This document shows, one piece after another, positions 1-64,000 of a DNA stretch of 64,000 bases. Position numbers and translations under genes: made by a program. How positions within the stretch are numbered: position 1 is the first letter of the stretch; each line of letters begins with the position of its first letter. The stretch is from an uncultured Acidobacteriota bacterium (GTDB lineage: Bacteria; Acidobacteriota; Thermoanaerobaculia; Gp7-AA8), in NCBI GenBank assembly GCA_963822445.1, contig CAWGHO010000001.1, positions 1,195,967 through 1,259,966 of the forward strand, in the 5' to 3' direction. Under the pieces are notes generated by a model. The model had not been told where the DNA came from. It did no database searches and saw nothing but the letters and a program-made list of their open reading frames with translations.

Positions 1-1316
1 CCCGTTCTGCCGTTCAAGACGCAGATCGACGTGCTTGCCGGCGCCGGTGAACTTGATCGCGTTCGAGAGCAGATTGCCGATGACCTGCTGCATGCGGTTC
101 GGATCGGCGGCGACCATCGTCGCGCGATCGTCGAGGTCCCAGGTCAGTTTCACGTCGCGTGCGGACGCGGCCGGCCGCGCCGTCGTGAGCGCGGCCTCGA
201 TGACATCGCCGATGCGGGTCGGCTTGAGATCGACCTGGAACTTACCGAGGACCATGCGCGAGACGTCGAGCATGTCGTCGATGAGGCGGGCCTGGAGACG
301 CGCGCTCGATTCGATGGTCTGCAGCGCTTCGTGTAACTCTTCGGGCTCGAAGTGTCCGGTGCGCAGGAACTGCACCCAGCCGAGGATGGAGGTCATGGGC
401 GTGCGCAGCTCGTGGGAGAGCGTGGCCAGGAAGTTGTCCTTCGCCCGATTCTGAGCCTCGGCCTCCTGATACCGCCGCTCCGCCTCGGCTGCCTGCGCCG
501 CGGCGCGCTTTTCAGTGACGTCGCGGAAGGTGATTACTGATCCGAGGAGATCGCCGCTCTCCTCGCGCATCGGCGATGCGCAGAACTCGACCGGGAAACT
601 CGTGCCGTCCGCGCGGAAGAACGTGTCCTGGATCTCGTCGTACGCCGAGTCGCCGTGCACGACCGCGTGCAGCCGGCAGCGTTTGACGTCGCAGGTCAGC
701 ACTCCCGGAAAGACGGGGTGAACCAGCGAGTGCATGTCGTTGCCTTTGATCTCTTCGACGGTGCGGCCGATCATCCGCGCCGCCGCCGGATTGACGAACG
801 TGGTCGAACCTTCCAGGCCTACGCCAAACACCCCTTCGGCCGCCGCGCGCAGGATCAGCTCGTTCTGCCTGATCAGCCGCGAGAGCTCGTGCGCCTGCCG
901 CTTGAATGCCTCGCGTTTGCGGAACAGCTCCACGAACACGTTGACCTTCGAGCGAAGGATCTCCGGGTGGAAAGGCTTGAAGATGTAGTCGACCGCGCCG
1001 AGCTCGTAGCCGCGGAAGACGTTCGTCTCGCTGCGGCTGAGTGCGGTGAGAAAGATGATCGGCGTGTCGCGGGAGCGGTCGCGCTGGCGGATGAGATTCG
1101 CAGTCTCGAATCCGTCCAGATCGGGCATCTGCACATCAAGGAGCACGACCGCGAAGTCCATCTGCAGCAGGTGCTTGAGCGCCTTCGCTCCGGAATCGGC
1201 CTGAACGGTGTTCAACCCCAGGTCGCTCAGGATCGACTCCAGAGCGAGGAGGTTGTTCGGCTGGTCGTCGACCAGCAGGATGTTCACGCGTTCGTCGTTC
1301 CCTGGCAGCGGCGTCA
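1..1316 (-). CDS. Response-regulator receiver-PAS-HisKA-HATPase_c hybrid sensor kinase, partial (C-terminus runs off the window start)
   Basis: Manual minus-strand translation from the ATG at 1316 gives MTPLPGNDERVNILLVDDQ (receiver start), then PAS, a LATLSHELRTP H-box and an NLLSNAIKFT N-box. The plus-strand ORF 655..1647 is its antisense artefact. Confidence 0.7.
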
Positions 1317-1404
1317 TCGGCTGCTCCGGCAATCGACGGTGCACTGGAGATCCCGCGTCTTCGCGCGGGATAAATTGAACTGTTCGTCTGTCATTGAAGT
1401 TCCG

Positions 1405-1974
1405 TCATCGGCTGCTCCGGCAAAGCTCGACGAGGAAGGGCCCGATGCGTTCGAGAGGCAAAATCCGATCCACGCGACCGGCAGCAATGGCAGCCTCGGG
1501 CATGGCCGGCGATTCGGCCGTCTTGGGGTCCTGGGCAATCACGAATCCGCCGCGCTGCTTGATGCGTCCTGCGCCGCGCGTCCCGTCGCTGTTCGCGCCC
1601 GTCAGAATGACTCCGATCACCGACTGCCCATAGGCATCGGCGGCTGACTCGAACAGCACGTCGATCGACGGCCGGGAGTACGCCACGGCGGCATCGACGG
1701 AGAGACTGAGCTCGCCATGTTCCGCGGTGCGCTCGACGAGCAGGTGATAGTTCGCCGGCGCAAGATACACATGCCCCGGCTGCAACCACTGCTTGTCATC
1801 CGCATCGACGACGCTCAGCGACGAGTGACGCCGGAAGTACGCCGGCAACGCTTCGCTCGACGTTTTGTAGCGATGCTGCGCGACGACGATCGGCACGCAG
1901 AATTCCTTGGGAAGTGACTCGAGGATGATGTGCAACGCGCGCATCCCGCCCATTGAGCAGCCGATGGCGATCAA
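1405..1974 (-). CDS. cheB: CheB-type protein-glutamate methylesterase, catalytic domain only (no receiver domain)
   Basis: 189-aa ORF. MIAIGCSMGGMRAL...HVYLAPANYHLLV...ILTGANSDGTRG match CheB methylesterase domain motifs. Confidence 0.85.
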   Translation of the reverse strand: MIAIGCSMGGMRALHIILESLPKEFCVPIVVAQHRYKTSSEALPAYFRRHSSLSVVDADDKQWLQPGHVYLAPANYHLLVERTAEHGELSLSVDAAVAYSRPSIDVLFESAADAYGQSVIGVILTGANSDGTRGAGRIKQRGGFVIAQDPKTAESPAMPEAAIAAGRVDRILPLERIGPFLVELCRSSR

Positions 1975-2058
1975 TTCGTACGTGCGCAGTGCCTCGCGCG
2001 TGACCCGGCCGTCTCGCCAGGAGCGAATACCGGGAGGAGAGTTGCGGTGCGGCCGCCA

Positions 2059-2913
2059 TCACCTCACCCTCCGGTACAGCTTCTCTTCCGCGTCGACGAC
2101 CTCGTAGCTGTCGGCCACGCCGGTGTATTTGATCGACTCCTTCTTGCCGAGGCCGAGGATGCCGAACATCTCCATCGACTGGAGGAAGAGCTCCTGCACG
2201 CGCTCCTGCAGGGCGTTGTTGAAGTAGATCAACACGTTCCTGCAGAAGATGACGTTGAAGTGATTGAACGACGCGTCGGTCACGAGGTTGTGCTGCGCGA
2301 AGACCACGTTCTCGCGCAGTGACGGGCGGAAGATCGCGTAGTCGTAGCGGGCGGTGTAGTAGTCGGAGAACGTTCCCGTACCGCCGCCGGTGATGTAGTT
2401 CGAGGTGTTCTCCTGCATCGTCGACAGCGGAAAGATGCCGGACTTGGCTTTCTGCAGGACGGCCTCGTTGATGTCGGTCGCATAAATCCGGCACCGGTCG
2501 TAGAGGCCCTCTTCCTGGAGAAGAATGGCCATCGAGTAGACCTCTTCGCCGGTCGAACAGCCGGCGTGCCAGATCCGGACGAACGGATAGGTGCGGAGGA
2601 TGGGGACGACCTTCGTGCGGAAGGCGAAGTAGAAGGTCGGGTCGCGGAACATCGCCGTCGTGTTGACGGAGAGGTCGAGAAGCAGGCGCTCCATGACTCC
2701 GGAGTCATGCAGCACTTTCTCGATGAGCCCCGAGACGGTGCTCAGCCCCTCGGCATAAACGCGCTTCCAGATCCGGCGGCGCAGGGAGGGCAGGGAGTAA
2801 TCGCGGAAGTCGAAGCCGTAGTGGCGGTAAATGCCCTCCGTCAGAAGGCGAACTTCGATCTCCTCCAGTTCCGCCCGGGTCTGTTCATCGTTGATGGCGG
2901 CGGGATTCGACAT
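2059..2913 (-). CDS. cheR: CheR-type chemotaxis protein methyltransferase
   Basis: 284-aa ORF with the CheR N-terminal helical domain and SAM-dependent methyltransferase motifs (RIWHAGCSTGEEVYSMAILL, ATDINEAVL, NVLIYF). Confidence 0.9.
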   Translation of the reverse strand: MSNPAAINDEQTRAELEEIEVRLLTEGIYRHYGFDFRDYSLPSLRRRIWKRVYAEGLSTVSGLIEKVLHDSGVMERLLLDLSVNTTAMFRDPTFYFAFRTKVVPILRTYPFVRIWHAGCSTGEEVYSMAILLQEEGLYDRCRIYATDINEAVLQKAKSGIFPLSTMQENTSNYITGGGTGTFSDYYTARYDYAIFRPSLRENVVFAQHNLVTDASFNHFNVIFCRNVLIYFNNALQERVQELFLQSMEMFGILGLGKKESIKYTGVADSYEVVDAEEKLYRRVR

Positions 2914-2992
2914 GTTGCTTCACACTGCTACAGAGCAAACGGCAGGCCGTCCACGCGCGCGGCGGCGGGGGCCGCCGCCGCGCGCGTGAACC

Positions 2993-4887
2993 TTACCGGT
3001 ACAACCAGACCCGGAGCAGGCTTACCAGCTGCTGCGCGTCAATCGGCTTGGTGATGTAGTCGCTCGCCCCTGCCTCCATGCACTTCTCGCGATCGCCCTT
3101 CATCGCTTTCGCGGTCAGCGCGATCATCGGCAGGTTCTTGTATTCGTCCATGCCCCGGATCCGGCGCATCGCTTCGTAGCCATCCATCTCCGGCATCATC
3201 ACGTCCATCAGCACGACGTCGATGTCTGCGTTCTGATTCAGCGCGTCGATGCCTTCCTGGCCGCTCTCCGCGTACAGCACCTTCATCTTGTGGCGCTCGA
3301 GCAGCGATGTCAGCGCGTAGATGTTGCGCATGTCGTCGTCGACGATGAGCGCCTTCTTACCGGCCAGCACGGGATCGGACTCGTGCAGTTGCTCGAGCAT
3401 CTTCCGCTTCTGCTCCGGCAGGTTTTCCTCGACGCGGTGCAGGAACAGCGCGGTCTCGTCGAGCAGGCGATCCGGCGAGCGGACGTCCTTGACGATGATC
3501 GCGTCGGCCATCCGCTTGAGCTCCGTCTCTTCCTTCCGCGACAGATCGCGGCCGGTGTAGACGACGATCGGCGTGTCGGTGAATTTCCAGCTCGGTCTTC
3601 ATCCGGTTGATGAAGTCGAAGCCGTTCATGTCCGGCAGGCCGAGGTCAAGGACCATGCAGTCGAAGCGGCGCTCGCGCAGCAGCTGCAGCGCCTCCTCGC
3701 CCGTTCCGACGGCGGTGATCTCGACGTCGCCTTCGCCGATCAGCTCCACGATCGCGTTCCGCTGGGCTTCGTTGTCTTCAATGACCAGCAGCGACTTGTT
3801 CGGCCGCTCGAGGAAGCCCTGGATCTTCGCGAACGCGTCGTCCAGCGCGTCTTTCGTGACCGGCTTCTGCATCTGCGCGAATGCGCCGAGGCGCAGGCCG
3901 CGCGCCGCCTTCTTCGTCGCGCGGAGATGATGTGCACCGGGATGTGCCGCGTGACCCGATCGTGCTTGAGACGATCGAGCACCGTCCACCCTTCCATGTC
4001 CGGCAGCTCGAATGTCGAGCGTGATGGCGTCGGGGCGGATAGCGCTCGGCAAGCTGCAATGCTGTTTCGCCGCGCGTCGCGACGATGCCTTTGAAGCCCT
4101 TCTCGTGCGCCATGTCGAGGAGGATTCGGGCAAACGCGACGTCGTCTTCGACGATGAGCACCGTGCGATCGCCCTTCCACGATGTTGTCGCGATCGTCCG
4201 GCACCTGCTCTTCGATCGATGACCAGTTGCTCCTCACGTTCAGCGCCGCGCGCCTCGCGAGACTCGCGGTCCGGCGAGGTCTCGGCATTGAAGGTCGGGA
4301 ACGTCAGCGGCAACGGGCGCTCGTCGGTGTTCCGGTCGCGGTCCCTATCACGGCGCGCGATCGGGGCCACATACGTCTGCGGCAGGTAGAGCGTGAACGT
4401 CGATCCGACGCCCTGCTCGGCTTTCCACGCGGATCTCGCCGCCGAGCAGTCTCGCGATCTCGCGGCTGATCGACAGTCCCAGTCCGGTGCCGCCGAACTT
4501 GCGCGTCGTCGACGCGTCGGCCTGCTGGAAGGCCTCGAAGATGATCCGCTGCTTCTCTTCGGCGATGCCGATGCCCGTGTCGGTGACGCTGAACGCGACC
4601 ACGCCCGGTGCACGGTCGAGCACGTCATGTCCGTGAGTCCAGCCCGACAGCGCCGTCTCCATCTTCAACGTCACGCCACCCTTTTCGGTGAACTTGAAGG
4701 CGTTGCCGAGGAGGTTCTTGAGCACCTGCTGCAGGCGCGTCGGATCGGTGTGGATGGTGTGAGGAAGGTTCTCGGACTGCTGGATGGTGAAGTCGAGATT
4801 CTTGTCGTTGGCGACCTGGCGGAAGGTCCGCTCGGTCAGCTCGCCGACCTCCCGGAACGCTACGTCCTGTAGCGCGACGGTCATCAT
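2993..4887 (-). pseudogene. C-terminal part of the poly-HAMP hybrid kinase: HATPase_c plus three CheY-like receiver domains, split by about five indel frameshifts
   Basis: Domain pieces lie in different frames. HATPase_c: 4348..4887, continuing as GSTFTLYLPQ in frame 3357..4628. REC1: [10 protein letters not shown] in 3778..4161 and [12 protein letters not shown] in 3740..4288. REC2: [11 protein letters not shown]...MVLDLGLPDMNGF in 3357..4628. REC3 is intact in 2993..3511. The breaks are indels only, with no stop-codon decay. Confidence 0.6.
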
Positions 4888-7800
4888 TCCGCGACTCGAT
4901 CTTCGACAGGTCGAGGATGTCGTTGATCAGCGTGAGCAGGTCCTGACCCGAGCCGTGAATCGTCTTCGCGAACTCGACCTGCTTCTCGGTGAGGTTCTGA
5001 TCCGGGTTGTCCGACAGCAGCTTGGCCAGGATGAGCAGCGAGTTGAGCGGCGTGCGCAGCTCGTGGGACATGTTCGCCAGGAACTCGCTCTTGTACTTCG
5101 AGGTGAGCGCGAGCTGGCGGGCTTTCTCTTCGAGCTGCCGCTTGGCCTGTTCGACCTCGCGGTTCTTCTGCTCGACCTCTTCGTTCTGCGCGGTGAGGAG
5201 GCGGGCCTTCTCTTCGAGCTCTTCGTTCGTCTGCTGCAGTTCTTCCTGCTGTTGCTTGAGCAACTCTTCCGAGGCCTGCAGCGATTTGGCCTGGGACTCG
5301 AGACGCTTGTTGGTCTCGGTGAGCTCTTCCTGCTGCGTCTGCAGCTCTTCGGCGAGCGACTGCGACTGGACGAGCAGCTCTTCCGTCCGCATGTTCGCCT
5401 GGATGGTGTTGAGCACGACGCCGATCGACTCGGTGAGCTGATCGAGCAGCGACTGGTACGTCTCGGTGAACCGCTGGAAGGAGGCCAGCTCCATCACCGC
5501 CAGCACCTGGCCTTCGAAGACGATCGGCAGGACGATGATGTTCAACGGCTTGGATTCGCCGAGGCCGGAGTTGATCTGCACGTAGTCTTCAGGCGCGTCC
5601 GTGATGAGAATGCGCTGCTTCTCGAACGCGGCCTGTCCGACCAGCGACTCGCCGATGCGGAACTCCTTGTTGAGATGCTTGCGCTCCTTGAACGCGTACG
5701 ACGCCGCAAGCTTGAGGCGCGGCTCCGATCCGCTCGAATCCATGACGTAGAACACGCCGTGCGCGGCACTGACCACCGGCGCGAGCTCGCTGAGGATCAT
5801 CTGCGAGACGTTGGTCAGGCTCTTCTGCCCCTGCATCATCCGCGTGAACTTGGCGAGGTTCGTCTTGAGCCAGTCCTGCTCGGCGTTGCGCGACGTGGTC
5901 TCGCGCAGGTTGACGATCATCGAGTTGATGTTGTCTTTCAGGGCCGCGACTTCACCCTGCGCCTGCACGGTGATGTTCCGCGTCAGGTCGCCCTTGGTCA
6001 CGGCCGTGGCGACGTCGGCGATGGCGCGCACCTGCGTGGTGAGATTCGCGGCGAGCTGGTTGACGTTGTCGGTGAGGTCTTTCCACGTTCCCGCGGCGCC
6101 CGGCACGTTTGCCTGACCGCCGAGGCGTCCTTCGACACCGACCTCGCGCGCAACCGTGGTGACCTGATCGGCGAATGTAGCGAGCGTCTCGATCATGTCG
6201 TTGATCGTGTCGCCCAGCTCCGCGATCTCGCCTCGTGCTTCGACGGCGAGCTTCTGCTTCAGATTTCCTTTGGCGATCGCCGTCACGACCCGGGCGATAC
6301 CGCGCACCTGACTGGTCAGGTTCGCGGCCATCATGTTGACGTTGTCGGTGAGGTCCTTCCACGTGCCGGCCACGCCCTTGACCTGGGCCTGACCGCCGAG
6401 CTTCCCTTCCGTGCCGACTTCGCGAGCGACGCGCGTGACTTCCGAAGCGAAGGAGTTGAGCTGATCGACCATCGTGTTGATGGTGTCCTTCAGCTCGAGG
6501 ATCTCGCCCTTGACGTCGACGGTGATCTTCTTCGACAGATCGCCGTTCGCGACGGCCGTCGTCACCTGGGCGATGTTGCGCACCTGGTTGGTGAGGTTGG
6601 ACGCCATCATGTTGACGTTGTCCGTCAAGTCTTTCCACGTACCGGAGACTCCCCTCACCTGGGCCTGACCGCCAAGCCGGCCTTCGGTACCGACCTCGCG
6701 GGCCACGCGCGTGACTTCCGAGGCGAAGGAGTTCAGCTGATCGACCATCGTGTTGATGGTGTTCTTCAGCTCGAGGATCTCGCCGCGCACATCGACGGTG
6801 ATCTTCTTCGACAGATCACCGAGTGCGACGGCGGTAGTCACTTCGGCGATGTTGCGCACCTGCGCGGTGAGGTTCGAGGCCATGGAGTTGACCGAGTCGG
6901 TCAAGTCTTTCCACGTACCGGAGACGCCTTTGACTTCGGCCTGACCGCCCAGCCGCCCTTCCGTGCCGACCTCGCGAGCAACGCGCGTGACCTCCGCCGC
7001 GAACGAGTTGAGCTGGTCGACCATCGTGTTGATGGTGATCTTCAGCTCGAGAATCTCGCCGCTGACTTCGACGGTGATCTTCTTCGACAGATCGCCGTTC
7101 GCGACGGCGGTGGTGACCTGGGCGATGTTGCGCACCTGATTGGTCAGGTTCGACGCCATCATGTTGACGTTGTCGGTGAGGTCCTTCCAGGTACCGGCCA
7201 CGCCTTTGACCTGCGCCTGGCCGCCCAGCTTTCCTTCGACGCCGACTTCGCGCGCGACGCGCGTGACTTCCGAGGCGAAGGAGTTGAGCTGATCCACCAT
7301 CGAGTTGATGGTGTTCTTCAGCTCGAGGACCTCGCCTTTGACGTCGACGGTGATCTTCTTCGAGAGATCGCCGTTCGCGACGGCGGTTGTGACGTCGGCG
7401 ATGCTGCGCACCTGCGCGGTGAGGTTCGCGGCCATGTAGTTGACCGAGTCGGTCAAGTCTTTCCACGTGCCGGAGACTCCCTGCACGTCGGCCTGGCCGC
7501 CGAGCTTTCCTTCCGTACCGACTTCGCGCGCCACGCGCGTGACTTCGGCAGCGAACGAGCGGAGCTGATCGACCATCGTGTTGATGGTGTTCTTCAGCTC
7601 GAGGATCTCGCCTTTGACCTCGACGGTGATCTTCTTCGACAGGTCGCCGTTTGCGACGGCCGTCGTGACCTCGGCGATGTTGCGCACCTGGCCGGTGAGG
7701 TTCGAGGCCATGTAGTTGACCGAGTCGGTCAGATCCTTCCACGTGCCGGCGACGCCCTTCACTTCGGCCTGGCCGCCGAGCATGCCTTCCGTGCCGACCT

Positions 7801-10240
7801 CGCGCGACACGCGCGTGACTTCCGATGCGAAGGCCGAAAGCTGATCGACCATCGTGTTGATCGTTTCTTTGATCTGCAGGATCTCGCCGCGGACGTCGAC
7901 CGTGATCTTGCGTGTCAGATCGCCGCTGGCGATTGCCGTCGCGACGCCGGAGACGTCACGCAACTGGACGGTGAGGTTTGAGGCCATGGAGTTGACCGAG
8001 TCGGTGAGGTCTTTCCACGTACCGGCGACGCCTTTGACCTCGGCCTGCACGCCGAGCTTCCCTTCCGTTCCGACTTCCCGCGCGACGCGCGTCACTTCGG
8101 CGGCGAAGGAGTTGAGCTGATCGACCATCGTGTTGATGGTGTTCTTCAGCTCGAGGATCTCGCCGCGCACTTCGACGGTGATCTTGCGCGACAGATCGCC
8201 GAGTGCGACGGCCGTCGTCACCTCGGCGATGTTTCGCACCTGCGCGGTCAGGTTGCCGGCCATGGCGTTGACCGAGTCGGTCAGGTCCTTCCACGTTCCT
8301 GCAACGCCAGGCACTTCTGCCTGACCGCCGAGCTGTCCTTCCGAGCCGACCTCGCGAGCGACGCGCGTGACTTCCGACGCGAACGCGCTGAGCTGATCGA
8401 CCATCGTGTTGATGGTGTTCTTCAGCTCGAGGATCTCGCCGCGGACATCGACGGTGATCTTCTTCGACAGATCGCCCATGGCGACGGCGGTGGTGACGTC
8501 GGCGATGTTTCGCACCTGCGCGGTGAGGTTGCCGGCCATCGAGTTGACCGAGTCGGTGAGGTCTTTCCACGTGCCGGCCACGCCTTTGACTTCGGCCTGG
8601 CCGCCCAGTTTTCCTTCCGTTCCGACTTCGCGGGCGACGCGCGTGACTTCCGAGGCGAAGGAGTTGAGCTGATCGACCATCGTATTGATGGTGTTCTTCA
8701 GCTCGAGGATCTCACCGCGGACTTCGACGGTGATCTTCTTCGAGAGGTCGCCCATGGCGACCGCGGTCGTGACCTCAGCGATGTTGCGCACCTGGTTGGT
8801 GAGGTTCGAGGCCATCGCGTTGACCGAGTCGGTGAGGTCTTTCCACGTGCCTGCGACACCGGGCACTTCGGCCTGGCCGCCGAGGCGTCCTTCCGTGCCG
8901 ACTTCGCGGGCGACGCGCGTGACTTCCGACGCGAACGCGCGGAGCTGATCGACCATCGTGTTGATGGTGTTCTTCAACTCGAGGACTTCGCCGAGCGCTT
9001 CCGCGGTGATCTTCTTCGACAGATCGCCGTTCGCGACGGCGGTCGTGACCTCGGCGATGTTGCGGACCTGACTGGTGAGGTTCGCGGCCATGTAGTTGAC
9101 CGAGTCCGTCAAGTCTTTCCACGTACCGGAGACGCCCTGCACTTCCGCCTGGCCGCCGAGTTTTCCTTCCGTACCGACTTCGCGAGCGACGCGGGTGACT
9201 TCCGAGGCGAAGGAGCGGAGCTGGTCGACCATCGTGTTGATGGTTTCCTTCAGCTCGAGGATCTCGCCGCGCGCTTCGACGGTGATCTGTTTGGAGAGAT
9301 CGCCGTTCGCGACGGCGGTGGTGACCGCGGCGATGTTGCGAACCTGATTGGTGAGGTTCGCGGCCATGTAATTCACGGAATCCGTCAAGTCTCTCCACGT
9401 ACCGGAGACACCCTGCACATCTGCCTGACCGCCCAGCTTTCCTTCCGAACCGACTTCGCGGGCAACACGGGTGACTTCCGAGGCGAAGGAGCGGAGCTGA
9501 TCGACCATGACGTTGATGGTGTTCTTCAGCTCGAGGATCTCGCCGCGCACTTCGACGGTGATCTTCTTGGAGAGGTCGCCGGTAGCGACGGCCGTCGTGA
9601 CTTCGGCGATGTTGCGGACCTGGGAGGTGAGGTTCGCAGCCATGAAGTTGACCGAGTCCGTCAAGTCTTTCCACGTACCGGAGACGCCCTTGACGTCGGC
9701 CTGGCCGCCCAGCTTTCCTTCGGTGCCGACTTCGCGAGCGACGCGCGTGACTTCCGACGCGAACGAGGCCAGCTGCGTGACCATCGTGTTGACTGTTTTC
9801 GCCGTCCGCAGAAACTCACCCTTGAGCGGCCGGCCGTCGAACTCGATGGCCATGGTCCGGGTGAGATCGCCCTTCGCGACCGCGCCGATGACGCGCGCGA
9901 TCTCGTTGGTGGGCTGGACGAGGTCGGTGACCAGGTTGTTGACCGCGTCGGCCATGACCGCCCACTGGCCGTTGGCCGCGGGAGCCTTCAGCCGCTCGTT
10001 CAGCTTTCCCTCTTTGCCGACGACCGTCGAGATGCGCTCGATCTCGGATGAGGTCCGCTCGTTGAGCTCGAGGATGTCGTTGAGAGTGTCGGAAATTTTT
10101 CCCTGAACGCCGGTGAAGTCGACGGGCATCCGCACGCGGAAATCGCCCTTCTTCATCGACGTGAGAGTGCGCAGCAACAGCCGGTCGAAGTCCTTCGGGC
10201 CAAGCTCAGTGGCCTTGTCGACGCCAATGCCCGTGGTCAT
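4625..10240 (-). CDS. Giant sensor kinase: N-terminal HAMP-like, then about 15 tandem HAMP repeats (poly-HAMP), GAF, an E/Q-rich coiled coil and HisKA; reading frame is lost near 4885
   Basis: 1871-aa ORF with a 92-aa (276-bp) unit repeated roughly 15 times (…[57 protein letters not shown]…). GAF region [17 protein letters not shown]…, H-box [14 protein letters not shown]. The frame is lost after LDLSKIES and continues in the fragments listed as pseudogene 2993..4887. Confidence 0.8.
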
Positions 10241-10402
10241 ACGCGGGTTCTCCTCCGAGGTGAGGTAATCAATTGTGCTGAAACGGATTAGCAGGCTGGA
10301 CGGTCCCTCGCGGACGAGGGCTGATTCAGTCTTGGGAGGGGGGTGAATGCAAGTGAAGTGCCGTTATGGTTGAGTGTGGTTTCGGGCGAATCGGATGCCG
10401 AA

Positions 10403-10497
10403 GGAGGGCGGCCGCCCCGGCCGCCCTCGCTGGGCACCTTGCCCGGCGATTAGCACCGGGCGAGGCGCCCGGTGCGAGGCGAGCGAGGCGCTCGCCC
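10403..10497 (-). terminator. Cluster of three GC-rich perfect hairpins downstream of the propeller kinase, upstream of the poly-HAMP kinase start
   Basis: GAGGGCGGCCG-ccc-CGGCCGCCCTC (10403-10427), GCACCGGGCG-agg-CGCCCGGTGC (10453-10475) and GCGAGCG-agg-CGCTCGC (~10479-10495). None has a T-tract, as is common in high-GC genomes. Confidence 0.35.
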
Positions 10498-10512
10498 TCC
10501 GAGACGGTTCGG

Positions 10513-13500
10513 TCAGCGAACCGGTACGGCCCGCACCGGTATCACCACCCGGAACGTGCTCCCCTCCCCCTCCTCACTCTCCACCTCCACCACCCCGCCG
10601 TGCAGCTCGGTGAAGCGCTTCACCACGGAGAGGCCGAGGCCTGTGCCTTGGGGGCGGCGGGTGCCGGGTGGGTGGATCTGGCGGAACTCGTCGAAGATCG
10701 CGTGCTGGTCCTCGGGGGCGATGCCGATGCCGTGATCGATGACCGACACGGCGATGGAGTCGGTGCGGATTGGCGACTCCATCGCCGGCAGGAGGCGGGC
10801 GACGATCTGCACCTTCGAGCGATCGGGCGAAAACTTCACGGCATTCGAGACGAGGTTGTAGAGCACCTGTTTGAACTTGATGCCGTCGACCACGATCATC
10901 CCGATGTCCGGTGAGAGATCGAACTCGAGATCGATGCCGCGCGGGATGGTGATGCCCTTGAGCACGCGCGCCACGCTGTCGAGCGTCTCGCGCAGAACCA
11001 CCGGCTCGAGGTCGAGACTCATCTTCCCCGCCTCGATCTTCGCCAGGTCGAGGATGTCGTTGATGAGCGTCAGCAGATGCTCGCCGGAAACGGAGATGTT
11101 GTTGAGGAAGCGCATCTGCCGCTCGGTGAACGTCGCTTTCTCGCCGTCGCGCAGCAGCACGCCGGCGAAACCGATGATCGCGTTAAGGGGCGTGCGCAGT
11201 TCGTGGGAAACGTTCGCCAGGAAGATGCTCTTGGCCTGATTCGCCGACTCGGCCTCGATCAACGCCGCCTCGATGTCGCGCGTGCGGGCGGCGACGACGT
11301 CCTCCAGCTCCTTCTCGCGGCGTTTGCTCACGTACACGCGGCGCTGCTGGAGCAACCACACCAGCGAGACGAGCAGCAGAAGGATCAGCAGCGGGAACCA
11401 GAGCGTCTGCACGAACTTCCGCTCGACCTTCATGGCCAGCGATGCGCCCTGGCGGTTCCAGGCGCCGTCCGCGTTCGCGGCGATCACCTGAAAGCGGTAC
11501 TCGCCGGGCGGCACGCCTGTGTAGAACGCGACGCGGCGCTGGCCGGGATCGACCCAGTCCCGGTCGAATCCCTCCAGCCTGTAGCGAAATTTGACTTTCA
11601 TCGGCGACGCGTAGGTCAGCGCGGCGTAACGGAATTCGATGTGTTGCGTGTCCGGCGGGATGACCAGCTTCGTCGAAACCGGCACTTCACGCCCATCGAC
11701 GATGGCCGCTTCGAGACGAACGGGCGGCGGCCGCGGATTTCTGAGCGCCGCGTCGCGCGGCGCGATCGTCGCCACGCCATCGACCGTTGAAAACCAGAGC
11801 CGCCCGTCGCGCGAGCGCATGGCCGCTGGATACGTGCTGCCGTTGCACTCCACGCTGCGGACACCGTCGCCTGCTCCGTAGACTTCCGAGGTTACGCGGG
11901 TGCGTTTGCCGGCGGCGACTTCCTCGAGCTCGCGCGCGGTGACGCTCCAGATGCCCCGTCCGCCGCCGAACCAGAACCGGCCGCTCGCGTCCTCGAGCAA
12001 CTGCATGACCTTGTCGCTGAAGAGTCCCGAGTCGACGGTGTAGCGCGTGAAGCGGCCGTCCTTCATGCGGATCAACCCCGCGCTGTCGGTGCCGATCCAG
12101 ACCGTGCCCGCCGCATCTACATGCAGCGCAAGAACATGTGAGTCGGGCAACCCTTCCGCCTCCGTCCAGGTCGTGAACCTGCCGTTCTGATGACGAGCGA
12201 TGCCGCGGCCGTCGGTACCGATCCAGATGCTGCCGTCGGGCGCGGCAGCGAATGCCTGCACGAAGGTCGCGTTCCATCGCGGGCCGGGCAGGAGCCTTTC
12301 GAACTTCCCGTTGGTGTATCGCGTGAGGCCGCGATCGGTGCCGATCCACAGCTGCCCTTCCCTGTCGAAGAAAAGCGCGCGAACGGTGCGGCTGGAAAGT
12401 CCGTCCGCTTCTCCGAACGTCGTCACGCGCCCGTTGGCGAAGCGATTCAATCCCGTCGGCGTGCCTACCCACATCGCCCCGTCCGGCGCCTCCGCGAGAC
12501 TGAGCACGTAGTCGTTCGTGAGTCCATCCTTCGTGGTGAAGGTCGTCTTCTCCCGGCCGGTGAACCGCGTGAGACCGTTCGCGGTGCCGATCCAGATGTT
12601 GCCCGCGCGGTCTTCGAGCACCGTGCGCGCGTACGAATCGACCAATCCTTCCGGTCTACCCACCGTGACGAACTTGCCGCGGGTCAGGCACTCCAGGCCA
12701 CCGTTCGTGCCGACCCAGATGTTCTTTTCGACGTCCTCGAACAGCGAGCGGACGGAGTTGTTGAGGAGCCCTTCACCGGTGGTGAAGCGATCGACCTCGC
12801 CGCCGGCGATCCGAAAGAGACCGTTGCTGTACGTCCCGATCCACAGCGTGCCGTCGGAATCGTGCAACAGCGCCGTGACCTGCTCTTCGGGGATTCCCTC
12901 GATGCGCTGGACGTCGGCGGCGATCCGATGCAGACCCTGATTCGTTCCGGTCCAGACCGTGCCGTCGCGATCGGCGAGGATCGCGTAAACCGACGCGGTC
13001 GAAAGCTGCGGCGCAACCGGCGCGACCACGCCGTTGCGCAGCACGAGCAGTCCGCTGCCGCGCGTTCCGACCCACAACGCGCCGTCGGGCGCGATGGTGA
13101 GCGACAGAACGGAGATGTCCGGGATGACCGGCTTCTCCACGCGGCCGTTGCGATACGCGCACAGCCCCGCCGAAGTCCCGATCCACACCGTCCCATCCCC
13201 CGCCTCGGCCAGCGCCGCCACGATGTCGCTCGGCAGGCCTTCCTCCATCCCGAGAACGCGAACCTTTCCATCGCGCAGCGAGCCCGCACCGCCGCCGTTC
13301 GTGCCCGCCCACAACGTTCCGTCGCGGCTCTTCATCAGCGCGAGCACGGTGTCGCGGCGCAATGCGGGCAGGTTCTTCTTGTCGAAACGGGTGAAGGTCT
13401 CGCCGTTGAATCGCGCCAGACCTTCGTACGTGGCGACCCAGATGTAGCCGTCGCTGGTCTGCAGGATTCCGCGCACGACGCTGTTCGGAAGTCCGTCCTC

Positions 13501-13611
13501 GAGCTTCCACGAGCTTCGCGCGTACTGGCTGATGGCGCGGTCGGCTTCCAGCGCGTGCGCGGACGACGACGCGAGCGCAACCACGACTACGGCGGCAGCC
13601 AGCTTACGCAA
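10513..13611 (-). CDS. Sensor histidine kinase with a periplasmic two-component-regulator beta-propeller (Reg_prop repeats) plus Y_Y_Y domain, one TM helix, HisKA and HATPase_c
   Basis: 1032-aa ORF. Signal peptide MRKLAAAVVVVALASSSAHA, about 14 propeller blades of the form G(T/L)WxGTxxGLxR, TM LLILLLLVSLVWLL, H-box [14 protein letters not shown], and a G-box GTGLGLSVV. Confidence 0.85.
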   Translation of the reverse strand: MRKLAAAVVVVALASSSAHALEADRAISQYARSSWKLEDGLPNSVVRGILQTSDGYIWVATYEGLARFNGETFTRFDKKNLPALRRDTVLALMKSRDGTLWAGTNGGGAGSLRDGKVRVLGMEEGLPSDIVAALAEAGDGTVWIGTSAGLCAYRNGRVEKPVIPDISVLSLTIAPDGALWVGTRGSGLLVLRNGVVAPVAPQLSTASVYAILADRDGTVWTGTNQGLHRIAADVQRIEGIPEEQVTALLHDSDGTLWIGTYSNGLFRIAGGEVDRFTTGEGLLNNSVRSLFEDVEKNIWVGTNGGLECLTRGKFVTVGRPEGLVDSYARTVLEDRAGNIWIGTANGLTRFTGREKTTFTTKDGLTNDYVLSLAEAPDGAMWVGTPTGLNRFANGRVTTFGEADGLSSRTVRALFFDREGQLWIGTDRGLTRYTNGKFERLLPGPRWNATFVQAFAAAPDGSIWIGTDGRGIARHQNGRFTTWTEAEGLPDSHVLALHVDAAGTVWIGTDSAGLIRMKDGRFTRYTVDSGLFSDKVMQLLEDASGRFWFGGGRGIWSVTARELEEVAAGKRTRVTSEVYGAGDGVRSVECNGSTYPAAMRSRDGRLWFSTVDGVATIAPRDAALRNPRPPPVRLEAAIVDGREVPVSTKLVIPPDTQHIEFRYAALTYASPMKVKFRYRLEGFDRDWVDPGQRRVAFYTGVPPGEYRFQVIAANADGAWNRQGASLAMKVERKFVQTLWFPLLILLLLVSLVWLLQQRRVYVSKRREKELEDVVAARTRDIEAALIEAESANQAKSIFLANVSHELRTPLNAIIGFAGVLLRDGEKATFTERQMRFLNNISVSGEHLLTLINDILDLAKIEAGKMSLDLEPVVLRETLDSVARVLKGITIPRGIDLEFDLSPDIGMIVVDGIKFKQVLYNLVSNAVKFSPDRSKVQIVARLLPAMESPIRTDSIAVSVIDHGIGIAPEDQHAIFDEFRQIHPPGTRRPQGTGLGLSVVKRFTELHGGVVEVESEEGEGSTFRVVIPVRAVPVR

Positions 13612-13659
13612 CGTTTGAATTCCTCGGACCTGCGGATGGGGCGCGGAGATTCTACTCGT

Positions 13660-14886
<1,227 letters not shown>

Positions 14887-14904
14887 GAGTCACGCGCTCC
14901 GCGC

Positions 14905-14939
14905 GGATTGAGGATTGAGGATTGAGGATTGAGGATTCA
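14905..14939. repeat. Tandem heptamer (GGATTGA)x4 plus GGATTCA
   Basis: Direct reading of the sequence. It lies between the stop of the upstream permease paralogue (TGA at 14937-39, inside the last unit) and the ATG of the intact permease (14886). Confidence 0.9.
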
Positions 14940-16190
14940 TTCGTATCTCAAAGCCTCGATCGGATCCAACCGCGATGCCGTCAGCGCCGGCGCGAATCCC
15001 GAGAAGATTCCGGTCAGGGTCGACACGAACAGACCGGTGATCACCAGCCCGACCGAGAACTTCAGCGGGAACGACGGGAACGCTGCCGCGACCGCGGCGC
15101 AGAGCAGCCAGGAGAGAGTCAGTCCGATGACGCCGCCGACGAGGCAGATCGAGACCGCTTCGATCAGGAACTGCAGAAGGATCGTGCGGCGCCGCGCGCC
15201 GACGGCCTTGCGCGTGCCGATCTCGCGCGTCCGCTCTTTCACGCTGACGTAGGTGATGTTCATGATCCCGATCGCGCCGACGAACAAGCGCCAGGCCGGT
15301 CACGAAAAGGCCGGCCACGGCGATGCCGCTCTTGATCGGATCGATCGTGCTGCGCAGCGCCTGCTGCTCGTTGATGGAGAAGTCGTTCTTCTGCTCCGGG
15401 CGAAGACCGCGCACGCGGCGCATCGCCCCGGTCAACTCGTCCGTCGCCGCTCCCATCCGGTTCTTGTCGCGAACCTTCACGCGGATCGACGTATCGAGTC
15501 GCGAGCTGAATGCTTTCTGAAATGCCGGCAACGGCACGACGGCATACGTGTCGAAGCTGAACAGCCCGAGAAACGTCCCCTGCTTCGCGTAAACGCCGAT
15601 GACCTTGAACGGCGTGCCGCTGATCATCACCGTCTTGTCGAGGGGGCGCTCGTTCGGGAAGAGTGCTTCGGCGACGTCGAATCCGAGGATCACTACGTTG
15701 CGGCCGGAGCGCGCTTCGGGCTCGTTGAAGAAACGCCCCTCGCGGAACGACGACGTCGACGTGACCAGAAACTCGTCGGTCGTCCCCTGCGTGAACACGC
15801 CGCGCACTTCGTTGTCCGCGTACTTCACGCTGCGCATGGTGTTGATCGTCGGCACGGCGATCATCAGCTCGGAGTTCGGCGTCGCGTCGATGATCCGCTG
15901 CAGGTCCTGCGCGTACCGCGACTGCATCGTCCGGCGGTTGCGGTAGTTCCACCAGTCGTCGACGTGTCGACCACGGCCATTTCTCGACGTAGAGGATGTC
16001 ATCGCCGATCACGGCCAGACTGCGCTCGAACCCCGTTTCGATCCCGCCGATCGCCGAGCCCATGAGCGTGACGGCGATGATGCCGATGATCACGCCGAGG
16101 GCCGTGAGCGCCGAGCGCATCTTGTGCGCACGGATGACCAGCGCCGCGATGCGGAAGGATTCGGTGATCTCGGTGAGGAGGTCGATCATG
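14937..16190 (-). pseudogene. Second MacB/FtsX-family permease (paralogue), split into three frames by two indel frameshifts
   Basis: N-terminus MIDLLTEITESFRIAALVIRAHKMRSALTALGVIIG in ORF 15260..16279. Middle periplasmic domain in 14890..16002. C-terminal FtsX domain …VKERTREIGTRKAVGA…DPIEALRYE in 14937..15287. Confidence 0.7.
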
Positions 16191-16297
16191 GGTTGCTGAG
16201 TTGCTAGGTTGCTGGGTTGCTGAGTGCTCCGCTTGTGCGTGAGTCGTGGCTCTCGGCGCAGCACCGAGCAACCCAGCAACCTAGCAACCCAGCAACC
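16191..16297. repeat. About 42-bp imperfect inverted repeat; each arm is itself a tandem array of GGTTGCTG(A/G), with a 23-nt loop
   Basis: Left arm GGTTGCTGAGTTGCTAGGTTGCTGGGTTGCTGAGTGCTCCGC; right arm GCGCAGCACCGAGCAACCCAGCAACCTAGCAACCCAGCAACC, its near reverse complement. It sits exactly between the membrane-fusion-protein stop (TAG 16297-99) and the start of permease 2 (~16190). Confidence 0.85.
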
Positions 16298-17628
16298 TAA
16301 GTTTTCGCTTTCTCCACCTTCTCCAACGCCACCTTCATCCCGTCCTTCAGCTTCCTGGAAATGGCCGTGTACGAGCCGGAGACGATCTCGTCGCCGCTCT
16401 TGATGCCGGACTTGATCTCGATGAAGGTGTCGTCGGCGATGCCGGTCTCGACTTTCTGCATCTTCACGATGTCGCCGTTTTTCACGAAGACGACTCGCTG
16501 CAGTTTGAGGCGCTGGGCGCGTTCTTTCTGTTTCTCCAGCGTTTCGTTGGCGACGTCGGCGCGGTTGTCGTCCTTGTCCCGCGCGGCCTGGGCCACGCGC
16601 TGCCGCTCCAGCTCCTCGGGCGAGAGATCGGTATCGGTGCTGCGCACGGTCACGCTCTGAATCGGCACGGCGATCACGTTCTTCACCGTGGCGGTCTCGA
16701 TGTCCGCGGTCGTGCTCATGCCCGGGCGGAGTCGCACGGAGCGATCGGGGATGCTGATCTTGACCTCGAAATTCGTGACCTCTTCCTGCGTGCCGGCGTT
16801 GCGGGTGAGCGCGGTGCTGGCGATCTCGCGCACGACGCCGCGGATCTCGCGGTCGGGATAGGCATCGACGCTGATGCGCGCCGAATCGCCGACCTTCACG
16901 TCGACGACGTCGTTCTCGTTGACGTTGACCCGCGCTTCCATGTGATCGAGATCGGCGATGCGCATGACTTCCGTGCCGGCGAACTGGCTCGTGCCGACGA
17001 CGCGCTCGCCGACGCGGCTGGTCAGCGAACTGATGGTGCCGTTCGCCGGCGCGTAAATGACGGTCTTCGACAGCGATTCATTGATCTGCCGCAACGCTCC
17101 CTCGGCCTGCTGGATCTGGAACCGCGCCGAGTCCAGCGCCGCTTTCGCGCCGTCGTACGCGGTCTTCGCGGCGTTGAGCTCGGATGCGGAGGTGAGTCCG
17201 CCTTCGTGGAGCTTCTGGATGCGCCGGTATTCGTTCTCGAACTTTTCGAGCTCCGCGCGATTGCGAACGCTTGCCGACCGCGCGCCGTTGAGCGCGGCCA
17301 TCGACGACTCGACCTGCGCGCGATAGGTATCGGGCTTGATGCGCAGCAACATCTGTCCGCGCTGCACGACCTGCCCTTCCTTGACCGTGATCTCGACGAT
17401 CTCGCCGGACACTTCCGGCGCGATCTTCACCTCGACCTCCGGCTGGATCTTCCCCGTCGCCGTCACGACCTCGGTGAGGTTGGTGACGAAGGCCTTGTCC
17501 GTCGTCACGAGGACAGGCTTTTCCTTCTTGCGCGATGCCGCCACCGCGGCGACGACGCCGGCGAGCAGGACGATCACACCAATGATCCAGTACAGCTTTT
17601 TCCGCGAACGTCTCGGACCTTCAGCCAT
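16297..17628 (-). CDS. HlyD/MacA-family periplasmic adaptor (membrane-fusion protein)
   Basis: 443-aa ORF with an N-terminal TM anchor, a coiled-coil hairpin, and lipoyl/beta-barrel domains typical of MacA/DevB adaptors. Confidence 0.85.
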   Translation of the reverse strand: MAEGPRRSRKKLYWIIGVIVLLAGVVAAVAASRKKEKPVLVTTDKAFVTNLTEVVTATGKIQPEVEVKIAPEVSGEIVEITVKEGQVVQRGQMLLRIKPDTYRAQVESSMAALNGARSASVRNRAELEKFENEYRRIQKLHEGGLTSASELNAAKTAYDGAKAALDSARFQIQQAEGALRQINESLSKTVIYAPANGTISSLTSRVGERVVGTSQFAGTEVMRIADLDHMEARVNVNENDVVDVKVGDSARISVDAYPDREIRGVVREIASTALTRNAGTQEEVTNFEVKISIPDRSVRLRPGMSTTADIETATVKNVIAVPIQSVTVRSTDTDLSPEELERQRVAQAARDKDDNRADVANETLEKQKERAQRLKLQRVVFVKNGDIVKMQKVETGIADDTFIEIKSGIKSGDEIVSGSYTAISRKLKDGMKVALEKVEKAKT

Positions 17629-17707
17629 GTCGATGACTCCGTAACGGCATTATCTGTTTTGAGCATACGAGGACCGCGGGAAAACGTTCCAGACTAGACT
17701 TATTCGC

Positions 17708-18616
17708 ATGATCCTGGCGGCGATTGCGACCTGGCTGACTCTGGCGCCAGTGCTCGTCCCGCGGCAGGAAGTGGCGGTCGCGGCGGTCAACGGGAAGGTC
17801 TACCTGATCGGCGGGATCGCCGCGGATCAATCCATCCTCGATTCCGTCGAGGAGTACGACCCGGCCACGAATTCCTGGCGCTTCATCGCGCCGCTGCCAC
17901 GGCCGCGGCATCACACGGCGGCGACGGTCGTCGGAACGGACATCTACGTGATCGGCGGTTTCGGTCCGTTCGGCTTCCAGCCCGAGCGCAACGTGTATCG
18001 ATACGAGTCGCGGTCGGGCCAATGGTCGGAAGTTGCGCCGTTGCCGGTATCGCGCGGCGCTCTCGCGGCGGTGACGATCGAGGGGAAGATCTACGCGGTC
18101 GGTGGCGTCCCGGGTTCCGGTCGCGATCTGACGATGTACGACCCGACTACGAACACGTGGACATCGCGGGCGTCGATGCCCACCGGGCGCGAGCACCTTT
18201 CCGCGGCGACGATCGACGGGAAGTTGTACGTGGCGGGCGGACGGCTTGGCGCGAATACGGATGCGTTCGAGCGATACGACCCCGTCACGAACACGTGGAC
18301 GGTGTTGCCACCGCTTCCGACCGCGCGCGGCGGACTCGCGGCGGCGGCTGTCGGGTCCCGGATTTACGTGTTTGGCGGGGAAGGCAATCCATCAACGGCG
18401 ACGGGCGTGTTCGAAGAGAACGAATCGTTCGATGTGGTCAGCGGGACGTGGCGAGCCGAGGTGCCGATGGCCTTTCCGCGACATGGCATCGGCGCGGTGT
18501 CGATCGGGAATCGCATCTACATTCCGGGAGGTGCGCCGGTGCAGGGATTCGGCACGACGAACGTGCACGATGTGCTGGTGATCGACGCGCCGCGGCGAAG
18601 GTCAGTGCGGAAGTAG
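17708..18616 (+). CDS. Kelch-repeat beta-propeller protein
   Basis: 302-aa ORF with six repeats of the form …IYVIGG…YDPxTNxW…. Confidence 0.8.
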   Translation: MILAAIATWLTLAPVLVPRQEVAVAAVNGKVYLIGGIAADQSILDSVEEYDPATNSWRFIAPLPRPRHHTAATVVGTDIYVIGGFGPFGFQPERNVYRYESRSGQWSEVAPLPVSRGALAAVTIEGKIYAVGGVPGSGRDLTMYDPTTNTWTSRASMPTGREHLSAATIDGKLYVAGGRLGANTDAFERYDPVTNTWTVLPPLPTARGGLAAAAVGSRIYVFGGEGNPSTATGVFEENESFDVVSGTWRAEVPMAFPRHGIGAVSIGNRIYIPGGAPVQGFGTTNVHDVLVIDAPRRRSVRK

Positions 18617-18689
18617 GAGGGGAGCGGCCGTCCCGGCCGCATGCGCGGGGCATGATGCCCCGCGCGTGCGAGCGGGACGCTCGCTCCCC

Positions 18690-19439
18690 TTACACAACCG
18701 CTCCCATGTTCTCCTCGAGGTGCTTCACCTTCGAGGTCCCCGGAATCGGCAACATCACCGGCGATCGCTCGAGGAGCCATTGCAGCGCCTCGCGCGCCGA
18801 TACCTTCAGTTTCCCCACCTGCAGCGGATACCAGGGGATGAAGGCGATGTTCTCGCGCTCGCAGTAATCGAGGACGTTCTCCCACTCACGGTCTTCGAGG
18901 TTGTAGCGGTTCTGCACGGACACGACATTGAAGTGTTTCCGCGCGCGCTCGATCTGCTCGATGGTCACTTCGGAAAGACCGAGGTGGCGGACCTTGCCTT
19001 CGCGCTGAAACTCGACCAGCGCGCCGAACTGCTCCTCCTCGGGGACCTCGTCGTCGATGCGATGCAGTTGAAAGAGATCGATCCGGTCGAGCTTCAGCCG
19101 CCGCAGGCTTCCTTCGAGACCTTCGCGCAGCCGCTCGGGCCGGCAATTCACGACCCACTCGCCCGGACCGGGACGATCGAAGCCGGACTTAGTCGCGATC
19201 ACCAGCCCATCCGGATACGGATGCAGCGCTTCGGCGATCAACTCCTCCGAAACGTACGGGCCGTACGACTCCGCGGTGTCGATGAGGTTGACGCCGAGCT
19301 CCACCGCGCGGCGCAGGACCGCCAGCGCTTCCTCGCGATCGCGCGGCGGTCCCCACACCCCTTCACCGGTGATGCGCATGGCGCCGAAACCGAGGCGGCG
19401 GACGGGAAGATCGTTGCCGAGGAGAAAGGTGTCGTTCAC
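18690..19439 (-). CDS. Aldo/keto reductase family oxidoreductase
   Basis: Motifs [33 protein letters not shown]. Its ATG overlaps the stop of the upstream gene as ATGA. Confidence 0.75.
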
Positions 19440-20656
19440 TTCCGCGGAACTATAACCGTCGCCGTCTTCGTCGCGGCATTGCCCGAGGCATCCTTCACTT
19501 CGACAGTGATCGTGTACGTGCGGCCGGGGCCTTTGCCCCCGCGTTCCGCGCGCAGCTCGATGGTCAGAGATCCGGTGATGTTGATGTCGTTCGCCGTGTC
19601 GCCGTCGCCGAGTCCGTTGTCAGGCTCGCTGCTGGTGACGCTGATGATCCTCGCGACCGGCGCGGGATCGACGTCGTCCATCGCGAAGACGCTCACCGTG
19701 ACCGGCACCATCTTGTGATTCGGAACACTGAGCACTGAAGGCGATGGCGTGACGCTGACGATCACCGGCGCCGTCGTATCAGTCGGGGTCGGATTGATCT
19801 GAAGAGCGTAGTGATCCGTGCTGCAGCCACCGATCGTGTGCAACTCGTCGTCGTCGAAAACAGCCGCGTAGTTGCCGGCCTGCGGCGGCGCGGGCGCGAC
19901 CTGCGTCCACGTTCCACCGTTCAGGCGATACACGCCGGCATCGAGCAGGACGTGAAGGTCGCCGCCGACCACACCGCCCGCGTAAGCGTTGCTCGCGAGC
20001 GGCAGGGCCGGGCCGCTGCTCCAGGTGCCGATCAGCGGATCGAAGACGTCGATGGTGGCGATCGGTGAGACCCCGTCGTTCCCGCCGATGACCCAAAGCT
20101 TGCCGCCGTGATTGACCACCACCGGATCGATGCGTCCGGTCGGCAGGCTGGCGAAGACGAAGAAGGTGTATGGGCCGGGCTGGAATCGCGTGGCAATCGT
20201 GGCCGGGCCGAAAAAATCACCGCCGAAAACGTAGACGTACGTGCCGAGGGGAATCGTTCCGACGCTGGAGATCGGCAGCGGATAGTTCACGACGTTGAGC
20301 GTCCACGAGTCGCCCGTCGCGTTGTAGATGTCGACGGACTGCGCGTTCGTCCCGTTGTTCAGATTCTTGCCGCCGAAGAAGTAGACGTTGTCGCCGAGAA
20401 CAGCATTCGAGTTCAGATTCGTGCGGCCGACGGGACGCGGATTCGGTGCATTGGCCGACCAGGTGTTGCCGCTAAGGCTGTACTCGTCGTGGTTTGCGCC
20501 GTCGACGAGCACGATGGAGTTGTTGACGATGGCGATTCCGGATCCGCCCGCGCATCGCGCGGCGGGCAGCGGCGCGCGCGGCGTCCACCCGGCGGCGCCT
20601 GCGCTCACGGCGATCAGGGACACTGAGATCACACAGGAAACGAGACTCTTCCGCAT
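19436..20656 (-). CDS. Secreted Kelch-like beta-propeller protein with a C-terminal Ig/cadherin-like domain
   Basis: Start set at [23 protein letters not shown] (signal peptide) rather than the upstream in-frame 20878. Kelch-like GG repeats. C-terminus …[17 protein letters not shown]. Confidence 0.65.
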
Positions 20657-20743
20657 TGCTGCTCTCCTTCTCTCCGTAGGACCGTGGGTATGGCTCGACA
20701 TATTACGTCCGCTGGCGCCGGCCGGATGCATAGAATCGAAACG

Positions 20744-22189
20744 ATGTCCGCGGTGCTCGCCCTCGACGCCGGAACCACCAGTTCCCGCGCGCTCGTCTTC
20801 GATGAGCGCGGCGGGATCCTCGCGGTCGCACAGCGGGAGTTCCGGCAGCTCTATCCGCAACCTGGGTGGGTCGAGCACGATGCCGAGGAGATCTGGCGGA
20901 CGCAGATCGAGGTGGCGGCGGAGGCTGTCGCCGCGTCAGGCGTGGACATCGGCTCGATCGGGATCACCAACCAGCGCGAGACGACGGTGTTGTGGGATCG
21001 CGAGACCGGGAAACCGGTCGCGAACGCGATCGTCTGGCAGGACCGGCGAACCGCGGAGATGTGCGACGCACTGCGAAGCACGGGGCACGAGGAGCTGATC
21101 CGCGCGCGCACCGGATTGGTCATCGACGCGTACTTCTCCGGCACGAAGCTGCGCTGGCTGCTCGACCGAACTACGGCCGATGTGTCGCGCCTCGCTTTCG
21201 GAACGATCGACTCCTGGCTGGTCTGGAACCTGACTCGCGGTGCGGCGCATGTCACCGACGTGACCAACGCCTCGCGCACGATGCTGTTCGACATTCATCG
21301 CGCGGCCTGGGACGACGAGCTGTTGTCGATCATCGGCATCCCGCGATCGGTGCTGCCCGAGGTGCGCTCGTCGAGCGGGATGTTCGCGCGGACCGCGGAG
21401 GGTCTACCGATTCCGGCCGGCATCCCCATCGCCGGAATCGCGGGCGATCAACAGGCCGCGCTCTTCGGCCAGCGCTGCACGCGCGCGGGTATGGCCAAGA
21501 ACACGTACGGAACGGGATCGTTCGTGGTGATGAACACCGGCGCGAAACCGGCGATCTCCTCACACGCGCTCCTGACAACGATCGCCTGGCGCCTCGGCAA
21601 TGAGCCGATGCACTACGCGCTCGAAGGCAGCATCTTCGTCACCGGCGCGGCCGTGCAGTGGCTGCGCGATCAGTTGCACATCATCAAAACCGCGTGTGAT
21701 GTCGAAGCGCTGGCCGCGTCAGTCCCCGACACCGGCGGCGTGGTCGTCGTTCCCGCGTTCACCGGCCTCGGCACACCACACTGGGACCCCTACGCCCGCG
21801 GCGCAATCCTCGGCCTGACGCGCGGTTCCTCCGCCGCGCACATCGCGCGGGCCACGCTGGAGTCGATCGCGCTGCAGACCGCGGACGTCCTGCAGGCGAT
21901 GCGCGACGACTCCGGAATCGAGCTGACCGAGATGCGGGTCGACGGCGGCGCGTCGACGAACGATCTGTTGATGCAGATGCAGGCCGATCTCGCCGGCATC
22001 CCAGTCGTACGTACGCGCAATCCGGAAGTGACGGCGCTGGGTGCCGCGTATCTGGCCGGGCTCCCTGCGCCTGACCTGCAGGCCACGCCCGATCGCGTGT
22101 TCGAGCCGCGCATGAGCAGCGCGGAACGCGAGGAGAAGATCGTCGTGTGGCGAAGGGCGGTGGAGCGCACGAAGGGTTGGGCGTCGTAG
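20744..22189 (+). CDS. glpK: Glycerol kinase
   Basis: Start [20 protein letters not shown]…, plus [12 protein letters not shown] and the FGGY-family N- and C-terminal domains. Confidence 0.9.
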
Positions 22190-22312
22190 TACCCTCGTTT
22201 CATTCGAAAACCACTGCTTTCCCTCCTGTTCTGCTTCGTCGCGTGGAGTGCCGCGGCCGACGTCATCTTCGCGGTCGTCCCTTCCGTCGGCCGGCCTGAA
22301 GGCGGCGAGCGC

Positions 22313-23779
22313 GTGCGCATCATCGGCACAGGTCTTCGGGGCCCGGTCCGCGTCCTCTTCGACGTCCGCCAACCGCTACCGGTCGAAGCATTCGTCATCG
22401 GGCGGACCGACACGGAAATCGAAATCCTCACGCCGTCCATCAATTTGCTGGTCGGGCAGCAGCTCGCAGCGACGATTCGCGTCGTCACCGCTGCGGGGAC
22501 GAATTCTGAGCAACACCTGACGTTGCACGAGGGGTTCACCTTCCGCAGAGATATCCTCACGCCGCGGATCGTCACGCTCGCTCCCAACTCGGGATCTGTT
22601 GTGGGCGGGTTGCGTGTGACGATTTTCGGCGACGGCTTCCAGGCGCCGGTGCAGGTCATGGTGTTCACCGACGATGCTCCGCTCGGCGCCGAGGCGCGCG
22701 TCATGAACGTGCAGTTCGACCAGATCGTGATCGAGATGCCCTCGGCAAACGACGCGCGCGCCGTCGCAGGCCAACCGATCCACGTCCGCGTGCGGAACAT
22801 CAACTCGGGCACGGACGCGGTGCTGCGCAACGCGTTCGTTTACCGGCCGCCCATCGAGATCACGTCCATCTCCCCCACCATCGGTCCGGCTGACGGCGGA
22901 ACGGAGCTGCACATCACCGGCATCGGCTTCGAGAATCCGTCGATCGTGCTCGTGGGCAACATTCCCGCGCTGGTGTTGCGCATCTCCCCGACGCTGATCG
23001 TCGCGAGAACGGGGCGTCTGGAAACGACGACCTGCAGCGACATGACCGCGGCGGTGCGGGTCATCGACATCAACAAGGGCTACTTCGCCGACGGACCTCC
23101 GTTCACGTATTCCGTGAGCAGGCCGGTCATCCTCGACGTTGCGCCACGGATCGCCGAGGTCGGCACGATGGTGGAAGTCGACCTGGTGAATGCCAACGGC
23201 ATGAACGCGATGGTGAGCCTGGGCGGCGAAACCTTTTCCGCGCCGATCTCCGGCTCGAAACTGAACTTCTTCGTCCCTGCTTCACTGCCCTTCCACCAGA
23301 CGCCCTGCACGCTCGAAGGAATCGACGGAACCGGCCCGGCAGCCTTCGTCGCCGATCTGACCATCACCGATGCCGCGGGATGCACGATCGTCGAACCGTC
23401 CGCCATCACGGTGCTGCCCGCGGCTCACACGCTCTGCACGATTCCGCCCTCCGCCCAAGTGATCGCACCGGACGAAGGACACTGCCTCCGCTTCGGACGA
23501 AACAAACCGCGAACGCGAACGATCTCCATCCTTAATCGCGACCTCCCCGGCCGCTCGCCTCTGTACGTGACCGGCATGTCCCTCACCGGCCCGGCCGCCG
23601 CGGAGTTCGTGCTCGTACGCACATCACCGAATGCCTTTGCCGAACCCGGCGAGACGATCGACTTCGACGTGACGTTCACAGGCGAGGTAGAAGGCTACCG
23701 CGCCGCCAGAGCGACGTTTCACACGAACGATCCGGAGAGGCCGGTGGTCTCTGTGTGTTTGAGTGGGTTTAGGTACTAG
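22313..23779 (+). CDS. Surface protein with multiple IPT/TIG domains; true start probably further upstream
   Basis: Repeated IPT starts (…ITSISPTIGPADGGTELHITGIGF…). An in-frame signal-peptide-like segment LLSLLFCFVAWSAAADV extends upstream to the glpK stop without an ATG, suggesting a non-canonical start or an indel. Confidence 0.6.
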   Translation: MRIIGTGLRGPVRVLFDVRQPLPVEAFVIGRTDTEIEILTPSINLLVGQQLAATIRVVTAAGTNSEQHLTLHEGFTFRRDILTPRIVTLAPNSGSVVGGLRVTIFGDGFQAPVQVMVFTDDAPLGAEARVMNVQFDQIVIEMPSANDARAVAGQPIHVRVRNINSGTDAVLRNAFVYRPPIEITSISPTIGPADGGTELHITGIGFENPSIVLVGNIPALVLRISPTLIVARTGRLETTTCSDMTAAVRVIDINKGYFADGPPFTYSVSRPVILDVAPRIAEVGTMVEVDLVNANGMNAMVSLGGETFSAPISGSKLNFFVPASLPFHQTPCTLEGIDGTGPAAFVADLTITDAAGCTIVEPSAITVLPAAHTLCTIPPSAQVIAPDEGHCLRFGRNKPRTRTISILNRDLPGRSPLYVTGMSLTGPAAAEFVLVRTSPNAFAEPGETIDFDVTFTGEVEGYRAARATFHTNDPERPVVSVCLSGFRY

Positions 23780-23783
23780 TTGC

Positions 23784-23865
23784 GGGGTTGCGGGGTTTCG
23801 GGGTTACGAGGGAGTCACCCCACTGCTAACCCCGTAACCTCGTGACCCCGAAACCCCGTCACCCC
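23784..23865. other. G4-forming G-rich tract followed by a C-rich tract, together forming a 21-bp near-perfect inverted repeat (terminator-like hairpin)
   Basis: GGGG-TTGC-GGGG-TTTC-GGGG-TTACGA-GGG (23784-23812), then CCCC runs through 23865. The arms CGGGGTTTCGGGGTTACGAGG and CCTCGTGACCCCGAAACCCCG lie immediately after the TIG-protein stop (23777-79). Confidence 0.7.
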
Positions 23866-23898
23866 TGCTACCATCACCAAACACAGAGAGGACAATTC

Positions 23899-26021
<2,123 letters not shown>

Positions 26022-26025
<4 letters not shown>

Positions 26026-27554
26026 CGAACCGTCACGCCGGCGCTGAACTCGGTGATGTACATGTCGGGCGCGTCGAGAAACTCGGCTGAGCTGACGAGC
26101 GCGGTCACGATCTGCCCGCGCAGGTCTTCGCGGATCTCCACCGCGAATGAAAAGTTGTCGCCCGTGGGCAGGCCCGAAGCTGACACATACCGCTGCCCCT
26201 CTGCATTTCCGCTCGGATTCAAGGCGGGCGAAACGTAAATCCAGACGGACCTCTTCGGCCCAGTCACGCTTCGCGGCGGAAAGGTTCCCCTCACAACGGT
26301 CACGGCCCTTTGCGCATCGTAGTAAGCGTCGGTGATCGTGGGCCGCGGACGGATCCGCGGATCGGTGTCGGACGACGGACCATCGAGACCCCAATCGATG
26401 CCTGTGATTCCGTTCGAATGCATCGAACCGGTGAATGACGCGTTTCTGAGATGGGTCGCCAGGGCCAGGCCGAATTCACCGTTGTGCGCGATCTCCGTCG
26501 AGCTCACCAGCATGGCGCCGAAGGCCGCGAACACGCCGCTCGCTCCGTTGCCGAGGACCTTCGATGACGACAGGTGCGTAATGCCATTCCAGTGGAAGAT
26601 GCCCGAGCGCCGATTGCCGCTGATCAGGCAATTCCGCACTTCGACGTAGCCGGCCTCGCGGAACACGCCGACACCGCGCGTATTCGGCCGCGCGATTTTC
26701 CCGGTGATGTCCGTGCCGAGGAAGAGGCCGGTCAGGTGCACGTTCGGACCGCGGTCGCGAATGAGCACCGCGTAATCGGGGAAGTCGTTGATGGCCAGGT
26801 CTTCCAGATGCCACGCGCCGAAACACTTCGTGGCGCCGAACTCGAAGCCGCTGCCGGTGGTGAGCCTGCGTCCGGTGATCTCGAGGCGGCGGTCGCCGGT
26901 GATCTGCGCATTCGCGCGCATCTCCACGTTGCAACTGGTGATGACCGGGAGAGGCGTCAGCAGCTCGATGGTCGAATACTGCGGAAGGTCGAAGAGGATC
27001 CTGCAGGTGCTGTTGTCGCCGCAGTGTTCGTTGCTCTCGGTGATGACCGTTCGCAGCGTGTCCGGTCCTGAATCGGCGGTCGACCGGACGATGTAGGTCC
27101 CGAACGTCGTCGCCCGAACCTGGGCCGTGGCCTGGCTGAACGTCTTCGGCGGCTCCACCGTCGCTGTTGCCACGGCCGAGAAGTGCATGCCCCGTTGATC
27201 GGACGGGAGCTCGATGCTGATCTTCACTCCCTGAGCAGTCGACGTCACGGGAAGGGACGCGCGCGTGCAACGAACGTCGTTCGCTCCCAGGACGCACTGC
27301 CACTCGTCGCTTTCCGGCGCGATGGAGACGCGTCCGGGCGGCACAGGGATGCGCATGGCCACGTTCCTCCCCGGCTCGCCGCCGGTGTTCCGGATGACCG
27401 CGCGATACGTGATGGTCGTACCGGGCGAGACCGGCCCGCCGGGAGTGATGTCGACGAAGAAGTAGAGGTCGTCGACGGCCAGCGCGGAAAACGTGAGGAG
27501 GGAGGACAGAAGGACGAGGAGGACCCGGGACATGACACTGATAATACGGTTCAT
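26022..27554 (-). CDS. Secreted right-handed parallel beta-helix (pectate-lyase-fold) protein with an N-terminal DUF11-like Ig domain
   Basis: Signal peptide MNRIISVMSRVLLVLLSSLLTFSALA. Repeated NxxIxxN beta-helix rungs (VRNCLISGNRRSGIF…, …VSSTEIAHNGEFGL…). Confidence 0.7.
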
Positions 27555-28473
27555 GCTCGATCAACATCGCTGGCTTCTCTCCGATCGCGTCCGGACGCTC
27601 GCTTTCCGGGACGCGATCCACCAGCTGGTCAAGCCCGGCGACGTCGTAGTCGACCTGGGCAGCGGCTCGGGAATCCTCGCCTTCTTCGCGGCTGAGGCTG
27701 GTGCGGCGCGGGTTTACGCGATCGAGAAGCAGCACATCGCCGACGTGGCTTCGCTGGTCGCGCGGCACAACCGTTATCACGACCGGGTCGTCCTCCTGCA
27801 CGAGTACTCCCTGAAAACGACAGTGCCCGAGCGGGCGAATGTCCTCATCACCGAGACCCTCGGCAACTTCGGTCTCGACGAGCAGATCGCCGGACTGACC
27901 ATCGACGCGCGCGAGCGCTACCTGATGCCGGACGCGATCCTCATTCCCCAGCGCGTCGTGCTGTCCGCGGTTCCGGTCGAGCTTCTGGAGATGTTCGAGC
28001 GGCACATCGAGTGGTGGGGTGAATCGCGTTACGGCGTCGATCTCAAACCGCTGCGCACCTTCGCGTCGAACACGGTTTACGCCGCCGACGTCTCCGAGCG
28101 GGCGCATCTCGCCGCGCCGGCGACGATGGTCGACATCGATCTCCGAACGATAGAGACGTCCGATGCCGCTGGAAAGGCTGTCTTCATCGCGACCCGCGAC
28201 GGCGTGCTGCACGGATTTGCAGGCTGGTTTGCCGCCACGATCGCGCCGGGCATCGTCATCTCCAATCCCGCTCCGCACGACACGCACTGGCAGCAGGCTT
28301 TCCTGCCGGTCGAACATCCCGTCGAAATCAAACGCGGCGACCAGATCGAGCTCGAGTTGCAGACGCACGACGGGCGGGCCTGGCGGTGGCGCGGGCGCGC
28401 CGCGGAGCAGGAGTTCGATCAGACCACCTGGCTCTCCGCGCCTCCGTGCACCCTTCTCGGCGCGCGGGACTAG
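27532..28473 (+). CDS. Protein arginine N-methyltransferase (PRMT)-like class I SAM-dependent methyltransferase
   Basis: PRMT signatures: motif I VVVDLGSGSGILAFFAAEAGAARVYAIE, double-E loop VLITETLGNFGLDEQ, and a THW loop at PAPHDTHWQQAF. The N-terminus HRWLLSDRVRTLAFRDAI aligns with the eukaryotic PRMT pre-motif-I helix. The start overlaps the divergent beta-helix gene start. Confidence 0.75.
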   Translation: MTLIIRFMLDQHRWLLSDRVRTLAFRDAIHQLVKPGDVVVDLGSGSGILAFFAAEAGAARVYAIEKQHIADVASLVARHNRYHDRVVLLHEYSLKTTVPERANVLITETLGNFGLDEQIAGLTIDARERYLMPDAILIPQRVVLSAVPVELLEMFERHIEWWGESRYGVDLKPLRTFASNTVYAADVSERAHLAAPATMVDIDLRTIETSDAAGKAVFIATRDGVLHGFAGWFAATIAPGIVISNPAPHDTHWQQAFLPVEHPVEIKRGDQIELELQTHDGRAWRWRGRAAEQEFDQTTWLSAPPCTLLGARD

Positions 28474-28483
28474 AATTCGCGGC

Positions 28484-29611
28484 ATGTACAGGGCCGCACT
28501 GCTTTTCGTCCTTCTCCTTCCCACGTTTGCATTCGCCCAGGGCCGCCGCGATGGCGACTGGCGTGAGTTTCCCGCGCAGAAAGGGTGCGTCGGCGGCAGC
28601 CGCTGCGCCGACAAGCGCTTCCGCATCGCGCTCGATGACAGGCCGGTCATCGCCGTGCGATTCAGAGCGCATGATCAAATCGGCGAGACGGCCGGCGGCG
28701 TGTTGCGGGTGAAGATCGACGGCGACACGATCCGCGGCTACCTCGATATCCCCCGCGCCGGCGAGCTGTTCACGATCGACGTGGACGAGCTTCGCGGACG
28801 GCAGCTCGTGTTCGAGCCGGTCGCGAATGATGAAGTCGAGATCTCCGACATCGCGGTCATGTACAGCCGCGAGAATACGATCCGCCGCATCCCCGAGGCT
28901 CGTCGGGGCGGGCGGGGCGGCGGCGGACCGGGATGGCGCTCGTATCCGAATGCCTCCGGTTGCATCGGCGGCGACGGCTGCCGCCAGAACGGCACCCGCA
29001 TCACCATCCCTCTCGAAGAAGCCCCGGTCCTCGGCATCCGCTTTCACGCCCACGACAACGTCGGCAAACGCGCCGACGGCAAGCTGAGCGTGCGCATCGA
29101 CGACACGACCATCGGCTGGTCGATCGACGTGCAGCGCAACGGCAAGCGCCATGACGTCGAGGTGGACAACGTCCGCGGCACGCGACTGGTGATCGAGACG
29201 GCGAACGACGACGAAGTCGAAGTCAGCGACGTCGAAGTGCTTTACGGCCGCCGCGGCGGAGTGGGCAGCAATGGCCCGCGCGAGATCGAGCACGAAGGCG
29301 GATGCATCGGCGGATCGGAATGCGGCGGCCGCCGCAATCGCATTCGCGTGGCCCTGCGCGATTACCCCGTCGAATCGATCCGCTTCTACGCCCGCGACGA
29401 CGTCGGCACCAGGGCCGGCGGCGAGCTCCGCATCCGCATCGACGAGGAGATCCTCCGCGATTACCTCGACATCCCCCGCGAAGGCCGCACCTTCACCATC
29501 GACGGCAAAGGCCTGGTCGGCGAGTACCTGATCATCGAGACGACCGAGGATGACGAAGTGGTGATCCGGGACATCAAGGTGAAGTTCGGGACGGGGGAGT
29601 ACGACGATTAG
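28484..29611 (+). CDS. Secreted protein built from three ~120-aa internal repeats, function unknown
   Basis: Signal peptide MYRAALLFVLLLPTFAFA. Each repeat has the form GC(V/I)GG…C…R(I/F)…D.PV..IRF.A.D.(G/V)…G.L.(V/I)(K/R)ID…I……DI.R.G..F.ID……G..LV.E…DE(V/E)(E/V).SD(I/V)…. Confidence 0.7.
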   Translation: MYRAALLFVLLLPTFAFAQGRRDGDWREFPAQKGCVGGSRCADKRFRIALDDRPVIAVRFRAHDQIGETAGGVLRVKIDGDTIRGYLDIPRAGELFTIDVDELRGRQLVFEPVANDEVEISDIAVMYSRENTIRRIPEARRGGRGGGGPGWRSYPNASGCIGGDGCRQNGTRITIPLEEAPVLGIRFHAHDNVGKRADGKLSVRIDDTTIGWSIDVQRNGKRHDVEVDNVRGTRLVIETANDDEVEVSDVEVLYGRRGGVGSNGPREIEHEGGCIGGSECGGRRNRIRVALRDYPVESIRFYARDDVGTRAGGELRIRIDEEILRDYLDIPREGRTFTIDGKGLVGEYLIIETTEDDEVVIRDIKVKFGTGEYDD

Positions 29612-29955
29612 GGGCGCGGAGTTGATTGCGCGTATCGCTACGGGCAATCCGGGTACGCGCCTGGATAAATCGCTTTTCCATTCTGGGGCGTGATCGCGTT
29701 CTGCAGGTAGGCGACTGAAGCGACAATTCCTTAGCCAGTTCAGATTGGCTTGAACACGCGCAATGATTGCAACCCCGCTCGCAAGAACCGCCTATACGTG
29801 CGACCAAAGGCGGTATGGCAGAGTGCCCATCCTGCTGCACCCGACCTTCGTAAGGCGCCGGTTTGGGCTGAGTCCCAAGGTGCACGCGTCGTACTTCAGA
29901 ACAAACCGCACTTCTATACGCAGCCTAAATTCGAGTTATGCCGACGAACCGGAGA

Positions 29956-29962
29956 GTTAGCC
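29956..29962 (+). other. Core-site-like GTTAGCC marking the left boundary of the cassette array (an attC R' or attI-type recombination point)
   Basis: GTTAGCC is identical to the R' core of attC B and is the exact reverse complement of the R'' GGCTAAC found at the cassette ORF stops. GC content drops immediately after it. Confidence 0.4.
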
Positions 29963-29982
29963 AGACGTAAGATAAGCGACGC

Positions 29983-30603
29983 ATGAAATTGATTGCGATA
30001 CTTGAATCATGGGTCATTCCCGACGGAAGTTACCCTCCATTCGCTGTCGGAATGCCGGTAAACCTGTCTTTCGAGATGGCAGTGCGACAGATCTCTATCA
30101 ACGCCGCAGCTGAGGATTCGTTCGAATCGAATGGAGAGGGCGAGTACTCGTTTGCGGGCCGGGTTCTCGCAAAGTACAACGGTGGCGATCCGCTCGCGGT
30201 GGTCGAAGCAAGCGGGTTCCGCTTCTTCCTCGAAGGCACGCGCGCGCAGGAACTTCGCCCCGGTGAACGCGTTCAGGGACTAGGTTCTTTGGTGGTCGAC
30301 TACTACATATGGGTCGAATACGTCAACGAACGTCGTGAGGCGCCGGACCTTTTCTACAACTTGGGCGTTCGCCGTATTCGGCGCGTCCAGATTCCGGATT
30401 CTCTCGTCAGCCGTCACGCCACAGGCAAGGCGCTTCCTGCCCGAGTCGCGCCATCGGAGTTCGGCGCAATCACCGAGTTGCAGACAATGGTCGGACAGGA
30501 ATTTGACGAAGAGTTCTATCTCCTCGACCTAGAAACGACCGATCTAGCAGTGCCGCGGACTTTCTCGGGTGAGCCCCGCGAGTTCCGCCTTGAACGCAGG
30601 TGA
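29983..30603 (+). CDS. Cassette ORF of unknown function (206 aa)
   Basis: Intact ORF, GC about 50-55% against about 69% background. I found no recognisable motifs. Confidence 0.55.
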   Translation: MKLIAILESWVIPDGSYPPFAVGMPVNLSFEMAVRQISINAAAEDSFESNGEGEYSFAGRVLAKYNGGDPLAVVEASGFRFFLEGTRAQELRPGERVQGLGSLVVDYYIWVEYVNERREAPDLFYNLGVRRIRRVQIPDSLVSRHATGKALPARVAPSEFGAITELQTMVGQEFDEEFYLLDLETTDLAVPRTFSGEPREFRLERR

Positions 30604-30658
30604 TCACGGATGAGCGTACTTGTGCGAAAATGCGTAATGCCAGCTGAGGTTCACACTG

Positions 30659-31036
30659 TTGGATTCCGCCGAGATTGAACGAGCTGTTTGGGTTGCGACA
30701 GGCGTCGCGGCAATCACCGCGGCTCTGCTCACAGTCGTTGTGTATTACCTTCAACAACTTACCGTCGCCACCACCGGCATGCGCGTGCTTGGCAGCGTTG
30801 CCGCTTTGCTTCTGTCGTTCGGCGTCTACATCTTTGCGGCAGTCGTATTTTCTATCGTCATAAACGCACAGTTGCGGCAGACGAGTTCCGAGGGAGCGTT
30901 GAGCGTGCCTTGGTCAACTGTCTTCATTCACCCAGGGCCCTTGCACAAACTGGCACCCCTCTTCGCAATAGCTGCAACTTGGGCAACTCTTGCTTTCGTC
31001 GCTAGGCGACACCGTTCGCGAGAAATCGCTGGCTAA
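30659..31036 (+). CDS. Cassette ORF, small membrane protein (125 aa, 2-3 TM helices)
   Basis: Hydrophobic helices AVWVATGVAAITAALLTVVVYYL and LGSVAALLLSFGVYIFAAVVFSIV. The stop TAA is embedded in the attC inverse core GGCTAAC. Confidence 0.55.
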   Translation: MDSAEIERAVWVATGVAAITAALLTVVVYYLQQLTVATTGMRVLGSVAALLLSFGVYIFAAVVFSIVINAQLRQTSSEGALSVPWSTVFIHPGPLHKLAPLFAIAATWATLAFVARRHRSREIAG

Positions 31037-31968
31037 CTGTTGCGTCTCAGGACGTTGTTCCGATCCAGGCGACTGATGGGTGGATTGTAAGAGAGCGCGG
31101 TATGCGCTCGGTGGTAGTTGTAGAAGTGAAGGTACGGTGCGAGCCAACGGCGCCGTTCCTCGGAGCTGTGGTACGAGAACCGATAGGCCCATTCGCGCAG
31201 CAGCGTCTGGATGAACCGCTCCGCTTTACCGTTCGTCCGTGGTGTGTACGGCCGGATGCGGACGTGAGTGAGGTTCAGGCGGCTGCAGGTATCCCGGAAG
31301 TCGCGTGAGATGAAGGCCGATCCGTTGTCGGTCATCACCCGCTCGACGATGACATTCCGCTGAGCGAACCACGCCACCGCCCGAGTCAAAAACGAGCTGG
31401 CAGTCTCGCTACGCTCATCTGCCAGGACGTCGACGTAGGAGAGTCGGGTGAAGTCATCCGTCGCGACGTACACGAACTCGAAGCCCTGCTTCTTTGAGCC
31501 AAACGATCGACGCCTGGTGATGCGGTGTCCCACTCGATTGAACCGTCCCAGGCGCTTGATGTCGATGTGCACCAGTTCCCCCGGACGCTCCTTCTCGTAC
31601 CGAATTGGCACTGTTGCCGGCTCAAGCTGACGCAACCGAGCCAGCCCTGCTGACCGGCAGATCCGCGCTGCTGTCGACGCACTCACGCCCACTGCCTGCG
31701 CGATCTGTCGCACAGTCCGCCATTCGCGGCGAAGACTCAGAACACGCTGTCGTTTTATGTCGCTCGTGGCCCGGCCCCTGTGCGGTCTGGAGCTCCGATC
31801 GTTAAGCGGCTCGACCCTCAGACCACGACGGATCCACTCCCGCCCTCGCCGGTCACTCATACCGGCGGCCTCCGACGCCTCGCGCACCGACCATCCTTGT
31901 TCGCAGACTCGCTTGACCAGCAGTGCTCGACTCAACGGGCAGCTTCGCGCATTCTTGTGCACGTCCAT
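31033..31968 (-). CDS. IS481-family DDE transposase (integrase-core type)
   Basis: 311-aa ORF with an N-terminal helix-turn-helix and an rve integrase core (…HIDIKRL…VYVATDDFTRLSYV…TDNGSAF…). Its TAG stop lies in the duplicated target (plus-strand cta at 31033-35), as is typical for IS481. Confidence 0.85.
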   Translation of the reverse strand: MDVHKNARSCPLSRALLVKRVCEQGWSVREASEAAGMSDRRGREWIRRGLRVEPLNDRSSRPHRGRATSDIKRQRVLSLRREWRTVRQIAQAVGVSASTAARICRSAGLARLRQLEPATVPIRYEKERPGELVHIDIKRLGRFNRVGHRITRRRSFGSKKQGFEFVYVATDDFTRLSYVDVLADERSETASSFLTRAVAWFAQRNVIVERVMTDNGSAFISRDFRDTCSRLNLTHVRIRPYTPRTNGKAERFIQTLLREWAYRFSYHSSEERRRWLAPYLHFYNYHRAHTALSYNPPISRLDRNNVLRRNS

Positions 31969-32071
31969 CTGGGTTCCTTCCTGTCAACCTGTTCGTTTGA
32001 GAGCTTTCAGATTGACGAAAGTCGCCCGGATGGACAACCCGCTTCAAGGAACAACGTCCTGACACATCACA
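31038..32071 (-). mobile_element. IS481-family insertion sequence (1034 bp) with 25-bp imperfect terminal inverted repeats and a 6-bp target-site duplication GCTAAC
   Basis: Left end TGTTGCGTCTCAGGACGTTGTTCC; reverse complement of the right end TGTGATGTGTCAGGACGTTGTTCC. Flanking direct repeats GCTAAC at 31032-37 and 32072-77. It is inserted exactly in the attC R'' core. Confidence 0.8.
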
Positions 32072-32129
32072 GCTAACTACTGCCAGGAGCTGTCGGCGGG
32101 CCGTTCGCCGCGCCCGGCGGCCGAGCCGC
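32072..32129 (+). other. attC A, left (R''-L'') portion, between the two IS insertions
   Basis: GCTAAC-TACTGCCAGGAGCTGTCGGCGGGCCG…GCGGCCGAGCCGC. Together with 31031-31037 it reconstitutes GGCTAACTACTGCCAGGAGCTG, homologous to the left ends of attC B and C. Confidence 0.6.
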
Positions 32130-33456
32130 ATTCGCATTAAGTTAAGAGCCGGCGTACCCTAAGTGTATGAATCGACGGGTGGATGAGCGGGAGTGGATTC
32201 AGTATCAATGGGACTATCTGGTGGCGCTGCTGGGTGGCAAGCGGCGCATTGAGCGGCTGGCGTATGAGACCGGTGCATTTACGCGACGGCGGAAGGTCGA
32301 TAGTCCAAGTGATCTGCTGCGTCTGATCTTCACGTGGGCGGTTGCCGAACGGTCGTTGCAAGAGACTGCGGCCTTGGCTGCCGAGTCGGAACTGGCGGAT
32401 CTGAGCGCGCCCGCTCTGCTGGGCCGATTCTCACAGGCCGAGGCGTGGCTCGGGGCAGTTCTGGGTGATCTGCTCGCTGCGCGGAGCGCGGTCACCTACC
32501 GGGTACCGACGTCCGGTTAATCGATGCCACCTCAATCAGTTGCCGTGGCAGCAACAACACCGAGCGCCGGGTCCATCTCGCGCTGGATCTACGTACGAAC
32601 CGCACCACAGCGGTCGACCTCTCTGACCGGCACGGAGGCGAGACGCTGGAGCGCTTTGTCTTTCGTCCAGGGGAGATCGTGATTGCCGATCGCGGATATG
32701 CGAAGCGTAAGGACGTTGCGCACGTGTCGCGAAGCGGTGCATGGTTTGTGATCCGGATCGGCTGGACCAACCTGCCGCTCGAGCATCTGGACGGGGAACC
32801 TTTCGACCTGATTGGAACGCTTGGCGGCCTCCCTGAGGCGGCGGCTGCAGAGTTTTCCGTTCAGATTCGTACGGCGAAGGATGCGTTGGTGCCGTGCCCT
32901 GGTGGCTGTACGGAAGAGCGAACCAGCCGCCGAGCGCGCACGGCAGCAGATCCTCGCCGACGCCCGACGGCACGGCAATCCGCAGGTCGACCTGCGCACA
33001 CTCGAAGCCGCGGGGTGCATATTCGTCATCACCAATTTGCCCAACGAGATCTCGCCGAGAGCGTGCTGGAGCTCTATCGCCTACGGTGGCAGATCGAGAT
33101 CAAGTTCAAGACCCTCAAGTCCGTACTTCACCTCGGAAACCCGCCGACCCGAAGCGGCGAGCTGCTGAACGTTTATCTCATGGCGAAGCTGATCGTTGCG
33201 CTGCTGATCGAGGAGTTCATCTATCAGGCCGAGTCTATTTCCCCCTGGGGATACCCGCTCGAGGCCAATACAACCGTGGCGGCTGACGCGACTCCTGCTT
33301 GAAGCTGTGATCGCCGCAATCCGGCCAGTGCTGTCGCTGCGACTCCGCTGGAGTCGGCCCCTTCGCTGTTCCCGTCATCTTGCCCAAGCGAATAGAAGTC
33401 GACCAAACCAGCGCACGTCGGCACGCTACGTTACTGGAGACATAAGTTAATGCGAA
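32130..33456 (+). mobile_element. IS4-family insertion sequence (1327 bp) with 17-bp imperfect terminal inverted repeats and a 13-bp target-site duplication
   Basis: Left inverted repeat ATTCGCATTAAGTTAAG; reverse complement of the right end ATTCGCATTAACTTATG. Direct repeats GCGGCCGAGCCGC at 32117-32129 and 33457-33469. Confidence 0.75.
32167..33302 (+). pseudogene. IS4-family DDE transposase, one frameshift near 32470-32517
   Basis: N-terminal piece 32167..32520. Continuation LIDATSISCRG…IVIADRGYAKR…YRLRWQIEIKFKTLKSVLHL (DDE_Tnp_1 signature) runs in another frame from about 32517 to 33302. Confidence 0.7.
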
Positions 33457-33579
33457 TGCGGCCGAGCCGCCTACCACGTCCCGCGATGCACGGCGTCACG
33501 CCGCTTGCAACCGCGTCAACGTCAAATGCGGCAAGCGGCGTGCCGCGACTGCTCGCTCGCACGTGGGGCCTCGCCGCAG
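33457..33579 (+). other. attC A, right (L'-R') portion, ending in the core GTTCGTC
   Basis: …ACGGCGTCACGCCGCTTGCAACCGC…CCGCAGCTCAGGCGATAGAC-GTTCGTC is homologous along its length to attC B (…ACGGCGTCACGGCGGTTGCAGG…GCGCAGCTCAGGCGATAGAC-GTTAGCC). Confidence 0.6.
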
Positions 33580-34011
33580 CTCAGGCGATAGACGTTCGTC
33601 GAGAAGCACCCTTTCCATGAACGCTTCGTATCTCGCACGTTGAACGCGTGCGTGGCGCGGCGCCGCGCCCAGGCGACGCGGACGCACGACTTCCAACCGC
33701 GCACAATTCGCTCGATGAAATAGACGGAGGTTTGCGAATCGGTTCGGGCAACATGGCAAAGCGCCAAGCGCCCCATCGGTGGCATCTTCAATCTAGCGCA
33801 TCTCACGCGATCACCCTACTGTCCGCATGCCATTCAAACCGCGCAATAGACGGCGACCTCTATCGTTGCGGTGGTCGCTAAGCCAGTGCGTCTATTGGTT
33901 ATTCGGTCGACGAACACAAAAAGCTTAAGGTGGCTTTATGGGAGCCCGACCGCGCCTGACTCACGCCGCAGGCCGAGTGTCGGACGATCACATGCTATTC
34001 TTGATCTGCCG

Positions 34012-34545
34012 ATGCAGAGCTCGAGAGGCATAGTTGTACGTGCAGCGACTTGGGTGGTCGCGGCCTTCCTTGCTTCGGGGTTCCAATTTTCAACCTCCGC
34101 GCAGGAATCGCAGCGTCTCACGGCAAGCGATGCATTCGCCATGTACTCATCGATGCTTGCCGAGATTTCACACGCGTCGCTCGACGACTTTAAAACTGTC
34201 ATCGGCTTGCTTGAACGAGACGGCTTCCGAAAGGCGTCCGACAACTCCTGGCGTTTCCGAAACGAAAGCGGCAGCGTCGTCGTCGCCGCGTACCCAGAGC
34301 AGGGATCGTACTTTGTCTCGCTTGCGCCCAAGAATACAGGTCCGTTCGGCGATGCTGCTCTGGCCGCCCTGATAGCCAAGGCGGAGGCAGTCATGCTCGA
34401 CAGCGGCGGACAATCCATCGAGATATTGCTTCGCCGATCGAACCAGCAACGTCTTGGGAAGACCGTCGAGGTCAGCGAGTACATCTACGTCGCCCTGAAT
34501 GGTGCCATCTGGTGGCGAACGTCACGCGCAATCGTATGGCGCTAA
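34012..34545 (+). CDS. Cassette ORF: secreted or periplasmic protein of unknown function (~177 aa)
   Basis: Start chosen at MQSSRGIVVRAATWVVAAFLASGFQFSTSAQ (signal-peptide-like); the tool's ORF begins at a GTG at 33871. Stop TAA at 34543-45, just before the attC. Confidence 0.5.
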   Translation: MQSSRGIVVRAATWVVAAFLASGFQFSTSAQESQRLTASDAFAMYSSMLAEISHASLDDFKTVIGLLERDGFRKASDNSWRFRNESGSVVVAAYPEQGSYFVSLAPKNTGPFGDAALAALIAKAEAVMLDSGGQSIEILLRRSNQQRLGKTVEVSEYIYVALNGAIWWRTSRAIVWR

Positions 34546-34550
34546 ACGCG

Positions 34551-34748
34551 GCATAACTACTGCCAGGAGCTGTCGCGGCCCGGCTTCGGTCCGCCGGCCG
34601 AGCCGGCTGCTTTTTCGCCAGAGGGACGGCGTCACGGCGGTTGCAGGTCGCCACTCGCTGCATCGCAGTTCATTGGCGGCAACCGCCGCGCCGCTCCGGC
34701 TTCGGCGCGCGGGCCCTGGCCGCGCAGCTCAGGCGATAGACGTTAGCC
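34551..34748 (+). other. attC B (~200 bp): R'' GCATAAC … R' GTTAGCC
   Basis: The reverse complement of the left end, CAGCTCCTGGCAGTAGTTATGC, pairs with the right end CAGCTCAGGCGATAGACGTTAGCC with extrahelical bulges, an attC-like imperfect palindrome. Confidence 0.6.
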
Positions 34749-34847
34749 TGACACCGAGAGAGAGCGCCAGAACTCATACTTTCGAGCGCCGCATCCCGAT
34801 GACGTACTCGTGACGTAAGTCTCGGCACTCGTGTAAGATCGTTCGCA

Positions 34848-35072
34848 ATGCCACAAGCCTTCGACACCTCGCCGCGCGCAGCAGCCGTACACGCCCAGCT
34901 CTATCGTGACATCGGCCCAGCGAAGCGAGCTGAAATCATGGCGGAGCTCAGCGACGCGCTACGAGATCTCGCTGCGGCCGGCGTCCGGCGACGACATCCT
35001 GAGTACGATGACGAGCGTGTTCGAAAAGAAGTCCTCGCGGTCTTCTATGGCCGCGGTCGAACGTCGCTGTGA
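34848..35072 (+). CDS. Small cassette protein (74 aa), putative antitoxin partner of the downstream nucleotidyltransferase
   Basis: 4-bp ATGA overlap with the next ORF. The size and position match MenA-type antitoxins placed upstream of MenT-type toxins. Confidence 0.45.
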   Translation: MPQAFDTSPRAAAVHAQLYRDIGPAKRAEIMAELSDALRDLAAAGVRRRHPEYDDERVRKEVLAVFYGRGRTSL

Positions 35073-35626
35073 GCCTCCGAGACGCTTTTCGAAACATGCG
35101 AGATGCTCTTGAGGAGCTTGGAATACCGTACATGGTGACGGGTTCCGTCGCGAGCTCCGTGCACGGTGTTCCGCGAGCTACTCAAGACATCGATGTGATC
35201 ATCGAGCCGACACGTGACCAGCTAGTTGCGCTCTTAAACAGGTTTTCCGAACCAATCTACGACGCCGATCGCGACGACGCTTTGGATGCTCTCAATCGAC
35301 GATCAATGTTCAGCGTGATCGATCGCAGAGGCATATGGAAGATCGACTTCATCGTTCGCAAGCAGCGTCCGTTCAGTAAGAAAGAATTTGACCGACGGGT
35401 GAGAATCGATATTCTCGATGTTTTAGTGTATTCGGCGACACCGGAAGATGTACTCCTTGCAAAGCTCGAGTGGGCGAAATTGGGTGAATCCGAACGCCAG
35501 ATCCGTGATGCTGCAGGCATCATCGAAATTCAGGGCGAGAAGCTTGACCGTGAGTATGTGGAGCGGTGGGCCGCAGCCCTGGATATTGAGGATCAATTGC
35601 ACGCAGCACGAGCAAAGGCAGGCTAA
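35069..35626 (+). CDS. Pol-beta superfamily nucleotidyltransferase (185 aa), MenT/AbiEii-like putative toxin
   Basis: GSVASSVHGVPRATQDIDVII fits the hG[GS]x9-13DhD NTase motif, followed by KIDFIV (third acidic residue). The stop TAA lies inside the attC core GGCTAAC. Confidence 0.55.
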   Translation: MSLRDAFRNMRDALEELGIPYMVTGSVASSVHGVPRATQDIDVIIEPTRDQLVALLNRFSEPIYDADRDDALDALNRRSMFSVIDRRGIWKIDFIVRKQRPFSKKEFDRRVRIDILDVLVYSATPEDVLLAKLEWAKLGESERQIRDAAGIIEIQGEKLDREYVERWAAALDIEDQLHAARAKAG

Positions 35627-35794
35627 CTACTGCCCGAGGCTGTCGGAGAGCCGTCTGCCGCGCCCGGCGCTGAAGCGCCTCGTGAAGCGTTGCTTGCCCG
35701 CGGAAGGCCGGCCATCCCTACGCGCCACGGCGCCGAGGAGCGCGCCACGCAAACCCTACCCACGCGGAACCTCGCCGCATCTCACGCGTTAGAC
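35621..35794 (+). other. attC C (~170 bp): R'' GGCTAAC … R' GTTAGAC; last attC of the array
   Basis: GGCTAACTACTGCCCGAGGCTGTCGG … CGCCGCATCTCACGCGTTAGAC. More diverged than A and B, but the same architecture. Confidence 0.5.
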
Positions 35795-35853
35795 GCTGGA
35801 TTGCCCTCGATTCCGATAGCATCGAGCCCCGTAGCCGTCAGGGAGGGAGAAAG

Positions 35854-37020
35854 ATGACGTACCGCGTTCTTATATTCACCTTGCTCGCGCTCTGCGTGAG
35901 CGCAACCGCCGCGTCGCAGCCGGTCGTCGTCGGGCAAAGCCACCGCCTTCGTTCATCGGTCCTGAACGAAGACCGCACTTACCGCGTTCATCTTCCGGCG
36001 AGCTATGGATGGGCGAAGGATCGGCGATATCCGGTTCTGTACGTGCTCGATGGCGCGACGCATTTTCTGCACACGTCCGGGTCCGCCGGCTATCTCGCGG
36101 CGCAGGGCGAGATCCCGGAAATGATCGTGGTTGCGCTCGACAGCACCGTCCGGATCAGAGACTTCACCCAGTCGGACTGGTCGAGCGCATGGGTTGGAGG
36201 AGGGGGCGCGGCGAACTTCAAGCGCTTCCTTTCCACCGAGCTCATTCCGAACATCGAGCGCGCTTATCGCACCAACGGGTTCCGCGTGCTGGCCGGCCAC
36301 TCCGCCGGTGGACAGTTCGTCCTGTACTGCCTCACCTCCGAGCCGTCTCTCTTTCAGGCCTACATGGCGTTCAGCCCGAGTCTCGACTGGGACGACAACC
36401 TGCCCCAGAAATCGCTGGCCAAATCGTTCGACTCGACGCGCTCGCTGAAGGCGTTTCTGTACGTCGCGCGATCGGATGATTCCGGCCGCGCATTGGAGGA
36501 TTACGACCGGCTGGTGGAAACCCTGAAAACGAAATCGCCGCAGGGATTCCGCTGGCACAGCCAGCCCTATCCTGACGAAACCCACGGCAGCATTCCTTTG
36601 CTCGCACAGATCGATGCCCTTCGCCGACTGTACTCCGGTTACCGGTTTCACGGAGACCTGGTGTCGAAGGGCCTCGACTTCGCGGAGAAGCATTTCGAAG
36701 AGGTCTCCAGGACCGTGGGATGGCCTCTGCCCGTTCCCGAAAGCGTGATCAACGATTTCGGTTACGACGCGCTGGCGGCGGGGAAAACGGAAGCTGCCAT
36801 TACTCTCTTCACGCGCAACGTTCTGGCGAATCCGAATTCCGCCAACGCCTACGACAGTCTGGCGGACGCGTATGAAAAGGCGGAGAACTGGAAAGAAGCG
36901 GCAAAAGCAGCAGAGAAAGCCGCCGCTCTGGCTATAGAGTTCGACCTTGCCAACCGGGAGTACTTCATTCAGCACGCCGCAAAAATGAAGGCCCGGCTCG
37001 AACAGGAATCGAAACCATGA
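35854..37020 (+). CDS. Secreted 'putative esterase' family alpha/beta-hydrolase (enterochelin-esterase / esterase-D-like) with a C-terminal TPR region
   Basis: Signal peptide. YPVLYVLDGATHF, and GHSAGGQFVLYCL (a GxSxG nucleophile elbow). Confidence 0.75.
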   Translation: MTYRVLIFTLLALCVSATAASQPVVVGQSHRLRSSVLNEDRTYRVHLPASYGWAKDRRYPVLYVLDGATHFLHTSGSAGYLAAQGEIPEMIVVALDSTVRIRDFTQSDWSSAWVGGGGAANFKRFLSTELIPNIERAYRTNGFRVLAGHSAGGQFVLYCLTSEPSLFQAYMAFSPSLDWDDNLPQKSLAKSFDSTRSLKAFLYVARSDDSGRALEDYDRLVETLKTKSPQGFRWHSQPYPDETHGSIPLLAQIDALRRLYSGYRFHGDLVSKGLDFAEKHFEEVSRTVGWPLPVPESVINDFGYDALAAGKTEAAITLFTRNVLANPNSANAYDSLADAYEKAENWKEAAKAAEKAAALAIEFDLANREYFIQHAAKMKARLEQESKP

Positions 37021-37391
37021 TCAACGGCTTTCACGGCGTTCGCTATCAGGTGAAGGATGTCGCCCGATCGATCGACTTCTACACCGAACATCTCGGCTTC
37101 AAACTGGAGCACAAGCAGCTTCCCGCGTTTGCCGCTCTTTCCCTCGGCGCGCTCCCGCTCCTGCTGAGCGGGCCCGGCGCTTCGGGCTCGCGTCTCGTCA
37201 ATGGCGAGCCTCAGGAGCCGGGCGGCTGGAATCGCATCGTTCTTCGCGTTGCCGATCTTTCGTCATTCATCGAGGCCCTAAGCAAGGCCGGTCTCCGGTT
37301 TCGAGGCGAAATGCAGGTTGGCCCGGGAGGAAAGCAGATTCAATTGCTCGACCCCGACGGCAATCCGATCGAGCTATTCGAGCCGGCCTAG
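37017..37391 (+). CDS. VOC/glyoxalase-bleomycin-resistance family protein
   Basis: 124 aa with a betaalphabetabetabeta module (FHGVRYQVKDVARSIDFYTEHLGF…). ATGA overlap with the esterase gene. Confidence 0.75.
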   Translation: MINGFHGVRYQVKDVARSIDFYTEHLGFKLEHKQLPAFAALSLGALPLLLSGPGASGSRLVNGEPQEPGGWNRIVLRVADLSSFIEALSKAGLRFRGEMQVGPGGKQIQLLDPDGNPIELFEPA

Positions 37392-39665
37392 GATCTCCTG
37401 ATACCTGGCCTCCCCTCGCAGCGGCTCGAACGGCGGCGAGACGCGCATGGCCGACAGCCAGTAATCGCGATTCGCATACGCCTCGTCGAGCAGCGCCGTG
37501 GCGCGGGCGCGATCGCCGAGGAGGTACCAGGTGCCCGCTCGCAAAGCGGGGGTATGGGTGATGCCGGGCGAGGTCGGGCCGAGATCCTCGAGTGTGGCGA
37601 TGGCCGCGACGCGGTCGCCGGTGCGCGCGTACGCGTAGGCGAGAAACGACTTCGAGACCGGGAAGTTCCGCGATGCCGAGTAGCGAAGACCCTCGATGGC
37701 TTTCGCGTAATCGCCCGAAGCCAGCGCGACGTAGCCGCGGATGTGCCGCGGATACAGCGCGTTCGGATCGAGCTCGATGGTCTCGTCGATCTGCTTCGTC
37801 GCTTCCTCGCGACGCCCGGCGTGCACGAGCGCGAAGGCGACGTTCGACTGGATCTGCGTCGAGAACGGATCGAGCCGCGCCGCTTCCTGCATCTGTCCGA
37901 CGCCCTCCTGCGCGCGGCCGACGTTCACGAGGTAGACGCCATACCAGTGATGGGCGACGGCGTAGTTCGGATTGAGCTCGAGCGCGCGGCGGAACGATCG
38001 CTCGGCGGACGGCAGGTCGAGGAGGCAACAGAGATTCAGGTATCCGAGGGATGTGTGGGCTTCGGCGAGGCTCTCGTCGAGCTTCAGCGCCTGCCGCGCC
38101 GCGGAGACCGCGCGATCGCACGCCTGCCGCCACGGTGCCGTGCCGAGTTGCATCTGCCCGATGTACGCATCAGCAACGCCGCTGTAGGCGCGGCCATAAG
38201 TCGGGTCGGCTTCCAGGGCCTGTTGAAAGAAGCCGTGCGCCTTCGCCAGCGACTCGGCATCGCGCTTGTTCCAGAAATAGCGGCCCTTGAGATAGAGGTC
38301 CGTCGCCGCGCGGCTCTCCGTCGGTGCAGGAGGCGGCGATGTACGTCCACCGCCTCGCAACGCGCTGGTGACATCGCCGGAGATCTGGCGCTCGATGGCG
38401 AGCACGTCGTGCTCGTACTGCCTTCCCCAGAGCCGCGTGCCGTCGGCGGCGTCCACGAGCTCCGCGTCGACGAGCAGCCGCTTCCCCGAGCGCCGCACCT
38501 GCCCGGCCACGATCGCGTCGACGCCGAGCTCCTTCGCCACCGCCGGAAGCGCTTTGTCCGTGTTCTTGTAGCGAAAGGCCGTCGTTCTCGCGATGACGCG
38601 AAGATCGGGCACGCGCGAGAGATCGTTGAGTAACGCGTCGGTCACGCCGTCGCTGAGATATTCGAGATTCGCGTCGCCGGTGACGTTCCCGAACGGAATC
38701 ACCACCAGCGATTTCACGATTCGCGTCGGTGCCCTGTCCCGAAACAGCAGCGCGACCGCGGTCGCAATCACTGCGGCGGCGATCGCCAACGCCAGAACGC
38801 GCGAGCGCTTGCGTTTCGGTTCCGCGGCCGGCTTCCCCGCCAGCACTTCGCGCAGATCGATCGCGAGATCGCGCGCGGAGTGATAACGATCGTCCGGCTT
38901 CTTCGCGAGGCAGCGGCGGACGATGCGGTCGAGAGCCTCAGGATCGAGTGGCCGAGGCTGTCCGCTGACGATGTTCGAGAGGACGTCGAAGGACGACTCC
39001 CCTTCGAACGCCCGCCGCCGCGCGATGGCTTCGTAGAGGATGCAGCCCGCCGCGAAGATGTCGCTGCGCGCGTCGGCGGTTTTGCCGCGAATCTGTTCGG
39101 GCGAGATGTAGCCGGCTGTGCCGACGACGACGCGCGACTCGGGATCGAGCGGCGTCGTCGCATCGGTCGATCCTGCAATTTGCGGGACCTGCAGCTTCGC
39201 CAGACCGAAGTCGAGGATCTTCGCGTAACCGTCCGCGGTGACCATCACGTTGTCCGGCTTCAGATCGCGATGCACGATCCCCGCGGCGTGCGCCTTGGCC
39301 AGCCCCTCGACGACCTGCACGCAATAGCCGAGCAATTCGTCGCGCGATACTTCGGGATCGTTGATCAGGTCGCGCAGGCTGCGCCCTTCGATCAGTTCCG
39401 AGACCATGTAACTCCGCCCGTCGGCCTCGCCGAAGCCGTGCACGGTGAGGATGTTCGGATGATTCAGCGCCGACGCCGCCTCGGCCTCCCGCCGGAACCG
39501 CGCCACGGCGTCCGCGTCGTTCGCCAGATATGTCGCGAGCACTTTCACGGCGACGTCGCGGCGCAGCTTCAGGTCGCGGGCGCGATAGACCTCGCCCATT
39601 CCTCCCGCGCCGAGGAACGAGACCACTTCGTAGTCGCCGAGGCGCGTGCCGGGCTCGATGCGCAT
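37374..39665 (-). CDS. Ser/Thr protein kinase with a TM helix and an extracytoplasmic TPR-repeat domain
   Basis: Hanks kinase motifs GAGGMGEVYRA, VAVKVL, HRDLKPDNVMV, DFGLAKL. TM helix VLALAIAAAVIATAVALLF. C-terminal TPR repeats. Confidence 0.85.
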   Translation of the reverse strand: MRIEPGTRLGDYEVVSFLGAGGMGEVYRARDLKLRRDVAVKVLATYLANDADAVARFRREAEAASALNHPNILTVHGFGEADGRSYMVSELIEGRSLRDLINDPEVSRDELLGYCVQVVEGLAKAHAAGIVHRDLKPDNVMVTADGYAKILDFGLAKLQVPQIAGSTDATTPLDPESRVVVGTAGYISPEQIRGKTADARSDIFAAGCILYEAIARRRAFEGESSFDVLSNIVSGQPRPLDPEALDRIVRRCLAKKPDDRYHSARDLAIDLREVLAGKPAAEPKRKRSRVLALAIAAAVIATAVALLFRDRAPTRIVKSLVVIPFGNVTGDANLEYLSDGVTDALLNDLSRVPDLRVIARTTAFRYKNTDKALPAVAKELGVDAIVAGQVRRSGKRLLVDAELVDAADGTRLWGRQYEHDVLAIERQISGDVTSALRGGGRTSPPPAPTESRAATDLYLKGRYFWNKRDAESLAKAHGFFQQALEADPTYGRAYSGVADAYIGQMQLGTAPWRQACDRAVSAARQALKLDESLAEAHTSLGYLNLCCLLDLPSAERSFRRALELNPNYAVAHHWYGVYLVNVGRAQEGVGQMQEAARLDPFSTQIQSNVAFALVHAGRREEATKQIDETIELDPNALYPRHIRGYVALASGDYAKAIEGLRYSASRNFPVSKSFLAYAYARTGDRVAAIATLEDLGPTSPGITHTPALRAGTWYLLGDRARATALLDEAYANRDYWLSAMRVSPPFEPLRGEARYQEILGRLE

Positions 39666-39723
39666 GATGTGAGATCGCGATTATGGCGAAACCGGAGCGC
39701 CGGACCCAGCATCGAAGGGCGTA

Positions 39724-40361
39724 TGGATGAAGAGCAACGCCGATTGGTGCGCAAGCATCCGCTGGCGATCCGCTGGTTTCACTGGATCAACTTCCCGCTC
39801 CTCGCGCTCATGATCTGGAGCGGGATCCTCATTTACTGGGCGTATCCGGCCTACATCACCTTCGACCAGAAACTCTGGCGGGCGCTGGGCATCAACAACC
39901 GGCTGGCCGAGGGGATGGCGCTGCATTTCTTCTTCATGTGGCTGTTCGGCGTGAACGGCGTGCTGTACGTCGCGTACACGATCGTCTCCGGCGAATGGCG
40001 CGAGCTCGTTCCGCGCCGCGGTACGTTGCGCGAAGCGTGGCAGGTCGTGCTGCACGACCTGCGGATCCGCAAGGAACCTCTGCCTCGGAAGAAGTTCAAC
40101 GGCGCGCAGCAGATCGCCTACACGTCGGTGGTGCTCATGGGATTCGGCTCGCTGGTGAGCGGCCTGGCGATTTACAGGCCGGTGCAGTTCGCCTGGCTGG
40201 CCTGGATGTTCGGCGGATACCAGGGCGCGCGGCTCGTGCACTTCCTGCTCACCGTCGGTTACGTCCTCTTCTTCATCGTGCACATCGCCCAGGTCGTGCG
40301 CGCGGGATGGAACAACTTCCGGGCGATGGTCATCGGCGTCGAGGTCGTGAATGAGCGATGA
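39724..40361 (+). CDS. Di-haem cytochrome b membrane subunit (YedZ/MsrQ- or PhsC-like), partner of the downstream Mo-oxidoreductase
   Basis: 212 aa with four TM helices and conserved His (HWINFPLLALMIWSGILIY, …LHFFFMW…, …LVHFLLTVGYVLFFIVHI…). Confidence 0.6.
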
Positions 40362-41080
40362 CGTCGACAAAGAAATCAAGCGTCTGACCCGGCGCGGATT
40401 CCTCACCGCCGCGATCGCGGCCGGCGCCGGCTACGCGAGCTACAAGTGGCTTCGCACGCGTCCACGCGAAGGCGGCGTGGAATGGCCGATGCGGCGGGTG
40501 CTGCAGGCGAATGAAGCGCTGTCCAGCGCCTACTTCAGCACCGCGCGGCTCAGTCCTCAATTCGATCGCGGCGATATCACCCGCGCCCGCATCAACGGCC
40601 GTCTCGGATTGCAGTCGGCTTTCGATCCGGAACAGTGGCGTCTGAAGATCGAAGGGGCGGCGCAAGCTGTCGCGCTCACGCTGGACGAGATCAAGGCGCT
40701 CCCGCGGCACGAGATGATCACCGAGCTGCGATGCATCGAGGGCTGGTCGACGATCAACCAGTGGGCGGGCGCGCGGCTGCGCGGATGTGATCGCGAACTA
40801 CCCGCCGCAGCACGACTCGAAATTCGTCGGCATCGAGACGCCGGACCGCGCGTACTACGTGGGGCTGGACATCGAGAGCGCCCTCCATCCGCAGACGCTC
40901 CTCGCCTACGAAATGAACGGCGCGCCGCTGGCCGCGCTGCATGGCGCGCCGCTGCGGCTGGCCATCCCGGTGAAGTACGGGATCAAGAACATCAAGCGCA
41001 TCGGCACGATCCGTTACACGAACGTGCGGCCGGCCGATTTCTGGGCCGAGCGCGGATACGACTGGTACGCGGGGCATTAG
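40351..41080 (+). pseudogene. msrP: MsrP/YedY-like molybdopterin oxidoreductase (sulfite-oxidase fold), single-base frameshift near 40783
   Basis: Tat-like N-terminus RRGFLTAAIAAGAG. ELRCIEGWSTINQWAGARL matches the MsrP Mo-site region. The C-terminal half (DVIANYPPQHDSKFVGIETPDRAYYVGLDIESALHPQ…) continues in frame 40787..41080. Confidence 0.65.
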
Positions 41081-41123
41081 CGACCTCCCGTCACCGCCTC
41101 CCGGCCCCTTTCCATGCTAATGT

Positions 41124-41139
41124 CGTTGGGGTCCCAACG
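41124..41139 (+). promoter_or_regulatory. 16-bp palindrome CGTTGGGGTCCCAACG abutting the ATG of the diguanylate cyclase gene
   Basis: Direct reading; it occupies the ribosome-binding-site position. Confidence 0.3.
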
Positions 41140-44049
41140 ATGTCCGCTCCGCTCTCGCGCAGGCTCTATCGCGCGGCTTTGCCGTGGGTGGCGATTGCCG
41201 TGCTCATGAGCACGGTCAGTGTCTTCGCCGCGGAGCGCGGCTTCCCCCTGATCACCGTCTATCCCGCCGAGATGCACAAGGCCGGGCCGCAGACCTTCGA
41301 CATCGCCCAGGATCCCGAGGGCGTCCTCTATTTCGGCAACCTGCACGGTCTCGTGATTTACGACGGCGCCTGGTGGCGGCTGCTCGAATTGCCGGACGAT
41401 CAGGTCGCGCTCTCGCTGGCCACCGACGACAAAGGCCGCCTGGCCATGGGCCTGGTCAACGACCTCGGATATCTCGCCCGCGACGCCAGCGGCTCCCCCA
41501 TCTATCGCTCGCTGCTCGAGCAACTTCCCGGCGATCAGCGCGAGCTCGGCGACGTCCGCGACGTCTGCACCACGGCGGCCGGCTTTCTGTACGTCGCCGA
41601 GCGCAGTCTGATCCTGTGGGACGGCGCGAAAGCATCGGTGGCCGCGACGTTCGAAGGCGACTCCGCACCGCGCGGCTGCTCGTCCGAAGGCGGCAACGTT
41701 CTCCTCCGCGGACCGAAAGGCATTCATCGTTTCGATCCGCGGGCGCGCAAGGTCACGCCGACCGCCGTCACCGATCCCGTGGAGCTGATTCTTCCCCGCG
41801 CTGATGGAAAGCTCGTCGCCGTCGTGCGCGACAAAGGCGTCTTTCTCATCGACGGCGACACGGTCACTCCCTGGTCGCCGGCCGCAACGGCCTGGCTGAA
41901 GGGCGACGTCGCCAGCGGCGGCGCACGCCTGCACGACGGACGGCTGGTCATCACCTCCCGCCAGCACGGCCTGGCGATCCTCGACGCGAACGGCGAGATC
42001 GAACAGATCCTGCGCGACACTGCCGGTTTGCCGGACTCGGTCATCACCGAGGCGCTGGTCGACCGGGAGGGGTCGCTGTGGGTGGCCATGGAAGGCCCGA
42101 TCGTCCGCGTCGACGTCAGCTCGCCGGTCTCGGTGTTCGATGCGCGCCGCGGCATGAAGGGCGGCGCGATCGACGTGACCCGCTTCAACGGCCGTCTGTA
42201 CGCCACGACGTCGTACGGACTGCACGCGATCGACGCCGACGGCCACGCCCGCGTCATCAAAGGCATCAGAGGAGCGACCTGGCGTCTGCTGCCGTTCGAT
42301 GACGAGTTGCTCATCGCGAACACCAAAGGCATCTGGATCATGCGTGCCGACGAGAATCCGAAGCTGATCGTCGAGCGCGATGGCGAGCTCTCCGACTTTT
42401 ACCGCTCCCGCGTCGATCCGTCGCGGGTCTGGCTCGCCGAGCGGCACGGCATCTCCGCGCTTCGCCGCACCGCCGCGGGCTGGCAGTACGAGCCGGTGAT
42501 GAAGGGCATGCCCCAGTACCTGTCGTCCGTGCTCGAGCACGAGGGTGTGCTCTGGTGCGGCTCGGTATTCAACGGAATCGTCCGCGTGGATGACCCGCGC
42601 GGACCCAAGCAGCGCGTGCAGCAGTTCGGCGACGGGGAAATGAATGTGTTCATCGCCGGCGGCCGGCCGGTGTTCGTCCGCGCGCGCGGCGAGATCGTCG
42701 CCATCGGCAACGGCGGCAAGCTCGTCCCCGATCCCATCCTCGGCCGCATCACCGCCCCGCGCGGATTCTTCGTGCTCGCCGAAGATGCCCGCGGCAATCT
42801 GTGGATCAACTCCACACCGCCGCGCGTGATCGAGCGGACCGCTAACGGGTATGCCGAGGATGGCAAGCCGCTGGTCTCGGTGACGGCGGCGGACATCCAG
42901 ACGATCCGCGCCCATGCCGACGGCGTGGTCTGGTTCGCGTCGGACAAAGGCCTTTTCCGCTACGACCCTGCCGCCGCGAAGACTGCCGTGGCCGCGCAAC
43001 CCGCGCCGATGATCCGCCGCGTCGTGGCCGGTGAAAACCGCCTGCTCTTCGGCGGCGTCGGAACGGGCGGCGACATCGAGCTTCCCCACAACTTCGGACG
43101 CATGCGCCTCGAGTTCGCGCCGGTTTCCTATCGTCCCGGCGTCGAATACCAGTACCGCCTCGATCCGATCGACGAGGACTGGAGCGAATGGACCGCGCAG
43201 CCGTTCATCGACTACACCACCCTCGCCGCGAACAAATACGTCTTCCGTCTTCGCGCTCGCGGCGCGGGCAACGCGGCGAGCAAGGAAGAGCAGTGGTCGT
43301 TCTCCGTGCGCGCGCCCTGGTACAGCACCGGATGGGCGAAGGCGCTCTGGACGATTCTGGCGATGGCGCTGATCGCGCTGATCACCTGGATGCGCACCGG
43401 GACTCTGCGCCGGCAGGCGGAAACGCTTCGCGCGCGCGTCGCGGAAAAGACGGCGGAGTTGCAGCAGACCGTGAAGCTGCTCGAGCAGGCCAACACGCAG
43501 CTCGAGGCGCTTTCGCTCGAGGATGATCTGACCGGCATCGCCAACCGGCGGTCGTTCGAGCGGGCGCTTTCCGAGGAGTGGAATCGCGCGAAGCGGCACG
43601 AGCATTCGCTCGCGCTGATTCTGTTGGATCTCGATTACTTCAAAGACCTCAACGATCGCCGCGGACATCCTGCCGGCGACGACTGTCTGCGCCGCGTCGG
43701 TGCCTTTCTCGCCGAAACGATCCGCCGCAGCGGCGAAGTCGTCGCGCGTTACGGCGGCGAGGAGTTCGCGATTCTTCTGCCCGGCGTCGATGCCGAAGGG
43801 GCGATTCGCGTCGCTGAGGTATTGCGGGCGGGAATCGAGAACCTGGGCGTGCCGTACGGACAAGGCCATCGCCGCGTGACTGCGAGTTGCGGGGTCGCCG
43901 CGCTCGTGCCCGTGCAGGAGCTGACCGCGGAGAGTCTCGTCGCCAGCGCCGATCGTGCGCTGTATGCCGCGAAGCACAGCGGGCGCAATTGCGTCCGCGT
44001 CGCCGATGAGACGACCACCGGTACCTGGTTACGTGATGTGAGTGCATGA
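41140..44049 (+). CDS. Diguanylate cyclase (GGDEF) with a periplasmic Reg_prop beta-propeller plus Y_Y_Y sensor and one TM helix
   Basis: Signal peptide MSAPLSRRLYRAALPWVAIAVLMSTVSVFAA. Propeller repeats. TM ALWTILAMALIALITWM. GGDEF core RYGGEEFAILLPG. Confidence 0.85.
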   Translation: MSAPLSRRLYRAALPWVAIAVLMSTVSVFAAERGFPLITVYPAEMHKAGPQTFDIAQDPEGVLYFGNLHGLVIYDGAWWRLLELPDDQVALSLATDDKGRLAMGLVNDLGYLARDASGSPIYRSLLEQLPGDQRELGDVRDVCTTAAGFLYVAERSLILWDGAKASVAATFEGDSAPRGCSSEGGNVLLRGPKGIHRFDPRARKVTPTAVTDPVELILPRADGKLVAVVRDKGVFLIDGDTVTPWSPAATAWLKGDVASGGARLHDGRLVITSRQHGLAILDANGEIEQILRDTAGLPDSVITEALVDREGSLWVAMEGPIVRVDVSSPVSVFDARRGMKGGAIDVTRFNGRLYATTSYGLHAIDADGHARVIKGIRGATWRLLPFDDELLIANTKGIWIMRADENPKLIVERDGELSDFYRSRVDPSRVWLAERHGISALRRTAAGWQYEPVMKGMPQYLSSVLEHEGVLWCGSVFNGIVRVDDPRGPKQRVQQFGDGEMNVFIAGGRPVFVRARGEIVAIGNGGKLVPDPILGRITAPRGFFVLAEDARGNLWINSTPPRVIERTANGYAEDGKPLVSVTAADIQTIRAHADGVVWFASDKGLFRYDPAAAKTAVAAQPAPMIRRVVAGENRLLFGGVGTGGDIELPHNFGRMRLEFAPVSYRPGVEYQYRLDPIDEDWSEWTAQPFIDYTTLAANKYVFRLRARGAGNAASKEEQWSFSVRAPWYSTGWAKALWTILAMALIALITWMRTGTLRRQAETLRARVAEKTAELQQTVKLLEQANTQLEALSLEDDLTGIANRRSFERALSEEWNRAKRHEHSLALILLDLDYFKDLNDRRGHPAGDDCLRRVGAFLAETIRRSGEVVARYGGEEFAILLPGVDAEGAIRVAEVLRAGIENLGVPYGQGHRRVTASCGVAALVPVQELTAESLVASADRALYAAKHSGRNCVRVADETTTGTWLRDVSA

Positions 44050-46826
44050 ACGCGAAGACCACTCCCCGTCCGCCGACCACGATGTCCGAGCAGGCCGCGG
44101 CGCTGCACGCGAGCCGCGAGGCTTACCGCGTTCTTTTCACCCACGCGCCGATCGGCCTCTATCGTACGGACAGAGCGGGTGAAGTCATCCTCGCGAATCC
44201 CGCGCTGCTGCGGATGCTCGGTTACGAGTCGTTCGAACAGCTCGCCGCGGCCGACGTGGCCCGCGACGGCTTGCGCGCGGACCGCGATCGCAAGACGTTT
44301 CGCGATCTCCTGGCCCGCGGCGGCGTGAAGGACCTCGAATCGCACTGGTGGACCAACGACGGCGACACGGTCCTCCTCTGCGAGACCGCCAATCCCGTGC
44401 TCGGCGAGAAGGGCGAAGTGCTCTGCTACGAAGGCATCGTCAGCGACGTCAGCGAGCGCAACGCCCTGCGCGAGAACCGCGAGCGTTACGAGCACATCAT
44501 CGAGAACGCGAACGACATCATCTACCGCGCCGACTATCGCGGCCGTTTCACGTACGTGAATCCCGCCGCGGAGCGCATCACCGGCTTCGACGAGAACGAG
44601 CTGATCGGGCGGCACTTCCTCGACCTGATCGACATCGAGTACCGCGACGTCGCCGACTACTTCTACCGCAGCCAGTTCAACTCCCGCGAGCTGAGCACCT
44701 ACTTCGAGTTTCCGATGATCACCAAATCGGGGACGCGGATCTGGATCGGACAGAACGTTCTCACTCTGCTCGACGGCGACCGCGTAACCGGCTTCGAGGC
44801 CGTGGCCCGCGACATCACCGCCGGCAAGCATATGGAACAGGAGCTGTCCCAGGCGCGGGACGCGGCCATCGAGTCGGCGCGCGCCAAGACGGAGTTCCTG
44901 GCGAACGTCAGCCACGAGATCCGCACGCCCCTCAACGGCGTCCTGGGCATGACCAACCTCCTCCTGGGCACCTCGATCACGCCCGAGCAGCGCGAATATG
45001 CCGAGGCCATTCGCTCGAGCGGACAGTCCCTGCTTTCGGTCGTCAACGACGTGCTCGATCTCGCACGCGTCGAGTCCGGCAAGCTGACCATCGAAAACCT
45101 CGACTTCGATCTCGACGATCTGATCGAGACCGTGACCGACGTCTTCGCCGCGCGCGCCGCGGCGAAGCGATTGAAGTTCCGCACGCACATCGCCTCCGAC
45201 GTTCCGCGATTCCTGCGCGGCGATTCGTATCGCATCAATCAGGTCCTTCTGAATCTGGTCGGCAACGCGATCAAGTTCACCGATCGCGGCGAGGTCGTGC
45301 TGACGGTCATGCAGGCCGGACGAAAGGATTCCTTCGCCAGCCTCCGGTTCCTCGTCACGGACACCGGCATCGGGATCGACGCGAATGCGCAGCGGCGGAT
45401 CTTCACGCCGTTCACCCAGGCCGACGGCACGACGTCACGCAAGTACGGCGGAAGCGGACTGGGACTCGCGGTCGCGAAACAGCTCACCGAGGCGATGAAC
45501 GGCGAGATCGGGGTGATGAGCGTGGCCGGCGAAGGATCGACCTTCTGGTTCGAGCTGCCGCTCATCATGCAGGACACGCCCGGCGAGCGCGCCGCGGCGC
45601 GATGGGACCTTCACGACAAACGGGCCCTGCTCGTCGACGGCAACGACGCGCAGCGGCTCATGGTGGCGCGGCATCTCAGCCCGACGGCGATCACCATCGA
45701 CGAGGCCATGAGCGCCGGCGACGCGATCGCCGCCGCGTATCGCCGCAGGTACGACGTGATCATCTTCGACATGCAGTTGCCGGATGACGACGGCATGTCG
45801 CTAGCCCGCTCGATCCGCGCCGATCCCGCGCTGGCAACCACGCGGCTCGTGCTGTTGACCTCGTTCGGCCGCCGCCGCGCGGACGTCATCGCCTTCGAGA
45901 CCGCCGGCATCGATCGGTTTCTCATGAAGCCCATCCGCCGCACGCAATTGTGTGAGACCGTTGCGCGCTTGATCGCCGGAGACGACCAGACCCCGCAAAT
46001 CCGACACACGACCGTCGAGAGCGCGCCGCCGAAATCAGCGCGCGTGCTTCTCGTCGAAGACAACAGCGTCAACCAGCTCGTGGCCCTGGGCCAGCTCCGC
46101 AAGCTCGGACACGAATGCGTCATCGCAGCGAGCGGCGCCGAAGCGCTGGCCGCCCTCCCCGACGGCCATTTCGACGTCGTGCTCATGGACTGCTCGATGC
46201 CGGACATGGACGGCTACGAGACCACGCGCCGCATGCGTCAGCTCGATTCGGTCGTGCGCGCCGTTCCCATCATCGCCATCACCGCCCACGCCCTCCCCGG
46301 CGAGCGCGAGAAGTGTCTCGCTTCGGGCATGAACGACTATCTGGCCAAGCCGGTTTCGACCGAACAGCTCGGCGCGATGATCAAGCTCTGGACAAGCAAG
46401 GATTCTGCAGCGACAGTCGAAACGCCGGACCTGGTGATGGAAGAGGATGATCACTTCGTGCTCGATCGCGAACGGGTGAGCTCGTTCATGACCATCGGCC
46501 GCACGCAGGAGGGGTTCCTCGAAGGTCTCGTGCGGACGTTCAAGCAGGACGTGCCGTCCCGTCTCGATGCATTGCGCGCCGCGGCCGCGACGGCAGACAC
46601 GCACGACCTCGCGCTCGCCGCGCACGCGCTGAAGAGCTCGTGCGGAACTGTAGGCGCGCGGCGGATGTACGCGGTGGCAGCGACTTTGGAACAGAAAGTT
46701 CGGGCCGGAAGGCTCGAAGGCGTGAACGCATCGATCGAGCAACTGGCCGCCGAATTTCCGCGCGTGCTCGAGGCGTATACCGGCATTATCCGACGCAGCG
46801 GCCAGCATCGCGCTGCGGGCTATTGA
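44046..46826 (+). CDS. Hybrid sensor kinase: PAS x2-3, HisKA, HATPase_c, REC, REC, Hpt
   Basis: H-box LANVSHEIRTPLNGV, G-box GSGLGLAVAKQLTEAMNGEIGV. REC RVLLVEDNSVNQLV…DVVLMDCSMPDMDGYE. Hpt HALKSSCGTVGA. ATGA overlap with the GGDEF gene. Confidence 0.85.
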   Translation: MNAKTTPRPPTTMSEQAAALHASREAYRVLFTHAPIGLYRTDRAGEVILANPALLRMLGYESFEQLAAADVARDGLRADRDRKTFRDLLARGGVKDLESHWWTNDGDTVLLCETANPVLGEKGEVLCYEGIVSDVSERNALRENRERYEHIIENANDIIYRADYRGRFTYVNPAAERITGFDENELIGRHFLDLIDIEYRDVADYFYRSQFNSRELSTYFEFPMITKSGTRIWIGQNVLTLLDGDRVTGFEAVARDITAGKHMEQELSQARDAAIESARAKTEFLANVSHEIRTPLNGVLGMTNLLLGTSITPEQREYAEAIRSSGQSLLSVVNDVLDLARVESGKLTIENLDFDLDDLIETVTDVFAARAAAKRLKFRTHIASDVPRFLRGDSYRINQVLLNLVGNAIKFTDRGEVVLTVMQAGRKDSFASLRFLVTDTGIGIDANAQRRIFTPFTQADGTTSRKYGGSGLGLAVAKQLTEAMNGEIGVMSVAGEGSTFWFELPLIMQDTPGERAAARWDLHDKRALLVDGNDAQRLMVARHLSPTAITIDEAMSAGDAIAAAYRRRYDVIIFDMQLPDDDGMSLARSIRADPALATTRLVLLTSFGRRRADVIAFETAGIDRFLMKPIRRTQLCETVARLIAGDDQTPQIRHTTVESAPPKSARVLLVEDNSVNQLVALGQLRKLGHECVIAASGAEALAALPDGHFDVVLMDCSMPDMDGYETTRRMRQLDSVVRAVPIIAITAHALPGEREKCLASGMNDYLAKPVSTEQLGAMIKLWTSKDSAATVETPDLVMEEDDHFVLDRERVSSFMTIGRTQEGFLEGLVRTFKQDVPSRLDALRAAAATADTHDLALAAHALKSSCGTVGARRMYAVAATLEQKVRAGRLEGVNASIEQLAAEFPRVLEAYTGIIRRSGQHRAAGY

Positions 46827-46846
46827 GTTACCCTGACCGGCCATTT

Positions 46847-48208
46847 ATGGAACAGCTAGGCATCTACAAATTGATCAGCCGCCTCGGCGCCGGAGGCATG
46901 GGCGAGGTGTGGCGCGCGGAAGACACGCGGCTGCTGCGGCAGGTTGCGGTGAAGATCCTTCCCGATGCGCTGGCGGCCGATCCGGAGTGGAAAGAACGGT
47001 TCATGCGCGAGGCCCGGACCATCGCGCAGCTCAACCACCCGAACATCGCCACGATCTACAGCATCGAGGAGTACGGCGACACGCTCTTCATCGCCATGGA
47101 GCTGGTCGAGGGCGAGCCGCTTTCGAACCTGATCGCGAATGGGCCGTTGATCCCCGCGGACGCGGTGCGGGTGGCCACCCACGTTTCCGACGCGCTTTCC
47201 GAGGCGCATCACAAAGGCATCGTTCACCGCGACATCAAGCCGGACAACATCCTGGTCTCGACCCGTTTCATCAAGGTCCTCGACTTCGGCATCGCCAAGC
47301 ACATCGGAGGGACTTCGGACGCGAATCTGACCCAAGGCGGGATGGTGGTCGGCACGCCGCACTACATGGCCCCCGAGCAGGCCCTCGGCCGCGCCGTCGA
47401 CACCCGCACGGACATCTTCTCCCTCGGCGTCGTGCTGTACGAGATGCTGTCCGGTCAGAAGCCCTTCACCGGCGACGCCGTCACCGCGATCCTGCTGCAG
47501 ATCGTGATGACCGAGCCGACGGACATCGCCATCGCCGCTGCGGGGATCAGCCCCGCGCTGGCGAGCATCGTCCGCCGCTGCATGAGCAAGCAGCCGGACA
47601 ATCGCTTCCAGGATTGCGACGAGCTGCGCAAGGCGCTCACGAGTGCGCTGCGCGATGAGCGTGGGTCGGCGCGGCAGTCCCAGGTGCCGACGATCTCCGT
47701 TCCCAAGGCCGTGAAGCCGGACGCTGCACCGACGATCGCTCAGGTTCCGCCGGCGGTGGTGCGCAAGGCGACCGAGCCCGGGCGCACGCCGCAGCCGGAG
47801 CCGATTCGCCCGATGGCGACGGCGCCGAAACCACCATCCGCCGCGAATGCGTCAGGCAAGCGTGCGCTGGTCGCGGATGACGATCCGGCGACGCGCTATC
47901 TCCTGAACAGCGTGCTGGCGCGGTACGAGATCGCCGTCGACGAGGCCGAGAACGGCGCGGACGCGGTGAAGTACCTCAAGCAGAACGAGTACACGCTGGT
48001 GTTCCTCGATCTGCTCATGCCGCGCGTCGATGGCTGGGGTGTGATCGACTTCCTGCGCTCCCGTCGCGGCGGCCGTGCGCCGCAGCTGTACGTCGTGACC
48101 GGTGTGCACAATCAGAAGCTGAGCGCCGCCGATCAGGATGTGGTGTCGGGGCTGTTGTACAAGCCGATCGATCTCACTCAGGTGGAGCGTCTGGTTCAGG
48201 CGGTTTAG
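46847..48208 (+). CDS. Ser/Thr protein kinase fused to a C-terminal response-regulator receiver domain
   Basis: Kinase motifs GAGGMGEVWRAED, VAVKIL, HRDIKPDNILV, DFGIAKH. Receiver KRALVADDDPATRYLL…LVFLDLLMPRVDGWG…LYKP. Confidence 0.8.
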   Translation: MEQLGIYKLISRLGAGGMGEVWRAEDTRLLRQVAVKILPDALAADPEWKERFMREARTIAQLNHPNIATIYSIEEYGDTLFIAMELVEGEPLSNLIANGPLIPADAVRVATHVSDALSEAHHKGIVHRDIKPDNILVSTRFIKVLDFGIAKHIGGTSDANLTQGGMVVGTPHYMAPEQALGRAVDTRTDIFSLGVVLYEMLSGQKPFTGDAVTAILLQIVMTEPTDIAIAAAGISPALASIVRRCMSKQPDNRFQDCDELRKALTSALRDERGSARQSQVPTISVPKAVKPDAAPTIAQVPPAVVRKATEPGRTPQPEPIRPMATAPKPPSAANASGKRALVADDDPATRYLLNSVLARYEIAVDEAENGADAVKYLKQNEYTLVFLDLLMPRVDGWGVIDFLRSRRGGRAPQLYVVTGVHNQKLSAADQDVVSGLLYKPIDLTQVERLVQAV

Positions 48209-48524
48209 GTTCCTTCGCCTTCTCTCTGACCGCCTTGAATGCCGCCTCGATCTCGTGCCACGCGCGCTCGAAACCGGTTCTGATCTCCGCCGCGACCGGC
48301 GCGCCGTTTTTCTGCAGCCCGACGACGATGTCCTTGGCCCGCACGAGCGTGTGCCGCAACGTGCCGGTGATCTCGGAAAGATCGCCGCGCGCCGACTCGA
48401 GCGATTCCTTCGCACGCTCCTCGAACCTGTCGACGTCGATCCCCCAGTCGCGAAGGGAGTCGGTGACTGATTTCTTGTCTTTGTCTTCCTGGTCGGACAT
48501 GCGAGTTAGGGTATCAGAGGCCAC
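48174..48524 (-). CDS. Small acidic, coiled-coil hypothetical protein (~109-116 aa)
   Basis: Intact ORF 12 bp downstream of the next minus-strand gene; non-repetitive composition. Confidence 0.4.
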   Translation of the reverse strand: MASDTLTRMSDQEDKDKKSVTDSLRDWGIDVDRFEERAKESLESARGDLSEITGTLRHTLVRAKDIVVGLQKNGAPVAAEIRTGFERAWHEIEAAFKAVREKAKEPKPPEPDAPPE

Positions 48525-48535
48525 GAACTGCAGCG

Positions 48536-49687
48536 CTAGAGCACGTCTTCCACTTTGTAGTAGAGGTAGTAGTCGGCGCCGTCGCTGCAGAACCGGACAC
48601 GACTCTCGCTCGTGGCCACGACCGGAATCGTGCGCTCGCCGAGCTTGTCGTGCTGATCCGGAAAGTGCCCGAGATCCTCATCCCACAACGTCACGATGAG
48701 CGGCATGGTGAATGGCATGAGCTCCCAATTGATCTGCCAGACATCGCCGTCGTTCATGTCCTTCCTGTTCGGCACCATGATGTTGGGCCCGCCGGCAACG
48801 ACCTTGACGTCGAGACGGCACTCGTCATCGCCGAGCCAGTCCTCGGTCGCGCAGCACACCAGACGCAACAACGTCACCTTGAACACGCGCGGCCTGTCGG
48901 TGAGCACCAGGATCGGATCCGCCGTTGGCGCACATGCCGACTTGGTTCCGTCGCGCAAGACACGCACGCGATACGGACCTGCGAACGGCGCCGTCGCGGG
49001 CAGCGCAACCACAACCTCGGCCTCACCCCAACTGCTGACAGTCAGGTTCTCTGTCTGGTTTCCCTGGCCAGTGAGCGTGACGGTGCCGGTGGCGCTGCCA
49101 AACCCGTTTGGCGAGAGGACGGTCCGAAGGGCGATGTCATCACCCCAGAATGCGACGGTGGGCGTCACCGTGAAGAGCGGACAACTTGGGTTGGTGACGT
49201 CGAAGATCGAGATCGCGCGCGGCGGGCAGGTCTCGTTCGGCGCCTGGATCCAGTACGGCGGGCCGCCTGCGAGCGGAGCGGCCGGCAGCGTGATGCGGAC
49301 GCTGGTCAGCGTCCACGACGTCACCGTTGCCTCGACCCTTGTCACCGGCGCCATCGCATTCGGGCCGGCCAGCAGCCAGACACTGCCAGGCAGCCCGAAA
49401 TTCGGCAAGCCGACGACGTCGAGCGTCACGGCGTCACCCCAGTGCGGGGCCAGCGGACTGACCGTGTAAATCGGGCAGAGCTCACCGCCGAGCTCCAGCA
49501 AATCCATCACGCCGGCGAACGCATCTCGATGCCGGCGCCAGTTCGGAATCACCGTGGCGAGCGTCTTGAGATCTCGATTCGCCCGCTCCAACGCTTTCGA
49601 CTGCTTCGACTTCGACTGCTTCGACCGCTTCGGCGCTGACTTTTTGGATGGTTTCCTGGTGGCTTTCATTTCTGGCCCGCCCTTCAT
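48536..49687 (-). CDS. Hypothetical protein with a Lys/Ser-rich basic N-terminal tail and two IPT-like repeats
   Basis: KATRKPSKKSAPKRSKQSKSKQSK tail. Repeats CP(I/L)(Y/F)TV(S/T)P…WGD…. Confidence 0.5.
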   Translation of the reverse strand: MKGGPEMKATRKPSKKSAPKRSKQSKSKQSKALERANRDLKTLATVIPNWRRHRDAFAGVMDLLELGGELCPIYTVSPLAPHWGDAVTLDVVGLPNFGLPGSVWLLAGPNAMAPVTRVEATVTSWTLTSVRITLPAAPLAGGPPYWIQAPNETCPPRAISIFDVTNPSCPLFTVTPTVAFWGDDIALRTVLSPNGFGSATGTVTLTGQGNQTENLTVSSWGEAEVVVALPATAPFAGPYRVRVLRDGTKSACAPTADPILVLTDRPRVFKVTLLRLVCCATEDWLGDDECRLDVKVVAGGPNIMVPNRKDMNDGDVWQINWELMPFTMPLIVTLWDEDLGHFPDQHDKLGERTIPVVATSESRVRFCSDGADYYLYYKVEDVL

Positions 49688-49797
49688 TTAAAGGAGTGCC
49701 TCGAACGGCTTTTTCCACACCCATCCGGAGATCAGTCCAAGCGTCTCGACCGAAAGAGGCCGCGCTTGAAGTAGGCTTTTGAACACAGGAGAACGCC

Positions 49798-50289
49798 ATG
49801 AACATCACTGAGGTATTGCTCGCCCAACTGGAACGGGAGATTGGCGCAACGCGCAAGGGCCTGGAGCGCGTGCCGGAGGGGAAGCCTGATTGGAAACCGC
49901 ATCCGAAATCGATGCCGCTGGGGTACCTCTCGGCGCTCATCGCAACCATGTTCGGGTGGATCGAGATGATGGTCCAGAGCGACTACCTCGATCTCGCCAG
50001 CGGGAGCAGACCATCGGCAAACACGGGTCCCGAGCGTCTGGCCCTCTTCGACAAATCTGTCGAGCAGGCGCGCCGCGCGCTGACGAACACCACGGACGAT
50101 CACCTCATGAAGCCATGGCAACTCCGGGTCGGAGGGAAGGTCGTGGACGAGAAGCCACGGCACGTCATGATCGCCGATACGTTCTCGCACCTGGCCCATC
50201 ACCGCGGACAGCTGACGGTTTATCTCCGGCTCAACGAGCAGAAGGTTCCTTCGATCTACGGACCGACGGCGGATGAGGGGTGGCAGTAG
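49798..50289 (+). CDS. DinB/YfiT-like (DinB_2) metal-dependent hydrolase-fold protein
   Basis: 163 aa with a four-helix-bundle His triad including HLAHHRGQL. Confidence 0.65.
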   Translation: MNITEVLLAQLEREIGATRKGLERVPEGKPDWKPHPKSMPLGYLSALIATMFGWIEMMVQSDYLDLASGSRPSANTGPERLALFDKSVEQARRALTNTTDDHLMKPWQLRVGGKVVDEKPRHVMIADTFSHLAHHRGQLTVYLRLNEQKVPSIYGPTADEGWQ

Positions 50290-50311
50290 ACGTGCCTGAC
50301 GCGACCCACTT

Positions 50312-51064
50312 TCACGGTTTGACGCAGACCCGTCCCGTGTAATCGATCCGGTGCAGCAACGGCCGCGGGCGCAGCCGGTCCAGATACTCGTCCGTCGCTT
50401 TCCGCGCCCCACGCCAGTAACCGTAATCGTCGACGATCAGCACGCCGCCGCGAACGAGGTGCGGGTAGAGATGCTCGAGCTCGTGCCGCGTCGAGGCGTA
50501 CCAGTCCGTGTCGAGGCGAAGCAGCGCGAGCGCGTCGGGCGCGGATTCCGGCAACGTCGTCATGACGTCCCCTTCCACGAAGCGGAAGCGCTCGAAGGGA
50601 TAGCCGGTCCGGCGGAGATTCGCCGCCACCGCGGCCCGCGACGCAATGCCCCAGAACGGATCGTCAGCACTGCGCGGGTGCTGCTCCAGAATTTCGGCAG
50701 CGGTGCGTCCGCTCATCTCCTGCACGTCCTCGGCGGTCGGCGCGGTCATGCCGCCGAAGGTGTCGTAGAGCCAGAGATTGCGCGTCGTATCGCCGTGGCG
50801 CAGCAGCGTCAGCGCCATCAGCATCAGCGATCCGCCGCGCCACACACCGCATTCGGCGAAATCGCCCGCGAGCCCGTTCTCCGCGACATAGCGCGTCGCC
50901 GACCAGAGCGCGTACATCCGCTCCAGCGAGGTCATGGTGTGCTCGCGGCAGAGCTCGTAAAGCTCGAGGAACTCCGGCTCGAGATCGAACTGGTGGCTCA
51001 CGCGCCGATGATCGTCCGCGGGCCCATTTGTGCGACCTCGGAGCGCGGACTGATGAGGAGCCAT
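50312..51064 (-). CDS. TylF/MycF-family (macrocin-type) SAM-dependent O-methyltransferase
   Basis: DLEPEFLELYELCREHTMTSLERMYALWSATRYV…GDFAECGVWRGGS…LYDTFGGM…DTDWY are characteristic TylF-family blocks. Confidence 0.75.
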   Translation of the reverse strand: MAPHQSALRGRTNGPADDHRRVSHQFDLEPEFLELYELCREHTMTSLERMYALWSATRYVAENGLAGDFAECGVWRGGSLMLMALTLLRHGDTTRNLWLYDTFGGMTAPTAEDVQEMSGRTAAEILEQHPRSADDPFWGIASRAAVAANLRRTGYPFERFRFVEGDVMTTLPESAPDALALLRLDTDWYASTRHELEHLYPHLVRGGVLIVDDYGYWRGARKATDEYLDRLRPRPLLHRIDYTGRVCVKP

Positions 51065-52752
51065 GGACTGGCGACTTCCGACCGGACGATCTCCGGCAGG
51101 ATCGGCGTGAGCATCAACATATTGATCCGTGGATCTCTGGTAAACGGCTGCCGCAGAATCGCGAGCAACTCCGCATGATCGGGATGCGACGGCGAGGTCA
51201 CGTCGGCTTTCGCGAAAACGCTCTCGTCGAACGAGCCGTAATTCGTCAGACGCTGCAGCCAGATGCTGTCGACGCCGAGACGGTCGCCGAGGGCGATGAA
51301 GTCGGGAAGCTCGCGGAAGTTGTCGGCCTGGACGACGAAGTTGATCTGCAGACGGCGGATCTCCCCGGACGCGCGCATCCGCGCGATCAGCTCCAGGTTT
51401 TCCATGAGCACGTTCCACTTGCCGGGGCGGCGCAGCCGCTCGTAGGTCTCGGCCCGGGCGGCGTCGATGGAGATCGAAAGATTGCCGATCATCTCCGGCA
51501 GCTCGGGGAACTCGGCCCATCGCTTCGCGGTGAGCAGCTGCGCGTTCGTGATCAGGAAGACATACAGCCCCGGAAAGTCGTTCCGGTTCAGCGAGGCCAG
51601 GATCTTCCGGTAGTGCGTGCTCGAGAACGCCTCACCGCCGCCGGAGATGTAGGTCATGCCGGTCATTTTGCGCAGGAGCGGGAGCAGCACGCGGTCCGCG
51701 GACTCGAGGTAGACCCGCTGCTCGTCGGGTCCGGCCGTGACGATGCCGGTCCGGCACGACGGGCAGGCCAGGTTGCAGGTCTGGTCGTGATTCATCTCCA
51801 CCATGCCCGGCGACTCTTCGACGACGAGAGTGCGCTCGGCGATGTAGCGGAGCAGAAGGGGATCGGTGACCTCCGTTTTTTTCGGCAGGGAGCGGCCGGC
51901 GATGTACGAGCAGAGCGTGCGGCTGCAGTACTTGAAATCGCCGTCGTGGATGGAGCGCCGGATCTCCACGGCCGCCTCCGAATTCCAGATCGCCTCGGCA
52001 GACGGCGCCTCGACCACGTTGCCGACCGGATAGGGCACCCATGCCGAGCAGGAGCAGGCGAAGGCGTCGCCCCTGAAGCTCGTCGAAAGATGCGTGAACG
52101 GCATCGGGCAGAACCTGTCGCTGAGGTCGTAGGCCGTTTCCGGAACGGCGCGCGCGAGTAACTGCTGCGCGGTCTGACAAACCGCCTGCATCCGCAGTGC
52201 GCGCCGGATGAGCGGCGTTGCTTCGTCCGTTCTGCCGCGATCGAGGAGCAGTTCGGCATGCACCAGCAGCGCTGCACGATCGTCAGGGGCGTGCTCGGCG
52301 ACGGCCGCCGCGACCATCGCGGCATCGCCACCGAACGGCGGTTCCGGCGCAACGTACTCGGCAAGCGCACGAAGGGCAGCCATGCGAACGGAAATGTCGA
52401 CGTAGGACTGCATCCCCGCGGGGCGGAAGCTCGCCTTGGCGATGTGCGAGATCGCGATGAGCGAGTCTAAAAACGCCTTGCGCGCAGTGCCGTCGCCGCT
52501 CGTGACGGAGGACGCCAGCGCGCGGAGCCGCACGGCTTCGAAGGCCAGGAGGCGCATTGCCTGGACCGGCGCGCCGCTGCGTGACTCGAAGTGCATGAAC
52601 GCGCCGCGGATCGTTTTCAGCGCAGCGCGTCCTCTGCGCCAGGCCATCGTGGACGCGACTTCGTACCTGACCCGTCCGGCGATCTCCCTCATCAGGAGCC
52701 GGGTGGGGGCGGGGATGAGCCGGGTCGCGACACGCCGGACGGAGGTGGTCAT
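50998..52752 (-). CDS. Radical SAM enzyme with an N-terminal helical/TPR-like region and a Cys-rich pre-domain (paralogue 2)
   Basis: CNLACPSCR radical SAM triad, preceded by FCPMPF…CSCSAWVP…YCSRTLC. Overlaps the downstream methyltransferase start by 67 bp. Confidence 0.7.
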   Translation of the reverse strand: MTTSVRRVATRLIPAPTRLLMREIAGRVRYEVASTMAWRRGRAALKTIRGAFMHFESRSGAPVQAMRLLAFEAVRLRALASSVTSGDGTARKAFLDSLIAISHIAKASFRPAGMQSYVDISVRMAALRALAEYVAPEPPFGGDAAMVAAAVAEHAPDDRAALLVHAELLLDRGRTDEATPLIRRALRMQAVCQTAQQLLARAVPETAYDLSDRFCPMPFTHLSTSFRGDAFACSCSAWVPYPVGNVVEAPSAEAIWNSEAAVEIRRSIHDGDFKYCSRTLCSYIAGRSLPKKTEVTDPLLLRYIAERTLVVEESPGMVEMNHDQTCNLACPSCRTGIVTAGPDEQRVYLESADRVLLPLLRKMTGMTYISGGGEAFSSTHYRKILASLNRNDFPGLYVFLITNAQLLTAKRWAEFPELPEMIGNLSISIDAARAETYERLRRPGKWNVLMENLELIARMRASGEIRRLQINFVVQADNFRELPDFIALGDRLGVDSIWLQRLTNYGSFDESVFAKADVTSPSHPDHAELLAILRQPFTRDPRINMLMLTPILPEIVRSEVASPWLLISPRSEVAQMGPRTIIGA

Positions 52753-54551
52753 GCGCTGCGAGCCTCGAGCTGCGTGAGGAACGCCGTCATGACCCGCGGA
52801 TTCCGCATGGCCGGGTCGTGCAGGATGGCTTGAAACTCCTCGTGATCCGGATGTGCCGGCGAGGTGATGTCTCTCGATGCGAAGACTTCCGCTGGTTCGT
52901 GTCCGAAGCTGTAGTACTTCTGAAAAACGACGCCGGCGCCGAGCTCCTCGCCGAGCTGGACGAAGGCCGGCATCTCCCGGAAGTTGTCGCTCTGCACGAC
53001 GAAGTTGATCAGGAACCGATACGGCTGCTCGGTGTCGAGATGCAGATCGGTGCTGACGGATCGCGTCCCGTCAGCGAGCGAGTTGCGGTTGAACGTCCCG
53101 GTGCGATGCAGCTCCCCCATCAGGTCGAGGTTCTCGCGAATGACTTCCCAGCGTCCGGGGCGGCGCACGTTCTCGTAGGTCGGTTTCGTTGCCGCATCGA
53201 CCGAGACCCGCAGCTCGACAATCTTTTCGGCGAGATGCGGCATCGCCTTCCACGTCTGCGGGGTGAGGCCCAGGCCGTTGGTCAGCATGAACAGACGCAC
53301 GCCGTCGAACTCCGGCGCGCGCAGAGCTTCGAGGATCGACCGGTAATGGCGGCTGGCGAACGGATCGCCCCAGGACGTCATCTGCACGGCGGTCTGCCGG
53401 TTGCGCAGCATCGGCAGAATGACCCGGTCGCGGCCGCGATCCAGCCGCTCGCTCTCCTCTTTGTTGGCCATCATCAGATCGTTGCGACAGGTCGGGCAGG
53501 CGAGGTTGCACGAGCTGTCGTGGCCGAGGGCGACGATGCGTGGGCCGTCTTCAACGACGGTCTCGCGATTGTCGATGATGCGGCGCAGACGCGGCGCCGT
53601 GATTTCTTCGGCGCGTGGCAGCAGGCCGTTCGTGATGAAGGGGCACAGCGTCCGGCTGCAGTAGGAGAAATCGCCGTCGAGCACGGACCGCCGCACTTCC
53701 TGCATGCCGGGCGAGTTCCAGACGGCATCCGCCGATTCGCCTTCCAGCATGTTGCCGGTGACGGCCGGCACCCACGCGGCGCAATCGCAGGCGTAGGTCG
53801 AGCCCATCACCTGCTCGGTCGTGCCTTTTGCTTCGTTCCATTGCAGGCCCTGCCCGCTGACGAGGATTTCGAACGGCCGCGGGCAGAAACGGCCGCGAAG
53901 ATCGGCCAGGCCGTTCTCTTCCGTCGGAGTGAGCGTTGCGCCGGCGTTCCGCCGTGCGCGCAATGCGTCCATGAGGAGTTTCTGCGACGTGGGACAGGCG
54001 GACATGATGTCGAGTGCGCGACGCGCGTACGTGGCCGCGTCGTCATGCCGTACGGCGTCCAGCATGCGCCGGCCGGCGGCGAGGAGCGCTTCGCGTCCGC
54101 TTCCGCCCGCGTTCGCAAGGCGCATCGCAACATCCATCTCGTCCAGCGACAGCTCCTCCGCGATCGACCGCAGAAGAGCGTCGAAAACGGCCAGGGTCGC
54201 ATTGATGTCGCAGTACGCGCGGACCCTGGTGCCTTTCGTGGTGATCGCGGCGCAGAACGTCAGCTCGTCGAGTGCGTGAGAAAGCTGGTACGCGAACCGG
54301 CTCTCGTCGAGCACCGCTGGCCCCTTTTCGAGCCCGGCCAGGGCCGCCGACAGTCGCGGCGCGACCCTTTCGAGAACTTCGCTGACGTGCGCGGGGCCGC
54401 GTTCACTGACCAGCAGCGATGCGACGTTCTTCTTCAGCCACGACCCCGACCGGCGCCGCCATGCGGGCGTCCGGAGCAGACGCGTACCACGCACAGCCAG
54501 GTTCCAATATTGGCGCATGAACGACGAATCATACCGTGCGCGTGCGCTCAT
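52749..54551 (-). CDS. Radical SAM enzyme, paralogue 1 of the downstream gene
   Basis: CNLACPTCR triad plus the same Cys-rich pre-domain (FCPRPF…CDCAAWVP…YCSRTLC). Co-linear similarity to 50998..52752 across the whole catalytic region. ATGA-type overlap with it. Confidence 0.7.
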   Translation of the reverse strand: MSARARYDSSFMRQYWNLAVRGTRLLRTPAWRRRSGSWLKKNVASLLVSERGPAHVSEVLERVAPRLSAALAGLEKGPAVLDESRFAYQLSHALDELTFCAAITTKGTRVRAYCDINATLAVFDALLRSIAEELSLDEMDVAMRLANAGGSGREALLAAGRRMLDAVRHDDAATYARRALDIMSACPTSQKLLMDALRARRNAGATLTPTEENGLADLRGRFCPRPFEILVSGQGLQWNEAKGTTEQVMGSTYACDCAAWVPAVTGNMLEGESADAVWNSPGMQEVRRSVLDGDFSYCSRTLCPFITNGLLPRAEEITAPRLRRIIDNRETVVEDGPRIVALGHDSSCNLACPTCRNDLMMANKEESERLDRGRDRVILPMLRNRQTAVQMTSWGDPFASRHYRSILEALRAPEFDGVRLFMLTNGLGLTPQTWKAMPHLAEKIVELRVSVDAATKPTYENVRRPGRWEVIRENLDLMGELHRTGTFNRNSLADGTRSVSTDLHLDTEQPYRFLINFVVQSDNFREMPAFVQLGEELGAGVVFQKYYSFGHEPAEVFASRDITSPAHPDHEEFQAILHDPAMRNPRVMTAFLTQLEARSA

Positions 54552-55135
54552 GCGACCCGCCTGAGGTAGCCGTCGACGTTCCAGGTCACGTTGTGCCCGT
54601 AGTAATCGCAGAACGTGCGATCGATCTCGTATCGCCCGCCTGAGCGCGCGAGAAACTCATGGATCGCGCGAAGCGGCCCGCCGTCGTATGTCTCTGCAAC
54701 GCGCATGGCCGTGAGGATGCCGTCCTCGATCACGATGTACTCGCCCGGCCGCAGCCAGCGATCGAAGAAATCGAGCACGGCCGTGGTGGTGCCGGCGAGA
54801 TGGCTGGAGTCCTCGACCACGAGAAGCGGCCGCGCGAACGACTCCATCACATCCGGAGTCAGCACGTCGCCGAGACGTTGTGCATCGCCTCGAAGAAATC
54901 GCGCGGATGGATGCGACACGTCTGTCGGCGTCTCGAGGTCGATCGATAGCACCTGCAGGCCAGGCCGCTGGTCGGCGAACCAGAGCGCGCTCCCGCCGGC
55001 GTGCGTGCCGATCTCGATGAGCGTTGCCGGCCGCGCGCGCTCGAGCAGCATCGCGTAGAGCGCGAGATCGAACGGATTCTTCAGCATCGGAACGCCGCGG
55101 TAGCGGTAGCTCATCGTGCCCTGCTGAATCTTCAT
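54548..55135 (-). CDS. CmcI / 'cephalosporin hydroxylase'-family class I methyltransferase
   Basis: NPFDLALYAMLLERARPATLIEIGTHAGGSALWFA…LVVEDSSH matches the CmcI-family methyltransferase fold. Start set at MKIQQ; the upstream part of the tool's ORF is low-complexity. Confidence 0.6.
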   Translation of the reverse strand: MKIQQGTMSYRYRGVPMLKNPFDLALYAMLLERARPATLIEIGTHAGGSALWFADQRPGLQVLSIDLETPTDVSHPSARFLRGDAQRLGDVLTPDVMESFARPLLVVEDSSHLAGTTTAVLDFFDRWLRPGEYIVIEDGILTAMRVAETYDGGPLRAIHEFLARSGGRYEIDRTFCDYYGHNVTWNVDGYLRRVA

Positions 55136-55158
55136 CAGCAGCTCGTAGGGAATGTCGG

Positions 55159-56601
55159 TCACGACGGCAGCATCTCCAGGAAATGCGCTTTCGCCGAGAC
55201 GAGCAGATCGCGCTTTCGGCCGCTGAAGCGCGCGGCGGCGCGATCCATCAGCGCGCTGCGCTCGTCGACGGTGAGGCTGGCGACACTGTGGCGACGCAGC
55301 ACCGACGGCGGAATCGCCTTCGTGTTCAGGAACACCGCGGAGTTCACCTCCGTGTCGCAGACATACTCGAAGTAATCGGCGTACAGCTCCATCGTCACGT
55401 GCAGCCAGGCCACCCAGTGATGGTAGAGATAGTCCTGCTGCACGACCAGCGAGCGGCCGGGGATGAGGTGCGGGAAGAACTGCCAGGTCACCCAGTCCGA
55501 GACCGTCCAGTGCTTGGCGATGTCGATGAAGAGAATCTCGATCGGCCCGCCGGTCCACTGCTGATCCATCACATCGCCGGCGTGCACTTCCACGAGGTCG
55601 GCGTACGGAGCGATGTTGCTGTCGAACTGCTCGCGGACGCTCGTTCCCGCCGCGACGTGCTCCGGAAAGTACACGCCTCGCATCCACTCCTCGACCTCGA
55701 ACCGGTCGTACGAGTGGATCGGCTTACCGCTTGCGGGGCGGGTCCAGCGGCGATTGCGACGCAGGCCCTCGGCGAGGGCGACTGTCGATCCGCCGAGGAA
55801 CGCGCCGGCGTCGACGATCGCGCCGGCGCCGGTGTAGACGTCCTGGGCCAGGTAATTCAGCAGCCGAAGCTCGGCGGGAACCAGCATCGTCGGCACGTTC
55901 GTGCAGGCCGCCGGCAGCGGCTGCCGGCGCCACTTCGCGCCGATGCTCTCGGTCGTGTGCGGAACGCGGAAGACGGCCTGCACCGTGTTCGCGTTCTTCA
56001 GCACCTTCGGCTCGGTGCGGTTCCAGAGGCGCGTCATCAGGAAAGCGATCAGCCACGCCGCGGCCTTGCGCAGCCTGCCGCCTTTTTCGCGCGCGTACTC
56101 CCAGAGGATCCAGCCGAGCGTCTGCGCGATCGAGTGCACCGGCAGCAGCTCGACGACTTCCAGCCCGGCGTTGCTCCCGAGCTGCGCCAATCCGTCGGCG
56201 GTGTAGCGCCGGTAATCGTCGGGCGAGGCGTGATACGGCTGCAGGAACGGCACCGTCACGACGAGGTACCCGCCCTTGCGCACCACGCGCGCGAGCTCCT
56301 CGATCCCGCGCTCGGCATCGAAGACGTGCTCGAGGACCGCGTTGCAAAGCGCGGAGTCGAAGCTCCCGTCGGCGAACGGCATCGACTCGATCGGCCCGAG
56401 GATCACGTCTGGCTCCGTCGAGGCGATGTCGTAGCGGGTCAGCTCCGTCACGCCGTGCGCGCGCAGGAAGGCCGTGATGTCGCGCATGCCGCAGCCCGCG
56501 TTCAGCATCCGCCCGGAGAGATAGCGCGCGACCGGCTTCAGCTCCTGTTCGAGAGATTGAAAGTGGATCGGGCTGACGAAGGAAAGCTTCAAGAAGGGCA
56601 C
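55159..56601 (-). CDS. Class I SAM-dependent methyltransferase (Methyltransf_11-like) with a large C-terminal domain of unknown function
   Basis: LNAGCGMRDIT (motif I) and FDSALCNAVLEHV (motif II region). The roughly 250-aa C-terminal extension has a second Rossmann-like GxG (IVDAGAFLGGST). Confidence 0.65.
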   Translation of the reverse strand: MPFLKLSFVSPIHFQSLEQELKPVARYLSGRMLNAGCGMRDITAFLRAHGVTELTRYDIASTEPDVILGPIESMPFADGSFDSALCNAVLEHVFDAERGIEELARVVRKGGYLVVTVPFLQPYHASPDDYRRYTADGLAQLGSNAGLEVVELLPVHSIAQTLGWILWEYAREKGGRLRKAAAWLIAFLMTRLWNRTEPKVLKNANTVQAVFRVPHTTESIGAKWRRQPLPAACTNVPTMLVPAELRLLNYLAQDVYTGAGAIVDAGAFLGGSTVALAEGLRRNRRWTRPASGKPIHSYDRFEVEEWMRGVYFPEHVAAGTSVREQFDSNIAPYADLVEVHAGDVMDQQWTGGPIEILFIDIAKHWTVSDWVTWQFFPHLIPGRSLVVQQDYLYHHWVAWLHVTMELYADYFEYVCDTEVNSAVFLNTKAIPPSVLRRHSVASLTVDERSALMDRAAARFSGRKRDLLVSAKAHFLEMLPS

Positions 56602-56607
56602 CGGCGA

Positions 56608-57819
56608 TTATGGCATGTGGCGGATGACCGCCGAAATGTCGGCCAGGCCGACGTAATGGCGCGGCACGGAGACGGTGAGATGCAGCACGTGGACGCGCGT
56701 GTCGAGGACGCTGATCGCGCCGCCCGCCAGCTCGAAGGCCGAGACGTCGATGAAGACGTCGCCCACGCCGACGTCCAGGCGGAACGACACCTCGACGCGG
56801 CGCCGCTCCCCCGCGAACGCGGGCACTGCCGCGACGCCGAGCATGACCGTGGTGGTCATGTAGATGCGCGTTCCTTCTTTCGTCGAGCAGGCGAAGCCGA
56901 ACTGAGGCGCTTCGACGTCGCGGGAGAAGTCGACGTCGAACACGAGCCGCGCCGTCTCGCCGGCGGTGAACGACGTCGCTTCCTGCGAGCCGTTGCGGTA
57001 GGCCACGACGTGCGAGATCGTCGCGCCGCCCAGACCATACCGGGGCTCGCCGCCGATGGCCGTCGTCCGCTCAGGTTGCTCCGGCGCGGAGAAGAAAAGC
57101 TCGTAGTAACGGTCGACGGCGCGGCCCGGCTCGCCGTCGAAGGCGATGCGGCCATGGTCGAGCACCAGCGCGCGATCGCAGATCGCGGTCAGGCCATGCA
57201 TCACGTGGGTGACCAGCAGGATGGTCGTGCCGCGTTCGCGCATCTCGCGCAAACGGCCGTAGCACTTCTGCTGGAATCGCGCATCGCCAACAGCCAGCAC
57301 TTCGTCGATCAGCAGAATGTCAGGCTCCTCGGCCGCCGCGCACGCAAACGCGAGCCGCAGGAACATGCCCGACGAGTACGTGCGCACCGGACGATCGAAA
57401 AACTCGCCGAGCTCGGCGAAGGCCTCCACCTCTCGCTCGCGAGCCAGCGGATCGCCCTCATCACGCGCGATGAGCCGATGATAGAAACGCGCGTTCTCGC
57501 GGCCGGTCAGCTCGGGAAGAAAGCTCCCGCCGAGGTCGAGCAGCGCCGTGACGCGGCCATCCACGGTGACGCGACCCGACGATGGATCCAGCAGTCCCGC
57601 GACCAGATGCAACAGCGTCGATTTGCCGACGCCGTTGGCGCCGATGACGGCCACGCTCTCCCCGCGGCTCACCGAGAAACTGACGTCGTCGAGCACCGGG
57701 ACCGCGACGTCGTGCCGCCGCCCGAACGGCCAGAAGATGTCGAACAGGCGATGAATCGGCGAGCGGTAATGGCGGAACTGCTTCGACACCTGGTCGAACT
57801 GCAACGCGATCCCGGTCAT
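56608..57819 (-). CDS. Wzt-type ABC transporter ATP-binding protein with a C-terminal glycan-binding domain
   Basis: Walker A GANGVGKST, signature SSGMFLRLAF, Walker B ILLIDE, and a ~150-aa C-terminal beta-sandwich extension. Start at MTGIAL with an ATGA overlap. Confidence 0.8.
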   Translation of the reverse strand: MTGIALQFDQVSKQFRHYRSPIHRLFDIFWPFGRRHDVAVPVLDDVSFSVSRGESVAVIGANGVGKSTLLHLVAGLLDPSSGRVTVDGRVTALLDLGGSFLPELTGRENARFYHRLIARDEGDPLAREREVEAFAELGEFFDRPVRTYSSGMFLRLAFACAAAEEPDILLIDEVLAVGDARFQQKCYGRLREMRERGTTILLVTHVMHGLTAICDRALVLDHGRIAFDGEPGRAVDRYYELFFSAPEQPERTTAIGGEPRYGLGGATISHVVAYRNGSQEATSFTAGETARLVFDVDFSRDVEAPQFGFACSTKEGTRIYMTTTVMLGVAAVPAFAGERRRVEVSFRLDVGVGDVFIDVSAFELAGGAISVLDTRVHVLHLTVSVPRHYVGLADISAVIRHMP

Positions 57820-60641
57820 CGCCGCACCCATGTGCGCAGCCGTCTGAGCGCCCATCGCGCCGCGCGCAGCGCGAACGTGAAGCCGGAGTCGACCGCCGCG
57901 ACGGCGAGTGTCTTCCCCCATCCGCTCGGCGAGTGACGTGCTGCGGCGTCGTAGCCGGCGGCGAGGATGTAGTAGCGATCGTTGGCCGACGTTTCACCGT
58001 ATGGCGCGATGCGCGCGGGAAGCGAGCTGCGGACGTCGATGGAAACCGTTTGCGGCCGTTCGACGACCGGCTCGGGATAGGGCCAGATGCGCTCGCCGCG
58101 CGTGACGCAGAAGTCTGCGAGGCCGAGGAAGGGAGATTCGATCGCCAGCGCGCGGCCTTCAATCGCACGTTGAAACATCTCGCGACGCACGATGAGCGCG
58201 CCGCCGGACGTGACGCCATCGAGAAGACTCACCGCGACGCTGCCGCCGAGCGGCGGAACGACACGGATCCCGAAGTTGCCGGTGATGCTGCCCGCGGGCA
58301 CGAGGCCATCGACGTGCGCGCGGCCGAGGGCGTCGAGCATTGGCGTGAATGCTTCGGGGAGCAGCGCCACGCCGGAGTGAATCAGCAACACCGCATCCTG
58401 GGCGATGCCCGCGAGCTCCGTCGCGATGGCGTCGTTCTCGGCCGAGAGGAGATCGATGTTCTCGTGGCGCAAGGGCTCGCCGCCGCGGTTGAGGATGATC
58501 ACGCGATGAATCTGCGGGCAGGCCCACAGCGACTCGAGCGTGCGCGCGAGCGGGGCGCCGGCGGGATGATCGACGATCGCCGTGACGCTCGAGGCAGGTG
58601 ATTCCGCATCGACCGCGCCCGGAAGGAGCTCCTGCCAGTGGGCGTGCATCTCCTTCCAGCTCCGTCGCGTCTCTTCCATTGACACAGCTGGACGCGCGAT
58701 CCATCCGCCGTGCTCGATCGCACCCTCGAGCGCTTTGCGCAGCGCTTCGGTCGTGTGTTCAAAGAGCACGTGCTCGCGGTCAGCCTTCTCCACCAGCTCG
58801 GGGATGCCGCCGGTGCGTGCCGCGAGAAAGGGGATTCCCGCGCCGAGAGTCTCGTAAATCGTGCAGGGCGAGTTGTCGAACGGCGACGGCATGACCGCGA
58901 GCTTCTCCCCTTCCCGCAGGTACTGCAGCGCCTCGGGCTGCCCGAGATCCGTGATCGTCCGAACGGGGAAGCTCCACGCCGCGGCGCGTTTCGCGATGTA
59001 CTCGAGGCTGGGCATGCCGGCGCAGATCTGCGGCTTGCCGAGGAATGTGACGGTGATCCCGCGTCGCGCGAGCTCATCGGCCATCGCGTTCACGGCATTG
59101 CAGAAGAGGCGCAGACCTTTGCGTTCTTCGAGGCGTCCGAAGAAAACGATTTCCTTCGGCGGCGCGGTGCGGCCACGCTCAACATCAGACGCGGGCGCTC
59201 CCGGCATCACGTACTGCTGGATGTAGGTCTGCCGCGGCAGCTCGAAACCGCGCGAGGTGACCCAGTCCAGCAGGTAGCGGCTCGGACTCCAGAGCACATC
59301 GGCACAGGCGAGGCTGAGCCGCTCCGCGTAATCGAATGCCGCGCAGGTACGCGTTGCCGGCAGGAAGTGGTTGAGGTCGAAAACCCATCGCGACGGGCTG
59401 TGAAGCGCGACCACGAGCAGCGAATCACCGAACGCGAGGCCGAGCGCCTTCGCGGCGAGGGTTAGGCTTCCATCACCGCAACAGTCATTGAAGTGGATGA
59501 CGTCGAAGCGGCGCTCGCGCAGCCGCTGGTAGACGAGCCAGGGCGTGACGAAGCCGATTTCCTTGAGCGGCCCGTCGATCGTCTTCGTCTCCTCGATCGA
59601 CAGCGCGATCAGCTCGATGCCCCGCGCGGCGTAATGCTTCACCCACGGCGCCAGCCGCACCTCCGGCTGCCAGATCGCGCCTGTGTACAGCACCGTCACC
59701 GCGAAACCGTCGGCCCCGAGCATCTCCGCGAGACCGGTCATCGACGTACCGACACCGCCGTTGTTGAACGGTCCGATCAGCTCGTTCGTGACGATGCAGA
59801 TGGAAGGCCGGGAGGGCGCGTCGCGGTAGGTGCGATCGCGCAGCGACGGGTAATCAGCCCGCGCGCGCAACTGCACGTCGATTCCCGAGATCGGCAGGCC
59901 GGCCACATGCGGCGGAAGCTGCCAGGCCACGTCGGGATCGGGCACGTGCGCGACCGGTGTGACGTCGCCGCGCCAGGCCATGGCCATGATCTGCGCCGTT
60001 TGATACACGACGACGTTGAAGCCTTTTTCCTTCAGGAATCGCAGCGCCGCCGTCACCGCCGGCGAAGCGAGATCGTGAAAAACGAACGCACAATCCTCGG
60101 CTGCATACGACAGCGCGGCCGCGGTATCGCGCAGCGGCGCGGGCGATTCGTGATCGCCGTCGATGAAGAACAGGCTCCAGCGCTGGTTCAACTCCGCGAT
60201 GGACTCCGGGCTGCGGCCGCGCACGAGGTTCACCCGCTCGGCGACGCCGCAGCCGCGCAGTGAGTCTTCCACCGAGGCGCGGATGATCGGGTCTTCGTGC
60301 GCGGGATCGATCACGTCGAGCTGAACGCCGGCCATGGCAAGGTGGCACGTCGACCATCCGAGCCAGCTCCCGATCTCCAGCGCGCGTTTGCCGGCGAACT
60401 GCAGGGCGATGTTGTGCAGCAGGACCGCTTCATCGCGGTTGAGGAAGCCCATGAGCGGGAAGCGTTCGTCGGCATACCAGCGGTGGGGCACGTCGCGGCG
60501 AAGGTACTTCCAGGGATGGTGCAGCGGATCGCCCGGCCGCATGTGCGGGAAGGCGTCGTCGAGCCGCACGACGCTCAGCCCCGGGGAGATGTAGTCGTAG
60601 AGCGACCAGGTCGCCTCGTCGGTCGGCGTGGTTAGAGGCAT
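57816..60641 (-). CDS. Fused methyltransferase (Methyltransf_24-like) - GT4 glycosyltransferase - GT2-like glycosyltransferase
   Basis: Start at MPLTTPTDE; the tool's 214-aa N-terminal extension is an alternate-frame overlap of wzm. Methyltransferase ALEIGSWLGWST…FIDGDH. GT4 GGVGTSMTG…FFGRLEERKG…GIPFLAARTGGIPE. C-terminal GT2-like region. Confidence 0.7.
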   Translation of the reverse strand: MPLTTPTDEATWSLYDYISPGLSVVRLDDAFPHMRPGDPLHHPWKYLRRDVPHRWYADERFPLMGFLNRDEAVLLHNIALQFAGKRALEIGSWLGWSTCHLAMAGVQLDVIDPAHEDPIIRASVEDSLRGCGVAERVNLVRGRSPESIAELNQRWSLFFIDGDHESPAPLRDTAAALSYAAEDCAFVFHDLASPAVTAALRFLKEKGFNVVVYQTAQIMAMAWRGDVTPVAHVPDPDVAWQLPPHVAGLPISGIDVQLRARADYPSLRDRTYRDAPSRPSICIVTNELIGPFNNGGVGTSMTGLAEMLGADGFAVTVLYTGAIWQPEVRLAPWVKHYAARGIELIALSIEETKTIDGPLKEIGFVTPWLVYQRLRERRFDVIHFNDCCGDGSLTLAAKALGLAFGDSLLVVALHSPSRWVFDLNHFLPATRTCAAFDYAERLSLACADVLWSPSRYLLDWVTSRGFELPRQTYIQQYVMPGAPASDVERGRTAPPKEIVFFGRLEERKGLRLFCNAVNAMADELARRGITVTFLGKPQICAGMPSLEYIAKRAAAWSFPVRTITDLGQPEALQYLREGEKLAVMPSPFDNSPCTIYETLGAGIPFLAARTGGIPELVEKADREHVLFEHTTEALRKALEGAIEHGGWIARPAVSMEETRRSWKEMHAHWQELLPGAVDAESPASSVTAIVDHPAGAPLARTLESLWACPQIHRVIILNRGGEPLRHENIDLLSAENDAIATELAGIAQDAVLLIHSGVALLPEAFTPMLDALGRAHVDGLVPAGSITGNFGIRVVPPLGGSVAVSLLDGVTSGGALIVRREMFQRAIEGRALAIESPFLGLADFCVTRGERIWPYPEPVVERPQTVSIDVRSSLPARIAPYGETSANDRYYILAAGYDAAARHSPSGWGKTLAVAAVDSGFTFALRAARWALRRLRTWVRR

Positions 60642-61417
60642 TCCCAGAAATGAGGCCGGAGTCGACGGAAAAGGGCCGCGCCGATGAGCATCAAGCCGCC
60701 TGCGATCGTCCAGAAGGCAACTGCTTCGGCGACGGTCGGCGCGGCGAACGCCTGTGGCAGCAGCGCATGACGGTATCCGGAGACGACGTACGCGGCGGGG
60801 TTGAGAGCCAGCAGCGACTGTCCGCGCGGCGGCAGCGCCGTCGGCGCCCACGCGATCGGTGTCACCCAGAACCAGACGTTGAGAAAGGAGGGAAGGACCT
60901 GCTGCACGTCCCGCACGATGACGGCCAGGCCGGAGAGCATCATCCCGATTCCATGCGCGAGCACGACCGCGCAAGCATAGAAGTAAGGAAGGAGCAGCAG
61001 TCCGGGGAAGCTCGCGTAGCCGGACGAGACCGACGCCGCGAGCGTGAGCGCCAGCAGCACGACGTGCGGCAGCGACTGCACGACGATCGAGCTCGCGGAG
61101 ATGATCTGCAACGGAAAGCGGACGCGCTTGACGAGATGGCGGTGACCGATGATCGATCCCACGCCGCTGCCGATGCCCGTGGAGATGAGCACCCAGGGCA
61201 CATACGCCGCGGCGAAGCCGAGGACGTAGGGCGCTTTGCCGAGCGGGAGACGAAGGCCGAGGGAAAAAATGGCCGTGAAGCACAGCAGCGGGATGAGCGG
61301 CGTGAGCACCGCCCAGGCCATGCCTGCCGCCGTGCCCGCGTACGTACGCCGAAGCTCCTGACGCGCAAGCGACGCCAGCAGATGCCGATTCGGCCAGAGG
61401 CCAGCCCGCTCGCGCAT
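60632..61417 (-). CDS. Wzm/KpsM-type ABC-2 transporter permease
   Basis: 262 aa from MRERAGLWPNRHLL with six TM helices and an ABC-2 family signature. Confidence 0.75.
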   Translation of the reverse strand: MRERAGLWPNRHLLASLARQELRRTYAGTAAGMAWAVLTPLIPLLCFTAIFSLGLRLPLGKAPYVLGFAAAYVPWVLISTGIGSGVGSIIGHRHLVKRVRFPLQIISASSIVVQSLPHVVLLALTLAASVSSGYASFPGLLLLPYFYACAVVLAHGIGMMLSGLAVIVRDVQQVLPSFLNVWFWVTPIAWAPTALPPRGQSLLALNPAAYVVSGYRHALLPQAFAAPTVAEAVAFWTIAGGLMLIGAALFRRLRPHFWECL

Positions 61418-61486
61418 GAACTGGTTAGGGTACCACCGGCCCCGATGATCGCCTCGCCGTGAAACGCTTTCGCGGCCATCGCCACT

Positions 61487-62467
61487 ATGCAGGTGATGGC
61501 ACTCCTTAACGAAGGACAAAACGCGACGTCCCTGCCGCCGCTGCCGAAGCGGTTCCGGCACCACGTGCTCTTTTCGTACGCCTCGGCGGACGCGGAGTAC
61601 GTACGGGCCGTTCGCGCCGCCTTGCCCAAGGAAGTCGACGCGTTCGACTACGCGGAAGGGGGCATGTGGGGCGAACAGCTCGTGAAAGGGCTCGAGCACC
61701 GCTACAAGAATGAAGCGCCGTTCTGCGTCGTCTTCATTTCGAAGGCCTATCTCGCCAGTCCGTGGACGCAGAAAGAGCTCGGCATCGTCCAGCGCGTCGC
61801 CAAACGCAAGCCCGGATACATGTTGCCGGTCGTGCTCGACGGCACGATCGTCCCCGAGATCGAAGGGATCGTCTGGCTCGACAAGACCCTGACTCCCGAG
61901 CAGCTCGCGGCGCGTCTCGTCGCGAAAATTCGCGAGCCGCCGCCGAAGCCCTGGTGGTTTTACGTTTCCACCGAAGTCAAAGTCGCGATTGCGGCGGTGC
62001 TGCTCGCGCTGATCCTCTTCGCGCGTCCGGCGGTCAACTACTTCCGCCCCTCGCGCACGACGATCCGGTCGGTGAGCGCGAACGCGCAGGAAATCACCGC
62101 GCGCCTCGTGAACAGCGGCCCGAAGAGTTCCACCGTGGTCGGCCAGCGATTGAAGTTCGGTGCTCTGCCGATCGAGGACGCGGTGCTGCATCTCGACAAG
62201 AAGGCGTCCGCGACGATCGCCCCCGGCGGGCACGACCTGAAGCTGAAAGCGCTGACGCTCCTGACCAAGTGCGACGCCAACGGCATCCTCCCGAACAACG
62301 ACATGGTTGCGGCCCTCCTCGGTCAGCAACCCGTCACGCTTGAAGTCGATGTCCGGGAGTCCGACGACCCTCCCGGCCAGACGACGCGGAGGATCGCGAC
62401 GATCCCTGCCGCGCGTCTCGAACCGTTCGTCAGAAGGTTGGCACCGAATGATCTCGATGATTGCTAA
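61487..62467 (+). CDS. TIR-domain protein with a central TM helix and a C-terminal (extracytoplasmic?) domain
   Basis: HHVLFSYASADAEYVRAVRAAL…APFCVVFISKAYLASPWTQKELGIV fits the bacterial TIR fold. TM VKVAIAAVLLALILFA. Confidence 0.7.
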   Translation: MQVMALLNEGQNATSLPPLPKRFRHHVLFSYASADAEYVRAVRAALPKEVDAFDYAEGGMWGEQLVKGLEHRYKNEAPFCVVFISKAYLASPWTQKELGIVQRVAKRKPGYMLPVVLDGTIVPEIEGIVWLDKTLTPEQLAARLVAKIREPPPKPWWFYVSTEVKVAIAAVLLALILFARPAVNYFRPSRTTIRSVSANAQEITARLVNSGPKSSTVVGQRLKFGALPIEDAVLHLDKKASATIAPGGHDLKLKALTLLTKCDANGILPNNDMVAALLGQQPVTLEVDVRESDDPPGQTTRRIATIPAARLEPFVRRLAPNDLDDC

Positions 62468-63209
62468 GGCCCTGGTTTGCGTTCTTCTCGCCGCGACCGC
62501 GGCACAAGCCCAGATCACCACGTCCCAGGTGAATGTGTTCGTCAGGGGCAAGCGTTGCAGCGAACTGACGAACGTCTACCTCGTCATCAACGGCAAAGAC
62601 CTCGACAGCGGCTGGGTCAAGCTCGAGCCGGCCGGGCCCTGCCGGTGGAAGGCCGACCTCGGCAGCGGCACGATCTCCACGAGCAACGCGCGCTTCAGCC
62701 TCCGCGGCGACTTCGCGCGCTCCGATTGCCAACGGGCCGCCCCGAACGAGGAGCAGCTCACCGCCAACCTCGAGTTTGCCTGCTGCGTCGAGGGGCCGCT
62801 CCGCAACGTGAGCGTGAAGATCGACCCTCCGATGCCGGTCAGTTACGTCCGCGACGTGCGGCCCTTCCCCGGCGCCCGGGTCCCCGGGATCAAATGCCTG
62901 GAAAGAGCGACCTTCAGTGAAGGACAAGGCTCGATCGGCCATGCGCAGTTTTCCGGCGAAGACGTCTATCTCCATCTCGGCCCGTTCGACAGGAAACAGC
63001 CGATGCTCGGGCTGCTGCTCGATGACGTCGTCAACGACGATGGTCCGCTGGTGCTAACGCGCGAAGGCGTGGTCTACCGGCTGGCCGTGCAGCGTGCGAA
63101 AGGAAAAGCGCGGAGCGCGCCGGCGGTGTCGTCGAACGCGATCCTGATCGACAGCAAGAAACTGGGCACGCTGAAGCTCGAGCGGGCCGAGATCGAGGTG
63201 ATGAAATGA
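62448..63209 (+). CDS. Secreted hypothetical protein (253 aa)
   Basis: Signal peptide MISMIAKALVCVLLAATAAQAQ. Start overlaps the TIR gene by 20 bp. Confidence 0.55.
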   Translation: MISMIAKALVCVLLAATAAQAQITTSQVNVFVRGKRCSELTNVYLVINGKDLDSGWVKLEPAGPCRWKADLGSGTISTSNARFSLRGDFARSDCQRAAPNEEQLTANLEFACCVEGPLRNVSVKIDPPMPVSYVRDVRPFPGARVPGIKCLERATFSEGQGSIGHAQFSGEDVYLHLGPFDRKQPMLGLLLDDVVNDDGPLVLTREGVVYRLAVQRAKGKARSAPAVSSNAILIDSKKLGTLKLERAEIEVMK

Positions 63210-64000
63210 CTCGTGCAGCCGCAATCCTCTTTGCTCTGGTCTTCGCCCTGACAGCCGCCGCGCAGGACCCGCTCTTCGGTCCGGATGACTCCGTCGATCC
63301 GCGCGCGACCGGCGGACGGCCGGTGTTCATCTCGCGGCTGGTCATCGGCGCCGCATCGAACATGAACGGCGACGGCTTCCGCCCCCTCGGCGAAAACGTC
63401 GGATACGTGCATCTCGCGACGAGTTTTTCCTGGCGGTCGGTGCAGTTCGATTACAAGCGGAGCCAGTTGAAGGCCGAAGATGGGGAGGCGGCGTTGTGGA
63501 ACGTCAGCCAGGAGCGAGACCTGCTCATCTCTCCGCCACCACCGCAACAACCGCAGGAATCGCGGCTGATGCGCAACGCCACTCCGAAATCGAAAGACAC
63601 GTTGAACGCGGCGGTTTACTGGCCGGTGCCGGTTGGCACGGGGATCCCGGTGATGCTTCGGTCACGGGTCACGTTCACGACGCAGCCGATCGATACGGAG
63701 GTCGTCGAGGACTCAGAGCTGCAACGCATGTCCGGCCGCGAGCGCACCTTCGCCATCGACACCGACACATGGTTTCGCGTCGCCGGTCTCAACGTATTCG
63801 GCTCACTCGCCGTCTCTGAAACGGAGACCACCGGCACACTTGCTGACCGCAAAGAGCGCGCACTCACCTACACCAATCGCTTTCCATCGCTCTCTCTCGA
63901 TCGAGCAAAGATCCTGATCCGCCCGACTCTCACCGTCGGGGGCATCTCGAACCGCGGCGGCTCGGCGGTGAACCTCGTCAATCCGGCAATCGAGATCTTC
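63206..64000 (+). CDS. Secreted hypothetical protein, partial (runs off the window end)
   Basis: Manual translation MTRAAAILFALVFALTAAAQDPLFG… It stays open to position 64000. ATGA overlap with the upstream gene. Confidence 0.5.
   Translation, partial: MTRAAAILFALVFALTAAAQDPLFGPDDSVDPRATGGRPVFISRLVIGAASNMNGDGFRPLGENVGYVHLATSFSWRSVQFDYKRSQLKAEDGEAALWNVSQERDLLISPPPPQQPQESRLMRNATPKSKDTLNAAVYWPVPVGTGIPVMLRSRVTFTTQPIDTEVVEDSELQRMSGRERTFAIDTDTWFRVAGLNVFGSLAVSETETTGTLADRKERALTYTNRFPSLSLDRAKILIRPTLTVGGISNRGGSAVNLVNPAIEIF

Follow-up and report, generated by a model that had tools for sequence, protein, structure and literature searches.

An acidobacterial copy of a widespread RsbK-type kinase cassette with CheR and CheB, and the predicted methylation of its signalling helix

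The stretch of acidobacterial DNA analysed here (the window, 64,000 nucleotides) holds a copy of a known and widespread signalling cassette, of the type where the target of a CheR-type methyltransferase is a helix of a histidine kinase. We describe the observed gene content, homology and conserved synteny of this locus and the absence of MCP, CheA and CheW. Judging from sequence comparison and analogy, the best-supported reading is that CheR and CheB would act on the coiled coil between the GAF and HisKA domains of the kinase and not on a chemoreceptor. The first-pass annotation of this DNA, which proposed a kinase regulated by CheR-type glutamate methylation, was probably right in this idea, which draws support from the RsbK/RsbM precedent and from the homology of both CheR and kinase; the mechanism has already been published for Bacillus cereus RsbK. 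Methylation of a kinase helix is thus not a new concept, nor is the arrangement unusual or new, as had been thought, because the cassette is widespread and already annotated. The locus extends to Acidobacteriota the RsbK/RsbM principle, in which CheR-type methylation of the kinase's own helix sets output, and the extension includes an exceptionally long, length-conserved poly-HAMP sensor and a dedicated demethylase (CheB).

Operon organization and frame breaks in the assembly

The four genes are encoded on the minus strand and run kinase, CheR, REC-less CheB, REC-PAS kinase. The first (2993..10240) encodes a giant soluble hybrid histidine kinase of the RsbK/CfcA type, delineated by ORF and three-frame translations, Pfam matches and alignment to the intact orthologue of a relative (L003, DASWOB010000005.1, 2644-9918). 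Its length is about 2,420 aa; intact orthologues have about 2,424 aa and most orthologues about 2,390-2,431 aa. Its architecture comprises 15 di-HAMP units, GAF, a heptad E/Q-rich helix, HisKA, HATPase and three REC domains. The poly-HAMP array (5967..9792, minus strand) is an indel-free tandem repeat of 276 nt (92 aa, one di-HAMP) in 13.9 copies according to TRF. Over aa ~100-1460, Pfam resolves 15 HAMP and 15 HAMP_2 stretches in alternation, and the NCBIfam Aer2 model matches the kinase in 14 stretches. The array is followed on the same strand by the GAF domain (aa 1473-1610, 5411..5824; Pfam GAF_2, 3.3e-18), the signalling helix or S-helix (aa 1618-1716, 5093..5389; heptad analysis, motif count and helix-only search) and the HisKA or DHp domain (aa 1717-1783, 4892..5092; Pfam HisKA, 3.6e-20), in which the H-box SHELRTP places the histidine at aa 1726. 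The HATPase_c catalytic domain (4396..4749, minus strand; Pfam, 3.9e-26, on the ORF 4348-4887) is not in the frame of HisKA because of an insertion at ~4892, just past HisKA, where the kinase frame is lost. Three receiver domains (3014..4180, minus strand) complete the protein: REC1 at ~3900-4180, REC2 at ~3590-3800 and REC3 at 3014-3349 (Pfam Response_reg, 3e-14, 2.1e-20 and 1e-29, respectively). The acceptor Asp is kept in all three, with REC1 and REC2 split across frames by insertions.

The second gene (2059..2913, minus strand) is intact and encodes a CheR-type protein-glutamate methyltransferase of 284 aa with CheR_N and CheR domains (Pfam, 1e-39), assigned to the RsbM/CheR3 subfamily by Pfam and identity. 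The third (1405..2059, minus strand), located by Pfam, alignment to the L003 CheB and reading of the DNA, encodes a CheB methylesterase/deamidase. As first annotated, it consists of the catalytic domain only (CheB_methylest, 2.7e-58, REC absent by Pfam); its orthologues have 188-214 aa. The start is not the TTG at 1974, for homology extends to the ATG at 2059, which shares bases with the cheR stop (TGATG); through this overlap cheR and cheB are translationally coupled. The last gene (1..1317, minus strand; translation, Pfam and orthologues) encodes a REC-PAS-HisKA-HATPase kinase; it starts near 1317 and is cut by the window start, and its orthologues have 523-551 aa. A scan upstream of the giant kinase for a sigma-70 promoter and a terminator gave no match.

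The domains of the giant poly-HAMP hybrid kinase and its start at 10240 are confirmed, but the gene is not a single intact ORF here: relative to the intact orthologue, the 3' part carries eight 1-nt insertions, at ~4892, 4420, 4179, 4038, 4012, 3921, 3903 and 3583, and because of these HATPase_c, REC1 and REC2 are in other frames. A ninth 1-nt insertion, near 2038 in the 5' end of cheB, separates the first ~7 codons from the remainder. No common sequence motif is evident around the nine sites, which are probably assembly errors. The module might instead be a decaying pseudogene cluster in the source genome, with the catalytic and receiver parts of the kinase and cheB truly frameshifted and therefore nothing to regulate, and the clustering of the insertions speaks for this: all nine are confined to 2038-4892, leaving the remaining ~7.3 kb of the operon free of them, which by our own calculation from the positions has P ~1e-5 if they were uniform over the operon. 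We nevertheless regard decay as improbable. Nine single-base insertions in nine events make an unnatural mutational spectrum, and outside them the translated sequence is 65-93% identical to intact orthologues. Outside the operon, a MacB/FtsX gene (14893-16008) is likewise split by a frameshift, and long-read-style MAG contigs (e.g. contig_2555 and contig_10975) are similarly fragmented while short-read MAGs are intact. What is more, the insertions are located in the segments of lowest conservation, where errors of a mixed-strain consensus would be expected.

Conserved synteny and absence of chemotaxis partners

The operon is conserved, as kinase, CheR, CheB and REC-PAS-HK, across 80 species-level Thermoanaerobaculia genomes, with the window CheR 83-98% identical across the group. 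CheB comes after CheR at every one of these loci where the contig permits. A kinase gene immediately precedes CheR in 46 loci, lies 0.8-7.7 kb upstream of it in 15 and is missing from 2. The scan of the genome collection with the CheR alignment returned only close Thermoanaerobaculia relatives; the broader diversity described below comes from the plasmid collection.

The first-pass annotation had pointed to a CheR/CheB pair between two kinases with no CheA, CheW or MCP, and this gene order is confirmed. A Pfam scan of 30 ORFs, which span 10.3-62.6 kb, detected neither MCPsignal nor CheW or CheA domains, tblastn with the MCP signalling domain found no match in the 64-kb window, and no MCP, CheA or CheW gene lies beside the operon in intact relatives. 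The MCP tblastn was also negative at 79 of the 80 relatives' loci. One relative (L077) has no kinase upstream of CheR and an MCP-like match 8.4 kb away.

Since cheR and cheB usually belong to chemotaxis and the window breaks off inside the last gene of the operon, the locus could be imagined as part of a canonical chemosensory pathway, with MCP, CheA and CheW encoded a little beyond the window edge. An MCP/CheA/CheW cluster past the window start had indeed been named as the observation that would speak against kinase methylation. This reading is very hard to sustain, however: intact relatives have the REC-PAS kinase at the end of the operon and unrelated genes (e.g. methyltransferase, Lactamase_B, TPR proteins) after it, with no such cluster downstream, and the MCP tblastn gave no match in the window or at 79 of the 80 relatives' loci. 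The enzymes themselves also argue against it, CheB being devoid of a REC domain and CheR scoring 88 bits against the NCBIfam chemotaxis-CheR equivalog cut-off of 435 bits. Against solved chemotaxis CheRs the window CheR reaches only 70-105 bits.

The cassette does share its enzyme families with the adaptation system of chemoreceptors such as Tar and Tsr, together with a substrate (here predicted) formed by the exposed, Glu/Gln-rich side of a long coiled coil that follows HAMP, and the logic, proposed here, of reversible methylation resetting kinase output. It differs in having no MCP signalling domain, CheA or CheW, no MCP methylation consensus or NWETF-type pentapeptide on the kinase, and no REC on CheB, and in that the kinase itself would be the modified protein. 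An NWETF-like C-terminal pentapeptide tethering CheR or CheB, which had been proposed as a check, is absent from the kinase, whose C-terminus (...LLRVWLYR) is the last helix of REC3. This Trp/Tyr-containing ending of REC3 is also conserved in homologues without CheR.

Comparison with RsbK-RsbM, Cfc and poly-HAMP systems

RsbK-RsbM is the sigma-B stress module of B. cereus (Chen et al. 2012, as described in papers citing it; PMC4574943). RsbK has the architecture CHASE3-HAMP-GAF-S-helix-HK-CA-REC (PMC4574943), and the CheR-type RsbM methylates it on the signalling helix, as seen in vitro with 14C-SAM, with repression of sigma-B (PMC4574943; PMC12848376). The core of the window kinase is 39.8% identical (7e-75) to an RsbK homologue encoded beside rsbY, rsbV, rsbW and sigB in B. 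thuringiensis (pBMB0231). The window CheR shares 49.3% identity (2e-95) with its Bacillus sp. N5-665 counterpart, encoded between rsbK and rsbY-sigB-rsbW-rsbV, and 53.7% with the equivalent protein of Niallia taxi. Both systems share a kinase core of GAF, signalling helix, HisKA, HATPase and REC, a CheR-type methyltransferase gene immediately downstream of the kinase, and repeated (S/T/Q)EELQxQ heptads in the helix. On the other hand, the sensor in the window is a soluble array of 15 di-HAMP units whereas that of RsbK is a membrane-bound CHASE3-HAMP, and the window kinase has three REC domains where RsbK has one. A dedicated REC-less CheB accompanies the window CheR, while RsbM is an orphan with no paired esterase, and the partner is a REC-PAS kinase in place of the RsbY PP2C phosphatase and the sigma-B partner switch; no SpoIIE/PP2C, STAS or sigma factor gene was present among the window ORFs scanned. 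The host phylum, Acidobacteriota, is different too.

An RsbK-type kinase lies directly upstream of CheR in all nine loci fetched through CheR matches (Niallia, Sphingopyxis, R. oryzihabitans, Brucella, Sphingomonas, Caballeronia, Rhizorhabdus, Neorhizobium and Bacillus sp. N5-665), as it does in Deinococcus deserti, and the best isolate relatives of the window CheR are all encoded beside such kinases. These loci include an rsbK-rsbM-rsbY-sigB cluster in Bacillus sp. N5-665 and rsbK-cheR-rsbY in Niallia. The four-gene order, with REC-less CheB and a downstream REC-containing kinase, is found in Sphingopyxis, Brucella, Sphingomonas, Rhizorhabdus and Neorhizobium.

The same order of four genes is seen in the cfcABCDE locus of Pseudomonas putida (CfcA, CheR3/CfcB, CheB3/CfcC and CfcD), a likeness drawn from published domain architecture and not from sequence, and in annotated plasmid cassettes of proteobacteria, e.g. 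Swit_5353-5356. In both cases a hybrid kinase (GAF, HK and three REC) is combined with CheR, REC-less CheB and a REC-containing kinase, with no role in chemotaxis, and the helix motif of the plasmid cassettes, SEELQxQSEELRVSNEELEE, is common to the window kinase. Unlike the window kinase, CfcA is membrane-bound with a CHASE3 sensor, lacks a poly-HAMP array and signals to the diguanylate cyclase CfcR. The sensor of the window kinase, for its part, resembles poly-HAMP proteins (the di-HAMP of P. aeruginosa Aer2 and hybrid kinases of Azospirillum and Rhizobium) in alternating HAMP and HAMP_2 with a repeat of ~92 aa. With the Azospirillum and Rhizobium poly-HAMP hybrid kinases the window protein shares 50-62% identity in the kinase core, but the proteobacterial poly-HAMP homologues lack an adjacent CheR or CheB and have a REC-(PAS)-HK as the next downstream gene.

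A survey for CheR/CheB beside non-MCP kinases, as suggested in the first-pass annotation, recovers the same cassette in Thermoanaerobaculia and on many proteobacterial plasmids. The CheB-containing form is very widespread (Thermoanaerobaculia, Sphingomonadales, Rhizobiales, Burkholderiales and P. putida cfc), and the literature searched yielded no biochemical characterization of it; such cassettes are therefore good material for testing kinase adaptation through reversible methylation.

The signalling helix as predicted substrate, and a proposed mechanism

The E/Q-rich heptad coiled coil noted earlier between GAF and HisKA is real (aa 1618-1716, nt 5389-5093). It comprises 14 unbroken heptads with Leu or Val at every seventh position; in the register analysis Leu occupies d, Asn, Gln or Ala a, and EE pairs the exposed b and c positions. 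The motif EE[LVIM] occurs seven times against 1.0 expected, a count reached in none of 5000 shuffles. The claimed resemblance to the EE/QQ methylation motifs of chemoreceptors, by contrast, did not hold: the proposed pattern [AST]xx[EQ][EQ]xx[AST] has one match in the helix, with 0.67 expected from shuffles (P = 0.5), while the classical patterns of the MCP consensus ([ASTG][ASTG]xx[EQ][EQ]xx[ASTG][ASTG] or EExxA[ST]) have none. Because of this misfit, methylation sites are not predictable by chemoreceptor rules. Alternation of E and Q at fixed sites is a hallmark of MCP methylation sites. Across Thermoanaerobaculia loci the helix hardly varies: every indel is a multiple of 7 residues, and among orthologues just two E-to-Q changes occur (QQQEL in L001 and L050).

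With an E-value limit of 1e-3, a search with the helix alone returned 1,523 cluster representatives. Each of the 44 long matches scanned has kinase-type domains (HisKA in 43, HATPase_c in 39, GAF in 38 and REC in 34), and none is a CheB-CheR-fused PAS kinase, a class we had expected among the helix-motif matches. The EE pairs are degraded in the Rhizobium, Methylocystis and Azospirillum homologues, which at first pointed to retention only beside a CheR, but the EE-L core is kept with no CheR within 9 kb in Novosphingobium aromaticivorans, Sphingobium TomTYG65 and Caballeronia NK8, where a CheR may act in trans. In a small and phylogenetically non-independent sample, the mean EE[LVIM] count is 3.3 with an adjacent CheR and 1.8 without.

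The persistence of the EE-L motif in CheR-less homologues makes it at least partly a structural family trait. Together with the failure of the helix to fit the MCP consensus, the L077 locus and the finding that, apart from cfcA, no P. putida cfc gene (cfcB and cfcC included) gave a mutant phenotype in the crinkly-colony assay used (PMC4951495), it could be taken to mean that CheR and CheB act on some other substrate (such as the REC-PAS kinase, a chemoreceptor encoded elsewhere or a further protein) and that the helix is a structural linker whose charge pattern tunes the stability of the coiled coil. We consider this unlikely, since the homologous RsbM methylates exactly the corresponding helix in RsbK, and the CheR subfamily sits beside RsbK-type kinases in Bacillota, Deinococcota, Alpha- and Betaproteobacteria and Acidobacteriota. 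As for the other candidate substrates, no MCP is encoded in the window or at 79 of the 80 relatives' loci, and the PAS-HisKA linker of the REC-PAS kinase contains no EE heptads. By homology and analogy, then, the helix is the predicted substrate of CheR and CheB.

We think it likely that the operon specifies an RsbK-type methylatable two-component module, in which the co-transcribed CheR and CheB modify the S-helix and so reset kinase output with no chemoreceptor. From the RsbK comparison we infer that the window kinase is methylated, at which sites and in which direction this acts, and what CheB and the second kinase contribute, as follows. A cytoplasmic, dimeric hybrid kinase would sense through its GAF domain and a rod of about 30 HAMP domains, and the signal would travel down the parallel coiled coil of the signalling helix into the DHp/CA kinase core. 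The RsbM-type CheR would methylate exposed glutamates of the EE-L heptads, the predicted sites being the second Glu of each pair (E1639, E1667, E1674 and neighbours), and the REC-less CheB would strip the methyl groups and could also deamidate Gln. With CheR adding and CheB removing methyl groups, the methylation level would thereby reset kinase output. By analogy with RsbK, methylation probably stabilizes an inhibitory contact of a C-terminal receiver domain with the helix/DHp and so holds the kinase in the off state. The REC-PAS kinase encoded downstream probably serves as a phosphorelay partner or as a feedback element.

More tentatively, the cassette could be a complete chemoreceptor-free adaptation circuit, with reversible S-helix methylation of the soluble ~30-HAMP kinase and the REC-PAS kinase closing a feedback on methylation state; we see this as possible rather than probable. 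If it is true, a conventional two-component kinase would gain memory and adaptation, properties for which MCP arrays have been the only documented case, whereas in RsbK, the one homologue studied, methylation is apparently one-way because no paired esterase exists.

Gene content and integrity of the operon

Every gene of the CheR/CheB operon lies on the minus strand. For the hybrid kinase ORF, which starts at 10240, Pfam reports HAMP in 15 stretches and HAMP_2 in 15, then GAF (aa 1473-1610) and HisKA (aa 1717-1783), with HATPase_c and three receiver domains 3' of HisKA. The HAMP array is an indel-free 276-nt tandem repeat of 13.9 copies (5967-9792), and the 92-aa repeat is reminiscent of the repeated HAMP domains in group III hybrid kinases of fungi. 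Since inspection of the sequence showed no hydrophobic segment at the N-terminus, the kinase is predicted to be cytoplasmic. It is followed by CheR (2913-2059; CheR_N and CheR), by CheB, which consists of the methylesterase domain alone, and by a REC-PAS-HisKA-HATPase gene that is cut by the window start. CheB homology reaches past the TTG at 1974, upstream to the ATG at 2059, which overlaps the CheR stop codon (TGATG). ORF and Pfam domain content thus agree with the first-pass annotation, which had set a CheR/CheB pair between two kinases.

The kinase is not one intact ORF in this assembly. Translation in three frames and comparison with an intact orthologue by alignment revealed eight 1-nt insertions, at about 4892, 4420, 4179, 4038, 4012, 3921, 3903 and 3583, which move HATPase_c, REC1 and REC2 to other frames, while a ninth, near 2038, breaks the cheB homology. 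All nine cluster in the 3' part of the kinase gene and the 5' end of cheB (span 2038-4892), and share no obvious motif; the remaining ~7.3 kb of the operon has no insertion when compared with intact orthologues. A genuine pseudogene in the source genome alone is the less likely reading: all of the events are +1 insertions and fall within the least conserved segments, and the operon is similarly fragmented in two relatives with long-read-style contig names (L001 and L080). What is more, a MacB/FtsX permease gene outside the operon is also split by a frameshift (MacB_PCD in ORF 14893-16008, FtsX in another frame, 14940-15299), and in short-read MAGs the operon genes are intact, with a kinase of 2,424 aa. 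The nine insertions are therefore probably assembly errors, namely long-read consensus errors in strain-variable segments.

Also as proposed, no CheA, CheW or MCP lies nearby. MCPsignal, CheW and CheA-type domains were absent from the 30 window ORFs between 10.3 and 62.6 kb, which encode sensor kinases, Ser/Thr kinases, a GGDEF protein, transporters, Kelch proteins, an IS481 transposase and glycosyltransferases. A tblastn search with the MCP signalling domain gave no match in the window, nor in 79 of the 80 loci of relatives analysed (the best 80 of 383). Whether a chemoreceptor cluster lies immediately past the window start is answered by the flanks in intact relatives, where the operon ends with the REC-PAS kinase (523-551 aa) and unrelated genes come next. 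The sole MCP-signalling-domain match among the 80 loci (L077, 1152-1571, E 2e-15) is 8.4 kb upstream of cheR. This locus is one of two relatives in which no kinase was detected upstream of cheR, with 10 kb available there.

A scan of species-representative genomes yielded 383 relatives, and the best 80 loci, nearly all from Thermoanaerobaculia or Acidobacteriota MAGs, were analysed; CheR matches at 83-98% identity are labelled Thermoanaerobaculia (Acidobacteriota). CheR is followed by CheB in every locus that is long enough. Of the 63 relatives that could be assessed, 46 have the giant kinase directly upstream of CheR, 15 have it 0.8-7.7 kb upstream and 2 lack it. As 15 of the 63 have this separation, the cheR-cheB-REC-PAS-HK trio behaves as a separable unit; the gap holds other genes, for example a beta-lactamase and an HK/OmpR two-component pair (L004/L005, 6315-9917). 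Most orthologues (loci L006-L085) have a kinase of about 2,390-2,431 aa, so the number of di-HAMP units (15) is kept in most Thermoanaerobaculia species at 14-20% nucleotide divergence; two orthologues lack exactly three of the 92-aa units. The signalling helix (S-helix) is almost invariant among these species, its sole indels, +7 and -28 residues, keeping the heptad register. Nucleotide identity between species (window 1405-10240 vs L013, L014, L022 and L034) is higher for the kinase gene (~86%) than for cheB (72-80%) and the REC-PAS kinase (79-82%).

The signalling helix and the kinase family

The E/Q-rich coiled coil reported between GAF and HisKA is indeed present, at aa 1618-1716 (nt 5389-5093), as 14 uninterrupted heptads with Leu or Val at each seventh residue. 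With Leu placed at d, position a carries Asn, Gln or Ala, and Glu-Glu pairs occupy the exposed b and c positions. The suggested similarity to chemoreceptor methylation motifs did not hold up: [AST]xx[EQ][EQ]xx[AST] was observed once vs 0.67 expected in shuffles, classical MCP methylation patterns had zero matches in the helix, and a C-terminal CheR-tethering pentapeptide is absent, the kinase terminating in the last REC3 helix. EE[LVIM] occurs 7 times in the helix vs 1.0 expected, a count reached in 0 of 5000 shuffles. The EE pairs are lost in Rhizobium (AEL, REL, EQL) and Methylocystis and partly in Azospirillum, and QEEL..TNEEL is kept with no CheR within 9 kb in Novosphingobium aromaticivorans, Sphingobium TomTYG65 and Caballeronia NK8. 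Because it is kept in homologues without an adjacent CheR, the EE motif is at least partly a structural trait of the family. Mean EE[LVIM] counts were 3.3 with CheR vs 1.8 without, in a small, phylogenetically non-independent sample in which CheR may act in trans.

A search of 1.84 billion cluster representatives with the 99-aa helix alone matched 1,523 proteins at E<=1e-3, of which 254 reached E<=1e-10. Among 44 long matches scanned, HisKA was found in 43, HATPase_c in 39, GAF in 38 and REC in 34, and the N-terminal sensors varied (HAMP, CHASE3, dCache, 4HB_MCP, ETR1_N, NIT, PAS). These shared kinase domains, together with a ...RVWLY ending common to the window kinase and many of the matches, mark the helix as the signature of one kinase family.

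In a plasmid collection, the GAF-to-HATPase core is 50-62% identical to kinases of Azospirillum, Rhizobium, Mesorhizobium, Novosphingobium, Methylocystis and Deinococcus, and, over part of the query, to a Streptomyces kinase; identity to kinases of Sphingomonadales, Rhizobiales, Burkholderiales and Bacillus is ~40%. One of the ~40% matches, on B. thuringiensis pBMB0231, adjoins rsbY, rsbV, rsbW and sigB, which identifies it as an RsbK homologue. Among isolates, the poly-HAMP kinase has its closest homologues (50-62% core identity) on plasmids of Azospirillum, Rhizobium, Novosphingobium, Methylocystis and Sphingobium (L086, L088, L097, L098, L101, L103). CheR and CheB are absent at these six loci, where the kinase is followed directly by a REC-(PAS)-HK, and CheR/CheB is thus an optional addition to two paired kinases. 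A hypothetical gene and two DUF5985 genes come after the REC-(PAS)-HK in Azospirillum B510 and N. aromaticivorans. On Streptomyces fungicidicus plasmid p1 (L099), the gene of a poly-HAMP-GAF-helix kinase is immediately followed by those for SpoIIE phosphatases, several STAS proteins and an anti-sigma factor, a partner-switching output similar to that of RsbK/RsbY but in Actinomycetota and without CheR.

The RsbK-RsbM precedent and a proposed mechanism

Methylation of such a helix has a precedent in B. cereus, where RsbK (CHASE3-HAMP-GAF-S-helix-HK-CA-REC) is methylated on its signalling helix by the CheR-type RsbM, encoded in the same operon (PMC4574943). Methylation was demonstrated in vitro with 14C-SAM, RsbM co-expression saturates the sites, and the modification is required to hold sigma-B off; the C-terminal REC is inhibitory, and RsbM strengthens its interaction with the helix (PMC4574943). 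RsbM has no paired esterase. The same study reported 127 RsbK-like kinases across 10 phyla (PMC4574943), and, according to PMC12848376, de Been and colleagues had already described an association of RsbK with CheR in genomes.

The window CheR shares 49.3% identity (2e-95) with the CheR encoded between rsbK and rsbY-sigB-rsbW-rsbV in Bacillus sp. N5-665, and 53.7% with a Niallia taxi gene between an RsbK-like kinase and rsbY. It scores 70-105 bits against solved chemotaxis CheRs and 88 bits against the NCBIfam chemotaxis CheR equivalog, whose cut-off is 435. That such enzymes neighbour non-MCP kinases in other genomes was confirmed at all nine loci fetched through CheR matches (Niallia, Sphingopyxis, R. 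oryzihabitans, Brucella, Sphingomonas, Caballeronia SBC1, Rhizorhabdus, Neorhizobium and Bacillus sp. N5-665), each with an RsbK-type kinase immediately upstream; Deinococcus deserti, fetched through a kinase match, is arranged likewise. Repeated helix heptads are common to the window and to the loci of Bacilli (TEELQTQSEELQAQSEELQ) and of Alpha- and Betaproteobacteria (SEELQxQSEELRVSNEELEE).

Plasmids of Sphingopyxis, Brucella anthropi, Sphingomonas, Rhizorhabdus wittichii (Swit_5353-5356) and Neorhizobium carry annotated genes in the order hybrid kinase, CheR, REC-less CheB and REC-kinase, and the window cassette shares its gene order with these and with P. putida cfcABCDE. In P. putida the diguanylate cyclase CfcR is activated by CfcA, a hybrid kinase with CHASE3, GAF and three receiver domains, CheR3/CheB3 have no chemotaxis role, and CfcD contains a REC (PMC4951495; bioRxiv 10.1101/2024.11.25.625174). 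In the literature found, neither methylation nor demethylation was published for CheB-containing cassettes. On D. deserti plasmid 2 (L087, 14472-16157), a poly-HAMP kinase, CheR and a REC-PAS-HK, with no CheB detected, are followed by a GAF-GGDEF diguanylate cyclase, which echoes the CfcA-CfcR link to c-di-GMP. Cassettes on Brucella, Rhizorhabdus and B. thuringiensis plasmids (L092, L095, L100) are often beside catalase, general stress proteins, Hsp90 and CsbD, and a family role in the general stress response fits this.

Homology, synteny and the absence of chemoreceptor components are observed. By analogy with B. cereus, where methylation of the homologous helix has been shown, we infer the features specific to the window kinase. 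In a soluble dimeric kinase, signals from the HAMP rod and GAF would reach the DHp through a parallel coiled coil that is marginally stable and has polar residues at position a. CheR would methylate exposed coil glutamates and CheB would remove the methyl groups; methylation may alter helix packing and, as in RsbK, inhibitory receiver docking, setting kinase output. The REC-less CheB could be constitutively active or controlled in trans, and the REC-PAS kinase plausibly acts as a partner in a phosphorelay or in feedback. The broken reading frames and the MCP-motif similarity aside, the observation was essentially correct. The earlier interpretation of a methylated kinase is probably right, but both the mechanism, already published, and the cassette, annotated in many places, were known before; the locus is an acidobacterial, poly-HAMP, three-REC variant with CheB.

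Other features of the window

PRMT_C- and PRMT5_C-type domains are unusual in bacteria; the ORF at 27466-28470 matches these oligomerisation domains of eukaryote-type protein arginine methyltransferases (PRMT_C 8e-17, PRMT5_C). The region 29600-35600, with an IS481-family transposase at 31036-31983, has a lower third-position GC than the remainder of the window and may have been acquired recently. Positions 51001-54656 encode two neighbouring radical-SAM proteins, one with a SPASM domain, and a TIR-domain protein (TIR_2, 4e-13; 61463-62464) is beside ABC-2/Wzt polysaccharide export genes.

Follow-up and report, generated by a model that had tools for sequence, protein, structure and literature searches.

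Protein arginine methylation by enzymes of the PRMT fold is regarded as a hallmark of eukaryotes. The locus described here, part of a 64,000-nucleotide stretch of DNA from an uncultured Acidobacteriota bacterium that was analysed as a whole (hereafter the window), raises the question of whether a bacterial gene can encode a true homologue of the protein arginine methyltransferases (PRMTs) and, if so, what its product would modify.

Gene boundaries and neighbourhood

The methyltransferase gene, together with its motifs and the gene downstream, lies on the forward strand, and its stop codon ends at 28473. Its start could be an ATG at 27532 (313 aa), chosen in the original prediction, or a GTG at 27493, but the second Met (MLDQHR/MLEYHR) is the first residue in all 12 aligned homologues, so that the start codon is likely 27553 rather than 27532. 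With this family-supported start the gene would span 27553..28473 and encode 306 aa. Residue numbers are given in the 313-aa frame, the nucleotide position of residue n being 27532 + 3(n-1). A protein of about 314 aa free of eukaryote-type accessory domains had been predicted; such domains are indeed absent, whereas the length drops to 306 aa from the likely start. Where the starts of the methyltransferase gene and the divergent beta-helix gene were predicted to overlap, the same correction leaves 2 nt of the original 23 nt, or none if the latter gene begins at its own second Met (27533). On the downstream side the next ATG is found at 28484, which leaves a spacer of 10 nt, not 11 bp as first given, to the gene of a secreted repeat protein. 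Further neighbours encode a GAF histidine kinase and a TIG protein.

Scans for sigma-70 promoters and intrinsic terminators between 26800 and 30200 found nothing. Local GC content at the methyltransferase gene, 64%, is that of the surrounding window. An antisense ORF of 724 aa (26476..28650) was discarded as spurious, the choice of gene being set by a codon-position GC rule.

A PRMT catalytic core

Comparison of the window protein with the PDB by phmmer gave an E value of 6e-31 to PRMT2 and of about 1e-30 to 1e-24 to PRMT6, PRMT8, PRMT1, PRMT3 and CARM1. The best 60 of 70 matches were all PRMTs (E 6e-31 to 1e-10); among these 60, PRMT7 scored much more weakly and PRMT5 was not represented. The Pfam family PRMT_C (PF22528), whose cut-off is 27 bits, matched residues 146-283 with a score of 62.2 bits (E 7e-17). 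These E values and the Pfam score together exclude a chance resemblance to PRMTs. Scores were similar for PRMT2, 6, 8, 1, 3 and CARM1, with identities to eukaryotic PRMTs of 24-29%. Alignment to PRMT1, whose reference sequence was checked against the PDB, showed 28% identity over 272 aa and brought PRMT1 residues E144/E153, the THW loop, H45, D51 and R54 into register with the window protein.

The hallmarks listed in the original prediction (motif I, double-E loop, THW loop and pre-motif-I helix) can all be recognised and line up with the corresponding parts of PRMTs. The pre-motif-I helices, equivalent to alpha-Y and alpha-Z, occupy 27565..27627 according to alignment with PRMT1, PRMT2 and PRMT6 and to the helices of the structural model. 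In this segment HRWLLSDRVRT aligns with HEEMLKDEVRT of PRMT and contains H12, L15 at the position of PRMT1 M48, D18 at that of D51, and R21 at that of R54, which in PRMT1 contacts the SAM carboxylate. The H, D and R are kept in 148, 165 and 167, respectively, of 178 bacterial sequences. Motif I, the SAM-binding glycine loop VVVDLGSGSG (27643..27672), and the post-I acidic residue E65 (27724-27726) both align with PRMT1, 2 and 6, VVDLGSGSG corresponding to VLDLGCGTG of PRMT; D41, G43, G45 and G47 are nearly invariant in the 178 sequences, and position 65 is always E or D.

The double-E loop of PRMTs carries two glutamates nine residues apart that grip the guanidinium group. In the window protein this loop runs from E108 to E117 (E108-T-L-G-N-F-G-L-D-E117; 27853..27882), and ITETLGNFGLDEQ aligns with VSEWMGNCLLFEY of PRMT, as well as with the PRMT2 and PRMT6 equivalents, with both Glu in register with PRMT1 E144 and E153. 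E108 and E117 are invariant in a 13-sequence alignment of the clade; among the 178 bacterial sequences, the first of these two positions holds E in 145 and D in 24, and the second holds E in 141. The C-terminal beta-barrel (PRMT_C; 27967..28380) includes an equivalent of the dimerisation arm at about residues 150-180 (27979-28071), where HIEWWGESRYGVDL aligns with KIHWWENVYGFDM of PRMT1, and the THW loop T251-H252-W253 (28282..28290), where THWQQA aligns with THWKQT of PRMT and the three residues match THW of PRMT1, 2 and 6. In this loop the 178 sequences show W in 158 cases, H in 65, and S instead of H in 61. Both Glu and the THW residues are in place in the window protein, as is the D18/H252 pair. 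Against a role as arginine methyltransferase, the alpha-X helix is missing throughout the family, and neither the His of THW nor the second glutamate is conserved across it.

The order of elements, from alpha-Y/Z helices through the Rossmann domain to the barrel with its dimerisation arm, is that of the eukaryotic type I enzymes PRMT1, 2, 3, 6, 8 and CARM1. By contrast to these, the window protein lacks accessory domains such as SH3, zinc finger or PH, has TETLG in place of SEWMG, and carries L15 and I119 where PRMT1 has M48 and M155; its host is a bacterium, and its activity a predicted one. Its C-terminus bears an additional segment (W-R-W-R-G...F-D-Q-T-T-W-L-x-x-P-P-C; 28381..28449) that is conserved in alignments of the bacterial family and has no counterpart in the three aligned eukaryotic cores (PRMT1, 2 and 6). 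Eukaryotic type I PRMTs possess an N-terminal alpha-X helix with the motif YFxxY that forms a lid over the cofactor. This helix is absent from the window protein, which begins at the position of PRMT1 residue 41, and from all bacterial relatives inspected; the optional upstream residues MTLIIRF do not contain YFxxY. A possible substitute for the lid is the C-terminal WRW/FDQTTW segment.

Predicted structure

An AlphaFold2 (AF2) model of the methyltransferase was obtained with a pLDDT of 89.9 and a pTM of 0.86. It contains helices at residues 2-17 and 19-32 and, within the barrel, at 152-158, 160-163 and 174-179. The superposition on solved PRMTs that had been suggested as a check gave TM scores of 0.74-0.80 to PRMT6, 2, 8, 1 and 3 in a Foldseek search of the PDB, whose best 50 matches were all PRMTs aligned over their full length (about 310 columns). 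Sequence, profile and predicted structure therefore agree with the original prediction in identifying a PRMT homologue and not a generic small-molecule class I methyltransferase.

Relatives in lasso-peptide clusters

About half of the closest relatives (74 of 150 clusters) carry a PqqD-like C-terminal tail, a peptide-binding domain of the RiPP recognition element type, placed after the bacterial C-terminal segment; Pfam recognises PqqD fusions in the relatives P0160 and P0196. All 10 tail-bearing relatives examined adjoin PqqD, Transglut_core3 and/or Asn_synthase genes, a lasso-peptide context; gene context is similar for the relatives at L072 and L076, and some lasso clusters contain a second, shorter PRMT-like gene (L101, 13084-14103, 339 aa). 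The fusion proteins, which correspond to the 'bacterial peptide methylases' of Aravind et al. (PMC3417536) and many of which come from Acidobacteriota, the phylum of the window, share the core of the window protein (36-45% identity, E about 1e-50 to 1e-70), its short N-terminus and a C-terminal WxW...FD(Q/H)(S/T)T segment. Unlike it, they possess either a tail of about 75 aa with a winged-helix fold or a PqqD domain at the N-terminus, and they are encoded beside genes for a lasso cyclase, a leader peptidase and PqqD. The winged-helix tails also gave weak matches to Pfam PKMT_2nd (7 of 24 tails, best E 0.011).

The window protein ends 7-8 residues past the PPC motif and has no PqqD-like domain. 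An HMM built from the PqqD-like tails had zero matches in its clade (Thermoanaerobaculia), and a tblastn search of the 64-kb window with lasso proteins, together with a scan for precursor motifs of the YxxPxL type, found nothing. A lasso or other RiPP context for the window gene was accordingly dropped, such genes and precursors being absent from the 64 kb. Since its clade is devoid of the PqqD-like domain and the window of lasso genes, the window protein appears to be a stand-alone enzyme.

The downstream three-repeat protein

The product of the gene that follows the methyltransferase (28484..29611) is secreted and built of three jelly-roll/CBM-like beta-sandwich repeats; its mature part comprises residues 19-375. 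Two Gly/Arg-rich linkers, both predicted to be disordered, are present in it: linker 1 (residues 128-150; 28865-28933), which includes RRGGRGGGGPG, and linker 2 (residues 255-266; 29246-29281), which includes GRRGGVGSNGPR. The corresponding linker peptides are EARRGGRGGGGPGWR and LYGRRGGVGSNGPRE. Among the 35 genes of the window, a dense RGG/GGR run occurs only in this protein, and its linkers stay Gly/Arg-rich across 24 homologues, with varying sequence and length. These linkers resemble PRMT1 substrates; Gly/Arg-rich linkers are also favoured by a GC content of 64%.

Methyltransferase and repeat protein are encoded on the same strand and 0-5 kb apart in 14 genome loci. Starting from the repeat protein in metagenomes, the methyltransferase was found beside it in nine of 13 informative loci and was missing in four, and 21 of the 50 closest methyltransferase homologues apparently share a contig, judging by its length, with a homologue of the repeat protein. 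Conserved neighbours vary by subclade: an FGGY kinase and the repeat protein in some, a Kup K+ transporter in others, the latter lying downstream in place of the repeat protein in 11 Thermoanaerobaculia loci. The repeat protein is missing from all Nitrospirales loci, where the methyltransferase neighbours an MFS transporter, an FAA hydrolase and a LysM protein. A search for RGG-rich neighbours of the methyltransferase in other clades found none. Because the housekeeping FGGY kinase is linked to the methyltransferase as strongly as the repeat protein, the synteny may reflect plain inheritance. Nothing firm about function could be drawn from the neighbours, of which only the repeat protein gives a mechanistic link; it is taken as a lead, either as candidate substrate or as operon partner of the methyltransferase.

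The repeat protein is exported and the methyltransferase has no signal peptide, which, like the loci that hold only one of the two genes, counts against the substrate idea. Rickettsial PKMT1 and PKMT2, which methylate lysines of the outer-membrane protein OmpB, serve as an earlier example of exported surface proteins being methylated by cytoplasmic enzymes. The comparison is one of concept, and these enzymes target lysine, unlike the arginine proposed for the window enzyme.

Proposed activity and alternatives

On balance, the window gene probably encodes a stand-alone bacterial PRMT-fold enzyme that methylates arginine in a protein or peptide, for which the surrounding genes make the linkers of the downstream protein the strongest candidate. 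The analysis shows homology, conserved motifs, the predicted fold, the size and distribution of the family, the lasso setting of the relatives and the synteny; that the enzyme acts on arginine, forms a dimer, gives a particular product and has this substrate is inferred. The enzyme would most likely be a homodimer binding S-adenosylmethionine in its Rossmann domain, in which E108 and E117 of the double-E loop would grip the arginine side chain of the substrate with the assistance of the THW loop, and the methyl group would pass to a terminal guanidino nitrogen. Type I PRMTs being the closest in sequence, the expected products would be monomethyl-arginine and possibly asymmetric dimethyl-arginine. 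In the Thermoanaerobaculia clade, which lacks both a PqqD-like domain and nearby lasso genes, the substrate would presumably be recognised directly. Its candidate target, the Gly/Arg-rich linkers of the three-repeat protein, would be methylated in the cytoplasm ahead of export. That these linkers are methylated before export by an enzyme that evolved from lasso tailoring enzymes through loss of the recognition domain is a tentative proposal, possible but doubtful.

The target of the PRMT fold could also be free L-arginine or another guanidino compound, or else lysine or another nucleophile. SznE acts on free L-arginine within a biosynthetic cluster. A passage of PMC12637814 cites SznE, of streptozotocin biosynthesis, as a characterised bacterial enzyme that N-methylates arginine, its product being taken as omega-N-methylarginine. 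The window gene, which is likened to SznE by description alone, has no biosynthetic genes in its neighbourhood. The missing alpha-X lid would fit such a reading, as would some lasso-associated relatives in which E...E is replaced by D...G/Q and candidate cores have no arginine. Three of 10 candidate lasso core peptides beside the relatives are without arginine, so that arginine may not be the target throughout the family; arginine occurs in four of five cores accompanying E...E enzymes and in three of five accompanying D...G/D enzymes, with uncertain core boundaries. The window protein, however, retains both glutamates, THW and the D18/H252 pair, and the fusion of its relatives to a peptide-recognition domain suggests peptide substrates, which makes a target other than protein or peptide arginine unlikely.

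Alternatively, the window protein could be an orphan RiPP-tailoring enzyme acting on a lasso or other ribosomal peptide from a distant cluster, with leader recognition by a separate PqqD-like protein. The lasso setting of all 10 tail-bearing relatives examined, the second, shorter PRMT-like gene of clusters such as L101, and the position of the window's clade among tail-bearing lineages in a neighbour-joining (NJ) tree all speak for such a role. It is nonetheless rather improbable: genes for PqqD, Transglut_core3 or Asn_synthase are absent from the 64-kb window, as is any precursor of the YxxPxL type; about 45 Thermoanaerobaculia loci show housekeeping or otherwise unrelated neighbours (the FGGY kinase, Kup or the repeat protein) and never RiPP genes; and the clade is seemingly vertical in descent within one class.

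A large bacterial family

Homologues of the window protein fall into 10,432 bacterial clusters (at 50% identity) when the limit is set at E <= 1e-3, of which 1,295 remain at E <= 1e-30; no solved eukaryotic PRMT is as close to it as these clusters, at least 1,295 in number. Cluster representatives reach E values of 1e-50 to 1e-98, compared with about 110 bits for eukaryotic PRMTs, and identity is up to 51% when clusters are compared and 95% for close relatives. A pattern-based scan, which gives a minimum, found PRMT-like genes in at least 153 of the 185,579 species representatives. The rarity claimed for bacterial PRMT-like enzymes accordingly holds per genome but not for the family, whose hosts comprise Thermoanaerobaculia, Nitrospirales, Nitrospinota, Gemmatimonadales, Planctomycetota, Myxococcota, KSB1, Verrucomicrobiota and Actinomycetes. 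Relatives are named 'protein arginine N-methyltransferase 1' or 'type I protein arginine methyltransferase' by JGI/NCBI, and bacterial PRMT-like peptide methylases have already been described by Aravind and colleagues (PMC3417536). Comparative genomics and database annotation had already brought this family to notice, and the gene is a further member of it. A literature search for experimental work on, or activity of, any member of this bacterial family found none.

A phylogeny had been called for to distinguish horizontal acquisition from an ancestral family, and in the NJ tree eukaryotic PRMT1, 2 and 6 fall outside the sampled bacterial sequences, with the clade of the window among the tail-bearing lineages. 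This clade appears to have been inherited vertically within one class, Thermoanaerobaculia. Recent acquisition of a eukaryotic PRMT gene might be suspected because the closest solved structures are eukaryotic, the bacterial members having none solved. It is extremely unlikely, however, given that identity to eukaryotic PRMTs is so low and nearly equal in score across PRMT2, 6, 8, 1, 3 and CARM1, that its nearer relatives include more than 1,000 bacterial clusters, that the GC content fits its surroundings, and that the protein shows bacterial-specific features, namely the WxW/FDQ C-terminal segment, S93, T109 and the absence of alpha-X. Family size, identity levels and GC content together rule out such a transfer.

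Identity with the ribosomal protein L11 methyltransferase PrmA, also a class I SAM-dependent protein methyltransferase, would agree with the name '50S ribosomal protein L11 methyltransferase' that NCBI gives to relatives P0038, P0051, P0059 and P0111 and with weak matches over the Rossmann core, but was ruled out as having hardly any likelihood by score (TIGR00406, 33.8 bits against a cut-off of 183.15, residues 29-109 only) and by architecture, the C-terminal half being a PRMT beta-barrel, the L11-binding N-domain of PrmA being absent, and no PrmA chain appearing among the best 60 PDB sequence matches or the best 50 Foldseek matches.

Implications

Taken alone, the gene adds one member to a family that already bears a PRMT-like label in databases. 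The PqqD fusions and lasso context in about half of its closest relatives support the earlier proposal that eukaryotic PRMTs derive from bacterial peptide methylases, and the relatives in lasso clusters point to a modification of lasso peptides that is probably unexplored. The enzyme of this locus is small and domain-minimal, all its catalytic motifs are intact and a candidate substrate adjoins it, so that PRMT-type arginine methylation in bacteria could be established here by a simple assay. If the linkers of the three-repeat protein are its target, this would represent a bacterial counterpart of eukaryotic PRMT1-GAR methylation on an extracytoplasmic protein.

PRMT-type sequence and predicted fold of the methyltransferase

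The hallmark motifs of protein arginine methyltransferases (PRMTs) named in the original prediction were all found in the 313-aa product read from the ATG at 27532. A PDB sequence search with the methyltransferase returned 70 matches, and all 60 of those listed were PRMTs, headed by PRMT2 and PRMT6 (E 6e-31 to 5e-30) and followed by PRMT8, PRMT1, PRMT3 and CARM1; PRMT9 and PRMT7 scored much lower. In Pfam, the C-terminal barrel domain PRMT_C scored 62 bits against a cut-off of 27, other matches (PrmA etc.) being weak and at the level of the Rossmann fold. Alignment with the PRMT1 core, whose sequence was confirmed against the PDB by an end-to-end match of 733 bits, gave 28% identity over 272 residues, and PRMT1 residues H45, M48 (L in the methyltransferase), D51, R54, motif I, E144, E153 and the THW loop were all in register. 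By contrast to eukaryotic type I PRMTs, which carry an alpha-X helix with a YFxxY motif, the methyltransferase has no counterpart of this helix because its first residue corresponds to residue 41 of PRMT1. An AlphaFold model built with 13 sequences (pLDDT 89.9, pTM 0.86) showed the expected helices, Rossmann strands, barrel and arm, and its best 50 Foldseek matches in the PDB were all PRMTs (TM 0.73-0.80, 301-328 columns). Sequence, Pfam and Foldseek comparisons alike upheld the PRMT placement over a grouping with generic small-molecule methyltransferases.

At the first double-E position, 145 of 178 bacterial sequences have E and 24 have D; at the second, 141 have E. The THW tryptophan was W in 158 of them, and the histidine was H in just 65. 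Every catalytic residue is retained in the window methyltransferase. PRMT-type methyl transfer is the most likely activity of this enzyme; a substrate other than protein or other than arginine, as with SznE, is unlikely.

Gene start and overlapping reading frames

On the + strand, the methyltransferase ORF can start at 27493 (GTG) or 27532 (ATG) and has its stop codon at 28471-28473; its GC content, 64%, equals that of the surrounding DNA. The second Met (MLDQHR/MLEYHR) was the N-terminus in all 12 homologues of the first alignment and the identical database entry has 306 aa; therefore the start is likely at 27553. An overlap had been predicted with the start of the divergent beta-helix gene (26022..27554, - strand), whose secreted product of 510 aa combines a right-handed beta-helix with a DUF11/NEW3-like domain at the N-terminus, both matched below Pfam cut-offs. 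This overlap exists with the start at 27532; from 27553 it shrinks to 2 nt, or vanishes if the beta-helix gene begins at its own second Met, 27533. The predicted adjacency of the next gene, encoding a secreted three-repeat protein (28484..29611, +), was borne out, with a spacer of 10 nt between the stop codon and its start at 28484 instead of 11.

CATG palindromes at 27531-27534 and 27552-27555 contain the start codons of both divergent genes and flank an AT-rich 19-nt spacer, ACACTGATAATACGGTTC, in which a -10-like box is readable on either strand, suggesting that the divergent transcripts are leaderless or near-leaderless. A consensus scan of 26800-30200 found no sigma-70 promoter. An antisense ORF of 724 aa (26476..28650, -) covers the entire methyltransferase gene and parts of both neighbours. 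It was rejected as a gene, since its codon-position GC (GC1 0.82, GC3 0.61) is that of a shadow ORF, as is typical in high-GC DNA; gene picking simply by longest ORF was misled by it.

Gene order around the methyltransferase

In one Thermoanaerobaculia subclade, the repeat protein was encoded downstream of the methyltransferase, on the same strand, in 14 of about 30 loci. It was directly next in the window and in loci L002, L013, L014, L015, L021, L022 and L029; in the remaining paired loci it came after an FGGY sugar kinase or, twice, lay 4-5 kb off. Searching from the repeat protein, the methyltransferase was found within 5.4 kb in nine of 13 metagenome loci with sufficient upstream sequence and was missing in four. 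For 21 of the 50 closest methyltransferase homologues, and for 3 of the next 70, the longest contig was equal in size to that of a repeat-protein homologue, often 2-6 kb. The pairing is frequent in the window's subclade and not obligatory. Inherited gene order could account for it, since the housekeeping FGGY kinase (20684..22189, 5 kb upstream of the methyltransferase gene in the window) is similarly linked. A second Thermoanaerobaculia subclade has a Kup K+ transporter downstream (11 loci), and the neighbours common to Nitrospirales loci are unrelated genes.

Between the FGGY kinase and methyltransferase genes of the window lie those for a TIG protein (22313..23779), a GAF histidine kinase (23842..26025) and the beta-helix protein. 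No homologue of the last was found in 80 related loci, so the three genes look as if they had been inserted in this genome alone. Two Kelch-repeat beta-propeller proteins are encoded upstream of the FGGY kinase, one with five strong Kelch repeats (17708..18616, +; E 2e-61) and another at 19436..20878 (-). A lower-GC stretch (30000..37000; 0.59-0.62) begins directly downstream of the methyltransferase/repeat-protein pair, with small ORFs lacking a family match (29983..30603 and 30659..31036), an IS481-family transposase (31033..31968, -) and a fragmented DDE_Tnp_1 transposase (32167..33302). A 326-aa protein unrelated to the methyltransferase (61487..62467, +), with an N-terminal TIR_2 domain (E 4e-13) and then a hydrophobic segment, may be a defence or signalling protein.

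The repeat protein as a candidate substrate

In the repeat protein (375 aa), a signal peptide precedes three beta-sandwich domains of jelly-roll/CBM type, the repeats of about 115 aa each having a conserved C-x-G-G-x-x-C pair. Foldseek matches of its model (pLDDT 82) include CBM22, CBM51, Vip3, BcsB and neuropilin b domains. Its family, with 406 members, lacks a Pfam domain, and all organism-named members are Thermoanaerobaculia. Two disordered linkers join the domains; across 24 homologues they vary in sequence and length and keep a Gly/Arg-rich character. Gly makes up 43% and Arg 29% of linker 2 (e.g. GRGRRGGGGGGYGRG), and no other gene among the 35 of the window encodes such a run. The linkers resemble GAR/RGG motifs, which are methylation targets of PRMT1, and they may conceivably be the substrate of the methyltransferase, although this is doubtful: the repeat protein is exported whereas the methyltransferase is cytoplasmic, Gly and Arg codons are favoured by high GC, and the gene pairing is not obligatory and is similar to the linkage of the FGGY kinase. 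Cytoplasmic methylation of exported bacterial proteins has precedents in rickettsial OmpB lysines and flagellin.

PqqD-like tails and lasso-peptide clusters

Many top cluster representatives of the methyltransferase family are 375-390 aa long. Pfam detected PqqD, a RiPP recognition element, in two of them (N-terminal in P0160, C-terminal in P0196). An extension of about 75 aa is common and PqqD-like, and an HMM from four such tails detected it in 74 of 150 representatives; scanned one by one, 8 of 24 tails matched PqqD (best E 1e-4) and 7 of 24 a PKMT winged-helix domain. Each of the ten tail-bearing proteins looked up is encoded in a lasso-peptide cluster. Nine of the PRMT-like genes adjoin genes for PqqD, for Transglut_core3 (leader peptidase) and for Asn_synthase (lasso cyclase); with the tenth (L106) there are PqqD, radical SAM/SPASM and ScmC-like genes. 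HPr-kinase-like/ScmC, NTP_transf_5 and ABC transporter genes are frequent in these clusters, some of which carry two PRMT-like methyltransferases, and two further genome loci (L072, L076) have a similar context. PqqD-fused PRMT-like methyltransferases are regular components of lasso clusters, mostly in Acidobacteriota; for the methylation of lasso peptides that this implies, no publications were found.

Candidate precursors, small ORFs in which the lasso leader motif YxxPxLxxxG was recognised, were present in L100 (~4519), L101 (~10301), L102 (6715-6930), L103 (6709-6864), L104 (2124-2285), L105 (~11506), L106 (231-398), L108 (5851-6030), L109 (5695-5859) and L072 (~3076). Arg is present in seven of the ten predicted cores (e.g. 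RGRTGGDGSRKSL), the other three having Lys instead, and no clean link emerged in these ten between Arg in the core and the double-E state (E...E versus D...G/D) of the adjacent enzyme. In a C-terminal variant of the PRMT-like core, found in MAGs of Nitrospirae, Gammaproteobacteria, Deltaproteobacteria and Verrucomicrobiota (L070, L071, L073, L078), a SEC-C-type zinc motif (NDPCPCGSGKKYKKCC) replaces the PqqD-like tail.

Alignment and the tail HMM found no such tail in the clade of the window methyltransferase, and neither lasso genes nor a lasso-type precursor were found within the 64-kb window. That the enzyme is an orphan of RiPP tailoring, as the clusters of its relatives might suggest, is quite improbable.

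The bacterial family

When 1.84 billion cluster representatives were scanned exhaustively with HMMER, 10,432 matched at E <= 1e-3, of which 1,295 reached E <= 1e-30. Since eukaryotic PRMTs reach only about 110 bits against the methyltransferase, these 1,295 clusters are, by score, nearer to it than any solved eukaryotic PRMT. Scanning one genome per species revealed a relative in at least 153 species, a lower bound from a pattern-based scan. The nearest were Thermoanaerobaculia (47-64% identity), then a Nitrospirales block (about 40%); single examples came from Nitrospinota, Gemmatimonadales, Planctomycetota, Myxococcota, KSB1, Verrucomicrobiota, Oligoflexia, Gammaproteobacteria and Actinomycetes, and all are MAGs. 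By its nearest relatives, the organism of the window most likely belongs to Thermoanaerobaculia (Acidobacteriota). In an NJ tree, which was rough, star-like and without support values, PRMT1/2/6 fell outside the sampled bacterial sequences, and recent transfer from a eukaryote has next to no likelihood. The window methyltransferase lay in a tail-less Thermoanaerobaculia clade amid tail-bearing lineages; tail-less Nitrospirales adjoined tail-bearing Nitrospirota sequences, which suggests that the tail was lost repeatedly.

Many relatives are labelled 'protein arginine N-methyltransferase 1' or 'type I protein arginine methyltransferase' by JGI and NCBI, and this kind of methyltransferase is already recognised bioinformatically; no experimental characterisation of the family was found in the literature. 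The NCBI name 'L11 methyltransferase' on some relatives is wrong, because the PrmA equivalog model gave the window methyltransferase 33.8 bits against a cut-off of 183; PrmA identity is scarcely credible.

As a PRMT-type enzyme, the methyltransferase would be a dimer that recognises its substrate without a leader-binding domain and uses SAM to methylate a terminal guanidino nitrogen of a protein or peptide arginine, with products that are presumably type I-like.

Follow-up and report, generated by a model that had tools for sequence, protein, structure and literature searches.

A probable integron cassette array lacking an integrase in a Thermoanaerobaculia chromosome

A stretch of 64 kb from the chromosome of an uncultured Thermoanaerobaculia bacterium (the window, by which we mean the whole of that stretch) contains a short series of plus-strand genes in which each of three sets is closed by a long, imperfectly palindromic repeat. 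The question raised by this locus is whether the repeats are integron attC sites and, if so, how the array came to stand without an integrase. We consider it very probable that the locus (29956-35801) is a CALIN, that is, a chromosomal cluster of attC sites without an integron integrase, of a type that soil Acidobacteriota in the class Thermoanaerobaculia carry.

Three cassettes, each closed by the same repeat

The array consists of three cassettes with five ORFs and one repeat of 181-198 nt, present in three copies (A, B and C), one at the end of each cassette. That each ORF set is followed by a homologous element, as the earlier note had proposed, was borne out by a shared motif, CTAACTACTGCC, found at 32073, 34553 and 35623 (0.93 matches expected by chance), by a family model (R1), for which A, B and C were combined with three copies from metagenomes and which scores strongly in the window at these three positions only, and by alignment. 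Once its two insertion sequences are removed, A can be aligned from end to end with B and C as well as with the copies from metagenomes. The gap between A and B is 950 bp and that between B and C 872 bp, so the three sites are close enough for a CALIN, which is defined by two or more attC sites separated by less than 4 kb. GC content does fall inside the array, although by less than the proposed 69% to 55%, with flanks at 65-66%, cassettes at 56-58.5% and the repeats themselves at 70-71%. A gene of 375 aa and an esterase gene flank the array.

Cassette 1 (29957..31030, plus strand, GC 56.5%) carries two ORFs, encoding a protein of 206 aa (29983-30603) and a hydrophobic one of 125 aa (30659-31036). 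Cassette 2 (33595..34550, plus strand, GC 58.5%) carries a single ORF of 177 aa (34012-34545), for which an alternative upstream GTG start is possible at 33871. Searches of Pfam, NCBIfam and PADLOC returned no family match for the ORFs of either cassette. Cassette 3 (34743..35620, plus strand) consists of two overlapping genes, 34848-35072 (74 aa) and 35069-35626 (185 aa), the second product being a DUF6036 nucleotidyltransferase (Pfam DUF6036), and the pair may form a toxin-antitoxin-like module. The same pair recurs in the array of a soil metagenome contig, L024, again as a cassette followed by an attC, with 77% and 81% amino acid identity and with neighbours different from those in the window. 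No resistance genes are present among the window's cassettes.

Site B (34551..34748, plus strand; R1 score 161.5 bits) is the only intact site, with GCATAAC as its R'' box and GTTAGCC as its R' box. Its bottom strand, folded as DNA, reaches a z of -4.8, and 0 of 200 shuffled sequences were as stable.

Site A was reconstructed from 31031-31037, 32078-32127 and 33469-33600 (plus strand) by excising 2.4 kb of insertion sequence DNA. Its first segment (31031..31037) is the R'' box GGCTAAC, which holds the stop codon of the ORF at 30659-31036. An IS481-family element of 1034 bp (31038..32071, minus strand) sits in this box, encodes an intact transposase of 311 aa (31033-31968, minus strand; NF033577 transpos_IS481, 263 bits against a cutoff of 224; Pfam LZ_Tnp_IS481 and rve), and has inverted repeats and a 6-bp target duplication, GCTAAC, at 31032-31037 and 32072-32077. 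The second segment (32072..32127, with the R1 match running from 32071 onward) contains the second GCTAAC copy, the 5' spacer, the L'' box, the outer stem and the opening part of the first inner hairpin. In that hairpin sits a decayed IS4-family element of 1332 bp (32128..33459, plus strand), whose transposase survives as fragments (Pfam DDE_Tnp_1; NF033592 transpos_IS4_1, 66.9 bits, below the cutoff), and which has inverted repeats and a 9-bp target duplication, GGCCGAGCC, at 32119-32127 and 33460-33468. The third segment (33460..33600; R1 match 33417-33600) comprises the second copy of this duplication, the inner hairpins, the L' box, the 3' spacer and the R' box GTTCGTC (33594-33600). The target-site duplications back both excisions, the restored junction GCGCCCGGCGGCCGAGCCGCCTAC is also present in uninterrupted L024 copies, and the reconstructed bottom strand folds with a z of -3.8 relative to shuffles.

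Site C (35621..35801, plus strand; R1 132 bits, and alignment) is a degenerate terminal site, with a conserved 5' half, in which the R'' box GGCTAAC holds a stop codon, and a diverged 3' half. By homology with A and B, its R' position reads GCTGGAT (35795-35801), the GTT having been lost, and the GTTAGAC found 7 nt further upstream is the counterpart of the GATAGAC located ahead of R' in A and B. Folded as single-stranded DNA, C is no better than shuffles (z of +0.9), with unpaired ends. Several features that the earlier note had ascribed to all three elements therefore need to be apportioned: the 3' ends GTTAGCC and GTTCGTC stand for B and A, while the GTTAGAC assigned to C does not; the ends pair as in attC folding in A and B and not in C; and the stop codon lies inside the inverse core in A and C, whereas in B it precedes GCATAAC by 6 nt (34543-34545). 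The array is decaying, with A split by two insertion sequences, C not folding, and B its sole intact site.

The repeats as probable attC sites

Copies of the repeat family in soil metagenome contigs, detected with R1, form unidirectional arrays in which ORFs and repeats alternate at a spacing of 0.8-1.3 kb. There are seven copies in L010, ten full copies and an eleventh truncated by the end of the contig in L024, and three in L028; the boxes read G[CG]CTAAC and GTTAG[GC]C in every metagenome relative. In L010, about 90 nt separate the start of the array from the stop codon of an upstream integron integrase gene, which is frameshifted (TIGR02249, 139 bits for the N-terminal and 253 bits for the C-terminal ORF) and retains the IntI-specific insertion. 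In L028, a contig of 5 Mb, an intact IntI of 320 aa that matches TIGR02249 is encoded upstream of the three family copies. In both cases intI lies immediately upstream of the cassettes and on the same strand, and in this integrase clade the distance from the intI stop codon to the crossover point is about 85-105 nt. The clade has more than 8,000 homologues, several of them annotated 'integron integrase [Thermoanaerobaculia bacterium]'. Judged by this physical association, the family would be a substrate of integron integrases.

One alternative is that the repeats belong to a MITE, REP or other palindromic intergenic family that merely resembles attC. Such a family could account for GC-rich imperfect palindromes of 130-200 nt with strongly conserved sequence, and the fact that an attC model derived from class 1 integrons does not score the window's own copies fits it as well. 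However, dispersed copies with target-site duplications, which the earlier note had named as the observation that would undo the attC reading, were not what we found: every copy lies in a unidirectional tandem array alternating with ORFs, without target-site duplications, and two of the arrays start right behind an integron integrase. Moreover, a search of one genome each of 185,579 species returned no true copy, which argues against a widespread genomic repeat.

The class 1 model (R2) was a covariance model made from 10 class 1 integron attC sites only; the sites used for training score 55-66 bits, and the dfrA5 attC, which was held out, scores 26 bits. It matches nine of the ten L024 copies, five L010 copies and the L004 copy, in each case at the R1 coordinates and with exact ends. 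Its scores on these relatives (7-23 bits, E-values down to 5e-4) overlap noise of about 13 bits, and the force of the individual matches comes from their exact agreement with R1 in coordinates and strand. Only the correct strand is matched, save for one L024 copy that has an additional, weaker match on the opposite strand. Such agreement of a canonical attC model with the ends and the strand of the repeats speaks against a MITE or REP. On A, B and C themselves R2 gives no full-length match, only a partial one of 10 bits inside B, and it also misses the single L024 copy whose L box has the AG bulge seen in A and B.

The geometry of the sites can be compared with that of class 1 attC sites (aadA1, aadA2, aadB, aacA4 and blaVIM-2 among others). 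Shared features are an R'' box of the form RYYYAAC, an R' box of the form GTTRRRY, a stop codon often inside R'', and the layout of the 5' arm, namely a 7-nt R'', a 5-nt spacer and an 8-nt L'' with an unpaired base at top-strand position 16, as in the ten class 1 sites. By inspection, the family L box (TGT-C/G-AAGC paired with GCTTACA) resembles that of aadA (GTT-C-AAGC with GCTTAAC), whereas in A and B it reads CC-AG-GAGC paired with GCTC-A-GG, with a mismatch at position 15 and a bulge at position 16 (AG opposite A), unlike class 1 sites. The window's sites also differ in length (181-198 nt versus 57-114 nt), in a 3' spacer of 8 nt rather than 5-6 nt, and in having a branched interior that contains two hairpins of conserved sequence. 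Across copies, the outer stem has undergone a compensatory change from G:C to A:T.

Integron crossover takes place at G|TT, so that the R'' box of a site complements the R' half with which its own cassette begins, and this half closes the preceding attC. In L024, the cleanest of the related arrays, the R'' box complements the R' box of the previous copy, not its own, in nine of nine cases, including all four discriminating ones; the rule holds in four of five cases in L010 and one of two in L028, and in 11 of the 14 discriminating cases across all loci. In the window A (against the GTTAGCC at 29956, 7/7) and C (7/7) comply and B does not. This complementarity marks the sites as chimeras of the kind that integrase crossover at G|TT leaves behind; a MITE or REP element would lack it. 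Taken with the points above, we regard an origin of the repeats outside integrons as very improbable.

The missing integrase and the left junction

As claimed earlier, the 64-kb window contains no tyrosine recombinase detectable by motif scan or by tblastn with IntI1 (a probe 100% identical to the annotated IntI1) or with the L010 IntI; intI is absent from the 30 kb upstream and the 28 kb downstream of the array, and the same scans revealed no intI pseudogene or fragment in the window. The CALIN status of the locus follows from this absence. Several independent results thus support the reading of the repeats as integron attC sites and of the locus as an integrase-less array: the linkage of the family to IntI, the chimeric sites, the matches of the class 1 attC model, the arrays themselves, the recurring cassette, and the lack of intI in the window.

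On this reading each unit would be a cassette in which one or two ORFs without a promoter are joined to an attC of 181-198 nt, and it would have been inserted by an integron integrase through the established integron mechanism. The bottom strand of the attC would fold into an imperfect hairpin, the integrase would bind its paired R and L boxes, reading the strand from the extra-helical base in L'', and strand exchange would take place between the G and the TT of the R' box. The present array would be a frozen remnant, with cassettes movable only by an integrase acting in trans, and probably poorly.

The left boundary is a GTTAGCC (29956..29962, plus strand) preceded by sequence that is not attC-like; cassette 1 begins at its TTAGCC. 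The junction, non-attC sequence followed by AGAGTTAGCC, has the layout of the true attI junctions of L010 (GATAGAGTTAGCC) and L028 (TTCAAGTTAGCC), and shares 10 nt with the former. The 344 bp upstream of GTTAGCC, in comparison with the attI regions of L010, L027 and L028, are similar at noise level only. This GTTAGCC represents a junction of one of two kinds, attI-type or secondary-site.

A complete integron may once have stood here, its integrase gene having been deleted and the attI crossover point at 29956 kept, a history that we hold possible with the balance somewhat against it. The attI layout of the left junction, with its 10 nt in common with L010, is consistent with such a deletion, the two insertion sequences in the array indicate local activity that could drive deletions, and the decay of the sites fits a long period without integrase. 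Neither an intI pseudogene or fragment in the window nor significant attI similarity in the upstream spacer accompanies these features, although recognisable intI pseudogenes lie near only 5% of CALINs (Cury et al., PMC4889954), which makes their absence uninformative.

Alternatively, the array may not be an orphan at all. It could be a detached part or a secondary-site deposit of a complete integron with intI elsewhere on the 1.58-Mb contig or in the rest of the genome. The entry of a multi-cassette circle at a genomic GTT would give rise to such an array; the left junction would then be a genomic secondary site and not an attI, and the cassettes would still be mobilisable in trans. We regard this as a serious possibility, a little short of even. 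The 344 bp upstream, which have no similarity to intI and match attI at noise level, favour it, and the esterase gene starts 53 nt past the end of C, as expected for an intergenic insertion. Furthermore, with only about 85-105 nt between the intI stop codon and the crossover in this clade, a deletion that removed intI would have had to be placed very precisely. In its favour, too, secondary-site integration and rearrangement are both listed among the origins of CALINs, about half of which occur in replicons encoding IntI (Cury et al., PMC4889954). Against it, the homologous right junction reads GCT, not GTT.

Relation to known integrons and significance

Like the locus, CALINs (Cury et al. 2016, PMC4889954; IntegronFinder 2.0, PMC9024848) comprise two or more attC sites separated by under 4 kb and have no integrase gene close by; clusters of about 5-6 sites are common (PMC4889954; PMC9024848). 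The small size of the array, its cassettes lacking functional annotation and resistance genes, and its insertion sequences are further likenesses; it differs from the CALINs described in that only one of three sites is intact and the sites are about 190 nt long. A length of about 190 nt is near the upper attC size accepted by IntegronFinder.

Sedentary chromosomal integrons (the Vibrio VCRs, Xanthomonas) likewise have attC sites highly conserved within and between the arrays of one lineage, and share with the arrays related to ours toxin-antitoxin-like and TIR-domain cassettes. There, as here, most cassettes have no assigned function; the window's array, however, is short and has no integrase. 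In atypical integrons of the Treponema denticola type (PMC3607928) intI is transcribed toward attI and the cassettes, as in L010 and L028; this likeness belongs to these relatives, not to the intI-less window, and the host phylum differs. The host appears to belong to a poorly sampled acidobacterial lineage. The unusually long attC sites of the window seem to match those of integrons in soil Acidobacteria. An attC model specific to Acidobacteria has been published (Ghaly et al. 2021, PMC8352920).

We also considered a broader proposal, which as a whole we judge unlikely: that the sites of 181-200 nt are a distinct attC class, that their inner hairpins act beyond recombination, and, as a separate point, that the array possibly arrived by way of a multi-cassette circle inserted at a secondary genomic site. 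Such a class may be defined by a three-way junction, by two inner hairpins of conserved sequence (one reading GGGGCTGAAGCCCC, with CGGCGGCCGAGCCGCC as a variant, the other ACGGCGTCACGCCGCTTGCA...TGCGGCAAGCGGCGTGCCGC), and by the 8-nt 3' spacer, and its partner may be the very large, uncharacterised, cassette-co-oriented clade of Thermoanaerobaculia integrases. If this were true, the inner hairpins might, for instance, bind a host factor, insulate transcription between cassettes, or join in cassette genesis.

For the probable CALIN itself, the kind of element is well known and the current understanding of integrons is unchanged by this array. CALINs are regarded as stores of cassettes on which integrons can draw. 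The locus documents the end state of such a cluster, in which the integrase is missing, the terminal site has decayed and one attC carries two insertion sequences, in a soil acidobacterial lineage whose integrons appear abundant but unstudied. Moreover, it leads to a well-defined family of long attC sites with intact integrase partners (L028, and the close homologues P0125 and P0126), which offers material for testing the influence of attC length and of a branched interior on recombination.

Three repeats and the cassettes they close

Between positions 29956 and 35801 the window holds one repeat family in three plus-strand copies, A, B and C, each ending a gene cassette. The 12-mer CTAACTACTGCC recurs at 32073, 34553 and 35623, each time with no more than one mismatch (chance expectation 0.93 in the motif search). 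B spans 34551-34748 (198 nt) and C spans 35621-35801 (181 nt), and A lies in three pieces (31031-31037, 32078-32127 and 33469-33600) separated by two insertion sequences (IS). With both IS removed, A is a 189-nt site that aligns colinearly with B and C, and its restored junction, GCGCCCGGCGGCCGAGCCGCCTAC, is also present in uninterrupted copies elsewhere. The three homologous elements claimed by the earlier note are therefore real.

Two different insertion sequences thus sit in a single 189-nt site. The first, an IS481-family element (31038-32071) located in the first (R'') box of A, encodes a 311-aa transposase that is still intact (NF033577, 263 bits; cutoff 224) and is accompanied by a 6-bp duplication, GCTAAC. 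The second, a decayed IS4-family element (32128-33459), lies in the first inner hairpin of A with a 9-bp duplication, GGCCGAGCC. Since a short Logan contig from the same strain stops some 22 bp inside the IS481 element, this element seems to be present in several copies in the genome.

As bottom-strand DNA both A and B form a long imperfect hairpin (z -3.8 and z -4.8, respectively, with 0/200 shuffles equally stable in each case), and C forms no stable hairpin (z +0.9 versus shuffles), so that the attC-like folding and end pairing previously proposed for all three copies holds for two of them. The GTTAGAC that had been taken as the end box of C aligns with the GATAGAC preceding the true end box of A and B; in C the box homologous to it is GCTGGAT, with GTT absent at that position. 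The stop codon, earlier placed inside the inverse core of all three elements, lies there in A and C and 6 nt before GCATAAC in B. Two further weak matches to the family covariance model, at 24187-24310 (inside a histidine-kinase gene) and 33632-33690, were dropped, being restricted to the inside of the model or to short GC-rich palindromes, and no Rfam family matched the region.

The cassettes encode proteins of 206 aa (29983-30603), 125 aa (30659-31036, hydrophobic) and 177 aa (34012-34545), followed by an overlapping pair of 74 aa (34848-35072) and 185 aa (35069-35626), the latter a DUF6036 nucleotidyltransferase and the only one of the five with a match to a Pfam, NCBIfam or PADLOC family. 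Their GC content (56-58.5%) is below that of the flanks (65-66%), a real drop but smaller than the earlier estimate of 69% to 55%. A promoter and terminator scan gave nothing above chance, and no promoter resembling the cassette promoter Pc was identified. The array is flanked by ordinary chromosomal genes, encoding upstream an FGGY kinase, a GAF histidine kinase, a beta-helix protein, a PRMT-like methyltransferase and a 375-aa three-repeat protein, and downstream an esterase, a glyoxalase and a Ser/Thr kinase with TPR repeats. The 375-aa protein (28484-29611), just upstream of the array, matches no Pfam family and contains three internal repeats of about 120 aa (for example ...RFRAHDQIGETAGGVLRVKIDGDTIRGYLDIP...). 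The esterase gene (35854-37020) starts 53 nt past C, and the region covering the esterase/TPR and overlapping glyoxalase genes (35854-37391) has a GC content of 60.6%, between those of the cassettes and the flanks. No attC follows these two genes, since the convergent kinase gene overlaps the end of the glyoxalase gene.

Relatives of the family next to integron integrases

Scanning species-representative genomes with the 5' motif returned two matches (Campylobacterota and Saccharimonadales) where about four were expected by chance, and these do not belong to the family. The same motif in metagenomes identified six true relatives, L004 to L009, all soil and rhizosphere contigs. The copy in L004 is 98 nt long, without the long inner hairpin. 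On L008, a 1.3-kb soil contig, the copy at 424-553 keeps its 5' half and runs into unrelated sequence some 95 nt in, and may represent one more attC that was interrupted or truncated. L006 carries five copies by the family model, all on one strand, and its extended contig, L010, carries seven plus one more detected by BLAST, all on the minus strand. L011, from an independent ENA assembly, has the same sequence as L010, hence the two allow no comparison of cassette content.

Directly upstream of the L010 array, on the same strand and adjoining at least eight cassettes, lies an integron integrase matching TIGR02249 with 139 bits (N-terminal ORF) and 253 bits (C-terminal ORF) and retaining the IntI-specific insertion. 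This gene (9068-10029, minus strand) has one frameshift near residue 120, between the two ORFs, and is otherwise well conserved; the frameshift could mean that the gene is a pseudogene or that the assembly is wrong here. The first cassette begins at GATAGA|GTTAGCC, about 90 nt past the intI stop codon. Homologues of this integrase number in the thousands (68-88% identity), several of them annotated as 'integron integrase [Thermoanaerobaculia bacterium]', and on the 5.03-Mb contig L028 an intact homologue is followed by three copies of the family on the same strand. In this Thermoanaerobaculia clade (L010, L028) intI is transcribed toward the cassettes, with its stop codon 85-105 nt from the crossover in attI, the integron's own attachment site. 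This atypical layout is also known from Treponema (PMC3607928). A further related contig, L027, stops about 240 bp past intI, as expected where repeated attC sites break assemblies.

The cassette 3 nucleotidyltransferase has abundant homologues in soil metagenomes, which likewise carry the name Thermoanaerobaculia. One of these, with 81% identity, lies on L024, a 14.9-kb contig consisting of one array with 10 full copies of the repeat and another clipped by the contig end; as in the window, the two-gene module forms a cassette, with the 5' box of its attC containing the stop codon, and the neighbouring cassettes differ. On L025 the pair that forms this cassette in the window and L024, here a 72-aa and a nucleotidyltransferase gene (9786-10570, 81% identity), lies beside MFS transporter and aspartyl-tRNA synthetase genes, an ordinary chromosomal context with no repeat or attC at the locus, and could be either a source gene from which the cassette arose or a former cassette now without its site. 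In L025 the partner gene weakly matches the Rv0078B antitoxin, and the nucleotidyltransferase pair may, tentatively, represent a toxin-antitoxin-like module. L024 also encodes several toxin-antitoxin pairs (PIN, BrnT/BrnA, Gp49/HTH), and TIR-domain cassettes (CAP12-PCTIR_TIR, TIR_2) occur at 1385-3294 in L010 and 11137-12132 in L028. Chromosomal integrons have been reported to store defence and addiction modules, and the cargo of these three loci fits this pattern.

Comparison with class 1 attC sites and the chimeric-site signature

A second covariance model was trained on ten class 1 attC sites from annotated plasmids (aadA1, aadA2, aadA5, aadB, gcuF, blaVIM-2, aacA4, dfrA12, aac(6')-29a and arr-3), its structure covering the R box, the bulged L box and two additional pairs. 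Training members scored 55-66 bits, a held-out dfrA5 site 26 bits and background up to about 13 bits, the correct strand lying about 50 bits above the opposite one. In the acidobacterial loci the matches coincided with the family's elements in start, end and strand: five L010 copies and one from L004 (9-22 bits), and nine of the ten L024 copies (7-23 bits, E down to 5e-4), all to be read against the background of about 13 bits. One L024 copy also had a weaker match on the opposite strand. These matches reflect the arm geometry common to both groups, class 1 sites having a 7-nt R'', a 5-nt spacer and an 8-nt L'' with an unpaired base at position 16 (GTT-C-AAGC/GCTTAAC), and family copies reading GCCTAAC-TTTGG-TGT-C-AAGC paired with GCTTACA.

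The class 1 model gave no full-length match to A, B or C. A variant L box, CC-AG-GAGC/GCTC-A-GG, in which position 15 is mismatched and position 16 bulges out, occurs in A and B as well as in one copy each from L024 and L010, and the 3' spacer is 8 nt as against 5-6 nt in class 1 sites. Since the model likewise missed the L024 copy that has this L box, we attribute the failure to the AG-bulge L box, the 8-nt spacer and the insert of about 150 nt. The window copies would thus be assigned to the attC family by homology, related as they are to copies that pass the class 1 model and sit in shared arrays beside an integrase.

Integron crossover takes place between the G and the TT of the 3' box, and the last six bases of a site belong to the next cassette; each 5' box should therefore be complementary to the 3' box of the site before it and not to its own. 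In L024 this was so in 9/9 cases, all perfect (7/7 bases), including four in which the site's own 3' box differs; in L010 it was so in four of five discriminating cases, the attI junction included, and in L028 in one of two. In the window, the GGCTAAC of A complements the GTTAGCC at 29956 at 7/7 positions versus 4/7 for its own GTTCGTC, C complements the GTTAGCC of B (7/7), and B does not follow the rule. Across all loci 11/14 discriminating cases comply, the opposite of what is predicted if the repeats were a self-contained palindromic transposable element.

State and origin of the array

No tyrosine recombinase was found by motif scan across the 64-kb window, and tblastn over the same 64 kb with IntI1 (a probe 100% identical to the annotated protein; best E 1.7) or with the closely relevant L010 integrase returned nothing credible, confirming that the window lacks intI, as proposed, and intI fragments too. 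By the established integron mechanism, IntI would have added the cassettes one at a time, with the folded bottom strand as its substrate. Since 2.4 kb of IS DNA interrupt A, C neither folds nor has GTT at the homologous position, and the 5' box of B fits its cassette start poorly, the array now appears essentially immobile and decaying.

Its lack of an integrase may be explained in several ways, and intI loss, secondary-site insertion and rearrangement are all routes to a CALIN (PMC4889954). The gene may have been lost from a complete integron at this site, in line with the resemblance of the left junction, AGAGTTAGCC, to the attI junction of L010. Alternatively, a multi-cassette circle may have inserted at a secondary genomic site, or a rearrangement may have separated the array from its integron. 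In line with these last two routes are the missing intI fragment, the mere 85-105 nt that separate the intI stop codon from the crossover in this clade and the esterase gene starting only 53 nt past the array; intI pseudogenes lie near only 5% of CALINs (PMC4889954). The upstream spacer resembles true attI regions only at noise level, which fits an attI remnant and a secondary site alike. Under secondary-site insertion, close relatives would have an uninterrupted spacer, ...CCGGAGAG|TTGGAT..., between the 375-aa and esterase genes.

With at least two attC sites and no integrase (PMC4889954, PMC9024848), the locus belongs to an already known and common kind, the CALINs, of which 279 were counted in a 2016 survey (PMC4889954) and 2,961 in 2022 (PMC9024848), and the literature includes an attC model specific to Acidobacteria (PMC8352920). 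What makes it mildly unusual are its 181-198 nt sites, their conserved branched inner structure and 8-nt 3' spacer, the two IS in one attC and the host lineage.

Follow-up and report, generated by a model that had tools for sequence, protein, structure and literature searches.

Organization of the cassette cluster

The window analyzed here is a 64,000-nt stretch of DNA from an uncultured Acidobacteriota bacterium (GCA_963822445.1 CAWGHO010000001.1:1195967-1259966). It contains three co-linear repeats, each of which follows one or more ORFs on the plus strand (Table 1). The repeats are called attC A, attC B, and attC C, and the two insertion sequences (ISs) that lie in the first of them are called IS-A and IS-B. 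Judged from sequence features, the interrupted repeat is probably an attC-type recombination site and opens a small chromosomal cluster of three such sites.

Table 1. Features of the cassette cluster (window coordinates; carets mark the G^TT position)
Feature	Position	Strand	Description
Upstream boundary region	29916-29962	+	AGCCTAAATTCGAG^TTATGC (putative attI-like simple site), then CGACGAAC-CGGAGA-G^TTAGCC
Cassette 1, first ORF	29983-30603	+	206 aa; from ORF list; no family match
Cassette 1, second ORF	30659-31036	+	125 aa, membrane-like; from ORF list
attC A inner core (R'')	31031-31037	+	GGCTAAC; 31032-31037 is the left copy of the IS-A duplication
IS-A, IS481 family	31038-32071	-	1034 bp; 24-bp terminal inverted repeats; 6-bp duplication
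IS-A transposase gene	31033-31968	-	311 aa; TAG stop (31033-31035) supplied by the target, outside the element
Right copy of IS-A duplication and attC A 5' arm	32072-32129	+	Duplication 32072-32077; arm 32078-32129
IS-B, IS4 family, decayed	32130-33457	+	Alternative limits 32129-33458; duplications 32117-32129 and 33458-33470
attC A 3' part	33471-33600	+	Ends at outer core (R') G^TTCGTC, 33594-33600
Cassette 2 ORF	33871-34545	+	Up to 224 aa, start uncertain; no family match
attC B, intact	34551-34748	+	198 nt; inner core GCATAAC, outer core GTTAGCC
Cassette 3	34848-35626	+	Small ORF (34848-35072) overlapping a DUF6036 nucleotidyltransferase-like ORF (35069-35626)
attC C, intact, more diverged	35621-35801	+	181 nt; inner core GGCTAAC, degenerate outer core GCTGGAT

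The first ORF of cassette 1 had no Pfam or NCBIfam match; its protein is matched exactly on a 3256-bp short-read contig (run ERR11592907) that, projected onto the window, stops approximately 22 bp inside IS-A. The TAA stop codon of the second ORF (31034-31036) falls within the inner core of attC A. The DUF6036 call in cassette 3 was made with PF19502 (E = 2e-5). An Rfam scan of positions 28000-39000 returned just two sub-threshold chance matches, and a promoter/terminator scan for outward promoters at the IS ends gave counts equal to the shuffle expectation.

Cassette 1 begins at G^TTAGCC in the upstream boundary region. GTTAGCC is found at just two places on the plus strand of the window (29956 and 34742) and GTTATGC at one (29935); these motifs are the inner cores of attC A and attC B, respectively, in reverse complement. 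In addition, CGACGAAC is the reverse complement of GTTCGTCG, which is found at the 3' end of attC A. An attI-like simple site possibly survives at the upstream edge of the cluster (29916-29941), and cassette 1 apparently sits inside the leader of cassette 2.

None of 40 window ORFs scanned matched Phage_integrase (Pfam). A tblastn search with an approximate IntI1 query, which serves as a lead rather than as a formal test, gave no hit either in the window or in the 167 loci that it covered (L001-L164 and L185-L187, out of 197 fetched). With no integrase in the 64-kb window, this is an integrase-less cassette cluster and not a complete integron. IntegronFinder defines such a cluster of attC sites without an integron integrase as a CALIN. 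The locus resembles a CALIN in its three attC sites with cassettes and in the absence of an integrase within ∼30 kb on either side; it differs in the attI-like site that may persist upstream and in the apparent placement of one cassette in the leader of the next.

Restoration of the interrupted site

attC A was restored by removing each element together with one copy of its duplication. The resulting 189-nt sequence aligned end to end with attC B (71% over 199 nt; E = 1e-18) and also with attC C, and it conformed to the family consensus to the base. The bottom strand of restored attC A folded at -63.5 kcal/mol (z = -3.8), which none of 200 shuffles matched. In nhmmer searches, the 5' arm (32073-32140) corresponded to attC model positions 3-70 and the 3' part (33458-33598) corresponded to positions 47-197. 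An earlier note on this DNA had proposed that one attC site carries two IS insertions and that the restored site is co-linear with attC B, and the sequence, the duplications, and the alignment bear this out. Its boundaries required adjustment: a second deletion of 32130-33469 leaves one extra C relative to the family consensus at that point, GAGCCGCCTAC, so the deletion must be 32130-33470, and the site does not end at 33579, as the outer core lies further downstream. The insertions had also been described as nested, whereas the coordinates place two separate elements side by side, 52 bp apart, within one attC. As part of the overall explanation favored below, the two insertions were probably independent events. 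The suggested comparison with an empty-site allele yielded none: exact look-ups of the cassette ORFs and of the upstream gene found no uninterrupted attC A, and the sole match was a short-read contig from the same sample.

A family of long attC sites

Alignment of 29 family members showed that the repeats end in RYYYAAC and GTTRRRY, with GCCTAAC or GCCCAAC paired with GTTAGGC or GTTGGGC as cores. The window cores deviate slightly from these (inner, GGCTAAC and GCATAAC; outer, GTTCGTC, GTTAGCC, and GCTGGAT). The same alignment supports a hairpin of 37 pairs, in which 94.2% of positions are paired, compared with 30 to 45% when the partners were slid. Compensatory changes were found in 22 pairs, and none of 500 shuffles attained the observed values. 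The predicted fold has bulges between the R and L boxes, where the assignment of extrahelical bases is ambiguous. All 29 members are 177 to 200 nt long, which exceeds the 57 to 141 nt commonly quoted for attC sites and places the family outside that length criterion. Consecutive repeats are separated by one or two same-strand ORFs that are unrelated in function.

The long attC family also occurs in soil-metagenome cassette arrays. Metagenome contig L163 holds 16 attC sites in 20 kb. With sites located by nhmmer, the outer core of each L163 site matches, in reverse complement, the inner core of the following site at 15 of 15 junctions, while the two cores of a single site match each other in only 9 of 16 sites; in the window, the junction rule is obeyed at two of three junctions. 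The base 3' of G^TT thus tracks the next cassette, which is the footprint expected of crossover at G^TT. These observations, like the covarying hairpin and the three co-linear sites, agree with the original view of an attC-type site in a small cassette array, and recombination of the sites by an integrase is predicted. A scan of viral contigs with the attC 5' motif gave three chance matches, none of them from the attC family.

IS-A lies at the ORF-proximal core

IS-A has terminal inverted repeats TGTTGCGTCTCAGGACGTTGTTCC and TGTGATGTGTCAGGACGTTGTTCC, identical at 20 of 24 positions, and is flanked by identical copies of GCTAAC (31032-31037 and 32072-32077), which, as had been noticed, is the attC inverse core itself. 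The IS481-family assignment made from sequence at the outset was confirmed by the transposase, which matched NCBIfam NF033577 (263 bits; cut-off, 224) and the Pfam families LZ_Tnp_IS481 and rve (PF13011, PF00665, and PF13683). The 24-bp repeats and the 6-bp duplication fit this family; the sequence of the duplication is the variant GTTAGN. Over 1034 bp, IS-A is 99.9% identical to two copies with intact ORFs on ERZ25039504:contig_113229 (ENA). The transposase is also encoded on a second contig, and metagenome-assembled Thermoanaerobaculia genomes contain the nearest named relatives of IS-A. The IS-A clade takes in more than 120 protein clusters with identities of ≥71%.

The left copy of the duplication preserves the stop codon of the second ORF of cassette 1, and in all IS-A relatives with a readable end, the transposase stop is the TAG of the target. 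On the other side, the duplicated GCTAAC together with the terminal A of the IS forms AGCTAAC beside the remainder of attC A; in two metagenome copies the rebuilt core is ACCTAAC, a canonical RYYYAAC. Because the duplication regenerates the core, insertion of IS-A alone should not disable attC, and a cassette carrying only IS-A would be expected to remain mobilizable.

Within the IS-A clade (≥65% identity), all 15 right junctions in the first scans read ACA^GTTAGN, as did those of copies fetched later. In contrast, relatives of ≤57% identity nearly all read ACA^NCTAGN. Two 99.9% copies besides IS-A itself, on L163, occupy other attC sites at the same position and in the same orientation, with the duplication GTTAGG, and copies of a 78%-identical relative supply at least four more inner-core insertions. 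Besides L163, the loci with a clade member at this attC position include L083, L188, L189, L193, and L197. Altogether, an attC core is occupied in 10 of 16 assessable sites, always ORF-proximal and in one orientation, and 5 of 16 show no attC (L004, L086, L088, L091, and L195); these loci were obtained through their transposases from short metagenome contigs, and counts of independent events are approximate, with flanks shared or possibly chimeric between L189 and L191 and, for the IS-B relatives below, between L174 and L175. GTTAG is sparse, at 12 distinct sites in the 64-kb window. The attC preference of IS-A is strong, not exclusive, and it may be a preference for a sequence motif of ∼7 to 8 bp that attC cores supply incidentally.

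IS-B lies at an internal palindrome

IS-B is 1328 bp long, with ends ATTCGCATTAA(G/C)TTA, and lies between identical copies of GCGGCCGAGCCGC (32117-32129 and 33458-33470). Because the target is palindromic, the ends can be read in two ways; the alternative ends are CA...TG (32129-33458), with an 11-bp duplication, CGGCCGAGCCG. The 13-bp duplication first described is thus accurate, the 11-bp reading is equally possible, and the latter agrees with the relatives. The IS4-family assignment was likewise upheld: the window copy matches Pfam DDE_Tnp_1 (PF01609), the Y-2-R-3-E-6-K motif is legible in the translation LYRLRWQIEIKFKTLK, and an intact relative (P0001) matches NF033592 at 124 bits (cut-off, 115). 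Compared with intact 379-aa relatives, IS-B has frameshifting deletions after 32494 (1 nt), 32897 (2 nt), and 33053 (1 nt), and with three frameshifts, the transposase gene is not intact and the copy does not qualify as autonomous. Were the assembly based on long reads alone, sequencing error could account for these frameshifts. Both insertions had been taken to be fairly recent; this fits IS-A, given its 99.9% identity to copies with intact ORFs, and does not fit the frameshifted IS-B.

Relatives of IS-B with 72 to 91% identity were found in attC sites belonging to this family on the independent contigs L165, L166, and L184 and, in the opposite orientation, L174, each with the 11-bp duplication; the L165 copy is intact. 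An element of this lineage (≥72% identity) stands at the palindrome CGGCCGAGCCG in five independent attC sites. In the window, this sequence is found only in attC A and attC B, and its hairpin is kept in about half of the attC family. In more remote relatives (66 to 70%), the duplications are GGCTTCAGCC and GCGCCGAGCGCG, and the insertion point is in a different GC-rich hairpin. By parting the arms of attC A with 1.3 kb, IS-B probably cripples the site. The proposal that both insertions leave cassette 1 without a functional site probably stands for IS-B and probably does not for IS-A, which rebuilds the core.

DISCUSSION

We consider it probable that the double hit reflects targeted insertion by two transposon families, each of which prefers its own conserved sub-site of attC. 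Both elements recur at identical sub-sites on other contigs, which indicates target specificity and not the coincidence that the earlier note had assumed. Intergenic DNA does tolerate insertions, and attC A is the single doubly hit site in the window, so two unrelated ISs might have landed by chance in one permissive noncoding stretch of ∼190 bp; given that the IS-A and IS-B positions are reoccupied at the other loci named above, with identical or near-identical duplications at every recurrence, this is very improbable. Misplacement of repeated IS copies into attC by the assembler is extremely improbable: although both elements are multicopy, short-read contigs break at them, and some metagenome flanks look chimeric, target duplications are perfect at both junctions of both elements, their removal gives a family-consensus site, and equal junction types appear in assemblies from separate projects (ENA and JGI).

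Two further explanations concern what is recognized. Recognition, whether by the transposases or by a host or integrase cofactor, might be of attC DNA in its folded hairpin or single-stranded form rather than of a short linear sequence. The strongly supported hairpin fits such structure-directed targeting, as does the presence of IS-B and its remoter relatives in stem-loops throughout, and IS-A is found solely at the ORF-proximal core even though the outer core also has GTTAG. However, the base preceding GTTAG is A at the inner core and C at the outer core, so sequence alone would explain that choice, and five IS-A clade insertions lie at GTTAGN without a detectable hairpin partner. IS-B is found in both orientations, as a symmetric sequence target predicts, and a symmetric target consensus is a trait of the IS4 family (IS10 and IS231). 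Recognition of structure is thus unlikely, and targeting appears to act through sequence. That the repeats are REP-like structured intergenic repeats hit by repeat-targeting ISs, rather than attC sites, is improbable. The length of 177 to 200 nt is atypical for attC, remoter IS-B relatives do hit REP-like hairpins, and no integrase was found in the window or the fetched loci searched; against this, the ends are RYYYAAC and GTTRRRY, functionally unrelated same-strand ORFs lie singly or in pairs between repeats, and REP sequences would not be expected to have a polymorphic base 3' of G^TT that, at all 15 junctions, tracks the cassette that follows and not its own site.

In the targeted-insertion mechanism that we favor, the 6-bp target of the IS-A clade would have moved from the family-typical NCTAGN to GTTAGN, mostly after A, which is the bottom-strand integron core at the ORF-proximal (R'') attC end. 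A staggered cut by the IS-A transposase would duplicate this core, with the result that the upstream ORF retains its stop, the transposase gene gains a TAG stop, and a near-perfect core, A+GCTAAC, is rebuilt. IS-A would then become a passenger in a cassette whose recombination site stays complete. The IS-B lineage would insert into GC-rich palindromic hairpins, its sub-lineage using CGGCCGAGCCG, and insertion of IS-B would have split the arms of attC A. It is possible, and we suggest it only tentatively, that two DDE IS lineages have each specialized on a different sub-site of one attC family, in cassette arrays of soil Acidobacteriota-like bacteria, and that the IS481 lineage, by rebuilding the core, travels as an integrase-movable cassette passenger.

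Full-text literature searches found attC targeting reported solely for IS1111-group elements and group IIC-attC introns; IS481- and IS4-family elements have not previously been linked to attC sites, and no report of an attC-associated IS4-family lineage was found in these searches. IS1111-attC elements are not known to make a target duplication. IS-A and IS-B, unlike them, have DDE transposases (rve and DDE_Tnp_1), terminal inverted repeats, and duplications of 6 bp and 11 to 13 bp, which rules out membership in that group despite similar behavior. The group includes ISPa21, ISPst6, ISKpn4, and ISUnCu1 (Tetu & Holmes 2008 and Post & Hall 2009, cited in PMC11187229 and PMC11089894), and its DEDD transposase is guided by a seeker RNA, with subterminal repeats (PMC11187229). 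According to those accounts, its elements, like those described here, use one specific position and orientation near one attC end, and sister lineages of the IS1111 family target REP hairpins (ISPa11), which parallels the IS-B relatives. Group IIC-attC introns insert site specifically into attC and may persist in a cassette array (PMC3001079). They are site-specific mobile elements of attC, as IS-A and IS-B are, but differ in being retroelements, which combine a ribozyme with a reverse transcriptase; positions 28000-39000 gave no Rfam match to group II intron RNA at E up to 1 and no reverse-transcriptase domain among the ORFs scanned, IS-B having been scanned as two fragments.

Within their own families, IS-A shares with classical IS481 elements (IS481 of Bordetella) the transposase family, TGT... 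repeats, a 6-bp duplication, and a target-supplied TAG stop; the classical target is NCTAGN, whereas that of the IS-A clade is GTTAGN, the integron core sequence. IS4, IS10, and IS231 are characterized by DDE_Tnp_1 with YREK, CA...TG ends, a duplication of 9 to 13 bp, and a symmetric target. IS-B shares all of these and differs in having as its target one particular palindrome that forms part of an attC family.

The growth, freezing, and expression of cassette arrays are influenced by elements that home to attC, and the present finding adds cut-and-duplicate DDE transposons of two families to the two known attC-homing groups. For the IS481 lineage, a change of a single target base (CTAG to TTAG) turns the integron core into the landing site. 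Because neither the upstream gene nor the recombination site is damaged by the duplication, attC would be a safe harbor for the element, and the cassette may be a vehicle for the IS. If true, ISs would spread via the cassette pool, a route that is undescribed for DDE elements. The ∼190-nt attC family of uncultured soil bacteria, with its clear crossover footprints, also offers targets for integron-finding tools and for integrase assays.

Two insertion sequences lie side by side in one attC site

The site that ends cassette 1, attC A, holds two insertion sequences 52 bp apart on our reading of the sequence: IS-A, of the IS481 family, and IS-B, a decayed IS4-family element (see the table). Both insertions are site-specific, the main point missed by the earlier note, which had described one attC site hit by two nested elements. 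The interruption itself was confirmed: with each element and one copy of its duplication deleted, the restored attC A (189 nt) aligned lengthwise with attC B and attC C, and these three were the only copies found by an nhmmer family profile in the 64-kb window. The anatomy first proposed was largely right, except that neither element is inside the other. Its repeat end, 33579, is too short, as the outer (R') core G/TTCGTC (slashes mark breakpoints) is reached at 33594-33600, and its second deletion is one base short.

IS-A is flanked by identical GCTAAC copies (31032-31037 and 32072-32077). Its 311-aa ORF, on the minus strand, scored 263 bits against the IS481-family model NF033577 (curated cut-off, 224) and matched the Pfam families LZ_Tnp_IS481, rve, and rve_3. 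The transposase stop codon TAG (31035-31033, opposite strand) is outside the element, in the target duplication. At 31033-31036, the converging cassette ORF and the transposase share a stop region within the attC core.

IS-B is flanked by identical GCGGCCGAGCCGC copies (32117-32129 and 33458-33470). Because the target is palindromic, limits of 32129-33458, with CA...TG ends and an 11-bp duplication (CGGCCGAGCCG), are equally possible, and the 11-bp reading agrees with the IS-B relatives. Compared with two intact relatives, each encoding 379 aa, the coding region is broken: it has lost 1 nt after 32494, 2 nt after 32897, and 1 nt after 33053. An intact relative matched the IS4-family model NF033592 above its cut-off, and the Y-2-R-3-E-6-K signature is legible in the window copy.

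The exact IS-A transposase is encoded on a 2.53-Mb contig and twice on L163, a 21-kb ENA metagenome contig (ERZ25039504:contig_113229). IS-A differs from the L163 copies at 1 base in 1034 and its ORF is intact; it is recent and probably active. IS-B, at 92% identity to its nearest intact relative and with three frameshifts, is older or inactive, provided that the frameshifts did not arise in assembly. The recent origin claimed for both elements was thus upheld for IS-A and not for IS-B.

Insertion sequences and attC sites of the window, and insertion sites of the IS-A clade
Feature	Position in window	Size or number	Description
IS-A	31038-32071	1034 bp	24-bp terminal inverted repeats
IS-B	32130-33457		ATTCGCATTAA... 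ends
attC A	31031-33600		split by IS-A and IS-B; ends cassette 1
attC B	34551-34748		ends cassette 2
attC C	35621-35801		ends cassette 3
IS-A clade, ORF-proximal attC core		10 sites	window, L163 (twice), L083, L003, L089, L188, L189, L193, L197
IS-A clade, attC not detected		5 sites	L004, L086, L088, L091, L195
IS-A clade, rearranged		1 site	L087

The repeats very probably form a family of long attC sites

The decisive evidence on the nature of the repeats lay outside the window, on L163. Over its whole 20.4 kb, this contig is a dense 16-cassette array in which the repeat family recurs 16 times, with one or two ORFs between successive copies. The cassette products were TIR-domain proteins (one of the CAP12/PCTIR type), a dCTP deaminase-like protein, hemerythrin, PhyH, and unknowns, and several cassettes look like phage-defence genes; no integrase was found on this contig. 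The L163 repeats have canonical ends, with GCCTAAC or GCCCAAC as one core and GTTAGGC or GTTGGGC as the other. When 29 family members, drawn from the window and seven contigs, were aligned, a long imperfect hairpin was supported, with 37 pairs that were 94.2% paired, compared with 30 to 45% when the partners were slid by 1 to 3 columns. Compensatory changes occurred in 22 pairs, and none of 500 shuffles reached the observed hairpin values.

Base 4 of the outer core is polymorphic (A or G). At all 15 L163 junctions it agreed with the inner (ORF-proximal, R'') core of the cassette that follows; the two cores of a single site agreed in just 9 of 16. Recombination between G and TT yields such a pattern; a generic intergenic repeat does not. 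The repeats are very probably attC sites, of a length (177 to 200 nt) unlike that of the textbook integron. No tyrosine recombinase was found among 40 window ORFs, and tblastn with an IntI1 query found no match in the window, L001-L164, or L185-L187, the loci that it covered. Because of the attC evidence, the atypical length, and the lack of a recombinase match, the window cluster is classed as an integrase-less (CALIN-type) cluster of a long-attC family.

IS-A inserts at the ORF-proximal core

The L163 copies of IS-A are in two further attC sites, one in each, with insertion base and orientation unchanged; the junctions are ...CTGGCAGTA GTTAGG/IS/GTTAGG..., the bottom-strand reading of the inner core GCCTAAC. 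Among 160 relatives fetched from genome and metagenome collections, ACA/GTTAGN was present at 15 of 15 insertion sites of the clade at least 65% identical to IS-A. Almost all relatives at 57% identity or below were at ACA/NCTAGN, the classical IS481 target; in both groups, the TAG of the target supplies the transposase stop codon. Look-up of a 78%-identical transposase yielded ten contigs, again with ...CTACCTCGA GTTAGG/IS/GTTAGG...; the attC profile begins at model position 3 directly beside these copies, which have at least four different cassette-side flanks.

The table lists the 16 assessable sites of the clade. Few sites in this GC-rich DNA read GTTAG (12 distinct ones in 64 kb). The outer core, though it contains GTTAG, was never used. 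Because the preceding base is C at the outer core and A at the inner core (bottom strand), the short motif (A)GTTAG(S) is enough to account for the choice of core. Some IS copies, not all of the IS-A clade, have odd flanks: that at 319-1352 of L087 has non-matching ones (GCTAAC/IS/GTTAGG), and those of L189 and L191, and of L174 and L175, have one flank in common and the other not. Such flanks suggest that IS copies of separate attC sites have recombined or inverted with one another, or else that the assembly is chimeric across the repeat.

Both insertions had been thought to leave cassette 1 without a functional recombination site. For IS-A this is wrong: the right GCTAAC copy follows the terminal A of the element, giving AGCTAAC beside the rest of attC. 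The L163 equivalent is ACCTAAC, a canonical RYYYAAC, and all IS-A-bearing sites match the attC profile from position 2 or 3 on. Because the other GCTAAC copy remains with the upstream ORF, its TAA stop codon (31034-31036) is intact. IS-A alone would leave a usable site, with ORF and element becoming one larger cassette.

IS-B inserts at a hairpin within attC

Relatives of IS-B with transposases 72 to 91% identical to the repaired protein lie on independent contigs. The element is oriented as in the window in L165, L166, and L184 and the opposite way in L174; in all four it occupies the 11-bp palindrome used by IS-B, has an identical duplication, and is flanked on both sides by attC sequence of the same family. 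The 11-mer, present in 16 of the 29 family members and, within the window, in attC A and attC B only, forms a small side hairpin with covariation of its own (GGCGGC-CGA-GCCGCC, GGCGC-TGAA-GCGCC, GGGGC-TGAA-GCCCC). Relatives at 66 to 70% were in other GC-rich stem-loops, repeated nearby, with duplications GGCTTCAGCC and GCGCCGAGCGCG. Because close relatives are in the attC palindrome and distant ones in other stem-loops, the whole lineage has palindromic hairpins as its target, that of the IS-B sub-lineage being the hairpin within this attC family. By parting the arms of attC A by 1.3 kb, IS-B would probably impair folding.

Distant relatives in L167-L173 and L178-L183 are in repeated GC-rich palindromes (CCCCCGGC-TTCA-GCCGGGGG and CCCCGCGC-CGA-GCGCGGGG) resembling REP elements of the respective hosts; the L178 flanks are inverted, not direct. 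In attC B (34593-34617), the small hairpin GCCGGCCGAGCCGGC precedes TGCTTTTTCG, a terminator-like arrangement whose T-run is absent from other family members.

Cassette order and neighboring genes

The start core of cassette 1, GTTAGCC (29956), is complementary to the inner core of attC A, and the outer core of attC B complements the inner core of attC C. The outer core of attC A, GTTCGTC, is not complementary to the inner core of attC B, GCATAAC. The expected partner of the latter, GTTATGC, is found at a single place in the window (29935), 21 bp before cassette 1 starts; between the two, at 29942, is CGACGAAC, whose reverse complement, GTTCGTCG, is located at the 3' end of attC A (29916-29962; 33594-33601). 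On the simplest reading, G/TTATGC (29935/29936) marks the start of cassette 2, and cassette 1 entered cassette 2 at 21 bp from that start, the putative entry point being the palindromic secondary site GACGAAC-CGGAGA-G/TTCGTC. AGCCTAAATTCGAG/TTATGC is similar to an attI simple site; no intI adjoins it.

The gene directly upstream of the array (28163-29611) encodes a protein with three ~110-aa internal repeats and no family match; a short-read gene call suggests that its real start is at ~28484 (375 aa). After attC C, 35854-37391 encodes a TPR-repeat esterase and a glyoxalase/bleomycin-resistance-fold protein, with no attC beyond. Its G+C content (58 to 61%) is nearer that of the cassettes than that of the flanks (~65%), and these genes may be the end of the island. 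Far from the array, 61487-62467 encodes a TIR_2-domain protein; TIR proteins are also common in L163. At 50998-54551, a pair of neighboring genes encodes radical-SAM proteins, of which one has a SPASM domain. Genes for a methyltransferase, ABC/Wzt, and glycosyltransferase functions lie beside the pair, and the locus may be one for polysaccharide or for peptide maturation.

Relation to known attC-targeting elements

IS1111-group elements and group IIC-attC introns were the only elements for which full-text searches found attC targeting described; no link of the IS481 or IS4 family to attC sites was found, although coverage was incomplete and such a report may exist. IS-A and IS-B behave like the IS1111-attC group but differ from it in its defining features: their transposases are of the DDE type, and they have terminal inverted repeats and duplicate their targets. 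Apart from the unusual targets, each is an ordinary member of its family, IS481 or IS4.
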